Shown here: positions 1 to 64,000 of the stretch, piece after piece | How positions within the stretch are numbered: position 1 is the stretch's first letter | Layout of the letters: every line of letters starts with the position of its first letter | Source of the DNA: Eledone cirrhosa | Taxonomy: Eukaryota | Direction of reading: 5' to 3' | Length of the DNA: 64,000 nt | Assembly: GCA_964016885.1 (NCBI GenBank) | Contig: OZ024743.1 | Span: 30,876,001-30,940,000 of the forward strand | Program-made: the position numbers and the translations under genes | The notes under the pieces: model-generated | The model's database searches: none | Seen by the model: only the letters and a program-made list of their open reading frames with translations | Told to the model about the DNA's origin: nothing

Positions 1-45
1 TGCAAAGTTTGATGCGGTATGGTTTATTTTCTTAGCCCTCGCAAC

Positions 46-425
46 AATGGTTTCTTATATAGGCACAAGGCCAACGATTTTGAGGGAGGTTAAAGTCGAT
101 TAAATCGACGCCAGTGCGTGACTGGTACTTTATTATATAGACACCGTAAGGATTAAAGTCAAAGTTAATCTCGGCGGAATTTGAACTCAGACTGTAAAGG
201 ACCGTAACTCTGTGCTACAAAGCATGGTACCCGACCTTGTACCGATACTGCCAATCCACCACCCTCACAATAATTGTTCTTACTTTTGGCACAAGGCCAG
301 CAATTACCCAGTGCATTACTGGTACTTCATTGTATCGACCCCGTAAGGATTAAAGGCAAAGTTAACCTTGGCGGGATTTGAACTCAGAATGGCAAGGGCC
401 GTAACTGAGTTCAAATCCCACCCTC
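46..425 (-). mobile_element. Two tandem copies of tRNA-derived SINE family A (46-264 near full length; 274-425 partial)
   Basis: Reverse complement has an A-box-like TGGCAGTATCGG, B-box GAGTTCAAAT and the core (A/G)ACTTTG(A/C)CTTT..TCCTTACGG.GTC.AT..AAT.AAGTACCAGT. The same unit recurs more than 12 times in the window. The core resembles the Meta-SINE central domain (recalled, not searched). Confidence 0.85.
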
Positions 426-634
426 ACAATAATGCAATTGTGTTTGTCTTATTCGCGCCATTTATCAATATTGTACTTCTCAAGTCAGCGAATACTAGGT
501 TGTTATAGTTGCGGGTTCCTGAATCACACCAAGCAACAAACCATCATATCCGGTGGCCTTATCTCTCTTCTCCAACTGCGACCCGTTCTCTAGCAGAACA
601 TCTCAGCTGAAAATCGGGTAATCAGATTGTTAAT

Positions 635-800
635 ATTCATCTATCTGTTGATCTATCTATGGATATATATCTTGATCAATCGATCGATGTATCTGTTGAT
701 ACATCTATCGATTTATTTGTCGACTTATATATCGATGTCATTGTTTATCCATATCTTGATATATCTGTTGATATATCTACGGAATTTGTTGATCCATCTA
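635..800. repeat. Degenerate short tandem repeat (ATCT/ATCTGTTGAT-like units)
   Basis: Repeated atctatctgttgat / atatatcttgat / atatatctgttgat units. Confidence 0.7.
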
Positions 801-1399
801 ACTCATCCACCCTATCGTATCTAGAGGATGTGATTCTGAAAGAATGGATTTAATAATTCCTTTCTTCTCTATATTCCTTTTAACGAATGGTGATTTTACA
901 AAAAGGAATGTACAAAATAAATAATATTATGAAACAAAAAACAAAGTAATTGAAAAATGCAGTAATTGTGTATATTGCTATACACATTTCTATCTGTTTA
1001 ACCCATATTTCCTATCTTAACATTCCAATCCAATCTCATTTACACATAGCTATTCTATCTACCACTAGCTATTTTATGTATCCTTCATTAACATTTCTAC
1101 CCTTAGATTACTCATTTATTTAACTATCTTGCCTATATGTCTAGTCAACGTATTAAGCACACTTTCGCAATTAGACTATTGTATATGTGTTTACAAATAC
1201 AAATATATTTATGAATGATTACTTGGTTACATTAACATTTTGGGAGAAGAATTACATATATCACTGGATATTTCATATGGACTGCATACAATATCTAAAA
1301 GCAGGGCGCCTTTGACAACATCTAACGTTTATATTACACTACTAGTAATTATATCCGACTCGGCCTCCAACCGTTTCCTCTCACCACAGTGTCGCCCAC

Positions 1400-1958
1400 C
1401 TGCCATGCCATGCTGCCGTCAACGAAGTCATAAAGCATGGCTTGGATGCTGCAGCCTTCCCCTCCCAGCTCGAGCCGGTGGGGCTGGATCGAGAGGACGG
1501 CAAAAGGCCAGACGGTATGACCATCTTCCAGTTCCGCTGTGGCAAACGCCTCGTCTGGGATGCCACTTGCAGGAACACTTTCTCTTGCCGAAACCTGGTG
1601 CAGCTTGCCACATACTGAGGTTCTGATGCACGTCAGGCTGAGGAGGCCAATCTCTCCAAGTACCAGTCGCTATCCGACAGGTTCGCGGTCGTGGAGTCTT
1701 CTGGTGTCCTTGACCCTCGGGCTACCTCACTACGCGCCACCATAGGCGCTGAGTTGGTCAGCCGCAGGTGTGAGCCTCGCGAGTTGGAATGGCTCTTCCA
1801 GCGCATATCCATTACCATTATCCGGGGAAATTCATTCTCCATTCTGTCCGACGGGGAGGTGGAGATGCCAGCACATGGGACCCAATTTTCTCACCATACG
1901 AAGAGATGGGGAGGGCGAAGAAAGATTCATGTTTACTTAGATTACTATTTTCTATTAT
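1400..1958 (+). mobile_element. 3' fragment of a CRE-clade non-LTR retrotransposon (restriction-like endonuclease domain), decayed
   Basis: Translates to CHAAVNEVIKHGLDAAAFPSQLEPVGLDREDGKRPDGMTIFQFRCGKRLVWDATCRNTF ... ESSGVLDP ... WLFQRISITIIRGNSFSIL. This matches the LEP.GL.R.DGKRPDG ... WD.TC and QR.S.AI.RGN motifs of CRE elements. It ends in a (CA)n(TA)n tract. Confidence 0.85.
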
Positions 1959-2129
<171 letters not shown>

Positions 2130-5100
2130 GATAGTTTAACTTGTGAAATGTCTTAAATAAATGCAGATAAACTAAAATTCGTGTATCCATAGTTTCAATG
2201 CAAAATTAGATGCAACGTTATCATTTATTCATTATACATTCCTTATAAATAATTTTATCCAGGTCCAGAATTACAGTATTAAAGGAAATGTCTAATATAT
2301 TTGTGAAAAACATATGAAGATATGATACTTGTTTATATACATTAATTTCAAGAAATAAACAACCCACTCATGTGAAAACAAAACAATGCACATAAAATCA
2401 ATGCAAATATGAATGATGATAATTTCTATAATCATGACCATTAAATATAAAATGAATAATTGATTCATCTGAATGAAACGAAATAAACACCTGGCCATCA
2501 ATTTATGAAATTTTAATTAATATTTGATAATTAATTAATTGAAGCTTTGATTAAATATTCCTTTGCTTGTCATTGTTTGCAGAATAAAGGGTTCAAAGAC
2601 TAATTGAACAAAGTAAATTTCAGATAATGTAGTCGGATGAAATGAGGTATTCTTTGAAATAGAACAAGAAATACATGTTTTATAATATTGCATATTTATT
2701 CTCATTAAGGCGATCGATACCTCAAACAAAATCTCTTCTTTATGCTCAGCTCTTACGATAAAATGGGAGCATTAATGTAACAAGATTTTTGTTTTTGCAA
2801 CATTTACATAGGAAACAAGACTCAAAACAGATACCGATAATAATTATGTCATTATTTAACATTTAATTTAAAATAAGCGAACTGCTTTACGGTATTACAG
2901 AGGAAGTTTAAGGATATAAAAGAATATAATGAAACAAACTACTGATGTATACTGATTATTCTGTTTCATACCCCATTGACAGACTTTGAACTATCGCACC
3001 CTTTTCAATAGTTTAAGTGAATATTGTGTGAACATTATATAACTTTATATCATTATCAATGAATTGTAATTAGACTCAGTTCATTAAGTTTATTTCAAAT
3101 ACAAAGGTTTCCTTTATTTCCAATTCACATCAAATCTTAAATGGTCCTGGTTTTTGTATGCATCATTTACATCTATTTATTAATATATAATTCATATCTC
3201 AGTTTATTGAGTCAAATTTTGAAACGATGATTTCCCAAGCACATAGAGTTCCTCATCCGAGAGTATTTGTGAAATAGAGAGATTCAGTCCAGAATGCACT
3301 GGTGTAACGATTCATCCAAATAGCAACGATGCAGCTTTCAGCGAAATTAGAAAGTCGAAATACACATGAAAAAGCAAACATGCACACACTATGCACCTAT
3401 GCACATATAGAGGGCCAATAAGATTTCGCATTAGAGAGATATAGCAATTGAATTAATGAGAGATTGTGTAAAATATTTCCTGAACGTCATAAAGTGTTTA
3501 ATCCTGCGCTTCTTAAAAGAATCTGAATATTACTTATATCTTTGTCATTCTTTGACAATCACGTGTATAATGTGTCAATACGAAAGCTCGTATATATAAT
3601 AGACCATGTTTTATACACAATAAAATTATTCCTGCATTTATGCAACCATTCTTGTCCATCTTATATGAAAATAAATTTGCCAACTGTGATTTCAGGATAA
3701 TTTTCTAAACAACAGGTAATCTGGTTGCGAAAGCTTAGTAACCAAACTATTCTATTGTTGGTGGATTGCTTCAAATTCATTATCATTAAACCAACTCTAG
3801 CATCATTGGTTGTTTCTTTTTATTAACGAACACGTATTCCAAAACTTCATAATCCTTCATCCAATTCCAGTTCATATACTCTCTCCGCCCTTCCAACATC
3901 TCAGGATTTGTAATTAGAGACATCATTGAGTTTGTCACCTCCTTTTGACTACATAAGGCTTCTATGTACTACACTTTTAACCAACGATGGGTTGGTGCAT
4001 TCAAAATTCTCTCAACACGCTTAGCATACATTTTACATACCACTACGATGTACTGTATCAAAACCAATCAAATACAAGAACATTGAAAATATGTGCATGC
4101 TGGTTTATGCATGAGTTTCAAATAAATTAATAAATGTGTGATGATCGCCTTTTGTAGGTAATTTTGAACAAGAAGATTGCTGTTGTCAACCAATATGGCT
4201 CCCGATGAAATATTACTCGTTGATTCTTAGACCGAATGGATGAGGTCAAAGACATAGACGCATAAAATTAATTGATCGTATCATACTCCTTTACCTCAAA
4301 ACGGAAGTTGCACTCTAACAATATACTCGATCCCTATTACTATAAGGTTTCTACTAGGATTCTTGCAAATTATTCTGATGAAATGAACACCCAATACTAC
4401 AATCTCTTTTATATCCATAACAAATATAAATATACACGCACCCCTATTCGACAAACATTCCCCTCCTATCATGTCACAGATACAGCGAATATGTCAATGA
4501 TATATTATATATTCCATTGGCGACTATCGGAAATCTGCTTTCTAGTCTTCCACCAGTTAGAGAATTTAGCGGCGATTTGCTGATCAAGAACGACTGTGAT
4601 TAAGAGTATTTCATTTTGTCTTTATAGTTAGGGCCCCTGGTAAAATCATTTCGGTACGGTGAACTGACATAAATTAGTTGGTAACAAATTATCTTTGGAG
4701 ATGTCTACTCATATATATATTTCCGGTAGTTTCTGCTGGACTGTAGCCCCATTAATAACAACCCGCTGTCACAGATGCGGAGGGTTATGTTTATCTGTCT
4801 ATACCCAGCTATCAAGCTGTGCCCCTCTATCGTCCTGGATTTCAGGGGAAAAGTGATCAAGCGCACAAAATACCTAGACATGAAAAGATCCTGTATGAAA
4901 TGAATGTCGCTGTTTAAAAATCTTTGAAAACGTTAGGTAGAACATGGCACAGATATTGTTTAAGAATACAAATACAGCAGGACTAAAAACAAATGCGTTA
5001 TATAGCTGGTTAGTTTGATTGTCGCATCACCATGTCGCCACAAACTACTTCTGATTACTTAAATATAGATATAAATATATTCTCATATGCAAAAAAGAAA

Positions 5101-5399
5101 TCTATATCCTCTTAAAATATGAACATTACGTAGTGCCATTCAAGAGGAAAGGCAGATAATTCTATAGAAATCGAAGCATAATTCGTTTAATTCCTCTACA
5201 AAATGAGAAGATGTTTCTATTCTTCATGTAATTATAGGTATTATGTGGCGTCAAATGCCACAGAAGATGTCGATATCAGAGAATAATGTCCGGGTAAATT
5301 CAGTTACATAATACAATGTACATACCAAGAAGATAAATTAATTATTCTTGCTAAAGCCTTTAGGAGAATTTTTGCAAGAGAGTACTCAGGAACTGAATT

Positions 5400-6560
5400 T
5401 CCAGTTGAATGTCATCCAGAAATATTGAAAACATATTAGATAGACTTCAAGTCTGCTGATTTTGTTTCTACTTCATGTGTGTAATACCTTTGAAAGCTAT
5501 ATAACAATCGGGAAGTAGCAGTGGTCTGTTTTCATTTCTTATTCAATTAGTTGTTTATAGTTAGCATTAAACCAAATATAGAGGTCTTCGTGAAAAGAAC
5601 CCTGAATAAAAAGATTATGAATCATGCAAGGGGTACATTTTCTATAGATCTAAATATACTAAAATTATTTCTTATATCCGTCAACATTGCTGGCTCAGAC
5701 TCAGAACTCTGGGGGATTACATGGAACAAAGAATGTTATATTCACTATACGTATTAATCTATCCCCATAGCTTACAATTATTTCAGCAGTTTCAGATACT
5801 ATACTAGACGTGTTAAGAGGTCTGAAGAACGTGTCCCACAGTATGTGCAGTCTTAAAGAACTAGAGAATCACATATAACACTTCTCTACCGCATGCATTT
5901 CTGGTACAACCAAAGAATCAGGATCAGTGTATAGAAGGTAGCTAGTTCAGGATTAAAAATGTGAACAGAATAGAGGGATTACGAGAAACAAGATAGTGTA
6001 AACTCACGGTATGGCAACAAAGGCTTCTGTTAGACTATGCTATCTCTAGATGCAAATTTGTCTATAGATTTCCGAGAGATTTTGCTGAAATAAAACTGAA
6101 CCTATACGTAATATAAAAAGCAGGAATTCCCATAATATCTCTGATCAGAAGAACTTACTCATTAAAGAAAACCCCTTGTATAGAGAGTAATTGACTAACA
6201 TATAATGACGGGTTAAATACAAACTGTGAAACTAGACACAATGTATATAGCATAAGGTGAAGCGGACAGAAGGAAAAATGGAGAGGCATGACCATGGAAA
6301 TCATAGGAGCAACGACTCGCTGTATATGAGAAAGGGTGAAGGAATACTTGCCTGAAAGGAAAGACACAACAAACTGTTCAGTGCTCTGCCAGCATGCCAA
6401 CATATAACAACTGGTTAGCTAGAAAGAATTGAAATACATTTATTAATCTCATACTGAGCAGACAGATTAAGAAAACCATGCATATAAGATTAAGAAAACC
6501 GCCCTACAAAGAAGAGCAAAACAATAAAGCGTAAACCCACTATTGCTAGAAGAGAGGAAT
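5400..6560 (+). pseudogene. Heavily decayed PLE: RT thumb remnants and GIY-YIG endonuclease, same family as 8940-9768 and 38286-39628
   Basis: 6118-6410 reads KAGIPIISLIRRTYSLKKTPCIESN*LTYNDGLNTNCETRHNVYSIR*SGQ...IIGATTRCI*ERVKEY...SVLCQHA, collinear with RCTNSKCIICEVNPRINCKTRNVVYSIRC...YIGET at about 39.1 kb. The upstream limit is approximate. Confidence 0.65.
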
Positions 6561-8125
6561 AGATAATTAAGAATTGAAAATTAAATATTACAAGTGAATG
6601 ACAACCCGGTTACTAAATTAAACGAGGAATGAATTAAGTTCCTGGCTAATAATAAAAATCACATGATGCGTGATTTAGTAGTAATTCGAACCTCCCAAAG
6701 TATAACAATACTTTTCAAAAATATCTTCCGAAGATTATGAAATGGATTTTGTGAGGTATTTTATTACATTTGGATTAAATTTGATAATTATCGACGCAGT
6801 TCAAATTTTAGAATAGTATTTCATATCATTTTAATTCAATTTTTCGTTTACCAACAGTTTTTTGGGGGGCGGAATTGAAAACGGTTTAAGTAAGATATAC
6901 ATTACATATTGTTTTAAATATATTTCCACAGGTTGAAATAAATATACTCTAATAGGTTTTTCTTTTCGTCGTTTGTTACTTATTCAGTCTGGCTCAAAGT
7001 AGAGGAATTTGCGGTGCAGAAATAAACGCAACCCATTGCAATTTTTCGTTTTCTTTGATGTTATTAATATTGTCATCAATCTTCTTCTTGGTCAAAGGGT
7101 TACTGAATTCAATTATTTTCATATATGTGATCTTTTCCAGCACCATATTCTCAATTCATCAACTAATTTATAATTTAATTGATAAAGATTCTGAAGTATT
7201 AAAATTTCAAGAAAAAAGGTAACATAAAATCTTTTCAGAATATTATGGATTGACTTTGAAAATAAATTAGGGATTTTAAACGGCGCCGTCCACCGACAAT
7301 TTGCAATTAATTTCAAGTGTATTGAATTTAGTGCATTCCACATAAATTATTACAGTGTAATGTTGTCAATACAATCTTATTAAATTCCATCTTATGAGAG
7401 GAAATTAAAGATTTTACTTTGAAAACGGAAGATGGAAAATTAAATAGCTGAAAACGATACAAAGAACTACTTTGAAATAGGCCTCTATGAACTGACAGAC
7501 ATCATTTCAATTCAAAGTACCGTATCAGGAATAGAGGGTGAATTCCGTTTTATTCCGTTAATAGAGAATGCGTTTCCTATATCAACCAACATCTACAATT
7601 CCTGAAATAACTTGTTATTTTTCATCCGAAGAATGTAGGATTGGATGTGACAATAGATTACCGGACAAGGCTGAGCTATATTTGGAATCGCGCCAAAAAT
7701 CCCTACATAAACATGCCACCCCCCACCCCCCGCTCGAACTTCACACAATTGCCTACGTCGTACCTTCCGACTGATGTCTACTGCCCAATCGTGACGGACT
7801 TACGACAGGTACCATCTTCCCACAATCTACTCTGCGTGCAGAATTACCACTTCTTTGCCAGCCGTGGTTGTGGCAATACTAAGCTTAGCTAAGGCGTTCC
7901 AATTACCCCCACCCCGCTTAACGCCCTTGCTTCACCCCCACCCAACTCCCCAACCGGTTAGGACGTTTCTATTTTCTTTTTTAAAATTTGTCTTTCTCAT
8001 TACATAGACATCGTGCACATTGTTCTAGGGTGGGTGAGAAATACGACGTGGAGTTGCTCCTTACTTAACATTATACATTAGTGGAGCGAGTGAAATAAAG
8101 TCGATGTGCCCACACACACAAGCGA

Positions 8126-8193
<68 letters not shown>

Positions 8194-8197
<4 letters not shown>

Positions 8198-8886
8198 AAT
8201 ATGGGTGAGAAGAATACTGATGGTTGCACATGGATAACATGTTATAAAATGAGTCCCTCATCAGTGATTTACCAAACGATCATGGGTATTTCATCGCATT
8301 AAAAATCATATACCTCACGTTGGAGCGATAATAACTAAAATAAGTTATTAGGACAATAGAAACGCGTAAAGCGAGATAGACAAGTAAACAACACAGGGGG
8401 AAGCTAACAGAAGATGGAAATAAACACAAGCAACATAGTTATTATTTCAGCATAAGCTGTGTGAAAATATGTGCGAGTCAGAAACAGACCTTTCGCTAGT
8501 GAATTTGGTGTTAGAAAGAAGGAAAACCGTTTTCACAGCGAACGGGAGGAAGAAAGAAGGGGAGAAACAGGGACTGAGTGAGTGGGAGTGCGAGGAAGAG
8601 GTCAGTAGAGAGAAAGTGTTAACTGACATGGCAGACGAAAGAAAGTAAGAGAAACAGAGAGAACGAGGGAGCAGTAAGAGAGAAAGAGAGAAACACAGAA
8701 TTACAGTTTGGGTAAATATATGAAAACTATGGGTGAGAAGAATACTGCTGGTTGCACATGGATAACATGTATTAAAATGAGTCCCTCATCAGTGGTTTAC
8801 CAAACGATCATGGGTATTTCATCGCATTAAAAATCATATACCTCACGTTGGAGCGATAATAACTAAAATAAGTTATTAGGACAATA
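8194..8886. mobile_element. Small non-coding element with about 165-bp direct terminal repeats (8194-8358 and 8722-8886) in (TA)n
   Basis: Two near-identical copies of gaaaa.tatgggtgagaagaatactg...aagttattaggacaata flank a purine-rich 360-bp interior, with TA microsatellite on both sides. Confidence 0.7.
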
Positions 8887-8889
8887 TAA

Positions 8890-8939
<50 letters not shown>

Positions 8940-8941
<2 letters not shown>

Positions 8942-9768
8942 CGTTTCTGTATTCGTTTAGCAAGATTCTTCATCTCAAAACGTGGGTTGAGACCGGTATT
9001 GTTATGCTTTGGCTGGGTCATGTTGACAATAAGAAACAGACGCACCAGTTGCTTTCACGCCAATTTATTATAAATCATATGTACACTATATTCTAAGAAT
9101 ATAGTGTACATAGGTGAGACACCTCGTAGTATAGGAGAACGGATACATGAACACTGGCGAGAGTTACAAGATAGTAAAGAATCATTTGTACTCCACCAAC
9201 ATGCTAAAATAGAACATAAGGGTAAATTAGAGAACATAGAAATAAAAATATAATCTACACACAGAAAAGACGCAATGTTTAGACAAATCACAGAGGCAAT
9301 AAACATAAATGAACTCAAACCAAAATTAAATAGAAAACATGAATGGAATAGCAACCTCACAACTTACAATTAAGGACAAAATGAAAACACACACACAGAT
9401 AGAACAAACAACCAACCAGTAACATGTAAATAAACAAATAAATAAACAAATATAAACACACACAGACACCCGGATGTAACACATGCGCAAACTAAGCACA
9501 CAACACACACAAAAACAAGATGGCGTAGGACAGAACAAAGGAGAGGCACAAAAACAAAGAAAATAATCCCAGTCACTGAAGAGGTCACATACTGTGTGAC
9601 GAAAGAATTTTGACAATATATGAACAATCGTCTGGTTGTGGAACCAACCAACCAACCGGGAATTTATATATTCTTAAATTTATAAATGTAATTTGTAATA
9701 AATTGGAGTGAAAGAAACTGGTGCGTGTCTTTCTTATTGGCAACATGACCCTCCCAAAGCATAACAAT
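8940..9768 (+). mobile_element. Truncated fold-back PLE: tail, short inverted arm, GIY-YIG C-terminus, 3' UTR with HHR
   Basis: 9096-9352 reads KNIVYIGETPRSIGERIHEHWRELQDSKESFVLHQHAKIEH...RQITEAININELKPKLNRKHEWNS with one stop. 8997-9070 is an inverted copy of 9696-9768. Flanked by (TA)n. Confidence 0.85.
9572..9614 (+). ncRNA. Minimal type I hammerhead ribozyme motif
   Basis: gtca CTGAAGA g gtcacat act gtgtgac GAAA gaattt tgac. Stem I gtca/tgac, stem II gtcacat/gtgtgac (one G-U), weak stem III. Confidence 0.6.
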
Positions 9769-10146
9769 ATATATATATACATATATATATTTATATATAT
9801 ATATATATTTATACTTGCATACACACACACGCACATATATATAATATATATAGATATCCTGACTGCAGTTTCTCTAAGTTATCGTAATATTGTGAGTATT
9901 GTGAGCGCCTTACCTCATCAGGGAACTGAATGTATACAGTTTGTCTTCTCTATAAACGTTTTACCATAACATTTATACCATGACCATTTAAATATCTTGT
10001 TGCTTGTACATGAATATATTTGCAACCGTATGTTTGCAACTATGTTTCCTATTTCATATTCAACATTTCATCTATTTATGCATTTTCAGTCATCACTAGT
10101 AAATGTTGAGATGACTTATTCTTATATCAGCAATATTATTATTACT

Positions 10147-10565
10147 GGATTGGCAGTATCGGTAGGGCGTCGGACAGCATGCTTTGCAGCATAGAGTTAC
10201 GGCCCTTTATGATGCCAGTTTAAATCCTGCTGAGGTTAACTTTGCCTCTCATCCTTACGGGGGTCGATAAAATAAAGTACCAGTCAAGCATGGGTTCGAT
10301 GTAATCGACTTTCCCCTCCCCACAAATGTGTTGGACTTGTGCCTATATAAGGGACCATTGGCAGATTGGCTAACTTGGTCGATTGGCAGTATTGGTAGAG
10401 GGTATGACGCGATGCCTTGCAGCAAAATTTACGGCCCTTTATGGTCTGAGTTCAAATCCTCCCGAGGTTAACTTTTCCTTTCATCCTTACGGGGTCGATA
10501 AAATAATGCACCAGTTATACACTGGGATAATTTCTGGCCTTGTGCCAAATGTAAAAACCATTATT
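10147..10565 (+). mobile_element. Two tandem SINE family A copies
   Basis: ggattggcagtatcggtag head, conserved core and ATT-rich tail, twice. Confidence 0.85.
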
Positions 10566-11396
10566 ATTATTAGTACTAGTAATATTAGTAGCAGCAACTG
10601 TAGTAGTTGGAAGTATTTTTTTGTATTACATTGACAAGTGCATGATTTCTTGGGATTCTCGCATGAAAGATACGTAATCGGATTGTATGAAGCAATGGCA
10701 GTAAGGAAGTCGCCATTGAATGTTCTCTCCTCTGTTTTGTTCAATTTCGCTCCTGACTCACAAAATCATGTACATTATATAAAAAGAAATAGTAGTTCCA
10801 AAACATAATGGATGGTTTACAGCCTAGCTTAAATCAACAGTAGTCTTATCTTACAAGAACATAAATTAAACACCTTTTCCCTACAGGAAATTAGAAACCT
10901 GAAAGACTTGAAACATATTTCAGCTGACCAACGTGACTTTCAATATGAAACGAAAGATTTAAATCGCAAGTTTCATGAATGCAATTGTTATATCAAGCAT
11001 AAAATTGCGACAATTTATAGTAGGCTTCAAGAACACACACGCGCGCACGCGCATGCACACATGCACACACACACACACACACGCACACACACATACACAC
11101 ACACACACACACTCACATACACACATATACATACACAAACTTACATACACACATAAATACATGCATATATATATTCACAGTTGTGAATATATAGTATATA
11201 AATATATATATAATATTCGATATTTATACAATTTTTGTCATGTTAATTTACCGAAATACACATAATGTGAAGTCTGCAGATGATGGAACACACTACTTTC
11301 ATTTGAGGTGAACTAATTATGAATTGTATTGAGATTTACAGTCAGGTACGCGCTAACTAGTGTAGCCATGAAGATTAGATAAGTGGTCTGGAAGAG

Positions 11397-11482
<86 letters not shown>

Positions 11483-11994
11483 GTATATATATGTATGTGT
11501 GTGTGTGTGTATATGTACAATATATATATATATAAATATATATATACATATATGTATTAAAATAACAGATTAAAGTTTAATCAAAGAATCGCTGCGTTCA
11601 CCTTTAACGGGATCTTCTGAAACTAAAAACGTCAATCTGTGAACGCAGAAGTAAATATTTCAAAAAACGTTGCAACCGAAGGAAGACAGGAAGACGATAC
11701 TTTGGTTTGTGGAAACGTTCCCTGGCAAAAAAACGGAAAAAAGCGAAGATAGTACGTCATTATTGGGTGCGATGAAAATAATTACACGCAAAAGCAAAAC
11801 CACGTTTAGAGAAGTCGTAGACTAATGTTCTCTTAGGTGCTTCATGGAGACGTTCTCTGGCATTGAACGAAAAAAACGAAGATAATACGTCATTATGTGG
11901 AGCGGTTCTTATATATCTGATATATATATTTAGCCTTATCGAGCCCTCTTTGGATTTAGTCTTCAAATTTCTTATTATTACTATATATATTACC

Positions 11995-12122
11995 CCCTTT
12001 TATGATCTGAGTTCAAGTCCCGCCGAGGTTGACTTTGCCTTTCATCCTTACAGTGTCGATAAATAAAGTACGAGTAATGCACTGAGATAATTGCTTGCCA
12101 GGTGCAAAAAGTAGGAACAATT
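11995..12122 (+). mobile_element. 5'-truncated SINE family A
   Basis: ctgagttcaagtcccgccgaggttgactttgcctttcatcctta core. Confidence 0.8.
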
Positions 12123-12172
12123 ATTACTATATATATATATATATATATATAGATATAATGAGAAAATATATA

Positions 12173-12354
12173 GCTTTCACCGTATTTTAACTAAAGAAAT
12201 TTTAGCTTGATAACGGGGTTTAGAACCCTCAGATAAATGGAAAAAGATGAGTATTGACGTACATGTACGTCAATACTCATCTTTTTCCATTTATCTGAGG
12301 GTTCTAAACCCCGTTATCAAGCTAAAATTTCTTTAGTTAAAATACGGTGAAAGC
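12173..12354. repeat. Perfect 182-bp palindrome (91-bp arms, no spacer)
   Basis: Arms compared base by base are exact reverse complements. The centre gacgtaca|tgtacgtc lies at 12263/12264. Confidence 0.97.
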
Positions 12355-13402
12355 CAAGGAGCTTTTCCAGACCATGATACATTCTACAAGCATGGAAGTA
12401 ATGATGAAACCATCGTACAAGTACTCATCATGTGTCCGAGTATTGCTGACCTATGGGTTTATGGCGAACACCTGTAGTAACGTGTGGGACGGATCCGACT
12501 TCCAACTGAGTCTATTGCGATCACCGTCCCTCCGTCTACCTTCATAGGAAAAGGAGATGCAATATATATTTGCCTTGCAGCTATGGTGAAAGAGGTCTTG
12601 TGACAGATACGTTTTAAAGGATTGAAGTCAAGCACTTTCCCTTTTTGCAAAGCCCTGCTTAATTATTTCAGGTTTCACTTAAAGACGTAAATCCGGCTGG
12701 AATATTAATGTTACCTTCAAGCCACTATGTAGACATGTCGGTGAAAGTGGCGAGCATGGTCTGTTTGAATGCGACTGCTTTGAGCATGCACCTGTAGATT
12801 TGAGAACAATTAGGAGGAGGCACTTACTCTAGCTGTCAGGGTGACGGTGGCATTTGTTGGCTTTATTACCTAGTGACCCTCGGAGTATTCACATTATTGA
12901 GGTATTTGTTGTTAGAAATGTTTAATGATTATTTTCTTAGTCTCTGTTATACGTCTTATTTTACACACACAACTCACACAGTACCCTCCTATGTTGTCCT
13001 GTGCAGTCACCATTATTTTCTTAATGTGAGGGCTTTGTGTCTAATGAAGAACTCATTATTATAATGGCCCATGTGAATGGGCCTCCTCTGACCATGTGCC
13101 TATAGGCTAGCTAATTTCTAGGAGGAAAGGGGTGCTCTCTCTGGGTGCAGTAGAAGCGTAGTGTGGTTCAGGATTGGTGGGTTACCTGAGTCACCCCTGA
13201 GTCCTCCACCACCCTATAGGGGTATTTATTTTGTTACATTTATGTATAGTTTATTTTATATTTTTATATCTTCATTGTTAAATTAGTCTTGGCATTGTAC
13301 CTTTTTATCGACCTTATTGTAAAGCCCCACTGTGTGTCTTTGTATTGTACGCTACTTGTCGGGCCTAGTGGCCATTAAATGAAATCATTATTATTATTAT
13401 TA
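12355..13402 (+). mobile_element. Decayed 3' end of an L1/Tx1-like LINE
   Basis: Reads HGSNDETIVQVLIMCPSIADLWVYGEHL, a degenerate C-terminal zinc-knuckle region (ET..H....CP....LW). It is followed by a long 3' UTR ending in ggccattaaatgaaatc(att)n. Confidence 0.6.
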
Positions 13403-13404
13403 GG

Positions 13405-13612
13405 TTGGTGGCAACGCAATGTGGGTAGATCGTAGGACACTTTGCTTTGTGCCAGAGTGTTACCTTCTGAGTACAAATCCCGCGGAGTTTAAATTTGCCT
13501 TTTACCCTTACAGGGTCAATAAAATAACTTTAACACACTGAGGTTGATTTAATCGAAGTTTCCCCTTCACTTCAATTTACTGTCTTTGTGCAAAATGTAG
13601 AAACTATTATTA
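13405..13612 (+). mobile_element. Diverged SINE family A copy
   Basis: ctgagtacaaatcccgcggagtttaaatttgccttttacccttacagggtcaataaaataa matches the SINE core. Confidence 0.7.
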
Positions 13613-13909
13613 TTATTCATTTTTGTTTCCTCCAAAATTGCTGGCCTTAAGCCTAAATAAGAGACCACCATTATTCATTTTTCGCTGTCATTTATACTTT
13701 ACTCGCGTTATTTTTGTACACTATTCTACGTGTTTTTCTTCTGATATTTTCCTTTCACAGCCATCATTTTCTTTTTCTATTTTCTGTCCAGTTTCCACAT
13801 GTTATCCCTTCTTCATTCCCATTTTCTAAATTTTTATCTATCAATCTCTGTCTCTATGTATCTCTCACTCTCACTGCCTCTCTCTCATAATCTCTTTCTC
13901 TCTCTCCCT

Positions 13910-13940
<31 letters not shown>

Positions 13941-14146
13941 GTATTAATTGTACTATTTATGGTTATGAAAATACAAAAACATTTTGCAGTTATATGTATT
14001 TTTATACACACCCTAAATAGTGGTAGGCAGTAATGTATTACTACCTTATTATCAGTAAGTTAAGTAGCTCAATGTAAAAACATCAGATGATTTACAGAGC
14101 AGTTATATGAAGTATAAGAATCAAAGAACTGTTCAAAACATTATTG

Positions 14147-14193
14147 TGCTTACAGCTGTTTCCTCCAAACCGAGGTTTGGATTCTTCGGAGCA
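14147..14193 (-). ncRNA. Hammerhead ribozyme motif (C4 core variant)
   Basis: Reverse complement is identical to 18587-18633. Confidence 0.75.
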
Positions 14194-14779
14194 ATTTATT
14201 AATGAATGGACAGTTATATGACCTCCTTTTCAGACAAGAGACATACCGATACATATGCAAATATTCTGGGTCAACATTCATTACAGCATTTGGAGTGGTA
14301 GTACACACTTCGAGATTACATTCATAATAAAAGGTACAATCAAAATCAGGTTAAAATACAACATGAAGATAAGCGGTTATATAGTGCAAATGTTATATGT
14401 GTGGCAAGCACGGGCTTCTTGTTTATATAGCGTGGCAGAGAGATATGTGTGGTAGGAGCACTTAGGTAGGTAAAGAAAAGTGTTAGGTTGGTTGATCTGG
14501 TGGCCAATTCTTTATATGATTGTTATAGTCTGTGTGTGGAGAAATGATATAAGCATTAAAAATAGTGCAAGCATTAAAAATATTAAACGTATTGGAGATG
14601 CACAGCGAAGGGATGACAAGGACCTCATGTACTTCGACATTTTCATGGTCAGGGGAGTATATTCTTCGATTATATGCCCCTCACATAATCCACGGCAATT
14701 CTATATTGAGCGTTTGACAATCCAGTTAGAGAATCGTAGTCCGATGTTCTTTAGTTCAATACAGGAGACTGTTACGTTT

Positions 14780-15748
14780 CGCGAAACGACGTTAATAAAA
14801 TTATTGTACACGCAGATAAAACTAATAACATATACAGCCTAGGTTATAATACTTATGGAAAATTTATATATAATGAACTACATAAAAGCTACAAAAAGAC
14901 CACCTTGAACAACTTAGAAGATATTAATATAGAGGGATATAATATAGTGTCTAAACTAGGACTTCAGAGACTTACACAACCATTCACCCCAAACCCCCTA
15001 GATTCTCTCCGAAGGACCATAAAGAGGACTTCATCAGCAACCCCTCGATAAGTCTTATCTGCCCTTCCAAGTCCGACATTGGTATTATCAGTAAGAAAAT
15101 TTTGGATAAAATCATCCCACAAATTAAACACAAGATACACCTTAAACAATGGGGAAATACGGGTGAAGTGATTGAATGGTTCAAAGATATCAAGAATAAT
15201 AAGCACAAAAAATTTATTCAATTTGATATCAATTCATACTACACCTCTATTTCCCCTATCCTATTAAATAAGGCACTTATCATGGCCATGAACAATAGCG
15301 ACCTGACTAGAGCCCAGATTGATGTCATCCTTGCGGCCCGTAAAACCATAATCACCTTCGAAGACCAACTATGGACACGCAAGGATACGCACAACAACTT
15401 CGACATAACCATGGGATCTAGTGACTCGGCGCAGGTCACTGATTTGGTCGGCCTATACCTTCTCAATGAAATCCATAAGGACCTCCCTTACCTCAACGGT
15501 GGTTTGTACCGCGATGATGCACTTCTACTTATAGAATATAAAAAAATTTAATATAGAAAGAGCTAGAAAACAATTGCATAAGACATTCAAAAACTTTAAC
15601 CTTAGTATCACCATGGACAAAAACACTAAAAATGTAAACTTCCTAGACGCCACACTATACCTAGACTCAAAAATATATACACCTTTCCATAAGCCTAACA
15701 AAAAACTCATTTACGTAGATACTAAATCTAATCACCCTAGATCAATAT
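14780..15748 (+). pseudogene. Inverted partial copy of the same RT, frameshifted and truncated after SNHPRSI
   Basis: ORFs 15102-15551 and 15574 onward are nearly identical to the - strand 667-aa ORF. Confidence 0.9.
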
Positions 15749-15882
15749 TATCTCCCAGCGAAGGGTTCCGGAGGGATGTCGTAGTTTGTGTTATATTAGA
15801 TCAGTTAGTGTTGTGTATGTGGTATAAGGTGTGCCCCTGGTGTTTGATGCTAGATGTGGTGTTTGGTTCAAGTCCGACATTG

Positions 15883-18015
15883 CTATATATTGGGGTTAAA
15901 GTTTTGGAAGGAATGTCTGAAGCGGTGCTGGCAAGTTGCAAATACCTCAGATTTTTTGTTAAGTAGGTTACGGTTGGAGAAGATAATATTGTGGGTCTCT
16001 AGTATACAGAGGTTACAAAATGTATTAGGTGGTTTGTACGAAGTCGCGCTGCCTATCACTTCCCATTTGAGTGTGTATGGTTTATTTTTAGTTTTTAGAT
16101 AGTCTATGTAGCTAGATAGTGAGGTGGAGTTGGCTAGGCTGTGCTTTTTGAACGAGTGGATGTGCGAATTATATCTGATTTTGAAGCAGTTAGAAGTGGA
16201 GCCTACATAGGTTTCTGAAGAGTTGCTAGCTGTGACGGTGCATGAGTATATGATATCCTTGGTTAGGCATTTTTTATCCAAGGGGCAGGTTCTATTAGCT
16301 CTATAGTTACAATTATCCTGTGTGTTAGTCTGCTGGTTATAATGCAGTGCAGAAGTCTGGGTGGTAGCTATAGGATTTTGGACATTCGGGTTGTCAACCC
16401 CGGTGTTATTTCTCATACTAGTGTTATTTCTATTGTTACTGCCGTTACTATGGTTGCTTGCTACAGAGGTATTTAGAAGGTTTGCATCCTGTTGTGATTT
16501 CGTTTGTTGGAAGTAAGAATTAATTTTATTTTTATTGCTGCTAGCTATGTGGTATGCTAAGTTAGGCGTCGTAGAGTATGAGATTTTAATAGTGTTTTTG
16601 TTTAAAAGGTTGTTGTACTTGTGTCCTAGAGGGAAGTTTTTATCTAGTAGTGAGAAGAAAGCCCTAGGTATGTTTGTGGAGACATTTAGGTTGAAAGGAG
16701 GGTTGAAAAATGTATTATTTCTTCTTCTATTTTTGCTTTTAGTGTTTGGTGTGTTGTTTCTTCCTACGGCACCACAGTAGTTTCCGTGGTAATGGTTACT
16801 TCCGGTGGCACCCTCCGCTTTGGTGTACTTGTGGTTGCTATTCCTATTATTAGGTTTCCTCATGGACATGTTGTGCGAGATGATGTTGTAGCTATGCGTT
16901 TTCTTAGGTAGGAACTCAATTTCTATATTATGGCCGGATCTAGCTAATGCTTGATTGTAATATTGTGAGTTTTTGCTAAATATGTTTGCGTCATAGGACA
17001 GGCTAGAGATTCTATTGGATACCCCCTTAGAGATAGAGTTTACTATTGATCTAGGGTGATTAGACTTAGTATCTACGTAAATGAGTTTTTTGTTAGGCTT
17101 ATGGAAAGGTGTATATATTTTTGAGTCTAGGTATAGTGTGGCGTCTAGGAAGTTTACATTTTTAGTGTGTTTGTCCATGGTGATACTAAGGTTAAAGTTT
17201 TTGAATGTCCCATGCAATTGTTTTCTAGCTCTTTCTATATTAAATTTGTTATATTCTATAAGTAGAAGTGCATCATCGCGGTACAAACCACCGTTGAGGT
17301 AAGGGAGGTCCTTATGGATTTCATTGAGAAGGTATAGGCCGACCAAATCAGTGACCTGCGCCGAGTCACTAGATACCATGGTTATGTCGAAGTTGTTGTG
17401 CGTATCCTTGCGTGTCCATAGTTGGTCTTCGAAGGTGATTATGGTTTTACGGGCCGCAAGGATGACAACAATCTGGGCTCTAGTCAGGTCGCTATTGTTC
17501 ATGGCCATGATAAGTGCCTTATTTAATAGGATAGGGGAAATAGAGGTGTAGTATGAATTGATATCAAATTGAATAAATTGTTTGTCCTTATTATTCTTGA
17601 TATCTTTGAACCATTCAATCACTTCACCCGTATTTCTCCATTGTTTAAGGTGTATCTTGTGTTTAATTTGTGGGATGATTTTATCAAAAATTGTCTTGCT
17701 GATAATACCAATGTCGGACTTGGAAGGGCAGATAAGTCTTATCGAGGGGTTGCTGATGAAGTCCTCCTTATTGTCCTTCAGAGAGAATCTAGGGGGGTTT
17801 GGGGTGAATGGTTGTGTAAGTCTCTGAAGTCCTAGTTTAGACACTATATTATATCCCTCTATATTAATATCTTCTAAGTTGTTCAAGGTGGTCTTTTTGT
17901 AGCTTTTATGTAGTTCATTATATATGAATTTTCTATAAGTATTATAATCTAGGCTGTATATGTTATTAGTTTTATCTGCGTGTACAATAATTTTATTAAT
18001 GTCGTTTCGCGAAAC
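15883..18015 (-). CDS. PLE reverse transcriptase plus GIY-YIG endonuclease (Naiad-like), uninterrupted but 5'-truncated with no natural ATG
   Basis: The frame stays open upstream of the tracked ORF (KIIVHADKTNNIY). Motifs: RLICPSKSDIG, FDINSYYTSI, GGLYRDDAL, NFLDATL, SNHP, FFNPPF, CPLDKKC, IIYSC...YVGST, CNLC..E, LNKKSE...CQH. Confidence 0.9.
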   Translation of the reverse strand, partial: VSRNDINKIIVHADKTNNIYSLDYNTYRKFIYNELHKSYKKTTLNNLEDINIEGYNIVSKLGLQRLTQPFTPNPPRFSLKDNKEDFISNPSIRLICPSKSDIGIISKTIFDKIIPQIKHKIHLKQWRNTGEVIEWFKDIKNNKDKQFIQFDINSYYTSISPILLNKALIMAMNNSDLTRAQIVVILAARKTIITFEDQLWTRKDTHNNFDITMVSSDSAQVTDLVGLYLLNEIHKDLPYLNGGLYRDDALLLIEYNKFNIERARKQLHGTFKNFNLSITMDKHTKNVNFLDATLYLDSKIYTPFHKPNKKLIYVDTKSNHPRSIVNSISKGVSNRISSLSYDANIFSKNSQYYNQALARSGHNIEIEFLPKKTHSYNIISHNMSMRKPNNRNSNHKYTKAEGATGSNHYHGNYCGAVGRNNTPNTKSKNRRRNNTFFNPPFNLNVSTNIPRAFFSLLDKNFPLGHKYNNLLNKNTIKISYSTTPNLAYHIASSNKNKINSYFQQTKSQQDANLLNTSVASNHSNGSNNRNNTSMRNNTGVDNPNVQNPIATTQTSALHYNQQTNTQDNCNYRANRTCPLDKKCLTKDIIYSCTVTASNSSETYVGSTSNCFKIRYNSHIHSFKKHSLANSTSLSSYIDYLKTKNKPYTLKWEVIGSATSYKPPNTFCNLCILETHNIIFSNRNLLNKKSEVFATCQHRFRHSFQNFNPNI

Positions 18016-18586
18016 GTAACAGCCTCCTGCATTGAACTAAAGAGCATTGGACTACGATTCTCTAACTGGATTGTCAAACGCTCAATATAGAATTGCCGTG
18101 GATTATGTGAGGGGCATATAATCGAAGAATATACTCCCCTGACCATGAAAATGTCGAAGTACATGAGGTCCTTGTCATCCCTTCGCTGTGCATCTCCAAT
18201 ACGTTTAATATTTTAATGCTTGCACTATTTTTAATGCTTATATCATTTCTCCACACACAGACTATAACAATCATATAAAGAATTGGCCACCAGATCAACC
18301 AACCTAACACTCTTATTTACCTACCTAAGTGCTCCTACCACACATATCTCTCCGCCACATTATATAAACAAGACGCACGTGCTTGCCACACATATAACAT
18401 TTGCACTATATAACCGCTTATCTTCATGTTGTATTTTAACCTGATTTTTTATTGTACCTTTTATTATGAATGTAATTTCGAAGTGTGTACTGCCACTCCA
18501 AATGCTGTAATGAATGTTGACCCAGAATATTTGCATATGTATCGGTATGTCTCTTGTCTGAAAAGGAGGTCCATTCATTAATAAAT

Positions 18587-18633
18587 TGCTCCGAAGAATC
18601 CAAACCTCGGTTTGGAGGAAACAGCTGTAAGCA
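18587..18633 (+). ncRNA. Hammerhead ribozyme motif (C4 core variant)
   Basis: tgct CCGAAGA a tccaaacc tc ggtttgga g GAAAC agct GTA agca. Stem I tgct/agca, 8-bp stem II, palindromic stem III ACAGCTGT, GUA cleavage triplet. Confidence 0.75.
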
Positions 18634-18715
18634 CAATAATATTTTGAACAGTTCTTTGATTCTTATACTTCATATATATATAAATATATAAATAAGTACA
18701 TATATATATATATAT

Positions 18716-19700
18716 AAATTGCATGTTTGAAGAATTATTAGATAAAATATACCCAATCTTTCCTCACCCTAGACCGTACAAATCAACTAGATAAATAATC
18801 ATTTAAAAGGAGCTAAAAGTTTAAAATGTAACTTCGAAGAAACAATATACAAATGATACAGACTATTTTCCGCGAGGAACAGTCAGATAAAATTTATCAA
18901 GTCTTTCATCTTATTCCATACTAATTAACTAGACAAATAATCAATTAAACGGAGCTAAGTCTCAAATATAAGTTAGAAGAAAAAATGTATATAAACTTTA
19001 CCAAAATTCCTCTAGTCCCGTGTATCGATAGTTTCGCTCATACTTCGTGGACATCTCCAAACTTAATATACTCCCGTTCGGTAGAGTAAATATTAGGCAG
19101 TATCTGACTGCTCATTCTAGCAGCCAGCCTACCTGCCACCTTCTAATTTGACCGCTCTGCCACGTGATGATTATTAGCCATTTTGAATTCATAACTGGCG
19201 GCGATCACTGTAGAATTTTAGTCCAAACTTGAGGGAGTTTCTTGATAAGCCCTAAGCCACATATATCATACCTAAATCGGACATATCCACAAAGTACGAG
19301 CGAAACTATCGATAGCCGGGACTAGAGGAATTTTGGTAAAGTTTATTTCCATGTTTTCTTCTAACTTATTTTTTAGACTTAACTCCGTTTAATTCATTTT
19401 TTGTCAAGTTAATTTCTACGGGCTAAGAGGAAAGACTGGATACATTTTATCTGACTATTCCTCGCGCAAAATAGTCTGTATCATTCGTCTATTATTTCTT
19501 CGAAGTTACATTTTAAACATATAGCTGCGTTTAAATGAGTATTTATCTAGTTGATTTCTACGAGCTATGGTAACAAAAGATTGGGTGTATTTTATCTAAT
19601 AATTCTTCAAACTTGAAATCTTACATATAGCCCTCATTAATAATGATTTGCATAATAAAATGTTTCATTGTGCCACACCGTGAAAGGTAGCCACACTCAT
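18716..19700. mobile_element. Old non-coding fold-back element (arms about 18716-19050 and 19280-19620) with a decayed HHR and a right-side tail
   Basis: tttgaagaattattagataaaata.acccaatcttt is inverted at the other end, and each arm has an internal tandem duplication. 19237-19322 reads gtttc TTGATAA gc...gc GAAAC tatcgata GCC gggac. Confidence 0.75.
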
Positions 19701-19762
19701 ATATGTGACTGTGACTATGTTTAAATATATGTCTAAATATATACATATATCCCTATGAATTT

Positions 19763-19793
<31 letters not shown>

Positions 19794-19798
<5 letters not shown>

Positions 19799-20418
19799 CA
19801 TTATGAAGAGAGAAGAAACATTAGATATAATTAGTAATAAGATATATCATACCCAAACTGCTTCTATAGTCCCCGACTACGTAGTTTCGTGGCATATTAT
19901 GCAAAAACACAACATCATAGAGATATAGAGTTTTTGTGAGGTTCTGCCGATTTATCCAGAGTATACCTCATTAAGAATTTTAAAACCGTCTGTAATGCGC
20001 GAAATAGAATCTCGAAAAGGCGGAAGGGGAGACGATCACGTGATACAGCGGTCAAGAAACAGAGCTATATCACATGATTGACTCCCCCTCCGCCTTTTCG
20101 AGATTCTATCTCGCGCATCACAGACGTATTTTGAAACCCTTAGTGAGGTATCCTCTTGATAAGTCAGCAGAACCTCACACAAACTCTATATCTCTATTAT
20201 GTAGTGTTTTTGTATAATATGCCATGAAACTACGTAGTCGGGGACTATAGAAGCAGTTTGGGTATGATATATCTTATTACTAATTATATCTAATATTTCT
20301 TTTCTCTTCATAATGTATTATATAGCTCTGATACTGAATCAATCTAATCCGTTCGGATTGGTTTGTCCCAGTTATTCATAGAGCAACATCGGTTGACGTT
20401 GGTGCCACTAACTCAGGG
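19794..20418. mobile_element. Non-coding fold-back element (palindrome 19794-20323) with tail 20325-20418
   Basis: Arms taatacattatgaagaga... and ...tctcttcataatgtatta are inverse over about 255 bp with scattered mismatches, in a (TA)n context. Confidence 0.9.
20151..20244 (+). ncRNA. Hammerhead ribozyme motif (U3-A8 variant, long stem II)
   Basis: tcctc TTGATAA g...[about 60 nt]...GAAAC tacgta GTC gggga. Stem I tcctc/gggga, stem III palindrome ACTACGTAGT. A mutated mirror copy lies at about 19870-19963 on the - strand. Confidence 0.6.
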
Positions 20419-20493
20419 ATATATGTGGATATATTCATGTGTATGTATGTGTCCGCATGCATCTGTGTGTTTCTCTATATATTGTATATATAT

Positions 20494-20571
<78 letters not shown>

Positions 20572-20662
20572 CGAAGGAAATGTGGTAAGGTACCAGGTGG
20601 ACCATAACGCACCAAAGTACTCAATACTTGAGGTAGTAGAGTGGGTAATAGGAACCAGTAAG

Positions 20663-20756
20663 ACCCCGACAGCTGAGCTCAAGCCGTTTCGACGGCTAAT
20701 TCTGGACTAAACGAAAATTTATCCTGGTATTTAAATAGCCGATCTTCTCAAGGGGT
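20663..20756 (-). ncRNA. Hammerhead ribozyme motif (U3-A8 variant, long stem II)
   Basis: Mirror copy of 24516-24609. Confidence 0.75.
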
Positions 20757-21854
20757 AATTCCATATATGGTCAAAGTGATTGTCAAAAATCAGTAGTAAT
20801 TCTGTGGTTGCAAATTAGTAGGGGAGATGGTGGCTAAACCTGCCAGTAGGAGAAAGAGGGGAGGGGGTGGAGTAGACCCAATCAAGCGTTGGTAGTGCCA
20901 GCTACAGCTGGTCATGAGGTCAAAGAAGATACAGGGGGAGGGGGAGGAAGTCGGAACGGTAGGTAGAACAATGGGGGGTAGAAATAGGAAAGAAAAAATA
21001 CTGAGAGTGAAGAAAAGCAAATAAGTGTAAAGAAAAAAGTAAAGTAAATTAAATTCTACGACCTAGGTGTCAGGCTATTGTTAGGCTAGAATAAAATAAA
21101 GAAAGAAAGAAAGAAGTAAATAAATAAATAAATAAATAAATAACGAAATAAGTAAAAGAACTAGGTGGGACGAAATAGGCAAGGACCCTTTTAAGAGGTA
21201 TAAGTACGTAAATGATACGGTGACGGGTCAACAAAAGGGGCCAAAATACTAAAGAGACTACCACGAAATAAACAATAAAGGCTTCCATCCCGGGCCAGCA
21301 ACGACCCAGTGCAGCAAAGTGAACTTGTACGAGATAATAATTCTGAGTCCCGAGAAAAATATATACTAATGCTAACTCTAAAAGATCTAAAACAAGCTAC
21401 ATGAAGGTTCGTACGAAATAAAGGTAGAATACGGAGAAATAAATTCAGAATCCACCCCGCCCAGAAGAAAAGCGAAGCAAGAAATACTGAAACGAAAAAA
21501 TAAGGCATAAGTGCCACTAAGAAATATAGAGGGCACAGAGAATAGTGGGAGCGGTCGGAAAAAGGGGGCAAGTATCCGGGGTCTAAGCCAACTGCTATAA
21601 AGGGCGGAGTCCGCCAAATCTATCATAGACTAGAGGAGGGGGTGGTGGGGGTACTAAGGCTACATGGGGCCAAAGGGCAGCCTCGGGTGGGCGAGAAAAG
21701 ACGCTGACAAAGGAGAAGAGCTGGGGTAGAAGGACAAAGGAGAGAGGGGGGAAGGAAATAAAGGAAGCGATAAAAGAATACAAAGAAGATCTTACGTCTT
21801 CCTTGGCAAGCAGGGGTTACCCATTGCAAAATCGGCAAGTGGGGTGTTATAGCC

Positions 21855-23005
21855 CTAGTCTACCCACCCCGGGTCATTATGGGGTTTGAGGGCGAGGTAA
21901 GTCCTACGCAATCTATGTTTACATGCAGTAACCTGTTCATCTTTCTTGTTTAGGAGTTGGTCCGTCGAAAACAGCATTTGTAAAGTTTCCTCCGAGCATA
22001 AATTGCACGGACGGCGTCCTCCCGTGTAGGAATTGGCTCTGGACAGTAATCTCCAAGTGAGATCATAGGTGATGTTGTTGTGCTTGACGTCCCATATGTG
22101 GCCCGAAAGTGTAGTGGCGTGACGCCGGGCCGGGTTTCGGAAGGTATGTCTATGTTGGTATAGCCGGGGTCTTGAAGTCACATGCGGTAAGTCCTATATA
22201 GGCTTTGTTGGAGGTATCCGTCCTCACGTTGCACTGGTAGATCACATTACGGTCTCTGCATCTATTGTCGAGTGGGCAAATAGATCTATCCGGGCAGTTA
22301 CACCTCCTGGTCGGTTCTCCACTGCTATTTAGGTTATTTCTGCCATCGGGGTTGAGTTTTTTGTTGTTAGAGGAGACGATGTTTTGTGCGAAGTTTGGTG
22401 TAGTGCTGTAAGAGAGTTTGGTGGTATTTTTGTTAATTATGTTGTGGTAGGGGTGTTGTAATGGGAAGTGTTTTTCAATGAGCCTAAAGAATAGTTTCCC
22501 GATGGGAGTAGTCACCTCTGCGTTGTGGGGAGGATTGAACCATGTTACATTGCGTGAGCGGCGGTGTCTCCTGCTGGTTCCGCTAATGGGAGCTGGACAG
22601 TAGGATATTTCCTCCCGGAAACCACTCCGCTTGAGGGCCTGGTTGTAATAAGGCGCATGTTCATCGAATATCCGCTCATTAGCTGACAAACGGGATATGC
22701 GGAGGGAGATGTTTTTGACCAGGTTGTTTGTGATGTTCCTAGGATGGTTTGATCGGAGGTGGATGTAGTGCAGATTGTCATTAGGTTTCCTGTATGGGTA
22801 GTACAGGTCGTTTTCGAGGTCGAGGGTCACGTCCAGGAAGTTTACTCGGGTCAGGGACTTTTGTAGGGTTATTTTAAATCCCCAGTCGCGGAAGAATCTG
22901 ATTAATTGTTTCCGGACCCGATCTGTACTACTGGGGTTGTACCCTTTAAGGGTAAGGAGCCCATCATCACGGTACAATCCACCACCGAATGCAGGAAACA
23001 TATCA
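21855..23005 (-). pseudogene. PLE RT C-half plus GIY-YIG, 5'-truncated, one frameshift near 22170
   Basis: GGLYRDDGL, NFLDVTL, YRKPN, SNHP, WFNPP, CNCP..CPL..C, VIYQC...YIGLT, CNLCSEE, LNKK..CKH. The + arm has ttcaaggcccgg where the - arm has ttcaagaccccgg. Confidence 0.92.
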
Positions 23006-24515
23006 GTGAGTTTGGCTATATGTTTCCAGCATTCGGTGGTGGATTGTACCGTGATGACAAACAAAGCCTATATAGGACTTACCGCATGTGACTTCAAGGC
23101 CCGGCTATACCAACATAGACATACCTTCCGAAACCCGGCCCAGCGTCACGCCACTACACTTTCGGGCCACATATGGGACCTCAAGCACAACAACATCACC
23201 TATGATCTCACTTGGAGATTATTGTCCAGAGCCAATTCTTACACGGGAGGACGCCGTCCGTGCAATTTATGCTCGGAGGAAACTTTACAAATGCTGTTTT
23301 CGACGGACCAACTCCTAAACAAGAAAGATGAACTGGTTACTGCATGTAAACATAGATTGCGTAGGACTTACCTCGCTCTCAAACCCCATAATGACCCGGG
23401 GGGTGGGTAGACTAGGGCTATAACACCCCACTTGCCGATTTTGCAATGGGTAACCCCTGCTTGCCAAGGAAGACGTAAGATCTTCTTTGTATTCTTTTAT
23501 CGCTTCCTTTATTTCCTTCCCCCCTCTCTCCTTTGTCCTTCTACCCCAGCTCTTCTCCTTTGTCGGCGTCTTTTCTCGCCCACCCGAGGCTGCCCTTTGG
23601 CCCCATGTAGCCTTAGTACCCCCACCACCCCCTCCCCTAGTCTATGATAGATTTGGCGGACTCCGCCCTTTATAGCAGTTGGCTTAGACCCCGGATACTT
23701 GCCGCCTTTTTCCGACCGCTCCCACTATTCTCTGTGCCCTCTATATTTCTTAGTGGCACTTATGCCTTATTTTTTCGTTTCAGTATTTCTTGCTTCGCTT
23801 TTCTTCTGGGCGGGGTGGATTCTGAATTTATTTCTCCGTATTCTACCTTTATTTCGTACGAACCTTCATGTAGCTTGTTTTAGATCTTTTAGAGTTAGCA
23901 TTAGTATATATTTTTCTCGGGACTCAGAATTATTATCTCGTACAAGTTCACTTTGCTGCACTGGGTCGTTGCTGGCCCGGGATGGAAGCCTTTATTGTTT
24001 ATTTCGTGGTAGTCTCTTTAGTATTTTGGCCCCTTTTGTTGACCCGTCACCGTATCATTTACGTACTTATACCTCTTAAAAGGGTCCTTGCCTATTTCGT
24101 CCCACCTAGTTCTTTTACTTATTTCGTTATTTATTTATTTATTTATTTATTTACTTCTTTCTTTCTTTCTTTATTTTATTCTAGCCTAACAATAGCCTGA
24201 CACCTAGGTCGTAGAATTTAATTTACTTTACTTTTTTCTTTACACTTATTTGCTTTTCTTCACTCTCAGTATTTTTTCTTTCCTATTTCTACCCCCCATT
24301 GTTCTACCTACCGTTCCGACTTCCTCCCCCTCCCCCCCTGTATCTTCTTTGACCTCATCCCCAGCTGTAGCTGGCACTACCAACGCTTGATTGGGTCTAC
24401 TCCACCCCCTACCCTCTTTCTCCTACTGGCAGGTTTAGCCACCATCTCCCCTACTAATTTGCAACCACAGAATTACTACTGATTTTTGACAATCACTTTG
24501 ACCATATATGGAATT

Positions 24516-24609
24516 ACCCCTTGAGAAGATCGGCTATTTAAATACCAGGATAAATTTTCATTTAGTCCAGAATTAGCCGTCGAAACGGCTTGAGCTCAGC
24601 TGTCGGGGT
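24516..24609 (+). ncRNA. Hammerhead ribozyme motif (U3-A8 variant, long stem II)
   Basis: acccc TTGAGAA gatcggcta...tagccgtc GAAAC ggcttgagctcagct GTC ggggt. Stem I acccc/ggggt, stem II ga(t)cggcta/tagccgtc, near-palindromic stem III, GUC triplet. Confidence 0.75.
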
Positions 24610-24619
24610 CTTACTGGTT

Positions 24620-24655
<36 letters not shown>

Positions 24656-24784
24656 CACATACATATACATAGATATATGCACTCAAGTATGTACACACAA
24701 ATGCACACATGTATATATGTGTGTGTACACCCCCGTTGTATATATGTGTGTGTGTGTGTGGATTTGTGTGTACATACGTCAGTG

Positions 24785-24824
<40 letters not shown>

Positions 24825-24841
24825 TGTGTGTGTATGTAGAA

Positions 24842-27115
24842 GGTGAGTAATATTGTAGATCTATAAAACTATGCCTATATCAGATAAGTAGCTCTCAACA
24901 GTTGGTAGAACTGGAGTATATATTAAAGAAGAAATTAAAAGATGGTTAAACAAAGTTCCATATATTTTATTATGCGCATTTCGAAAACAACATCATCCTG
25001 GGACAAACATTGTGTTCTCATCAGATAAAATAAGGCCTAAAAAGACTTGTCAACAAGAAAGATTCAAGTCTACATATGACAGAAATATACGAGTAAGGAA
25101 AATATGGGAACATCGAAGAAAAGGAAAGAAGAAAGAGAAAAAGGAAAAATAAATAGAAAAGAGGAAAAAAGGAAAAAAGAAAGAAGGAAGAGGGAGAAAG
25201 AGAAAGAGAGAGAGAGAGAGAGACACTTTTGGTCTGGAACGCTGTCAAAATGAAAACAGCTGTAAATATCGGTTAAAAAGTAAATTGATGAGGTGTATGT
25301 GGGAATATTATAGAAGGTGTTCACATATTAGAGGTCTAAATATAGAAACTGGGTATATTATTTTATATTGGGTTTAAATACTAAAACTTGGATTAAAAAG
25401 TGTAAAAATGTATTAATAATATAAAATAAAATAAAATTAAATAAGTATAAAAAAGTTTTTAAAATAAAATAAAATACAATAAAAAATAAAAATAGTCTAT
25501 ATGTCAAAATTAAAAATTCTATTACAAATCTATATATGTGGGGTATACTATTTAATTATTATTTTATATCAACAAGTAAATAAAGGAAATTGCTAGAATG
25601 ATTTATAAACGTAGAAAAACATATGACCTCATGATTTGTTTACAAAATCTACGAAGGTTTGAACGTAAGGCTATAGAAAAAAGGTTATAGAATATAATGA
25701 AATATATTTAAAAAATATGTGTAAAAAAAAAATGTGTAAAAAAAAATATGTGTAAAAAGAATATGTGTAAAGAATTAACCGTTATTCGTGGAATATGTTA
25801 TAGGACATTAGCTATAAACTTTGTGAAATGTCTTGAAGGATTTATGATTACAAAGACCAAATAAATCTGTTCTTCTATTTATTATTGAGTTGAAATTCGA
25901 GATAATGGTAAATTTTTCAACTAGACACAAATTACAAACACTAGATATGGAAGCATTGGAGTATGGAGAAGCGTTGTAGATATTACGCCAAGAAATTTCG
26001 TAATTAATGTTTTTGTCTTTTAAGGACCAAATAAGTCATGAGAGTGCGGTGTTGGTCCTAAGTGGATATCCTAAGTGGATATTTAAATGTAGAAGAATGA
26101 TTATAGAATCTTGCTTTAAAAGAGGTATAAGTAGAGCCAATGTAGGTATTGCTATTGGCACTAGTTACAACTTTGCATTCGTATACTAGGTTTTTATCGA
26201 GACAGAAATTACTAAGAGTACAATTAGTTCTAATAGGGCAGTTGCATTTACAATTAAAATTATTTACAGCGTTATTTGCAAGTGGCTCAGGGTTACTTAT
26301 ATTTGGAACTGGAGTGGTGGAATTAACTAAAGGAGTTGCTAAAATTCCAGGTTTACATTACTATTTGATGTATTCCTCAAAGTTACGTTTTATGTCGTAT
26401 TTATAGTCGTCTTAATTTGCCTAAAGGTTACCTTAACGTCGGGCCTTATAGTGTTATTATGACTTTCATGGTTGGATGCATATGAGTTATTATTTAATAT
26501 TTTAGAATTATGTCTTGAGATAATTTTAGAAATGTTGGAAGTAGTGGAATTGAGAATTTTATAGTATGCTTATTGAAAATATTGCTATATATGTGAAGGA
26601 GGGAAGCTGTTATATAAAGCCCTAAAAAATAATTTAGGGATATTATTAATAACGGAAAGAGAGAAGGGAGCGTTGTACCAAATGATATTTTTATATCTAG
26701 GTCTCCTCCTTTTGTCAGTGGTATTATTATTACTAATTACATTACTTTAGTTACTATAAGCTCTGCCAAGATTAGTTTCCCTAGTATATCTAACATTGTC
26801 TGGATATCCAGCCCTAGATAGCGCATTATTATAATAGTTGGCATTAGCTTTGCAGATATCTTTATTAGTGGATAAATTAGAAATGATTTGTTCTACACTC
26901 CTGACTATAGCAGTTTTAACATTATTAGGGTGGTTAGAATTAAAGTTAACGTAATTTAAGTTCTCATTATCCTTATGATATGCGTAATACAGACCGGTAT
27001 CTAGATTAAGGGATATATCAAGGAAATTTGCTAATTTATCATTATTCTCGAATTCAATTTTTAAGTTAAGATGCTTAAATAGATCAAGTATATTTTTCTT
27101 AATACTATTATTAAG
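24842..27115 (-). mobile_element. Decayed 5'-truncated Naiad-like PLE (coding remnant about 25840-27115 plus 3' UTR)
   Basis: The - strand reads NFLDISLNLDTGLYYAYHKDNENLNYVNFNSNHP...YYNNALSRAGY...IIWYNAPF...CNCPIRTNC...NLVYECKV...TYIGST...CNLCLVEK with stops and frameshifts. Confidence 0.88.
24964..25031 (-). ncRNA. Hammerhead ribozyme motif (canonical core)
   Basis: attttat CTGATGA gaacac...gttttc GAAA tgcgca TA ataaaat. 7-bp stem I, palindromic stem III ATGCGCAT, AUA triplet. Confidence 0.85.
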
Positions 27116-27399
27116 AAAAATATATATTTGGCTACGTATCTATTTATTTATCTATCCATATTTACCTAACTGCTCAACTCTCTATATATACTACCATATC
27201 TGTCATATCTCTTTCTATATCTGATTAAGTGTGTAACTGTCAACCCACAGATGCCTATATTTACCAACGTCAACCTTCTGACAAATTTACAACAACATAT
27301 GCCTAAAACACATCGGTGTCAGAAGATAGAAGGTTACATAGCTAGAGAGATATACATATACTTACATTGGTAGGAAATAGTCAAGGTAACTTAGTGAAT

Positions 27400-27960
27400 A
27401 TATATTTGATAAAATGTAGAGAAAATATGGATGCAACGGGTACACTCATATGGGCACTGTGGCTATAGAGACTCTATTACACATGACATTCATTAGTTAT
27501 GCAGCGGTATACATTTATCCAGGTTAAACAGGAATTCAGCTGAAGTAACACATCTACAACGAGATTTAGATGCTATATACGATTGATCTGAAGACAGGGA
27601 TATGTAGTTTAATGTTGGAATACTTCAAGATCTCCGTTGTCAACTCACTAGCACAAGCTCACTACATCAAAGTTAATCCGATGATTTCCAGCTGAATTCA
27701 TTGAATAATAATCGGATCCTGCATTAGGAATTTATATATGTAAGGATGGATCGATTAATACACATATCACTAAGTTGGCTGCAATGCGCAGACGATTGGC
27801 CGGGTGTATTCTAAAGAGATTCATGGTTAGATAGATGGCAACACTGTTCGTCTTATAGATGATTGTGCGCAGTAGTCTAGACAGTTATTCTCAGCCATGG
27901 TCATCCACAATCAAGATAAACCCGTAAGTTGAACAAATTAAGGATTAAATAAATGGAACA
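27400..27960 (+). mobile_element. Decayed CR1-like LINE RT fragment
   Basis: DLDAIYD*SEDRDM*FNVG and HITKLAAMRRRLAGCILKRF resemble the DL..I..W.....M.FN and HI..........G.I.R.F motifs of CR1/L2 RTs. Confidence 0.55.
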
Positions 27961-27982
27961 GCTAAACTATCGGGTTAGATAA

Positions 27983-28110
<128 letters not shown>

Positions 28111-28130
28111 CATATATATATATATATATG

Positions 28131-28701
28131 AGGATGGCCATGTTGTTATCATTGCTAATAAAATGAAACACACGCACCATATAATTTTCACTTGATCTTT
28201 ATTGTTCATTTTTCTTTTATTATCGTTCGTCACACGTTATGTGACCTCTTCAATGGTTATATATTTTGTACCCCCACTTCTCCTGGTTATAAACTTCTAC
28301 TACATCTTCTGATTGTTTGGTCGTGTAAAATTGCGTTTTGTGTTTTCGCCAACATCTGTTTGTGTTTTTGTGTTCGCCATGTCTGCGCGTGTTTTATATG
28401 TGTGTGGGTTTTCATTGTTTCCTGCTTTGCTGATTGTGACTTTGTTCTGTTTTCTGTCATTAAGTATAAAGCTGTCACTATTTAATCATGTTTTCTTTTC
28501 AGGCTAGGACTTTCTTCTACTATGTGTATGGCCTCCGAAATTTGTTTGAAGTTTCGTCAGTTCTACGTGTGGATAGGGTATTATATTTCTATGTTATCTA
28601 TTGAGCACTAGTTTTCTCAATTTGGCATGTTCGTAAAATATGGATGTAACCTTTTTCTCCTTAAGTTCTCGCCAGTGTTCCTTTACTCTCTCTCCTATAC
28701 T
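28131..28701 (-). mobile_element. Decayed 3' fragment of the 8940-9768 PLE family, with a degenerate HHR at about 28215-28247
   Basis: The - strand reads SIGERVKEHWRELKEKK. The 3' UTR is similar to 9360-9620 and includes ttgaagaggtcacataacgtgtgacgaac. Confidence 0.75.
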
Positions 28702-28744
28702 TTATACATACACACACACAAACACATATATATATATATATGAA

Positions 28745-28980
28745 GGCACATGGTTTAGTGGTTAAAGGTTGGGCTTGCAAATAGTAAGATTGTGAGGAGA
28801 ACACTTTATGTGTTCACTCAGCTCTAGATATGAGTTTCGACGTCACTGATCCTAAGGTGTAACGACCACTGCCTTTCCATTGTTCAACATCGATGGGTGA
28901 CTCGTGGCTTCAGACAAACACACCTTGCACAAGCTTGTGCCCTGGTGGAGATGGCTTTAGGTGTAAAACCATGGTCATGA
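28745..28980 (+). mobile_element. Diverged, internally deleted SINE family B (CORE-like)
   Basis: ggcacatggtttagtggttaa head and ccttgcacaagcttgtgccc...taggtgtaaaaccatggtcat tail, similar to 54886-55215. Confidence 0.6.
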
Positions 28981-29004
28981 TATATGTATATATATATATA
29001 TTGT

Positions 29005-29071
<67 letters not shown>

Positions 29072-29073
<2 letters not shown>

Positions 29074-29420
29074 TTTTGCAAGGTTTTTGATATGAATGAA
29101 ATCGTGTGTCGAGATAAATATATAAACAGACTAAATAAAGATAGCGTAGAAAATACAATGAAACGGGAGGAAACAATAGCACCACTGACGATGTTGCAGA
29201 TGTGCAACGAAAGAACTTTGATAAACTATATATATGTGTTTGTGTCTATATTGTATCTATATTTTTGACCGTTGGTCTGTCAATGGCATCATTGAGGCCC
29301 GAATAAATTAAATTACCGATATAAAAGACACAGAAGCGAAAAGCGAAAACCAACGAAACAGTGAGTGTGTTCTGTTATTAATTGTGGCAATATTACTCAA
29401 ATATGACCCTCCCCAAGTAT

Positions 29421-29425
<5 letters not shown>
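29072..29425 (+). mobile_element. Minimal PLE insertion: 40-bp tail joined directly to an inverted terminal repeat with an HHR (29181-29222)
   Basis: 29072-29111 matches the tail at 38299-38335, and 29112-29425 matches 39313-39628. The HHR reads acca CTGACGA t gttgca gatg tgcaac GAAAG aa CTT tgat. Confidence 0.85.
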
Positions 29426-29458
<33 letters not shown>

Positions 29459-29509
29459 ATTAAGTCAAATATGTAAAACTTGGCTTCGTTTATTATAAAT
29501 TATAGATAC

Positions 29510-29564
29510 ACTGATATATATATTTCGGTGACAGCCATCATTGACTCTGACCTCTTCAGGCAGT
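29510..29564 (-). ncRNA. Hammerhead ribozyme motif
   Basis: actgc CTGAAGA ggtcagag...ctgtcacc GAAA tatatata tcagt, with one mismatch in stem I. Confidence 0.7.
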
Positions 29565-29780
29565 CCGAATTGGTGTGGGAAAGACCGGTACACATGCTGT
29601 TGAAGTGTGTTTAACTCCGTCAATACATAGATATGTCCAGCTCCTGGTTGTGTTCTTATTCCTCTGATTCCAGTTGCTCAGAGAAATAACAACACAGCCA
29701 GGAGCTGGACATATTGATGTATTGACGGAGTAAAACACACTTTAACAACATGTGTACCTGTCTTTCCCACAGCAATTCGG

Positions 29781-29835
29781 ACTGCCTGAAGAGGTCACAG
29801 CCAATGATGACTGTCACCGAAATATATATAGCAGT
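29781..29835 (+). ncRNA. Hammerhead ribozyme motif (canonical core)
   Basis: actgc CTGAAGA ggtcacag...ctgtcacc GAAA tatata TA gcagt. Stem I actgc/gcagt, and stem III is itself (AT)4. Confidence 0.85.
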
Positions 29836-29983
29836 ATAGCTATAATTTATAATAAATGAAGCTATATTTTACATATTTGACCTAATTATTTTACATTACT
29901 CCGGAGTAAACAAACCAAGCTGCGTACGTTGTCGAGTGCTCTAATCTGCATACTGAGGTGTCGGTAAACAACCAACATATACT

Positions 29984-30067
<84 letters not shown>

Positions 30068-30168
30068 AATGGTTATCAACGAAGTATATATTACGATGAG
30101 TATGAATAAAAGAAGTTCATTTTAACGTGATGATTTACACTTCTCTTCTTGTTTATATATATATATAT

Positions 30169-30268
<100 letters not shown>

Positions 30269-30772
30269 CTTTATATATATATATACTATTAAGTATGTCC
30301 TCTTTCTATTAGTTTCGTCTTAGAGGCTAGGTATCCTCCTATGGAAAAATACCAGAATTTCATCCCATATATCACTTAACTTCTATCACATTGTTTCACG
30401 TTTTGTCCCATCCTTTCCGACGCGAATACTGCCTAATTCATATTCGGGCATTTATTGGCTATTCGCCTGGTGATACGATTAAAATCCATGAATTGCACGT
30501 ATGCAGGCATGTTAGATCATGAATCCATTATGCACGCACATACACACACACTCACACACATACACAGACACATGTACACACACACACACACACACGCACA
30601 CACACACACACACATACACACACGCACATATTGTTAATGATGTATGTGTCTGTGTATATGCGTTTTATGTCTGTGCGGCTGTGGTTGTATATGTATATTT
30701 ATGTTTACATTTTTGTGTGAATATGTATGCGTATGTATATATAGAAACATCTATCTATTTTTACATGATATA

Positions 30773-30958
30773 ATTGTTTCTACTTTAGGCACAAGGCCAG
30801 CAATTACCCAGCGCATTACTGGTACTTCATTTTATAGACCCCGTAAGGATGAAAGGCAAAGTTACACTCGGCTGGATTTGAACTCAGAATGGCAAGGGGC
30901 GTAACTCTATGCGCCAAAGCATGGCGTCCGATCCTCTACCGATACTGCTATTCCACAG
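30773..30958 (-). mobile_element. SINE family A
   Basis: Full-length match to the recurring unit. Confidence 0.85.
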
Positions 30959-32083
30959 CCATTTTTACATGATATAATGGACGGACAACACACTTTGATG
31001 TGAACATTGATTGCGGCATAATATCATGGGTTTACATTGTCAGAGATATATTTGTTAAGAAGTCGCTGCATAGACCAAAAGAAGACATGGAATCAAGTTG
31101 ACAATAATTGAAAGAAAATTATAACTCAACAATGTATATCATTTCACTGTATGTGTACGAACAACGTAGCTTTTGTTAAACAGAATATGTGATTAATGGT
31201 CTACTCTAATCGATAACAATTCATGATTGATTACTACATCAGTGAACGCATATTTTGATATATTCTCCGTGATCTATCCCATTGTCTCACATATTATTAT
31301 TTATATTTGTTAATCTAAAATGATACTCGATTGAATTGTATGAAATATATGCTGACGTTCTTTTTTCTTCTCGTTACTCAGTTTTGCATTCATTAGACGT
31401 CGTCTTCAATCAGTGTCACTTTCATGCTTTTCATTTTCATTATACAAACTGTCCGTCAATTTAGTCTACAAATTTATTTTTTACATAAATTGTCTTTCTA
31501 AGTACTTAAAAAGATATTTTACATTTTTAGATGTCTTTCCATACAACTCAAATTCTTAGAATGTAGGACCAGTTACTCAATATGAAGTGAATTTTATGAT
31601 TTGAAAAACCCTTTGCCATGCAAACATATGAATCTGTTCTGACACCCGGTTGAAACAATTACATTATTAATATTCGAGTAACTCAGATTACAGTTATTGT
31701 ATTCAGCCATGTAGAGCGAAATTTTTATTTGAATTTGGCAAAGCTGCATTTATCGCTCGTGTACACGAAACTGACTGGCCAGTCTGCTGATATGCAAATC
31801 TGGCTGATAATATGCATATCTGACTGATCAGTCAGCCTGCTAATATGCAAATCAAGCCGATCAGTCACTGTGTATTAAGGAAATAGCATATATTTTCACT
31901 CGCTCTGACAGTTTGGCAGGTGAACAGTGAGCTGTACTGATGAAGGGTGAGACCCAGATAGATTAGTATCTGCAGTTCTGTTCACATGCCAACACAAAAG
32001 CAAGAATGAAGGGTTCATTCTACGGACATGGCTATAAAATGGAGGCTTGTTTGCGTAATTGCAAACGAATCAAATGTTGTGAA

Positions 32084-32260
32084 TTGGCAGTATCGGTAGA
32101 GCGTCGTAGATGCTTTCCAGCATAGTTACGTCCCTTTACGATCTGAGTTCAAATCCTGCCGAGGTTAACTTTGCCTTTCATCCTTACGGGGTCGATAAAA
32201 TAAAGTACCAGTAATGTACTGGTTAATTGCTGGCCTTGTACCTAAAATAGAAACAATTAT
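32084..32260 (+). mobile_element. SINE family A
   Basis: ttggcagtatcggtagag...gagttcaaatcc...gtaccagt...gaaacaattatt. Confidence 0.88.
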
Positions 32261-32315
32261 TAATATTCGAAAAACTCAGATTACATTTATTGCATGCAGC
32301 CATGTAGAGCGAAAG

Positions 32316-32448
<133 letters not shown>

Positions 32449-32627
32449 TTTATATATACATGTAAAAAACATATATATACATATATATATTAGAAAGTGA
32501 GGTTTTTTTTACAAAATGAAAAATAACCGAGGTGTCTTACACGAGTGGAAGTATAAAGAAAAAGAGATGAAATCGAAAATGCAACTGAAGTCTTATCTTT
32601 TTTAAAAATATATATATTTATTTGGTT

Positions 32628-32665
32628 CCTTTACCGGTTTCGCAGTTCTTCTGCTTTTCAAATGG
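32628..32665 (-). ncRNA. Minimal hammerhead motif (U3-A8) in a solo terminal-repeat fragment (about 32490-32695) between (TA)n tracts
   Basis: ccat TTGAAAA gcag aagaa ctgc GAAAC cg GTA aagg, the same design as the Neptune-like HHR at 63301. Confidence 0.7.
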
Positions 32666-32759
32666 TGAGTTGAGATGGAGGGTCTGTGGTTTTATGTACA
32701 TATATATACATATATACATATATGTATATATGTATATATATGTATATATGTATATATAT

Positions 32760-32813
<54 letters not shown>

Positions 32814-32851
32814 GTATATATATATGTATATCTCTATGTATATATAAATGA

Positions 32852-32930
<79 letters not shown>

Positions 32931-32934
32931 AAAT

Positions 32935-33085
32935 TAGTACTTGGTGTGATGTGTTTGTAGTAGTTTAGACATTATTTAGAAGTTGACATGACATGGAAGT
33001 TGCTTGGTTTGTTTATGGTGCTGCAGGGTTAGCCTGAAGCCACATATATTATGGTTGGGACAGTATTAAAGATGTATATATACTG
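32935..33085 (-). repeat. Unclassified interspersed repeat fragment, inverse homologue of about 45350-45500
   Basis: ttcaggctaaccctg...gcaacttccatgtcatgt.aactt..aaataatg.ctaaactactacaaaca.atcacaccaa is shared, and both copies abut (TA)n. Confidence 0.75.
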
Positions 33086-33089
33086 TATG

Positions 33090-33146
<57 letters not shown>

Positions 33147-33436
33147 TTCAAGAGTAAATTAACGTAAAGAGAGAGATGGACATAGAAGAGGAGAAGAGAG
33201 ATTGGTGAGTTAGTTAGAAGCCAAAGCGTAAAGGCATGTGCTCAATGTGCAATATGCTGTGGAAGGCAGCTAGGTGGCTGGGTTCATGCAGAGGTTAGGT
33301 GCACAGAGCTGGAAATATTCATTAGTTAAGCAAAACAAGACCACACATTTCACAAGGAAGACATTATTAAAAGATTGTCAACATATTTTAATTTGATGTA
33401 AGGTATGTAGATAATAATAATAATAATATTAATAAT

Positions 33437-33815
33437 AATTGTTTCTACATTTGGCACAAGGCCAGCAAATTACCCGGTGCATTACTGGTACTTTATTTTA
33501 TCGACCCCGTAAGGATGAAAGGCAAAGTTAAACTCAGCCGGATTTGAATTCAGATTGGAAAGGGCTGTAACTCTATGCATCAAAGCATGGCGTCCGACCC
33601 TCTACCGATACTGTCAATCCACCTAATAATAATAATTGTTTCTACTTTAGGCACAAGGCCAGCAATTAACCAGTGCATTACTGGTACTTTATTTTATCGA
33701 CCCCGTAAGGATGAAAGGCAAAGTCAACCTCGGCGGGATTTGAACTCAGATCGTAAAGGGACGTAACTATGCTGGAAAGCATGGCGTCCGACCCTCTACC
33801 GATACTGCCATCCAC
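33437..33815 (-). mobile_element. Two tandem SINE family A copies inside the 3' pseudo-LTR (57-bp remnant at the same site in the 5' copy, 37172-37228)
   Basis: SINE units at 33437-33623 and 33635-33815. Confidence 0.88.
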
Positions 33816-33833
33816 CTAATAATAATAATGTCT

Positions 33834-33952
33834 GTTTACAATTGTTTCGCTACTCCATATAATGTTTCTTGTTCAAATGATTATAGATCATTATTGATCT
33901 GGTTCAGTTGAAAATAATTAACTTATGTAAAAATAGAGCAGCCCATCGGAAC
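33834..33952 (-). ncRNA. Hammerhead motif, mutated copy (CCGATGG)
   Basis: Same as 37257-37375 but with A9 changed to G. Confidence 0.6.
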
Positions 33953-34335
33953 TTCAAAAGGAATATAAATTAAAATAAGGAGAGAATGTTACATGAATGT
34001 AATGTTCCATATATTGGTATTTCACTATGGTGTCATGGGTATATCTATTGTCTGCCATAGTCGAGCAGTATTCTTCTGTCGTAGCTGCATTGTGTGAGAT
34101 CTGCCTATGGGTAACAAGATGGCTGCCAATGGACATATTCACCTTACTAATTAGAGGGTGGTTTCAGGGGAAGTAATTCCTCAAGAAATAAGAAATTGTG
34201 GGTAGTTTATATTTAACAATTGCTAATTTTTAATTGTTTTAATTGAGAGACAATGTAAGGGAGGTAACTTATAATTATCTAAGTTAGCTATAACTATTTA
34301 ACTTATTAGTTACAAGTAAAAATGGGGCTAGATGA

Positions 34336-36818
34336 CTAGCTAAATATTCTGTTGGCGAAGGAATTAGCCCTTCGATGTTGACAGCTAATAGTTACTTCCG
34401 TTCTATCGTTAATCGGTAGAGGTCGTGATAGGTTTATGTAATATGCTTCGGTAAGACAGAGATCACAATAGTTTCTTCGTCCATTGAACGGTTGGGCACT
34501 AGCCAAGATATCCCATGTTAGTGAGTGTTCAATGATGGTTAATTTAAGGTTTATAATGACTCTAGCTAGAGATGTCGAACATCTGTTGTTAGGGTCTGGG
34601 AAGGAAAAAGAGTGCGCGTTATAGCGTAGCTTAAAAGGGTTAGAGATAAGCCGATACAGGAGCTGGTATGCGAAGCAGTTTTAACTGTGCACTTATAAAC
34701 TCTTTAGGGTGTCAGGCAATGTCCTTTTAGTGGGCATGCATTAGGGTAACGGCAGTTGCAGTTTACTTCTGCGGTTAGTGAGAGTAGGGTAGTTTAAACT
34801 AAGCAGTTGGTCAGTGCTAGAAGGATTAGATGGGGGAGGTGTGCTACTAGAGTAAGTATTGGTGTAGTGGCGTGGTGTATTTGATGGCGGTGGTGGTACC
34901 ACGGTGTGGGAGTTATACTGTCTTAGTTTATGATGGTTACTGAATGCGATGTGGCTAGCTAGGGTAGGTGTTGTGGAGAATGGGATGTTAATGTTGTTTT
35001 TATTAAAGAGTTTGTAGTATCTAAGGTTGCGGGGGAAATGTTTAGATAGGTTAGAGAAGAAGCGTTTAGGGATAGATTAGATGGGATTGGGGGTTAAGCC
35101 AGGTTATATTTCTAGGCCTATTCCTTCTAGGGGTTCTAGTGGAGTTGGTAGAGTCCTTCATAAGGTTATTATCACCTGGGCATTTATTATTTGTCATCCC
35201 ATTGCTCATTCCTGTTCTAGGGTTGATGTTTAGTTTGCTACTTGGAGTGGGAAGCAGGCCAGTGCCACCATTAAGGTTGCGTGTATAGGTGCTGTTACTG
35301 CTAAAATTTCGGCGAATCTGGCTATATGCTAAGGTATTTCTAGTTCTAATGTTAAATATGTTATGGTTGTGGTGAAGTGCTGTGTTATAGCATTTAGGTA
35401 TGTAGTAAATGGACTGCTCATAACCAGATTCAGAGAGAGCCTTATTATAATAGGCCGCATGGTTTATAAATATCTCCTCATTTGCTGATAGCATGGAGAT
35501 CCTATACGAGATGGATTTGATTACTGATCTGATGACTGCCGGTGGGTGGTTAGAGTGTGAGCTAATATATGTATGTAGTTCACCTGGTTTATGATAAGTG
35601 TAATATAGGTTATTGTTAAGATCTAGGGTAACGTCTAGGAAGTTTACTACTTTATGGTTCAGCTCGATGGTGATAGAGAGACCGTTATTTTAAAAGAATC
35701 TATGTAACTGTTTTTTGAGCAAGTCAATGCCTAGATTAGTGCAATTGTGGACTGCAAATAGGGCGTCCTCCCCATATATTCCACATTGCAAGGATTGGAT
35801 TTCAGCTCTGATGTTATGTAATAGGTAAATTCCAACTAAATCGGTAATTTGCGCAGAGTCACTTGAGCCCAGAGTGATGTCAAAGTTATCTATTCTGTCT
35901 TTTCTAGTCCAGAGTGCTCCGTTTAATTCAATGATGATCTGCCTAGCCATACGTATGACGTCAATCTCATTATTTGTTATGTCAGAGTTGGTGCTGGCCA
36001 GGGTTAATACTTTGTTGGGCAGTCCCGTGGTTATTGAAGCGTAATAGCTGTCAATGTCAAATTGGGGAACCTCATAGATTCCTTGGACCATAGATCGGAG
36101 AACCTGACCGGTGTTGCACCACAGCTTGTAGGTGACATTATCTCGTAGCCCAGGGATGATCCTATTAACGATGTTCATACTGATACGACCCAAGTCGGAT
36201 GTGGTTGGGCTTATAAGTCTAATAGATGGGTTCTCTATAAAGTTTGGATTGTGATACTTGAGAGAAAACCTTGGGGTTGTTGGTACATAAGGGTGGGTGA
36301 ATATATCCAGATGTGAGTCCTTAATCAAAGCCTGGGCTTTTCGGTTAAGTAAGTTTACACTGGAGTGTATAGTTTTTTTAATAGTTTTTATTAAGTTCCT
36401 TAAGAAGGAAAGAGTTGTAAGTTTCAGGAGTCATGGTTCATAGAGCTTTAGTTTTGTCAGACATAACATGTAAGAGGTGGGGATCTTTACATTTTTTATA
36501 GTTTTTTGTTAATTTTGTGAGGAAATTATTCTTGTGTCTATAGTGCTTTTTGAATGTAATGCTCCTGGCGAGGTTAAATAGATCTTTCTCAAAAGGTTCC
36601 AGCAGGATCTTGCGTGGAGGGTTCTTGCAGGTGGTAAATCCATATCTGTTTGAAGTACTTCCGGCGCAAGCATCACCCGCACGGTCGAAGTGGAAGGCCT
36701 TCCATCGTATTCTTCGGATGAAAGAGTTGACACTCTGTATTAGGTGTTTGAGGCATGTCTGTCTGTCCGGGATAGGAATGGACATAAGTGATATTCTGAG
36801 TTCATGCTTGCTCAACAT
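34336..36818 (-). pseudogene. Naiad-like RT plus GIY-YIG pseudogene with several frameshifts and catalytic YRDD changed to YGED
   Basis: N-terminus SIPIP...LIQSVNSFIRRIRWKAFHF, then SDKT, RLISPTTSDLG, FDIDSYYASI, GSSDSAQITDLVG, NCNCRYPNACPL and CDLCLTE...CQH. Confidence 0.9.
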
Positions 36819-37256
36819 GGTGACTTCTAACAGTAAATAGCTCAGCTACGGAAGCTCAAGTATACAGTTCAAGAGTAACCAATCTTAAAGAGAGAGATGG
36901 AGATAGGATAGGAGATATGAGAGGATAGGAGAGATTGAGGAGTTAGGTAGAAGCCAAAGCGTAAAGGCATGTGCTCAATGTGCAATATTCAGTGGAAGGC
37001 AGCTAGGTGACTGGGTTCATGCAGAGGTTAGGTGCACAGAGCTGGAAATATTCATTAGTTAAGCAAAACAAGACCACACATTTAACAAGAAAGACATTAT
37101 TAAAAGATTGTCAACATATTTTAATTTGATGTAAGGAATGTAGATAATAATAATAATAATATTAATAATAATTGTTTCTACTTTTGGCACAAGGCCAGCA
37201 AATTACCCGGTGCATTACTGGTACTTTATATAATAATATTAATAATAATAATGTCC

Positions 37257-37375
37257 GTTTACAATTGTTTCGCTACTCCATATAATGTTTCTGGATCAAA
37301 TGATTATAGATAATTATTGATCTGGTTCAGTTGAAAATAATTAACTTATGTAAAAATAGAGCAGCTCATCGGAAC
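37257..37375 (-). ncRNA. Hammerhead ribozyme motif (C4 variant, about 80-nt insertion in stem II)
   Basis: gtt CCGATGA gctgctct...ggagtagc GAAAC aatt GTA aac. 8-bp stem II base, palindromic stem III ACAATTGT. Confidence 0.72.
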
Positions 37376-37675
37376 TTCAAAAGGAATATAAATTAAAATA
37401 AGGAGAGAATGTTACATGAATGTAATGTTCCATATATTGGTATTTTACTATGGTGTCCTGGGTATACCTATTGTCTGCCATAGTCGAACAGTATTCCTCT
37501 GTCGAGGCTGCATTGTGTGAGATCTGCCTATGGGTAACAAGATGGCCGCCAATGGACATATTTACCTTACTAATTAGAGGGTGGTTTCAGGGGAAGTAAT
37601 TCCTCGAGAAATTAGAAATTGTGGGTAGTTTATATTTAAGAAGTGCTAATCTTTTAATTTTTTAATTGAGAGACA

Positions 37676-37718
<43 letters not shown>

Positions 37719-37732
37719 CGTATATAATATAC

Positions 37733-37782
<50 letters not shown>

Positions 37783-38122
37783 GCGGACGAAACCATGGTA
37801 CAGGTAAATAAATGTATTCTATTTTCTCCTAGTTTATTTTACACCTAATTCTGTTTAATTGACTGTATCTGGGCGATTACGCTATCGAAATATTCGATAA
37901 ATATTCCGTCGCGGCCGACGCGAAGGGCTAGTTTCGGTTATTTGTTGGAGATATCTTCATAGAAGCCTTATTCTTATAGTCTGGTCTATTCGATTTTTTA
38001 TATAGTTAATTATGCTAATTGGGAGAGGAAATGGTATATATTTTATCTGGTGATTCTATAGACATGTTTTATGATGTATATATATATATATATATGTGTG
38101 TATATATATATGTACGTATATA

Positions 38123-39721
<1,599 letters not shown>

Positions 39722-39769
39722 TAAGAGAGTAAAACAAAGAAGCCTTCAATACATCAAAAGTCTTTATTA

Positions 39770-39807
39770 GCCGACAATGTTTCGTCCTATTAAGGACTCA
39801 TCAGGGC
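39770..39807 (-). ncRNA. Minimal type I hammerhead ribozyme (canonical)
   Basis: gcc CTGATGA gtcc ttaata ggac GAAAC att GTC ggc. All three stems and the full core are present. Confidence 0.9.
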
Positions 39808-41493
39808 AATTAAAACAACAAGAAGTAATATCGGCAGATACAAGCCGGAAGCTATAATAAGAATTACTAAGGATGTATATAACATTAAGAACCATATTAC
39901 AAATATAGTCTAAAGCAAAAAACCTAGAGCTAAACAAAGGTGGTTATATAGAGCAGGAATTATATATAATACAATGTAATATAATATAATATAATATACC
40001 TTTACCAACATTAAAATTACAATAAAAATCAAAAGGTACAATATGCATATGTATAGTATATATGTGCGCACACGTACACACACATACACATACAACAATA
40101 CACACATCCATCTTCAACTGCACAAATTAAACCTTATTAAGAGTTTGAATATAAAAATAAGCATGATAGGAATGAAAATATTAATAATAATAATACTAAT
40201 ACATCTACCCAATATACATGAGGTAATAATATGATATAATTATAAGTAGCACATATAATAAATAATAAACAATACAATTATATACTATATAATACAATAT
40301 AATAGAATATATAATCTCCGGTTAATTTACACAAACAATATAGATGTCACAATAATAATATAATAATAATATACTAACATTTATAATAAACAATATTTAA
40401 TGGTACTCAAGTTAACAAATCAATTCATACTGGGTTAAAGAGTAGGTGAGGAAAAATAAATTGTACAATACCCCCAAAAAATTGTTGATGGTACAAAAAT
40501 ACAAACATCTTACATGATATATAAAGTTTAACATATCATAATGTTACATATAATTAACGGTAAGTAATAAGGATCAATATTACAATAAAACATACAATAT
40601 AATATAATATATTATATAAAATAAATTAACATAATATAATATATAATTACTTATGATTACAAGGTTGGTAGACAGACATGTATATGTATGAGTGAGTAAG
40701 TGCCAGACAGTAGTATTACAAATAAAATATAAAATATAAGATATAGAATAAAATAATAAATAGAATCAACCGGAAATTAAAACACAAAAACAAACGTATA
40801 CATTTAGGTCTCACATGCAGTTAAGTAGTTAAGTAAAAACTAAGGAAACAACCCCTGTAAATGACTCGAAAACCCTATTTGATAAATTAATATTGAAAAT
40901 ATTTAAACTATCCAATAAGGCAGTATAATATAGGCTATAGTTTAAGTCATTAAAGTTTATAAACGTTAATATTTCGTTACAAATGTTTACAAAAAGGAAT
41001 GAAAATTTTTTACTATCATATACATAACGATATCTAAAAAACTGACTTAAGCAGAATTAAGGTAGGCTAATAGGGACAGAAATGAAAAAATATATGGAGG
41101 ATGCAAAGGGGCATAAAATATAGTCGATATACTATATTACATAATAGAAAGGAGCGTAACAGAGGGGGGAGTTAAATATAATCATAGTCAATTTGGAGGG
41201 GTTGACAATAAGTTTATGTGCGCTTTTGGTTATCCAAAGAAGAATCCGAATAAAAATAAAAATAAAAATAAGAATAAAATAAAATAAATAGCGTGAAATA
41301 TATACTCTTATATACATTCATAAGGTGTAACAGTGAAAATTTAATGCGTAAGAAGATAGATATGGTACAGTAGCCAAAAGATTATGAGAGCTAGAATGAA
41401 GAGTCATCAAAAACCAATGATAATAATGATGATAATAATAATGTTGGCAAACAAAAGAACCTAAACTAAAAAATAAGTAATGGAATATATCAG

Positions 41494-42460
41494 CTAATGG
41501 GTACAATTTGTACTACTAGAACGTTTAGGTTTATAATAAAAGTATGAATTAGAAATAGCGTGGGGGCAAGAAGAGAATATCTCAGACTTTCTATTAAGTA
41601 TGGATGCGCTAGAGAAAATTATAGAGTGTGTATCGAGGATACAGAGATTGCAACACTTAGTACGTGTAGAAAGGTGGTTAGAGCGTGCTACTAAACGCCA
41701 GTTAAGGCTATATGGTATATTAGCTCCCTTAAGATCCCAGATATAATGTGCTAAAGAAGTAGAATTCTTAAACTTAACATGTTTGAAATTAGAGATATGA
41801 GAGTTAAACCTAGTCTTAAAAGTATTAGATGTAAAGCCTATATAAGTTCTATTAGAGGAATTAGTTATAACTTCGCAAGCATAGACAATGTTCTTAGAAA
41901 GGCAGTTACCGTTTAAAGGGCAGTTAGCACTCACTCTACAATTGCACTTCCGGGTGTTATTGGTTGGCTCAAGTGGTGATGCATTACACGTAGGTTTGCT
42001 ATTAGATAAGGACTGTTCTGATGGTAATGCATTGCCAGATCTGTTCAGACTAGTAGTATGTAGAGAGGAGAATCCATCCCTAATTTTCCTATTGTTAGTG
42101 CTAGCTAAATGAGAACTAATATTAGGGGTGGTAGAGAATGAAAGTTTAATAACATTTTTATTAAAAATACTATGGTATTTATGAGAAGGGGGGAAATGTT
42201 TCTCTAAGATAGAGAAGAAAGACCTACGGATATTAGTTGATACTTCCTGATTATATGGCGGGTTAAAATAAGTATTTAATCGCCTTCTATTTTTATTCTT
42301 ACCGACTCTACCATTATCAAATATCCCACCATCAAGACTAGCGTTACTACAAGGATTAGTTAAAGCCACATTCATAGAATCAGCCAAAATTTCATTAAGC
42401 CTATTACAGTTTCTACCTCCAGTAGATCTGCTGCTGTCCGGAATCCCATCATAAGGATTA
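41494..42460 (-). pseudogene. C-terminal part of a Naiad-like ORF (post-RT linker and GIY-YIG)
   Basis: YFNPPY, KHFP, IKLSFSTTPN, CNCR..CPL..C, IVYAC...YIGFT, FKTRFNSH, CNLC, LNRKSE..CPH. Confidence 0.9.
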
Positions 42461-44737
42461 GGGCCAATGATAGGATCATGTTAAGTTTAAGAATTCTACT
42501 TCTTCAGCACATTATATCTGGGATCTTAAGGGAGCTAATATACCATATAGCCTTAACTGGCGTTTAGTAGCCCGCTCTAACCAGCTTTCTATACATGTTA
42601 AGTTTTGTAATCTCTGTATCCTCGAGACACACTCTATAATTTCCTCTAGCGCATCCTTACTTAATAGAAAGTCTGAGATATTCTCTTCTTGCCCTCTCGC
42701 TATTTCTAATTCATACTTTTATTATAAACCTAAACGTTCTAGTAGTACAAATTGTACCCATTAGCTGATATATTCCATTACTTATTTTTTACTTTAGGTA
42801 CTTTTGTTTGCCAACATTATTATTATCATCATTATTATCATTGGTTTTTGATGACTCTTCATTCTAGATCTCATAATCTTTTGGCTACTGTACCATATCC
42901 ATCTTCTTACGCATTAAATTTTCACTATTACACCTCATGAATGTATATAAGATTATATATTTTACGCTATTTATTTTATTTTATTCTTATTTTTATTTTT
43001 ATTTTTATTCGGATTCGTCTTTGGATAACCCGCCACAACCCCCCCCCCATGCGCACATAAACTTATTGTCAACCCCTCCAAATTGACTATGATTATATTT
43101 AACTCCCCCTCTTTTACGCTCCTTTCTATTATGTAATATAGTATATCGACTATATTTTATGCCTCTTTGCATCCTCCATATTTTTCTTCATTTCTGTCCT
43201 TATTAGCCTACCTTAATTCTGCTTAAGTCAGTTTTTTAGATATCGTTATGTATATGATAGTAAAAAAAATTCATTCCTTTTTGTAAACATTTGTAACGAA
43301 ATATTAACGTTTATAAACTTTAATTACTTAAACTATAGCTAATATTATACTGCCTTATTGGATAGTTTAAATATTTTTAATATTAATTTATCAAATAGGG
43401 TTTTCGAGTTATTTACAGGGGTTGTTTCCTTAGTTTTTACTTAACTACTTAACTGCATGTGAGACCTAAATGTATACGTTTGTTTTTGTTTTTTAATTTC
43501 CGGTTGATTCTATTTATTTATTTTATTCTATATTTTATATTTTATATTTTATTTGTAATACTACTGTGCATTATATTTACTTCCTGGCACTTACTCACTC
43601 ATACATATACATGTCTGTCTACCAACCTTGTAATTATAAGTAATTATATATTATATTATGTTAATTTATTTTATATAATATATTATATTATATTGTATGT
43701 TTTATTGTAATATTGATCCTTATTACTTACCGTTAATTATATGTAACATTATGATATGTTAAACTTTATATATCATGTAAGATGTTTGTATTTTTGTACC
43801 ATCAACATTTTTTGGGGGGTATTGTACAATTTATTGTTCCTCACCTACTCTGTAACCCAGTATGAATTGATTTGTTAACTTGAGTACCATTAAATATTGT
43901 TTATTATAAATGTTAGTATATTGTATATTATAAATGTTAGTATATTATTATAATATTATTATTGTGACATCTATATTGTTTGTGTAAATTAACCGGAGAT
44001 TATCTATTCTATTATATTGTATTATATAGTATATAATTGTATTGTTTATTATTTATTATATGTGCTACTTATAATTATATCATATTATTACCTCATGTAT
44101 ATTGGGTAGATGTATTAGTATTATTATTATTAATATTTTCATTCCTATCATGCTTATTTTTATATTCAAACTCTTAATAAGGTTTAATTTGTGCAGTTGA
44201 AGATGGATGTGTGTATTGTTGTATGTGTATGTGTGTGTACGTGTGCGCACATATATACATGTGCATATTGTACCTTTTGATTTTTATTGTAATTTTAATG
44301 TTGGTAAAGGTATATTATATTATATTTTATTACATTGTATTATATATAATTCCTGCTCTATATAACCACCTTTGTTTAGCTCTAGGTTTTTTTGCTTTGT
44401 ACTACATTTGTAATATGGTTCTTAATGTTATATACATCCTTAGTAATTCTTATTATATATTTTTATTATTTTTATTATTTTTATTATTTTTATTATATAT
44501 TATTGCAATACTCTAGTGTATGTACACTCCATATTATTCGGAGCTTCCGGCTTGTATCTGCCGATATTACTTCTTGTTGTTTTAATTGCCCTGATGAGAC
44601 TTTTGATGTATTGAAGGCTTCTTTGTTTTACTCTCTTAATTTTTCGGCTCTGTTTAACTACATTGAGCTATGCCTTTTACTGTCATTTCTATAATACGAA
44701 GAGGGTGTTTAACTCCAACCAGCTCCAGTATTTTAAC

Positions 44738-44852
<115 letters not shown>

Positions 44853-45147
44853 TATACATAGATATATTATATATGTATATATACATACATATATATCCAG
44901 GGGTACTTAGTACCCTTGGGTATATTAACTTCTATTATTATACTCCGTTATGTAGAGAACAAATCTGTTGTATCTATTTAGCTGCTATTTATAGTAACGA
45001 GATAGACAACGTGTCTATGTTTCTCCCGTATTTACCTCGGGCAGTTCACGTACGGGTCATTTTTCGACCTTATTAGATCCGTGCTAGCTGGCGGATAACA
45101 ATATATTTTATCGTTCCTGGGTCTTTAGCCCTAGGAACGGAAAATGC

Positions 45148-45226
45148 TTCTCTGATGAACTTTGATTTTCCATTACAAATCCATTGGATTTCTGGTGTTT
45201 TACAAAGCGAAACCGATCGGTCAGGG
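45148..45226 (+). ncRNA. Hammerhead motif in a solo terminal-repeat fragment (about 44897-45310) between (TA)n tracts
   Basis: ttct CTGATGA actttg...caaagc GAAAC cgatcg GTC aggg, with stem III palindrome ACCGATCGGT. Confidence 0.75.
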
Positions 45227-45307
45227 CCAAAAGAATAGGTAAATATTTAAATTATATTTTTTAATTTATTTTAAAAAATTGGTTGAATTTTGCTTGTTCT
45301 GCTTATC

Positions 45308-45351
<44 letters not shown>

Positions 45352-46359
45352 CAGTATATTATACATCTCTAATACTGTCATCACCATGACATATGTGGGT
45401 TCAGGCTAACCCTGAACCACTATAAACATACCGAGCAACTTCCATGTCATGTGAACTTCCAAATAATGCCTAAACTACTACAAACATATCACACCAAATA
45501 TCCAATCTCAATACGCATGTGTAAACTATAAATTGCAATACTAAAAAGATCCAATTACCCGTACAGGCCTGATCAACTGCAGAGCAACCAGCTTTTAACA
45601 ATTAATCATATTAACTACCAAGTTAACACAACCTATCCACATACTACAAATCAAAACGAACCACATCAAATTAAACTCAACCGGTCTTTATCTACAAAAT
45701 AAAACATCGAAATAACAATTAACCAAGACCAATAATCTCCTTAAATTAGCAATTATCATACCTGATGTCATTTATCTCCAGTGTACTAATGCAACATTCA
45801 CGTCACATAGAAAACAAATTAATGAAAATATTGTTAAATGTGAAGTAATAATTAATTTAACATTACAACAAGGCAAAACACTAAATGTTACTCAGCAACA
45901 TTCCTATATTTACTTCACGTCGATCAACATTTGAATGAAGACCAGCACTCCATTTTTAAATTGAAGTACACATGAATTAATCAGACCTGTCCAAGGTTTT
46001 TCGTGTGTTCATCGAGTTTTAAAGTTTTCCTTTTTTGTGAAATGTTAATTTTTCTTTAAATATTCTCCTTTATTTCATGCATATGTTTGTTGGTTTGCAT
46101 AATTGTGTCTTGCCAAAAATATTTTTCATCTAGGAGAAAACTTTGTCTCCATTAGTGGGGTCAGGAGACGTAGTGTCGTGCTAAGCACATGTTTGGTCAT
46201 AATTATGTCCATGTTATTACTTGCATCATCCGCATTCCCAGTGTCACTCAACTGAGCCGCTCTAAGAACATGTAACACATTCATCTCTTGGCTCTTGAGG
46301 CCCAAGTCACGTCCGACATGATGGTGTCTAACATTATTAGATGCTTGTGGATTGGCTGG

Positions 46360-46545
46360 GGATTGGAAGTATCGATAGAGGGTCGGACGCCATGCTTTGA
46401 CGCATAGAGTTATGGCCCTTGTCATTCTGAGTCCAAATCCCACGGAGGTTAACTTTGCCTTTCATCCTTACGAGTTCGATAAAATAAAGTACCAGTAATT
46501 CACTGGTTAATTGCTGGCCTTGTGCCAAAAGTAGAAACAATTACT
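46360..46545 (+). mobile_element. SINE family A
   Basis: Full-length unit. Confidence 0.85.
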
Positions 46546-46859
46546 AGATGCTTATTACTAGGGTGTCGGAACGAACAGCCTCGTTAATTTTCTGGTCTAT
46601 CTGAGACATGGATCTCTGTAACCATAGGTTCTTCAATAGGAAATCTTTAGATGGAAATGAATACTAGGGCTCTTCTAACCTTCAATTCAGAATTTTGTGT
46701 GAATTAGTTCGGTTTCAAAATTCCTGAAAAAAAGACGAGCTTCTTCTTCTTCTTCCTTTAATTATATTAACAACATTTTAAACATGAGACAGTTTCATAA
46801 TTCGAATTTTTCTTCTTCTTCTACTTCTTCTTCAGCTCAGCTAGATTGCATTAGACAAT

Positions 46860-47120
46860 ATCCTTACATCACTTTGCCAGACACTTAGTATAGACTTTAA
46901 ACGGGATGTATAACAAAGAGATACTTTTACAACTGACACAATTTCTCTTGTCTCCGCTTTTGAAAATTAGGATTCTCACTCCCGACTGCCGTCGCTTACA
47001 GGCCTCCTGCCCAGAGGTTTTGCCACATTTGAGCTCTTTAATTGCTCTTGAGTCTTCATTTTCTGGGAGCCTACTCAATCGCTCTCTGATGAACCTCAAT
47101 GGCATCAGAAGATGCTGTTG
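46860..47120 (-). mobile_element. RTE-clade LINE RT fragment
   Basis: AIKELKCGKTSG...IFKSGDKRNCVSCKSISLLYIPFKVY matches the conserved IFKKGD...C.NYRGISLL..PGKVY motif. Confidence 0.75.
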
Positions 47121-47496
47121 CAATCGAGTTTAGGAGATCAGCAAAATATTCTCTCTAACTCACTATGATGAACCTCGCTGAAGAAAGAACCTCTTCACCC
47201 TAATGTGCCTCGATGCGATATTTACCTCAACATAGCATTGGTATTTAAATTTAATAGAGTTATAAATGCAAGCTTAATTGTGTAGAAAATGTATAGCTAT
47301 ATATATATCAATGTGTACGTTAATGTGTGGCACATTACGTTGCGAGTATATGTTGCCATGGAATTTACAGCCAGTTATATGTAAATCATGATGGCTGGTT
47401 GTACCGTTGAACTCGAATACTCACTGGCAGAACTGACAGATCTATTTCAATACAAAAGTATGTATATATACACACTAACACACACATATATCAAAA

Positions 47497-47619
<123 letters not shown>

Positions 47620-47657
47620 CATGTGTGTGTGTGTGCGTGTGTATATATCTATCTATC

Positions 47658-47692
<35 letters not shown>

Positions 47693-47732
47693 ATATATAT
47701 ATGCATATATATATATGTATACACACACACAC

Positions 47733-47785
<53 letters not shown>

Positions 47786-50166
47786 CAATCATATTTATTG
47801 TGTGTATATCAATTGGAATGGTTTAAGCAACACACAAATTGAATAATTTATTGATACACCGATCGAACCAATAACCATATATTTGAATCTCACATGGATT
47901 TAGGCGTCGGAAAAATGCATGTCAAAAGTAAATGGTGCACGAAACATCTTAGAATTAACGAAAACTGGCCCACAGTAGATTGATCGAAATAACAGAATTA
48001 CTTAGCTCTGACAGTAAAGTAGCCATTGAGGCAGTTCTTATATCCCCGCTGGTCTTACACAGCAATCATAACAGCCAACCCTGTAATGATTTCCATAAAA
48101 ATATCTTCCTTTGATATTCTTTTTATTTGTTTATACTTCAAATTATTCACAATATATTGGTATATATGTATATACATTTTTTTGTTATCTATATGAAAGT
48201 ATATCTATATACATACAAGTACTATATGTGCGTGCGTGTGTCTCTGTTTGTGTGTGCAGTGGGTGTGTGTCCGGTGAGTATGTATATGTCTATAATTTTT
48301 TTCAGCTCCTGCACATATCCCTTAATTCAAAAGGAATGAATATCATCGATTTAAGCATTATTAGAACCTCACGTGTTTTTTCTCATAGAAACCAATCCAT
48401 AAGTCGTTGGAAGTAATATCGTAAGGGTAAATACTTTATATATCTGGTCATTTAAATCAGAAACTATTTCTACCAGCATTAAATTAATGTTTATATATTT
48501 ATAAATATATATAATTACAATTATGGAAATTGAACTAGAAATTATAGATGAGGAAGTACGAGACAAAATCTTAAAGAAAAGTGGTTAATTTATTTGATTG
48601 CGCTTCTTGTTGCATCTAGATCTGAGGAATAGGTATCTAGTCAAAAAGCAATATGGCATTGTTTTATATCCATGGAAAATAAATTGACACATCATAGATT
48701 TCTAACAGTATCGTAACTTATATATATGTGTGTACGTTTTATTTTGATATCGAAAATGTTGAATATCATATGTCTTAACCAGTACTTTGTGATGGGCGGA
48801 AATTGTCAACAACCATTGAACCATGAGCAATTATTTTTTAAAGTGAGTCAAGATTATATTCTATGCATTGTAATTATATTTATTCCTCACTTAAAATCAT
48901 TGTACTACTTCAATATTATGGCACACGCGTATGCCACACTCAGGTTTGTTTTCTTAATTCAACTTCACCGTTATAGACGTGTATATTTTGATAATGATAG
49001 ATAAGTGAACCTGTTATATCTCTTTTACAATTTTTACCCTATCCAGCCACCCAACTTAGTACATGCTGAGGCACCATCCATGAAAAACAATTGTTGAATA
49101 AAATTTATTCAGTTAATTCTGATAATGATTGAACCTCTAACCACTCACCGTAGTTAGAACTTCCAACACAATTTCCATATGAGCCACCGGACTGTCGCAA
49201 AGGCTGCATATACAACACTAAATTACAGTATTAATGCTTAATAAATAAATATTAATTTATAAAAGATAGCGATTTTGTGAGCATGAGTTAAATAATGATA
49301 TTACGTTAACACATACCGCGAAGCATAGAAAGTTCAGTAGAACTACAATTAGTTTTTTGCCTCATTTTCATATCCGATTGGCGTTTCTGAAGGTGATAGA
49401 CATTTAGCAGATGATAAATGTAATTTAACGTAGTAACAAAGTTGTTAGAGGAAATAATGTAATTGTTATAACGCCACGAGTAATCAGTTTGGTAGAAAGA
49501 TGTGTTGGTCATATCGACAAACGAGTAACTTGAGAACAACGTCAACAAGAAGAAGGTTCGTGAGATGAAAAGTATGTTTATTTGTTGTGGCACAAAGTAA
49601 TGTTTAGTTAAATTGTATGATTGCAGTTCAACGTAAAAAAGGTTAGAAAAGGAATGTGCCATTGTGCCAGGCCCGAGGCAGGCTAAAGTGCAAAATCTCA
49701 CCGTTACATGTTGTACGTGTTGTTCCTACGAAGTTCAGGATGCGAGAGGCTGATTCTTCAAATCCTCGCGGGGAATTTCTCCCTCAGGGCGCGTAGGGAT
49801 ACATTATCTTCTACTGGCGCTGATTGATTGAGCTGAACCAAATCACGCAGAGAGAATGTGTGTGAGCCCGCGGAATGTAGGTCACTACAGACATAAGATA
49901 AACTGCAGGCATCTGCTATTCATTGAATGACCATTGCCATTGTAAATGCCTCCACACGCAAAATATTAAATGCATACACACACGCGCGGGGACACAATCA
50001 AGAACACATGCACAGACACACATGCTGACACACACACGCACACACACATATGTGTGAATTCATTTAAAAGTTAGTTTGTCAATGAAAAAGATCATATATG
50101 TCGTAGAGTGTATATTGTTTAGTAAAATTGAATTCAAGTCGAGAGCAAAAGTATTTAATGTAAATA

Positions 50167-50197
<31 letters not shown>

Positions 50198-50223
50198 TGT
50201 ATGTATGTATGTATGTATGTATG

Positions 50224-50254
<31 letters not shown>

Positions 50255-50661
50255 GAGATGACCCCTTAGTTTTTGTCAAGGCAGAATTCTAGGAGAAGGA
50301 AAACTCTGATATAACACCTGCAACGCTGATGGTATCCAATGATGATGAATTGTTCTTCTTTTTGGTAAATATCATCTTGGTTAAAAGAGTGGGACTGGCT
50401 TTGTGCAGTGCCTTTGTGCTCACTATAAAAGCTTCACGGCACAGGCATTGCTTTATATCTGGGGATCTCTCTGCACTTGTCATCACAGGGTACAATGGGC
50501 CCAGCACTATGTGTCAGTAATTGTCATAAGTGTAGTGTTTTTACCAGAATTTTCAAGTCGCTGGCTGGACTAAAAAGTCCAACTCGTTCAGCGCATCGGT
50601 AGGGGTTCTCCTACATGGATATAAAGTAGTGGCCGTACTCGAAAACGAGTTGGCAGCCACC
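50255..50661 (+). mobile_element. 5'-truncated copy of a bipartite non-autonomous RTE element
   Basis: Near-identical to 50953-51343 and bounded by (ATGT)n. Confidence 0.8.
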
Positions 50662-50790
50662 ATGTATGTATGTACGTATGTATGTATGTATGTACGTGTG
50701 TACATATGTACGTATGTATGTACGCATGTACGTATGTACGTATGTATGCATACACGCATGTATGTATGCATGTATGTATGTATGTATATA

Positions 50791-51343
50791 TGCACTGGTC
50801 CCATGGTCGGGTCGTTGGCGACTAAACTGGCAATTCCACCAAGGTTTCTTGGTGAGGAGGGTGACTTTGGACATCCTGAAGGATTAAAAACAAAACCTGT
50901 CAAAGGGCAAAGGAGCCCTTAAGAATCAATGGCCAATCAAAATCAACGGGAGAGATGACCCCTTCGCCTTTGTCAAGGCAGAATTCTAGGAGAAGGAAAA
51001 CTCTGATATAACACCTGCAACCCTGATGGTATCCAATGATGATGAATTGTTCTTCTTTTTGGTAAATATCATCTTGGTTAAAAGAGTGCGACTGGCTTTG
51101 TGCAGTGCCTTTGCTCACTATAAAAGCTTCACGGCACAGGCATTGCTTTATATCTGGGGATATCTCTGCACTTGTCATCACAGGGCACTATGTGTCAATA
51201 ATTGTCACAAGTGTAGTGTTTGTGTCAGAGTTTTCAAGTCGCTGGCTGGACTAAAAAGTCACACTTGTTCAGCGCATCGGTAGGGGTTCTCCTACTTGGA
51301 TATAAAGTAGTGGCCGTACTCGAAAACGAGTTGGCAGCCTCCA
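50791..51343 (+). mobile_element. Bipartite non-autonomous RTE element (5' UTR fused to 3' end)
   Basis: RTE 5' UTR-type motif ctaggagaaggaaaactctgat. The 3' part encodes the terminal C2H2 finger HKCSVCVRVFKSLAGLKSHTCSAHR*, followed by an (ATGT)n tail. Confidence 0.75.
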
Positions 51344-51850
51344 TGTATATATGCATGCATGCATATACGCATGTATGTATGTATGTATATATGTATGTAT
51401 GCATGCACGCATGTATGTATGGATGTATGTATGTATTCATGGAGATATGCATATTAGCGCGTATGTATGTATGTATTTATATGTATATATTCTGTAACTA
51501 TATATGCGGTTGGTGTCTGGGTACAGATTTAAAATGATGTATAGACGTTATATAATTTATAGTTATTATAGCATCAAAGCCATTTCACCATATTTAATGC
51601 GGATTCGTATTTCGACAAAAATGACGTTTGTATGAAACGCGATGTCATGGCATTCCTGCCTTCTGCAACAGTATCATACGGTGCATTGTTCGCTCTTTCT
51701 GTTCTGATTTTTTTCAAAGCCCTCTTCTACATTAATTTCTGTAACTGCACGGCAACATTATTTTTTCTATCTTAAATTTCTGCACTGCAGTCGATCCATT
51801 CAAGTCACTTCATAATTAACTATTCTTTCTTACCGCATGTATACGTCAAT

Positions 51851-51889
<39 letters not shown>

Positions 51890-51892
51890 GTA

Positions 51893-51923
<31 letters not shown>

Positions 51924-52399
51924 ATGCATGCACGCATGTGTGTATGCATGTATGTATGTATGTATGTACACACACACACGCACATACACACACACACACG
52001 CATATATATATATATATATATATCTTTACTTGAATGCTTTCGCATATGTATTCTTGTACGTATATAAACGTAGCTGTTTGTCTCTATGTATGGTTGTTTA
52101 TTGCTTTTGTGAAGAGATTAAATCAATTTTGCATACAAAATTCTTTATGCACACTTTCAATTGGAGCCCCTTTATGTATTTATATACACAGTTATATATC
52201 TATATTTTCTTGTTATTCTCTTTCCATTAATATTCGCGTTTCCAATCATCAGAAATGGGGAAATATTCTTGCATAATTGGGTGTATTCAAAACACTAATA
52301 TTGCCGCTTGGATTGGGGGAAAAATCACCCTCCAGAAAATTTCAATATCTAAATCCTGCTACACAATGGTTCGTAGGGGGGGGGGGGGGGGATAGTGAT

Positions 52400-52643
52400 A
52401 CTACCAGCAAATATGTAGGTTACGGGACCGAAGCTTAGGCCCCACGTAGGATGGTTGGATAACATATCTCAGCTCGGTTGGTCTCACATTGGGAACTCAG
52501 CAGGATCAATTGGAGATGGTTGCCTCCAATAGGACCCGTTGGAAGGCGTGTTTGACGACTCTACACCCACATCCCTCCCAGGAATATGTGTGCGAAACCG
52601 AGGAGGAGTAGGAAGAGGAGGAGGGGTTAGAAGAAGACGAAGA
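52400..52643 (+). mobile_element. 3' end of a Rex3/Expander-like RTE LINE
   Basis: Pieced across frames: RWLDNISQLGWSHIG..QDQLEMVASNRTRWKACLTTLHPHPSQE, resembling RWRDYVSRLAWERLG....LEEV...R.VW..LL.LLPPRP, then a GAG/GAA-rich tail. Confidence 0.65.
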
Positions 52644-54457
52644 TAACTTTTATTATATGTTTCATCTCGAAAGATGAATTTGTTCCCGTCATTTGATTGC
52701 ATAATATGGTGAATATAACGCAGAGAATTTTAAGACATTTTTTGTCACAATTATATGTTCCCACGTATGGTACGCAGTAACATCACGATATCATGAGGTG
52801 AAAATATCAGTTTAATGAAAAGAAACTTGGATTTTCTTGCATTACATTTCTGCATGTGTATCGCTTTACACATGTAGTGCAAGAAAATCCAACTTTTCTA
52901 ATTATCTGGTTATTTTCCGACTGAACACACGTAAAATAATGATTGTGCCAATCTTTATTTAAAACAGAATTTACAAGGGATATTAAAAATTACGTTGAGT
53001 TGGAACATTGTTAGTGCCTTAATCGTTGATATAGACTATGCAGATCGATGAGGATGTATCTGGCAAAATCACCTGCAGAATGAAATGCGCATGTTTTGGT
53101 ATATGATGTATATTATATAATGCAGAAAGCTATACATATTTAGATATTCAGTTTAAAATCAACGATCGACAGGTACTTTTATAGTCTTTTAATACCTAAA
53201 AGCAACAATGTTGGAGAAACCCCCCAAGTGAACGGTTGCTTGAATCTTTAGATGTATATAGACAATGAAAATTTAAATATTACTTACATATTGTTGAAGA
53301 TTTTAGAGTCGCTCTGGTACAAATGAGAAACACTTGTTTTTATGTAGTATTCAGCCTGCTCGCCTTACTCCCGTGTTTAATAACTATATTTGGCATCAGT
53401 AGATCCCATCTAATTATGCACAACACTTTCACCCTTAACCTCGTCATATCGTCTCTAAATGATTAGTCACCCATACTGCCGACATTTATAATCGGCCTCA
53501 CTACCTTCCTTTATTTATGTATAGATTAATCACTCTTAAACGTTTTAGCTGAGAAGTTTAGTATTTGCTAGTGAGTTTCGAAACACGTCTATTGCTTTTA
53601 GTATTTGGTTTTATAAACCAGACCTGCAGATATTTACATTGTTAATGTTGTGTAAATATGTTAATGGGAATTATAAAGCTTATTAACTATATTAATGAAA
53701 CCATCCTCTTTCTTTTGTAATTATCGAATTGTAGCAAAGCTTACTTAATATCAGTCAATTCGAGATTCTCATTATATTACGTATGAGATAGAATGTGTAC
53801 TTATCACATTAAGTGCTCTCCTGCGTTATTTCATATCATGTTTATTATTGACGTTCCTAATTAGCGCCAAGATATTCTCTGTGTTGACAACCGAGAGGAC
53901 TATGCTTTTCTCAATTTGTCAGCCAATCAACAACATGTCACCTGCTTTCACCACTTTGCTTTAAATGTCACAACAATGAAATTTATATTTACTTTATACG
54001 ATGAGGCGAACATGTTAGAATTATCTCACTTGATGTTTTGAGAAGTTTATCATCGCATGTTTTTTTTTTTGGTTATTGTGTATTATATAACTGAAACACT
54101 ATATTATTTGCACTGATCAGGAAATTGGCCGATTACTGATTAAGGTTTAATCGGCATTGCATTAACTACTGACAAATTTTAATCGGCAGTCGATTATCTC
54201 TATTTGAAAGACATGTAATGATTTGGCAAGCCGTATCCTTATATTCAATCGTTAGTAATATTTTTATAATATTTCAAAATTAATCCCAATTATAAAGCTA
54301 CTATTTGATGACATATTCGGACCTACATTCTCTCGTTTATCGCATGCAATCAAGTTTGTTTATTATGAATTGAATATGCTACGCCTTTAAGATAGAACAC
54401 ACGTGCATTCAAATTTACTCTGAAAATTTAAACAAATGCGAAACCACTTTGTTATTT

Positions 54458-54632
54458 TGGCAGTATCGGTAGAGGGTCGGACGCCATGCTTTCCAGCATA
54501 GTTACGTCCCTTTACGGTCTGAGTTCATATCCCGCCGAGGTTGACTTTGCCTTTCATCCTTACGGGGTCGATAAAATAAAGTACCAGTAATGCACTGGGT
54601 AATTTCTGACATGGGGCCTAAAGTAGAAACAG
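54458..54632 (+). mobile_element. SINE family A
   Basis: Full-length unit. Confidence 0.88.
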
Positions 54633-54885
54633 TTATAATTATGTGCACAGGTAAACACAATATTCGATAATTTGTGTATAAATAATCCAGGTATCCGAGT
54701 AATGGTCAATGCCTGTCGCATCTCTGTTTCCATACATCCATTATTTCTATAAATATACTACTTATATCTATTCCCCAACATATATCCGATTGCTGAATAG
54801 GTTGGTTCTGTATATCTATATGCTTATTTATAGATCTAGATTGTCACAATTATATTCCTCGTTAATCTATCATTAGGTTGATGTA

Positions 54886-55215
54886 GGCGCATGGCTTAGT
54901 GATCAGAGCGTCAGGCTTATAATCCCGAGGTTGTGAGTTCATTTCTCTGACCGGGCTTTGTGTTGTATTCTTGCCCAAGACACTTTTTTTTTTCTTGTTG
55001 CTCCAATTTACTCAGTTGTAGAAATGAGTTACGGTGTCACTGGTCGCAAGCTGCATAGGCCTTTCTCTTGGACAACATTAGTGTTCGCGGAGAGAGGAGA
55101 CTGGTATGCATGGGCGACTGCTTGCCTTCCACAAAAACCCTTGCTCGGACTTGTTCTTCGTAGGGGAACTTTCTAGGTGCAAAATACATGGTCATTCGCG
55201 ACCGAAGGGTTCTTT
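54886..55215 (+). mobile_element. SINE family B (tRNA head plus CORE-like domain)
   Basis: A box tggcttagtg, B-box-like gagttcat, and CORE-like ttgtattcttgcccaagacact...ctcagttgtagaaatgag. Confidence 0.7.
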
Positions 55216-56662
55216 AATTTTTCGTATATCTTTCTAAATAATACTTTACGAATTTTTCGTATTTTTGTGTACACGTTTACTTAAGAAAATAAACTTGTGC
55301 TGCCCCCCCCCCTCATGTGCGCACACAAATTACTCTCCTATGCAACGTCCACTCATAAATGAATTTTTCCCCGAGCCTACCCTCCCCCACTTATCTTACC
55401 TCCACTTTTCTTAAACACAGAACTACAGTAACTTCGCATTCTTCTGTTGTTGCCTTCAACTCCATCACCTCCCACGGAAATCTCGGCTTCAATTGCACTC
55501 CATCACCTACTGCGCATTCTGCATCAAACCCATAATTACCCTACCTTCAATGTTGCTCATGCACTTCATATGCCGTTCCACTCTTTCTTACAGCCGCATC
55601 ATCGACCACGACCTATATAAACCTTTCTTCATCTCTGTTCCACCTATCATACATACATTGCATATCCAACAGGTGAAATGCCTAATCTTTCATTTCTTAT
55701 TCTCCAGTAAAAATTTGCAAACTCCATTCTAACCTGAATTCTACCCATTCGGCTATCCCCACCTGTAACCCACTCACACCATCCACACCTCCTGCAGATC
55801 CTCATCATTTACATTCCCATCTGAACATCCCCATTTCGCGCCCAACCACTACACAAAAAGAAATCTCAGCTCCCACAACCTAAACCACGTCAAACGCTCC
55901 TTATCCGAACCCTAACCATTCCACAGAATCTTCAAACCCATAAAATGTTGTCATTCTACCGTTGTCATTCCCTCACTGTAAGTATGAATGTTTCATATCG
56001 AGCAGAGGTTTGCATTACATATCCTCACAATTTCTCCGACGAACTTTGGACGCGCACAAACTACAAAATATTTCAGGGCCATTTAAAGATTCAATCCCAA
56101 TTTCATGGCTATGCATCTTTTTCTCCCAGGAGAGAAATACATCCTGCGGACACCATGAGACATCGTCATCGAGGGGTACCATGGCTGTACGGCACGCTGA
56201 GGTTTACAAGGCGTTACGAAAGCTTTGCTCCCCCGGTTTAGATACCAATTGTTCCCTTCTGATCCTTCTCTTTACTACCATGAACATAATGCGCGAATGA
56301 ATTTCCCTATCCGCTGGAACAAAGGATGACGTTAGTCGTCTAGAACACAGCGTTATGAGGCTGTTTGCTTGTAAACGAATCGAATATTATTATAATATAA
56401 TATTGTTGTTATTCACTAACAGATGCATTTACGTATCCACTATGTTAAAGTGAAAACAAATTTGTTTTTATTTTTCTGCAAAGCCAGACATAAAGTCACA
56501 GAAAAAGGGAAATACGCAATTTTGATAAGGCCCAATAACCCCGAAAGAAATGTAGGTTGATTTTCTATCTAGTACGGCTGTAACAAAAGGATGAAGTCAC
56601 TCGTCTAGAATATTAGACGTTATGCGGATGTTTGCTTTGAAATGAATCAAATATTAATATTA

Positions 56663-57285
56663 AGGGCGGTGGATTAGCAGTATCGGTAGAGGGTCGGACG
56701 CCATGCTTTGACGCATAGAATTACGGCCCTTATCATTCTAAGTTCAATTCCCGCTCTTGTTAACTTTGCCTTTCATCCTTATGGGGTCGATAAAATAAAG
56801 TACCAGTAATACACTCGGTATTTGCTGGCCTTGTGCCAAAAGTAGAAACAATTATAGGGCGATTGATTGGCAGTATCGGTAGAGGGTCGGACGCAATGCT
56901 TTGCAGCAAAGAGTTACGGCTCTTTATGATCTGAGTTCAAATCCCGCCGAGGTTAACTTTGCCTTTCATCCTTACAGGGTCAATAAAATAAAATACCAGT
57001 AATACACTGGTTAATTGCTGGCCTTGTGCCAAAAGTAGAAACAATTATTATTAATCACTTGCAGGGCAGTGGATTGGCAGTCTCGGTAGAGAGTCGGACA
57101 CCATAATTTGCAGCATTGAGTTACGGCCCTTTACGGTCTCAGTTAAAATGCCGCCGGGGTTAACTTTGCCTTTTATCCTTCAGGGGTCGATAGAATAAAG
57201 CACCAGCAATGCACTGAGATCGATATATTGGACTTTCCCCTCTCCACAAATTTGCTGGTCTTGTGCCTATATAAGAAACCATTAT
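56663..57285 (+). mobile_element. Head-to-tail array of three SINE family A copies
   Basis: Units start with gggc.g/a at about 56663, 56857 and 57064. Confidence 0.9.
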
Positions 57286-57733
57286 TAATCACTCGCGAAT
57301 GCATTCACATATCTACTATGTTTTAGCGAAAACAAATTTTGTTTATATATATACACACATATGTAGATAAGTAAGCATTTGTGTATTTGTGCATGTATTT
57401 ATACATTTATAGCTAGTTTCTTTAGATTCAATTGATTGCAATACATAGAAGAGTTCATGTGCATACTTTCACATTCTTGATTTTGAGTAAGTATATATTA
57501 GATAAATATTTTATACACGGATTTTTTTTTCAATTTTAAAAATTTTAAATTCAATATTAAATCATCCTCTACCAACTAATTTCCCTATTTTTTTTAAATG
57601 TAATAGATTTGGGAACGATTATACCATTCAATTAATATAAATAACCTTTATTAAATAGCAAAAAATAAAAATTATTCTTGTTTTATGTCTTACAGTCTAG
57701 CGAACTAAAATCGTATATCTGAAGAATATATCA

Positions 57734-57815
<82 letters not shown>

Positions 57816-58061
57816 ATCTATATATATATATATATACACGTATGGATACGATGACTGGAGATTGATTTTCATATTTTATCCTGCGATGCACATCTCTGTA
57901 TATATATACATATATATATATGAAAAGTGTAATTTACTACACAAAACGAAGGTTATAGAGAAAATTGAGGTTGGTAATGGCACATGGAATATATAAGAGA
58001 CAGAATACTTTTTTGTGAAAAAACATAATTTTATAAAGTAAGGAAATAATAAAGGGTATAA

Positions 58062-58109
58062 AAAATGACCGGTTTCGATGGGTCTGCAAAAGCCATCTTT
58101 TCAAATGTT
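58062..58109 (-). ncRNA. Hammerhead motif (U3-A8 variant)
   Basis: Mirror of 63301-63348, sense to the ORF. Confidence 0.72.
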
Positions 58110-58471
58110 GATTAATATTAAGAAAAATTAATAATAAGAAGAGTTAAAATTTGAGATTTGAAAATTCAAGTATAAAATTCATTGTGGGATTTCATAGTAG
58201 TTTTCATCTTGGTAGCCGCAAGTTGACTGCTGTGTGCCTTTCTGGTAGTAAATGAGAAGTTATCTGGGGGTGTGGGTTATTTTATAAAGGTCAGATTTAG
58301 CAATGGCCAGATGGCCAGCTGCTGGTCGGTGAGGGGGTGGAAGCAATATACATACATATAGCTCCCTGTGGTCGGTAGGAGAGGGGAGATTGATAGAAAG
58401 GGATTTAGTGCACTTACACCTATATATACACACATACCTTCATCCACACATACATACATATACATATACAT

Positions 58472-58525
<54 letters not shown>

Positions 58526-58657
58526 ATACACACACATACATATACATACACACATACACACACACACATATATGCACATACACAAACATATATATATATA
58601 CACACACACACACATATATATATATACATACACATACATCCAGATACACACATACAT

Positions 58658-58689
<32 letters not shown>

Positions 58690-58858
58690 GTGTACATACA
58701 CATATATACACACATATACATACACATATATATACACACACCCACACATACATACACACACACACATATATACATATACATACACACATACAAACACACA
58801 CACACACACACATATATATACACATACATACACATATATATACACACACACAGACACA

Positions 58859-58890
<32 letters not shown>

Positions 58891-59391
58891 ATATATATAC
58901 ACATACGCATACATCCAGATACACACATACATACACACACACGCACACACAATACATACATCTACATGCACACACATACACACACACACACACACATATA
59001 CACATACATACACCCACACACAGAGAAATGGCCTCCAAATATATATATATACATACATACACATATATTTTTTCCATAATATAAGAAGTTAGGACAGTGA
59101 AATTAAAATATAAGTCATTCTGATCACATTGAGTTCTTCATGTAGATTGGGCCCCGCAACCGACAGTGGTGAATTCTGTGTGCGCATATATATATAGACA
59201 TATGTGTGTGCACGTGCAGGGTTTAACATGGATGTGTTGGTCACACAAAGGCATGGTCTGTCAACGAATAAACCTGATTCTACAGAATTGGTCTCTGGTC
59301 TTTAATAGTAGTGATAATTATATACATGCACACATACAAACACATATGTATGTCACTCCGTGCGTATGTGTGTTTATATTTTATGACAATT

Positions 59392-62300
59392 CTATTGGGG
59401 TGATAACCCGTTTAGTTTTGGTTTAAATTTGTTAAGGAATAGATTGTCTTTGTTTATTCTTTGTTGCTGTGTGAACGAATCTGAGCACTTGTAGAAGGGG
59501 AAGATTTTAAAGTTGGGTAGTGTCATTCCTGCGCAGTTCGCAATATGGCTGCTCAAGGGGATTTTTCTTGTGTTAGCGTCCCGGATTTGTTGGTGGTGGA
59601 TGGTCATTATTTTGCGTAATGAGGTGCCCGTCTGTCCTATGTTGTTGTGTTTGCACCCACCGCAAGTTATTGCGTAAATCAAGTTCTCCGAGTTGCAGAT
59701 GAAATTGTTTTTTACTGTAAATGTTTGGCCATCTTTAAATGTAAATTGTTGTCCTTCAGTGAGGTAGAGGCACGTTCCACAGTTTGTTCTACCACATTTG
59801 GTAACTGTAGGGTTGAGGATTGGTTTGGGTATATTTGGTCCAGTGAGAATGCGTTTTAGTGATTTGGGTTGTCTTTTACTTTTAAGGATCTTGTGTGTTT
59901 CAAGAATAGACTTCATTTTTACATCTTTAAGTAGGATGGGGAGGTTTTTGTGTAGGTGACCAAACATTTCGGTATTTCTGGGGTTGAAAGTGGATACATG
60001 TGGCAGGGTGTTGAGTGTGGTTTTCTGTTTTGGATTGTTAAGTTGATGGGGATTTAAGTGTTTTGCCCTGTCTATTCCATTGTTGATTATTTCAAGTGGA
60101 AAGGCTCTTAAGATAAGGGTGTCTTTTAGTTCCTTTAGTCTTTGCTCCCGTTTAGGTGGATCTGATACTATGGTACATATACGTGTGGCCAAATTGTAAG
60201 GAATGTTAAGTTTTGTATGTTTTGGGTGACTTGATGTGAAAAAGAGGTATTGCTTGGAATCTGTGGGTTTATAGAATATATCTGTATCTAATTTCCCGTC
60301 TATTACAGAGATGAGAATATCCAAGAAGGCTAATTCCTTGGGAGTGGATTCCATTGTGAATTGTATGTTATTATCTATGTTGTTTATCATGTTTTTAAAC
60401 ATAGTAAGTGAGTTCATGTCTTCTTGCCATAGGATAAAGCAGTCGTCTAGATATCTTTTCCAATTGGCTTTGAGGTGTGTGTGGAAAGAGTCTCCAAATA
60501 AGAGAAGGGACTGACTGTATATTTGTTGTTCATGGAATCCCATGACTAGGTTGGCATATGTGGGTGCTACTTTCGTGCCCATTGCCTTACCTGATACTTG
60601 TCTGTATGTTGAACCATTGAATGTGAAGTAGTTATTTTGTAGGATAAAGCGGAGTCCGTCAGTGATAAAATCTTTGTTGATGCGTGTCGGTATTTCTGAT
60701 GGGTGTGTGTTAAGCCAGTATTGGACTGCTGTTATTCCATAGTTGTGGGGTATGTTTGTGTAGAGGTTTATTACGTCAAAGGAGACAATAATTGTATTTG
60801 CACTTACTGTTTTAGGGAGGTGTTTCAGCATGTCAAGGTCATCTCGTATGTAGCTCTGTATATGTTGTAGAAAGGGTTTCAGTAGGATGTCCAGAAAGTT
60901 GCTAAGTCTGTGGGTTTCACATGTAGGGCTGCTATAATTGGCCTGAGTTTTAGGTCTTCTGGTGGTGTTAGTTCAATGTAATTGTTGGTTGAGGTGTCAC
61001 ATGCATCGTTTATGGGTTTACATTTGTGGAGTTTCGGTAAGCCGTAAAAAGAGCTTGTATTGCATTTGAAGTGGCTTATATAGTTAAACTCTTTTGTGGT
61101 TAAGCTGTTGCGGTATTTATTCAGTAAGCTCAAAAGGTTCCCCATTGTTTTGGTGTGTTTGTAGTTTTCTGTTTTTTCATAGTATGTGTTGTTTTCTAAA
61201 AAAATGTTAAGTGCGAGGGTCCTATAGTAGTCCGTATTCATAATGACAACAGTACTGCCTTTATCGGCTTCTTTGATAGTTATCTCAGGGTTGTTTCTAA
61301 GTGTGAATAATTCTTCCCATTCGTGTGTAGATAGGTTTGATTTCGTGTGTTTATTTGTAATTTTTTCATAGGGAAAGTTGGTGATGTGTTCGCAGTACGT
61401 GTCCAGTGCTTTATTTCTTCCCTTTTGTGGGCAGAAATTGCTTTTATTTCTAACCAGTGATTCGTCTTCAGTGTTGGTGTCGTTGTGGCAGAATTCCGTT
61501 AGTTGCAGCTTTCGGCAGTATTCCATGATGTCATCCTTCATTTCGGGGAAGTTTGGTTTACGTGGTGTAGGTGTAAATTTCAGGCCCTTACTTAAAATGT
61601 TGATTTGTGTGTTGGTTAGAGGTGTCTTTGAGAGGTTGATTATTTTTGGTTTCTCCTGAGAGGGGGGGGGGGGGGGGCATCGAGTATCCTGGTATTTCAG
61701 GCTTTTCCCTAAAAAAGGAATGTAGCTTTGTGTGTGATTATATTTTGTTGGTCTGTTGCGTGTGGGTCTGTAGTTTGTTGTTTCATGAGGGTGAATGTGA
61801 TGGTGGGGGTGGTATGTGTTGTGGTTGTTGATGAGCAAGGGTTCTGTTGTTGGTTCATGTGGTCTGGGTGCGTTATTTCTGTGGTACAGAGTGTTGAGGT
61901 TGGGGGGTTGTCTTTTGTTGGATTGAGAGTGATGTCTTGTGTGGTTGTGGGTAAGTTCTGTTGTGATTTCAAGTGGTCTGGGTGGATTTCTTCTGAGGAA
62001 TGTGGTGTGTGTTTTGTGAGTTGAATCTATGTTATTTCGTCGTTGGTTTATGTAGGGGGCATTTCTACGGAAACCTGTGTTGTGGTGGTTGGGTGTGTTT
62101 CTTTTGGTGTAGTTGGCCGTATTTGGTTTGTGTTGGTGGGGGATGTGCCTGTGGTTAGTGTGTGTTGGGCTTGGTGGTGTAAATGTGTCTGTTTTAGTTC
62201 TTGTTATGTTCAAATGCTTTATAAAGGGGTTACCTGTTTGGTGCGTCCTTTTAAAGTCTTCTTCATATTTGAGGAACCAGTTTTCGGATTTTTCCCACCG

Positions 62301-62882
62301 TTTAAGGGAAATAATTTCTGCATTCTCGCAGTCCTGTTTCCACGATTTGATTAAATTTTGTAGGGTTGTTCCCTCGGCCTTTTTAGTGCATTCTTCCTCC
62401 ATATTTCTATCAGTATGCTCCATATTTTTATCAGTGGCCCTTAATTTTAGGAGTTCTATTTCCATGTTTATCCTGTTGAGTGACATTTGTTCACGGAGTT
62501 TTCTTTCTGGTTCAGGTTCGTTTGTAATATGCTTTATTTGGAATTTACGTGGTAAAACTATCGGTGTTGAGTTAATCCATTTTTGGTAAATTCCAGCTTT
62601 GTTGAGGTTTTTTATCATATTCCAGAAAGTGAATTTTCTGGTTATTAGATGTTTTTTCCAGAGGTGTCCCATTTGGTTTTTGATATGGAGCAATGTCGTC
62701 TGTTCTGTGTTGGTATTCATAAGTTTTTCGATGGAGTTGCATACGTTTTGAACGTTTAAATAAATTTGGTTGTCAGTCGGTGTGGTGGTTTGGGGTATAT
62801 CCTGTTTTTTTGTCAGAATGGTGAGTTTTCCATTTATCTCTTTTAGGATTTTCAGGATTTCCTCATTTATATTGGAGTTTGT
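59392..62882 (-). pseudogene. Neptune-like PLE polyprotein (N-terminal extension, RT, Cys-rich linker, GIY-YIG) with a single frameshift near 60925
   Basis: IINLS...LSKGLKFTPTP, EADKGS.VVIM, FYGLPKLHK, LRPIIA, SFDVINLYTNI, GKAMGTKVAP.YANL, WKRYLDD, FLD, YKPTD, KCGRTNCGTC linker, NLIYAITCGGC...IGQT. The first 46 aa of the tracked 713-aa ORF come from the inverted UTR and microsatellite. Confidence 0.92.
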
Positions 62883-62883
62883 G

Positions 62884-62930
<47 letters not shown>

Positions 62931-63300
62931 GTGTGTGTATGTATATGTATATGTATGTATGTGTGGATGAAGGTATGTGTGTATATATAGGTGTAAGTGC
63001 ACTAAATCCCTTTCTATCAATCTCCCCTCTCCTACCGACCACAGGGAGCTATATGTATGTATATTGCTTCCACCCCTTCACTGACCAGCAGCTGGCCATC
63101 TGGCCATTGCTAAATCTGACCTTTATAAAATAACCCACACCCCCAAATAACTTCTCATTCACTACCAGAAAGGCACACAGCAGTCAACTTGCGGCTACCA
63201 AGATGAAAACTACTATGAAATCCCACAATGAATGTTATACTTGAATTTTCAAATCTCAAATTTTAACTCTTCTTATTATTAATTTTTCTGAATATTAATC

Positions 63301-63348
63301 AACATTTGAAAAGATGGCTTTTGCAGACCCATCGAAACCGGTCATTTT
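63301..63348 (+). ncRNA. Hammerhead motif (U3-A8 variant)
   Basis: aacat TTGAAAA gatgg cttttgcagac ccatc GAAAC cg GTC atttt. Stem II gatgg/ccatc, stem III palindrome ACCGGT. Confidence 0.72.
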
Positions 63349-63831
63349 TTATACTCTTTATTATTTCCTTACCTTATAAAATTATATGTTTTTTCACAAA
63401 AAAGTATTCTGTCTCTTATATATTCCATGTGCCATTACCAACCTCAATGTTCTCTCTTTCTCTCTCTCTCTCTATATATATATACGTGAGTGAATAAGAA
63501 TATTTATAATAAAATTATTTATATCCGGTTCGTTAACACGCACGTAACATGTGTGTGTTTTCTAGATGACTGACGTCTTCCTCTTGCTTCAGCGGTAGTA
63601 GAGAGGAATTAGTCGAAATTTGTTCTGGAATTATTGCCCCTTATCAAGACTGTATCCTCTCGTCACTGCTAGCCCCTGAAACAGCAGAGATTACATAGTA
63701 TTTTCAAAGGTACACATCGGGTGATTAGCATACTTTGCTATAGTGAGCGAAAAGAAACTTAGTTTTCATTTTTGAATATATATATATATATGTTTGTGCG
63801 CGTGTGTGTGTGTGTGTGTGTGTGAATGTGT

Positions 63832-63884
<53 letters not shown>

Positions 63885-64000
63885 TGTGTATGTGTGTGTG
63901 TGTGTGTGTGTACCAATAATATAATACAAAGGCTAGATATCATAACATCTATAATTACGCAAGCAATAGTCATGAAAAATATTTCTTTGGTGAATTTGGT

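Follow-up and report, generated by a model that had tools for sequence, protein, structure and literature searches.

A head-to-head insertion of a Penelope-like element (PLE) lies in a (TA)n tract of the Eledone cirrhosa genome, and its two arms could have been reverse-transcribed from one chimeric RNA, a reading that we put forward tentatively. The fold-back itself, with its antisense-fused arms, is a real structure. Each arm consists of a sense pLTR 3' piece and an antisense ORF from which about 114 N-terminal codons are missing, and the two parts are fused at an identical junction in both arms. The window analyzed was a stretch of 64,000 nucleotides (contig OZ024743.1, positions 30,876,001 to 30,940,000), and positions are those of the window unless the family copy L053 is named.

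The arms, 14104-15750 and 17041-18676, form an inverted repeat of 1649 columns with 96.8% identity and are separated by a non-duplicated center (15751-17040). The left flank of the target is a (TA)n microsatellite (13909-13940), similar to the flank of the reference copy C20, and the right flank (18677-18720) is TA-rich. The left unit has a tail of 163 nt beyond the left arm (13941-14103, minus strand; L053 5899-6067), which holds the pLTR letters between the two 3' ends of the family, opens with ACTGCTC (the reverse complement of 14095-14103), reaches the second 3' end and is missing from the right arm. The pLTR 3' piece of the left arm (14104-14792, minus strand; L053 5201-5898) follows, and then an ORF fragment (14793-15750, plus strand; L053 2280-3237, about codons 115-434) whose reading is spread over three frames by two 1-nt indels. 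Window positions 13938-14797 align to L053 at both 1895-1031 and 6103-5201. The right unit has, on the minus strand, the first 132 nt of its 3' UTR (15751-15882, by alignment) and an ORF of 704 codons open to the stop (15883-17998, by translation, motifs and a model), and on the plus strand the pLTR 3' piece of the right arm (17999-18676), which stops at the first 3' end of the family (L053 5898). The minus-strand open frame runs over 717 codons from stop to stop (15883-18036), and the ORF is without a start codon and the roughly 114 N-terminal codons. The join of the right unit to the left arm, 15750/15751, is blunt or shares at most 1 nt.

The initial annotation had the arms meeting about 130 bp past the stop codon and the true 3' terminal repeat missing. 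Both observations held, as the right unit halts 132 nt beyond the stop codon (15751), abuts the left arm (15750) and has neither the further ~700 nt of 3' UTR nor the 3' pLTR of ordinary copies. The RT frame had also been described as cut at a 14-nt palindrome, cgtttcgcgaaacg. The palindrome belongs to the native pLTR and is present in both arms (14775-14788 on the left and 18003-18016 on the right), but the fusion is at 17998/17999 (mirrored at 14792/14793), 4 nt away. The perfect form of the palindrome is a sub-lineage variant that was present in 6 of 40 other copies. Five of 28 loci end at L053 5181-5237, near the palindrome; the locus search favors copies that just span the query, and therefore we claim no 5'-truncation hot spot there. 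Both outer limits of the inverted repeat are element ends and no flanking DNA lies within it, which is not the structure of a DNA-level inverted duplication that includes flanking DNA.

Because its GIY-YIG nuclease is C-terminal, the element is a canonical EN+ PLE, of the kind represented by Penelope/Poseidon, Neptune, Nematis and Hydra, and the Naiad-like label that it was first given does not apply. The order of motifs is DKG-type, RT, Cys motif and GIY-YIG, and the right-unit ORF spans from just before ADKT, its DKG-type motif, through the RT (YRDD at residue 252) to the C-terminal GIY-YIG (IIY at 595 and YVG at 610 of the 704-aa ORF). Naiad elements are characterized by a modified DKG motif and by an IFD insertion in the RT fingers. 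In the Naiad clade, as far as the available text of PMC8557442 describes it, GIY-YIG is N-terminal to the RT and a CxC motif links them; full-length ORFs of our family and their homologues have no GIY-YIG in the first ~120 residues. An AF2 model of the 704-aa ORF (mean pLDDT 81.6) gave 191 Foldseek matches in the PDB at E<=0.001. Reverse transcriptases headed the list, telomerase catalytic subunits taking ranks 3-6, 8 and 9, and the predicted fold points to an RT related to telomerase RT. Residues 582-672 of the model are arranged beta-beta-alpha-alpha-beta-alpha, and the IIY/YVG stretch aligns to the region of homologue P0001 (residues 504-529) in which Pfam detects GIY-YIG (E 1e-5). Pfam gave no family match for the window ORF and matched GIY-YIG in just 2 of 46 aligned homologues, so that direct Pfam support is weak, and a profile-based sequence search of the PDB gave 0 matches. 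Family 5' ends are scattered. The C20 copy has 1082-nt direct repeats (partial tandem pLTRs) that are 96.6% identical and recur at a period of about 4.15 kb, and the frames of two copies, L065 and L059, are open over 832 and 834 codons.

Each arm had been annotated with a hammerhead ribozyme antisense to, and upstream of, its own ORF piece. The placement was correct (14147-14194, minus strand, and 18586-18633, plus strand, both exact matches), but these motifs are not recognized hammerheads. Their core is the non-canonical CCGAAGA rather than CUGANGA, with U4 replaced by C, and positions 10.1/11.1 are A/G, not the G10.1-C11.1 pair that closes helix II. A canonical hammerhead has C3-U4-G5-A6-N7-G8-A9 and then G12-A13-A14, and is cleaved after N-U-H. 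The motif string here (CCGAAGA ... GAAAC AGCU GUA) has a helix II of 7-8 bp and a C-AGCU-G helix III. The type I or minimal PLE hammerhead, in the portion of PMC4209133 that was available, has helix II closed by G10.1-C11.1 and a short helix III with a palindromic loop. The CCGAAGA core was found in 45 of 48 aligned family copies, both arms included, and is therefore not the decay of one copy. Rfam gave 0 matches in the whole window at the gathering score, and in 13900-18750 a cutoff of E<=10 still brought up no hammerhead. The motif sits in the pLTR, sense to it, and judged by its sequence the ribozyme identity appears to be wrong or unproven. A canonical hammerhead of another family is present in the window at 39773-39804 (minus strand).

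In ordinary copies, the piece at 17999-18676 lies downstream of the ORF and in sense, which agrees with the earlier supposition that 18016-18673 (plus strand) normally follows the stop codon. Among 28 loci anchored on this piece, 13 show a collinear ORF end and 3' UTR upstream and the remaining 15 are collinear as far as they extend; the piece was joined to an antisense ORF in 0 of the 28. In C20 it forms the 5' pLTR too, again in sense. Since the piece is sense in both the 3' and the 5' pLTR, it is not a 5' region that is naturally antisense. An inverted pLTR piece together with a 5'-truncated sense ORF is common in the family (L008, L018, L047, L058 and L060), and there are about 20 head-to-head junctions among 46 family loci.

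The outer ends of the fold-back are the two standard 3' ends of the family, the left of the 6067 type and the right of the 5898 type. All 9 other head-to-head pairs in which both canonical ends were visible had one end of each type, with a tail on one end and none on the other. Whether the short arm always bears one end type was also considered and was rejected, since 3 pairs carry the tail on their long arm and another 3 carry it on their short arm. ACTGCTC follows both ends in 56 of 62 read-through copies, with AACTGCTCCA in 20 of 32. By analogy with the Poseidon element of Anolis, a PLE for which in-vitro work showed the RT starting internally at two sites and both DNA strands being cut and extended (Frangieh et al. 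2024, PMC11167929), this recurrence of ACTGCTC fits internal initiation at two sites with extension on both strands. The likeness lies in two fixed 3' ends, one per arm, with the same short motif after each in the source. In contrast to our locus, that study used sense templates in vitro from another clade, with start sites inside the ORF start and 30-40 nt apart, and reported no antisense cargo (PMC11167929). In the same experiments, the only effect of truncating the template RNA at its 5' end was a shorter product, and the full pLTR was dispensable (PMC11167929).

Maximum-likelihood trees recovered the two arms as sister copies (99/97 for T, 87/84 for the ORF and 100/97 for both together). 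Differences between the arms fall in 52 of the 1649 columns, and an 11-nt indel is among them. Substitutions between the arms are patchy, with counts from 0 to 9 in 200 nt, and number 16/689 (2.3%) in the pLTR part and 21/953 (2.2%) in the ORF part, an equality that simultaneous copying of both parts would produce. The left arm alone has the tail, and the right unit alone has ORF 3238-4498 (L053 numbering). Neither arm was therefore copied from the other, and both require a common template that already contained the junction; snap-back of a single cDNA was rejected on the same observation. Six pLTR variants are exclusive to both arms, and one of them is 9 nt away from the outer limit of the repeat. 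A first count had given 13, of which 7 were common to closer relatives (L004, L055-L057 and L061). Over the 953 ORF columns, 1-2 variants are exclusive to both arms versus 8 and 13 private to single arms. An aged, dead parent was considered as the source of the pLTR excess and rejected, as that excess fell from 13 to 6 and the pLTR diverges faster than the ORF across the family (5.15% vs 2.60% over 55 pairs), so that the variants do not date a parent. ADAR-type editing was rejected as well, with no A>G excess among arm-shared or single-arm variants.

The junction was found nowhere else in the assembly, and neither was a parent with both ends. In the 3-Gb genome only the two arms span it among the best 40 of 1102 candidates, and a search with 32 nt of junction sequence that tolerated as many as 3 mismatches matched the two arms only. 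Three arm-specific pLTR variants occurred in no other copy among the best 40 of 1171 candidates, the best other match being 97%. These searches score the best candidates only and thus do not prove that a parent or sibling is absent. Four other chimeric junctions (L019, L025, L060 and L047) were also sought at a second locus, with 0 of 4 found, so that the family offers no demonstrated case of a re-mobilized chimera.

From these data we infer a parent locus, an antisense or read-through transcript and mobilization in trans. An earlier, ordinary head-to-head insertion elsewhere would have joined an antisense copy, 5'-truncated at about ORF codon 115, to an oppositely oriented pLTR piece, and a transcript would have read antisense across the ORF and onward into that pLTR. 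The family RT, supplied in trans, would have started at the two usual internal pLTR sites, one per target strand, each start copying whatever sequence is upstream. The two cDNAs would have ended at different points (15750 and 15751) and then been joined. Of the initial proposal of backward transcription and a second round, the normally sense 3' pLTR piece and the common parent-type forms are borne out, but no parent or sibling was found. The abundance of parent-type, head-to-head structures favors the RNA route, as do the long ORFs of L065 and L059, which are available as a putative source of protein. Counting against this route, the antisense or read-through transcript has no known promoter. 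If the pLTR piece of the parent was terminal, the RNA would lack the ACTGCTC that lies beyond the 6067 end; the parent would therefore have to be a pair with a longer sense copy whose 5' pLTR is this piece, or priming would have to occur in the (UA)n flank.

Against the RNA route, an in-situ DNA rearrangement of one ordinary head-to-head insertion at this locus accounts for every observed feature and fits equally well, although on balance we regard it as somewhat less probable. The starting structure, which is common in the family, would pair a minus-strand main copy, 5'-truncated at about codon 115 and with its end at 13941, with an inverted pLTR fragment of 698 nt (17999-18676). The inverted pLTRs would mediate a template switch during replication or repair, or a flip-isomer exchange, whereby the junction and 958 nt of ORF are copied to the other side and the ~700-nt 3' UTR segment is deleted. 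Rearrangements that yield inverted duplications through inverted repeats are established, among them DUP-TRP/INV-DUP and replication template exchange, and the locus resembles these in its homologous inverted repeats, one homologous switch and one join with little or no homology, an extended repeat and a lost neighboring segment, with no difference visible from the sequence. Neither a second retrotransposition nor antisense RNA is necessary, and the single-locus junction, the outer ends of one per standard type, the blunt central join and the lost 3' UTR segment are all explained; the patchy substitutions may stem from gene conversion between the arms, which operates on the repeat at the DNA level. 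However, two template switches are required, and the pLTR parts should be older than the ORF parts, yet their divergences are equal. The event must therefore have followed soon after the locus arose (a rough likelihood ratio of about 3 against a uniformly timed event), and the six arm-exclusive variants, including the one next to the outer end, need an origin in the source RNA or a switch within the last homologous bases.

A single complex integration with no genomic parent, in which nascent strands switch RNA/cDNA templates repeatedly during one target-primed reverse transcription, is improbable. It agrees with the few ORF variants exclusive to both arms, which place junction formation close in time to arm duplication, with the complex tandem and inverted products known for PLE insertions (in the available text of PMC8557442), and with the cutting and extension of both strands in vitro (PMC11167929). 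However, this route requires either that an identical junction arose twice or that it was copied via at least 3 switches, we found no simple path, and a three-junction fold-back was seen in 0 of about 70 other loci examined. Tandem and inverted PLE structures do trouble assemblies, according to the same available text (PMC8557442), and the short, repeat-collapsed contigs of four runs span neither 15750/15751 nor 17998/17999, but we hold an assembly artefact, such as a fold-back chimeric read, to be very improbable. The number of differences between the arms, with their 11-nt indel, means that they are not one molecule read twice; the tail is on the left arm only, and both ends are canonical and in a (TA)n site.

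The head-to-head pieces and their central join are also reminiscent of L1 twin priming and 5' inversions, in which each of the two target strands is primed and the resulting head-to-head pieces are joined mid-way. Those pieces are adjacent, non-overlapping parts of one sense RNA, whereas here 1.65 kb is common to both arms and the cargo runs antisense. Canonical EN+ PLE insertion units have pLTRs, an adjacent inverted 5'-truncated copy and a one-sided tail, in the available text of Craig et al. (2021, PMC8557442). Our family matches that description in its 5' truncation, partial tandem pLTRs (C20), head-to-head copies, one-sided tail, (TA)n target, RT followed by a C-terminal GIY-YIG, and extra Cys motif upstream of GIY-YIG. 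The locus differs from it in an arm interior antisense to the pLTR end, in one aberrant junction common to both arms, and in a tail of 163-171 nt versus 30-40 bp. Non-autonomous PLE derivatives and trans-mobilized cargo, namely retrozymes, MRC1 and host genes, have been described (available portions of PMC8557442 and of bioRxiv 10.64898/2026.07.22.740005). As in those derivatives, the 3'-end module is kept here and protein in trans would move the sequence; they are many-copy families in these sources, whereas here there is one locus.

The mechanism of PLE integration is still poorly known. Judging by literature listings alone, we found no description of a re-mobilized antisense PLE strand, and by title no work on PLEs and twin priming addressed PLE insertion structure. 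The rule in this family of one end per type, each followed by ACTGCTC in the source, is a concrete and testable start-site signal. If the DNA route is true, abundant inverted insertions would be hot spots of further rearrangement. As regards the RNA route, a head-to-head PLE insertion might be a two-way retrotransposable unit, the locus a second-round fossil, and a pLTR 3' piece of ~0.7-0.9 kb sufficient in cis, a proposal that we likewise advance with reserve. A transcript of either strand of such a unit would enter a pLTR with two start sites, so that antisense or any upstream DNA would be movable. If the RNA route is true, a pLTR module with two start sites would be the sole cis requirement, one RNA would yield both arms of a fold-back, and the common head-to-head insertions would seed non-autonomous derivatives with foreign or antisense cargo.

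The fold-back at 13941-18676 is a real, unusual variant of a known insertion pattern of a Penelope-like element (PLE) family. Comparison of the region with itself by BLAST gave two inverted arms, 14104-15750 and 17041-18676, with 96.8% identity over 1649 columns and a unique centre at 15751-17040. A minus-strand frame of 717 open codons, stop to stop, spans 15883-18036. The locus was described on the coordinates of L053 (C20:15289800-15296800), a family copy whose pLTR direct repeats (1082 nt, 96.6% identity) lie at 835-1898 and 4988-6069. From left to right, it consists of the 3' part of the pLTR, including the last 169 nt, on the minus strand (13941-14792, reverse complement of L053 6067-5201); ORF in sense on the plus strand (14793-15750, L053 2280-3237); the start of the 3' UTR, the ORF end and further ORF on the minus strand (15751-17998, reverse complement of L053 4498-2280); and the 3' part of the pLTR in sense on the plus strand (17999-18676, L053 5201-5898). 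Alignment to L053 showed segment 4499-5200 to be missing, and the central join at 15750|15751 is blunt. Family insertions stop at approximately L053 5898 or 6067, and head-to-head pairs with both canonical ends visible had one end of each type in 9 of 9 cases, a count that leaves out 3 further pairs with a noncanonical inner fragment. The outer ends of the locus follow this rule (6067-type on the left, 5898-type on the right), and the limit of its inverted repeat (14103|14104 and 18676|18677) coincides exactly with the first, 5898-type site.

The genome (3 Gb in 1796 contigs, with the window on contig C4) was searched for the family. The 660 nt to the right of the palindrome (18017-18676) were present in at least 40 copies with 90-94% identity (best 40 of 2622 candidates). 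The initial annotation had predicted that this pLTR piece normally lies 3' of the stop codon, in sense. Of 28 loci anchored on the piece, 13 had the end of the ORF and the 3' UTR on its upstream side in a collinear, sense arrangement; the remaining 15 were collinear over their whole visible extent, and none of the 28 joined the piece to antisense ORF. The main check on the position of the piece therefore came out as predicted. The ORFs of copies L065 and L059 have 832 and 834 open codons, stop to stop, and begin approximately 40 nt 3' of the 5' pLTR. The nearest relatives of the arms are near-full-length ordinary copies (L055-L057), with 98% identity over ORF and UTR.

The element is a canonical C-terminal EN+ PLE. 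Its ORF had 510 homologous proteins at E ≤ 0.001, mostly of 600-800 residues and covering 98-100% of the ORF. Alignments gave the domain order as an N-terminal region, ADKT, RT (YRDD, residue 252), a Cys motif (576) and GIY-YIG (IIY 595, YVG 610), the last aligning with the segment of P0001 that matches Pfam GIY-YIG. An AF2 model (pLDDT 81.6) matched reverse transcriptases, with telomerase catalytic subunits within the best ten. The defining feature of Naiads is an N-terminal nuclease (PMC8557442), whereas GIY-YIG is C-terminal to the RT here; the earlier label "Naiad-like" therefore does not hold. Its additional Cys motif is suggestive of the Neptune/Nematis type.

Hammerhead ribozymes had been reported at 14147-14193 (minus) and 18587-18633 (plus). 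A motif is indeed present at both positions and is sense to the ORF in ordinary copies; its elements include helix II, GAAAC, a helix III of the form C-AGCU-G, and GUA. However, its core is CCGAAGA (found in 45 of 48 aligned family copies), positions 10.1/11.1 are A/G, and an Rfam search at the locus gave no match. The G10.1-C11.1 pair is described as highly conserved in PLE hammerheads (PMC4209133). Judged by its sequence, the pLTR motif is hammerhead-like and noncanonical, and the ribozyme call needs correction. Word depth at this end of the pLTR (14048-14221 and 18572-18745) exceeded that over the remainder of the element approximately 10-30-fold in short-contig data (X1-X3; 45,000-63,000 vs. 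a few thousand). This is consistent with very short 5'-truncated copies being greatly in excess and is uninformative on expression.

In each arm, pLTR and antisense ORF are fused at 17998|17999 (mirror 14792|14793), with 1-2 nt possibly common to both sides, and the ORF is cut at codon ~115 of ~820, immediately before the ADKT motif. The 14-nt palindrome at which the RT frame was thought to be cut does lie beside the fusion, but the fusion is 4 nt away and the palindrome itself belongs to the native pLTR; the perfect version is a sub-lineage variant present in 6 of 40 other copies. With a 121-nt junction probe, the two arms alone spanned the fusion and 38 matches ended at base 59 (best 40 of 1102 candidates); a 32-nt junction pattern with up to 3 mismatches likewise matched the two arms alone, and a control pattern matched nothing. 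Neither the best 40 of the 1102 probe candidates nor the 32-nt pattern gave a second locus with this junction, parent included.

Substitutions between the arms numbered 16 in 689 pLTR columns (2.3%) and 21 in 953 ORF columns (2.2%). The arms were sisters in maximum likelihood trees of the pLTR piece (99/97), the ORF (87/84) and both concatenated (100/97). The two arms exclusively share 6 variants over 680 pLTR columns and 1-2 over 953 ORF columns; pLTRs diverge faster than ORFs across the whole family, and these counts therefore give no date for a parent. Three closely spaced arm-specific pLTR variants were in no other copy among the best 40 of 1171 candidates (best other match 97%), and no A>G excess was seen at the locus. 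Neither arm is derivable from the other, and their common template must already have held the junction.

The leading explanation, which is the mechanism of the initial annotation, unproven and given a little less than an even chance, is that the arms were copied from RNA transcribed from an ordinary head-to-head insertion of earlier date. The transcript would have run antisense through one copy and on into the pLTR of the other, where both start sites would have been used to copy it; the steps other than the transcript are standard for the family. The equal age of the pLTR and ORF parts of the arms fits this origin. No parent or sibling locus was found among the best-scored genome candidates, and none of 4 other chimeric junctions tested recurred at a second locus. 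Alternatively, a single ordinary head-to-head insertion carrying 698-nt inverted repeats could have been rearranged in place by them. This possible but less probable origin accounts for the uniqueness of the junction without further assumptions; it requires that the templates were switched twice and that the event was early. We consider integration in one event with multiple switches unlikely, and an assembly artefact, against which stand the asymmetry of the arms and their 52 differing columns, very unlikely.

Other inverted structures were observed in the window and the family. Another PLE family has also formed a large fold-back, at 39917-44392, with arms of approximately 1.86 kb (96-99% identity), a 695-nt centre and an ORF at 41494-42480 (minus). 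Adjoining its left arm on the outside, sense and 3' of the ORF, is a canonical minimal hammerhead at 39773-39804 (minus; CTGATGAG...CGAAAC...GTC); Hammerhead_1 at 39766-39810 scored 31.7 bits vs. an Rfam gathering score of 34. At 12173-12354 lies a perfect palindrome whose two arms, of 91 nt each, are 100% complementary and abut directly. Two small fold-backs, 18718-19619 and 19790-20324 (arms of 341 nt, 87%, and 196 nt, 92%), adjoin the locus on the right in the same TA-rich stretch and are probably short inverted retroelement stubs. To the left, a short repeat at 12006-12063 and 13466-13523 (83% identity) with a tRNA-like "GAGTTCAAGTCCCGC" stretch is probably a SINE. Elsewhere in the genome, copies L019 (=L066) and L025 (=L072) carry at the 5' end an inverted piece of 143 and 221 nt, respectively, from around their own truncation points, stopping short of any canonical 3' end. 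Each junction is unique in the genome, and the pieces resemble twin priming of the L1 kind, begun at an internal site. Inner ends are unequal in most head-to-head pairs, unlike L059 (~4659-4666), in which both arms begin at L053 5537 in a loop-less hairpin-type junction.

In read-through copies, ACTGCTCTGT directly followed 5898 in 56 of 62, and, where the 5' pLTR borders the ORF, the 6067-equivalent was followed by AACTGCTCCA in 20 of 32. The heptamer ACTGCTC followed both ends in these copies (56/62 and ~26/32); the sites concerned are 14095-14103 and the boundary 18676|18677 in the window, 5899-5905 and 1897-1905 in L053, and those of further family loci. We propose it as a candidate signal for the start of reverse transcription. 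A PLE protein studied in vitro cleaves both strands and extends them, and reverse transcription begins at two internal RNA sites with the tail between them; a 5'-truncated template RNA merely gave a shorter product, the full pLTR being unnecessary (PMC11167929). The tail of the Eledone family is approximately 170 nt, compared to the 30-40 bp known, and its two-end rule agrees with the two internal starts of reverse transcription in vitro (PMC11167929).
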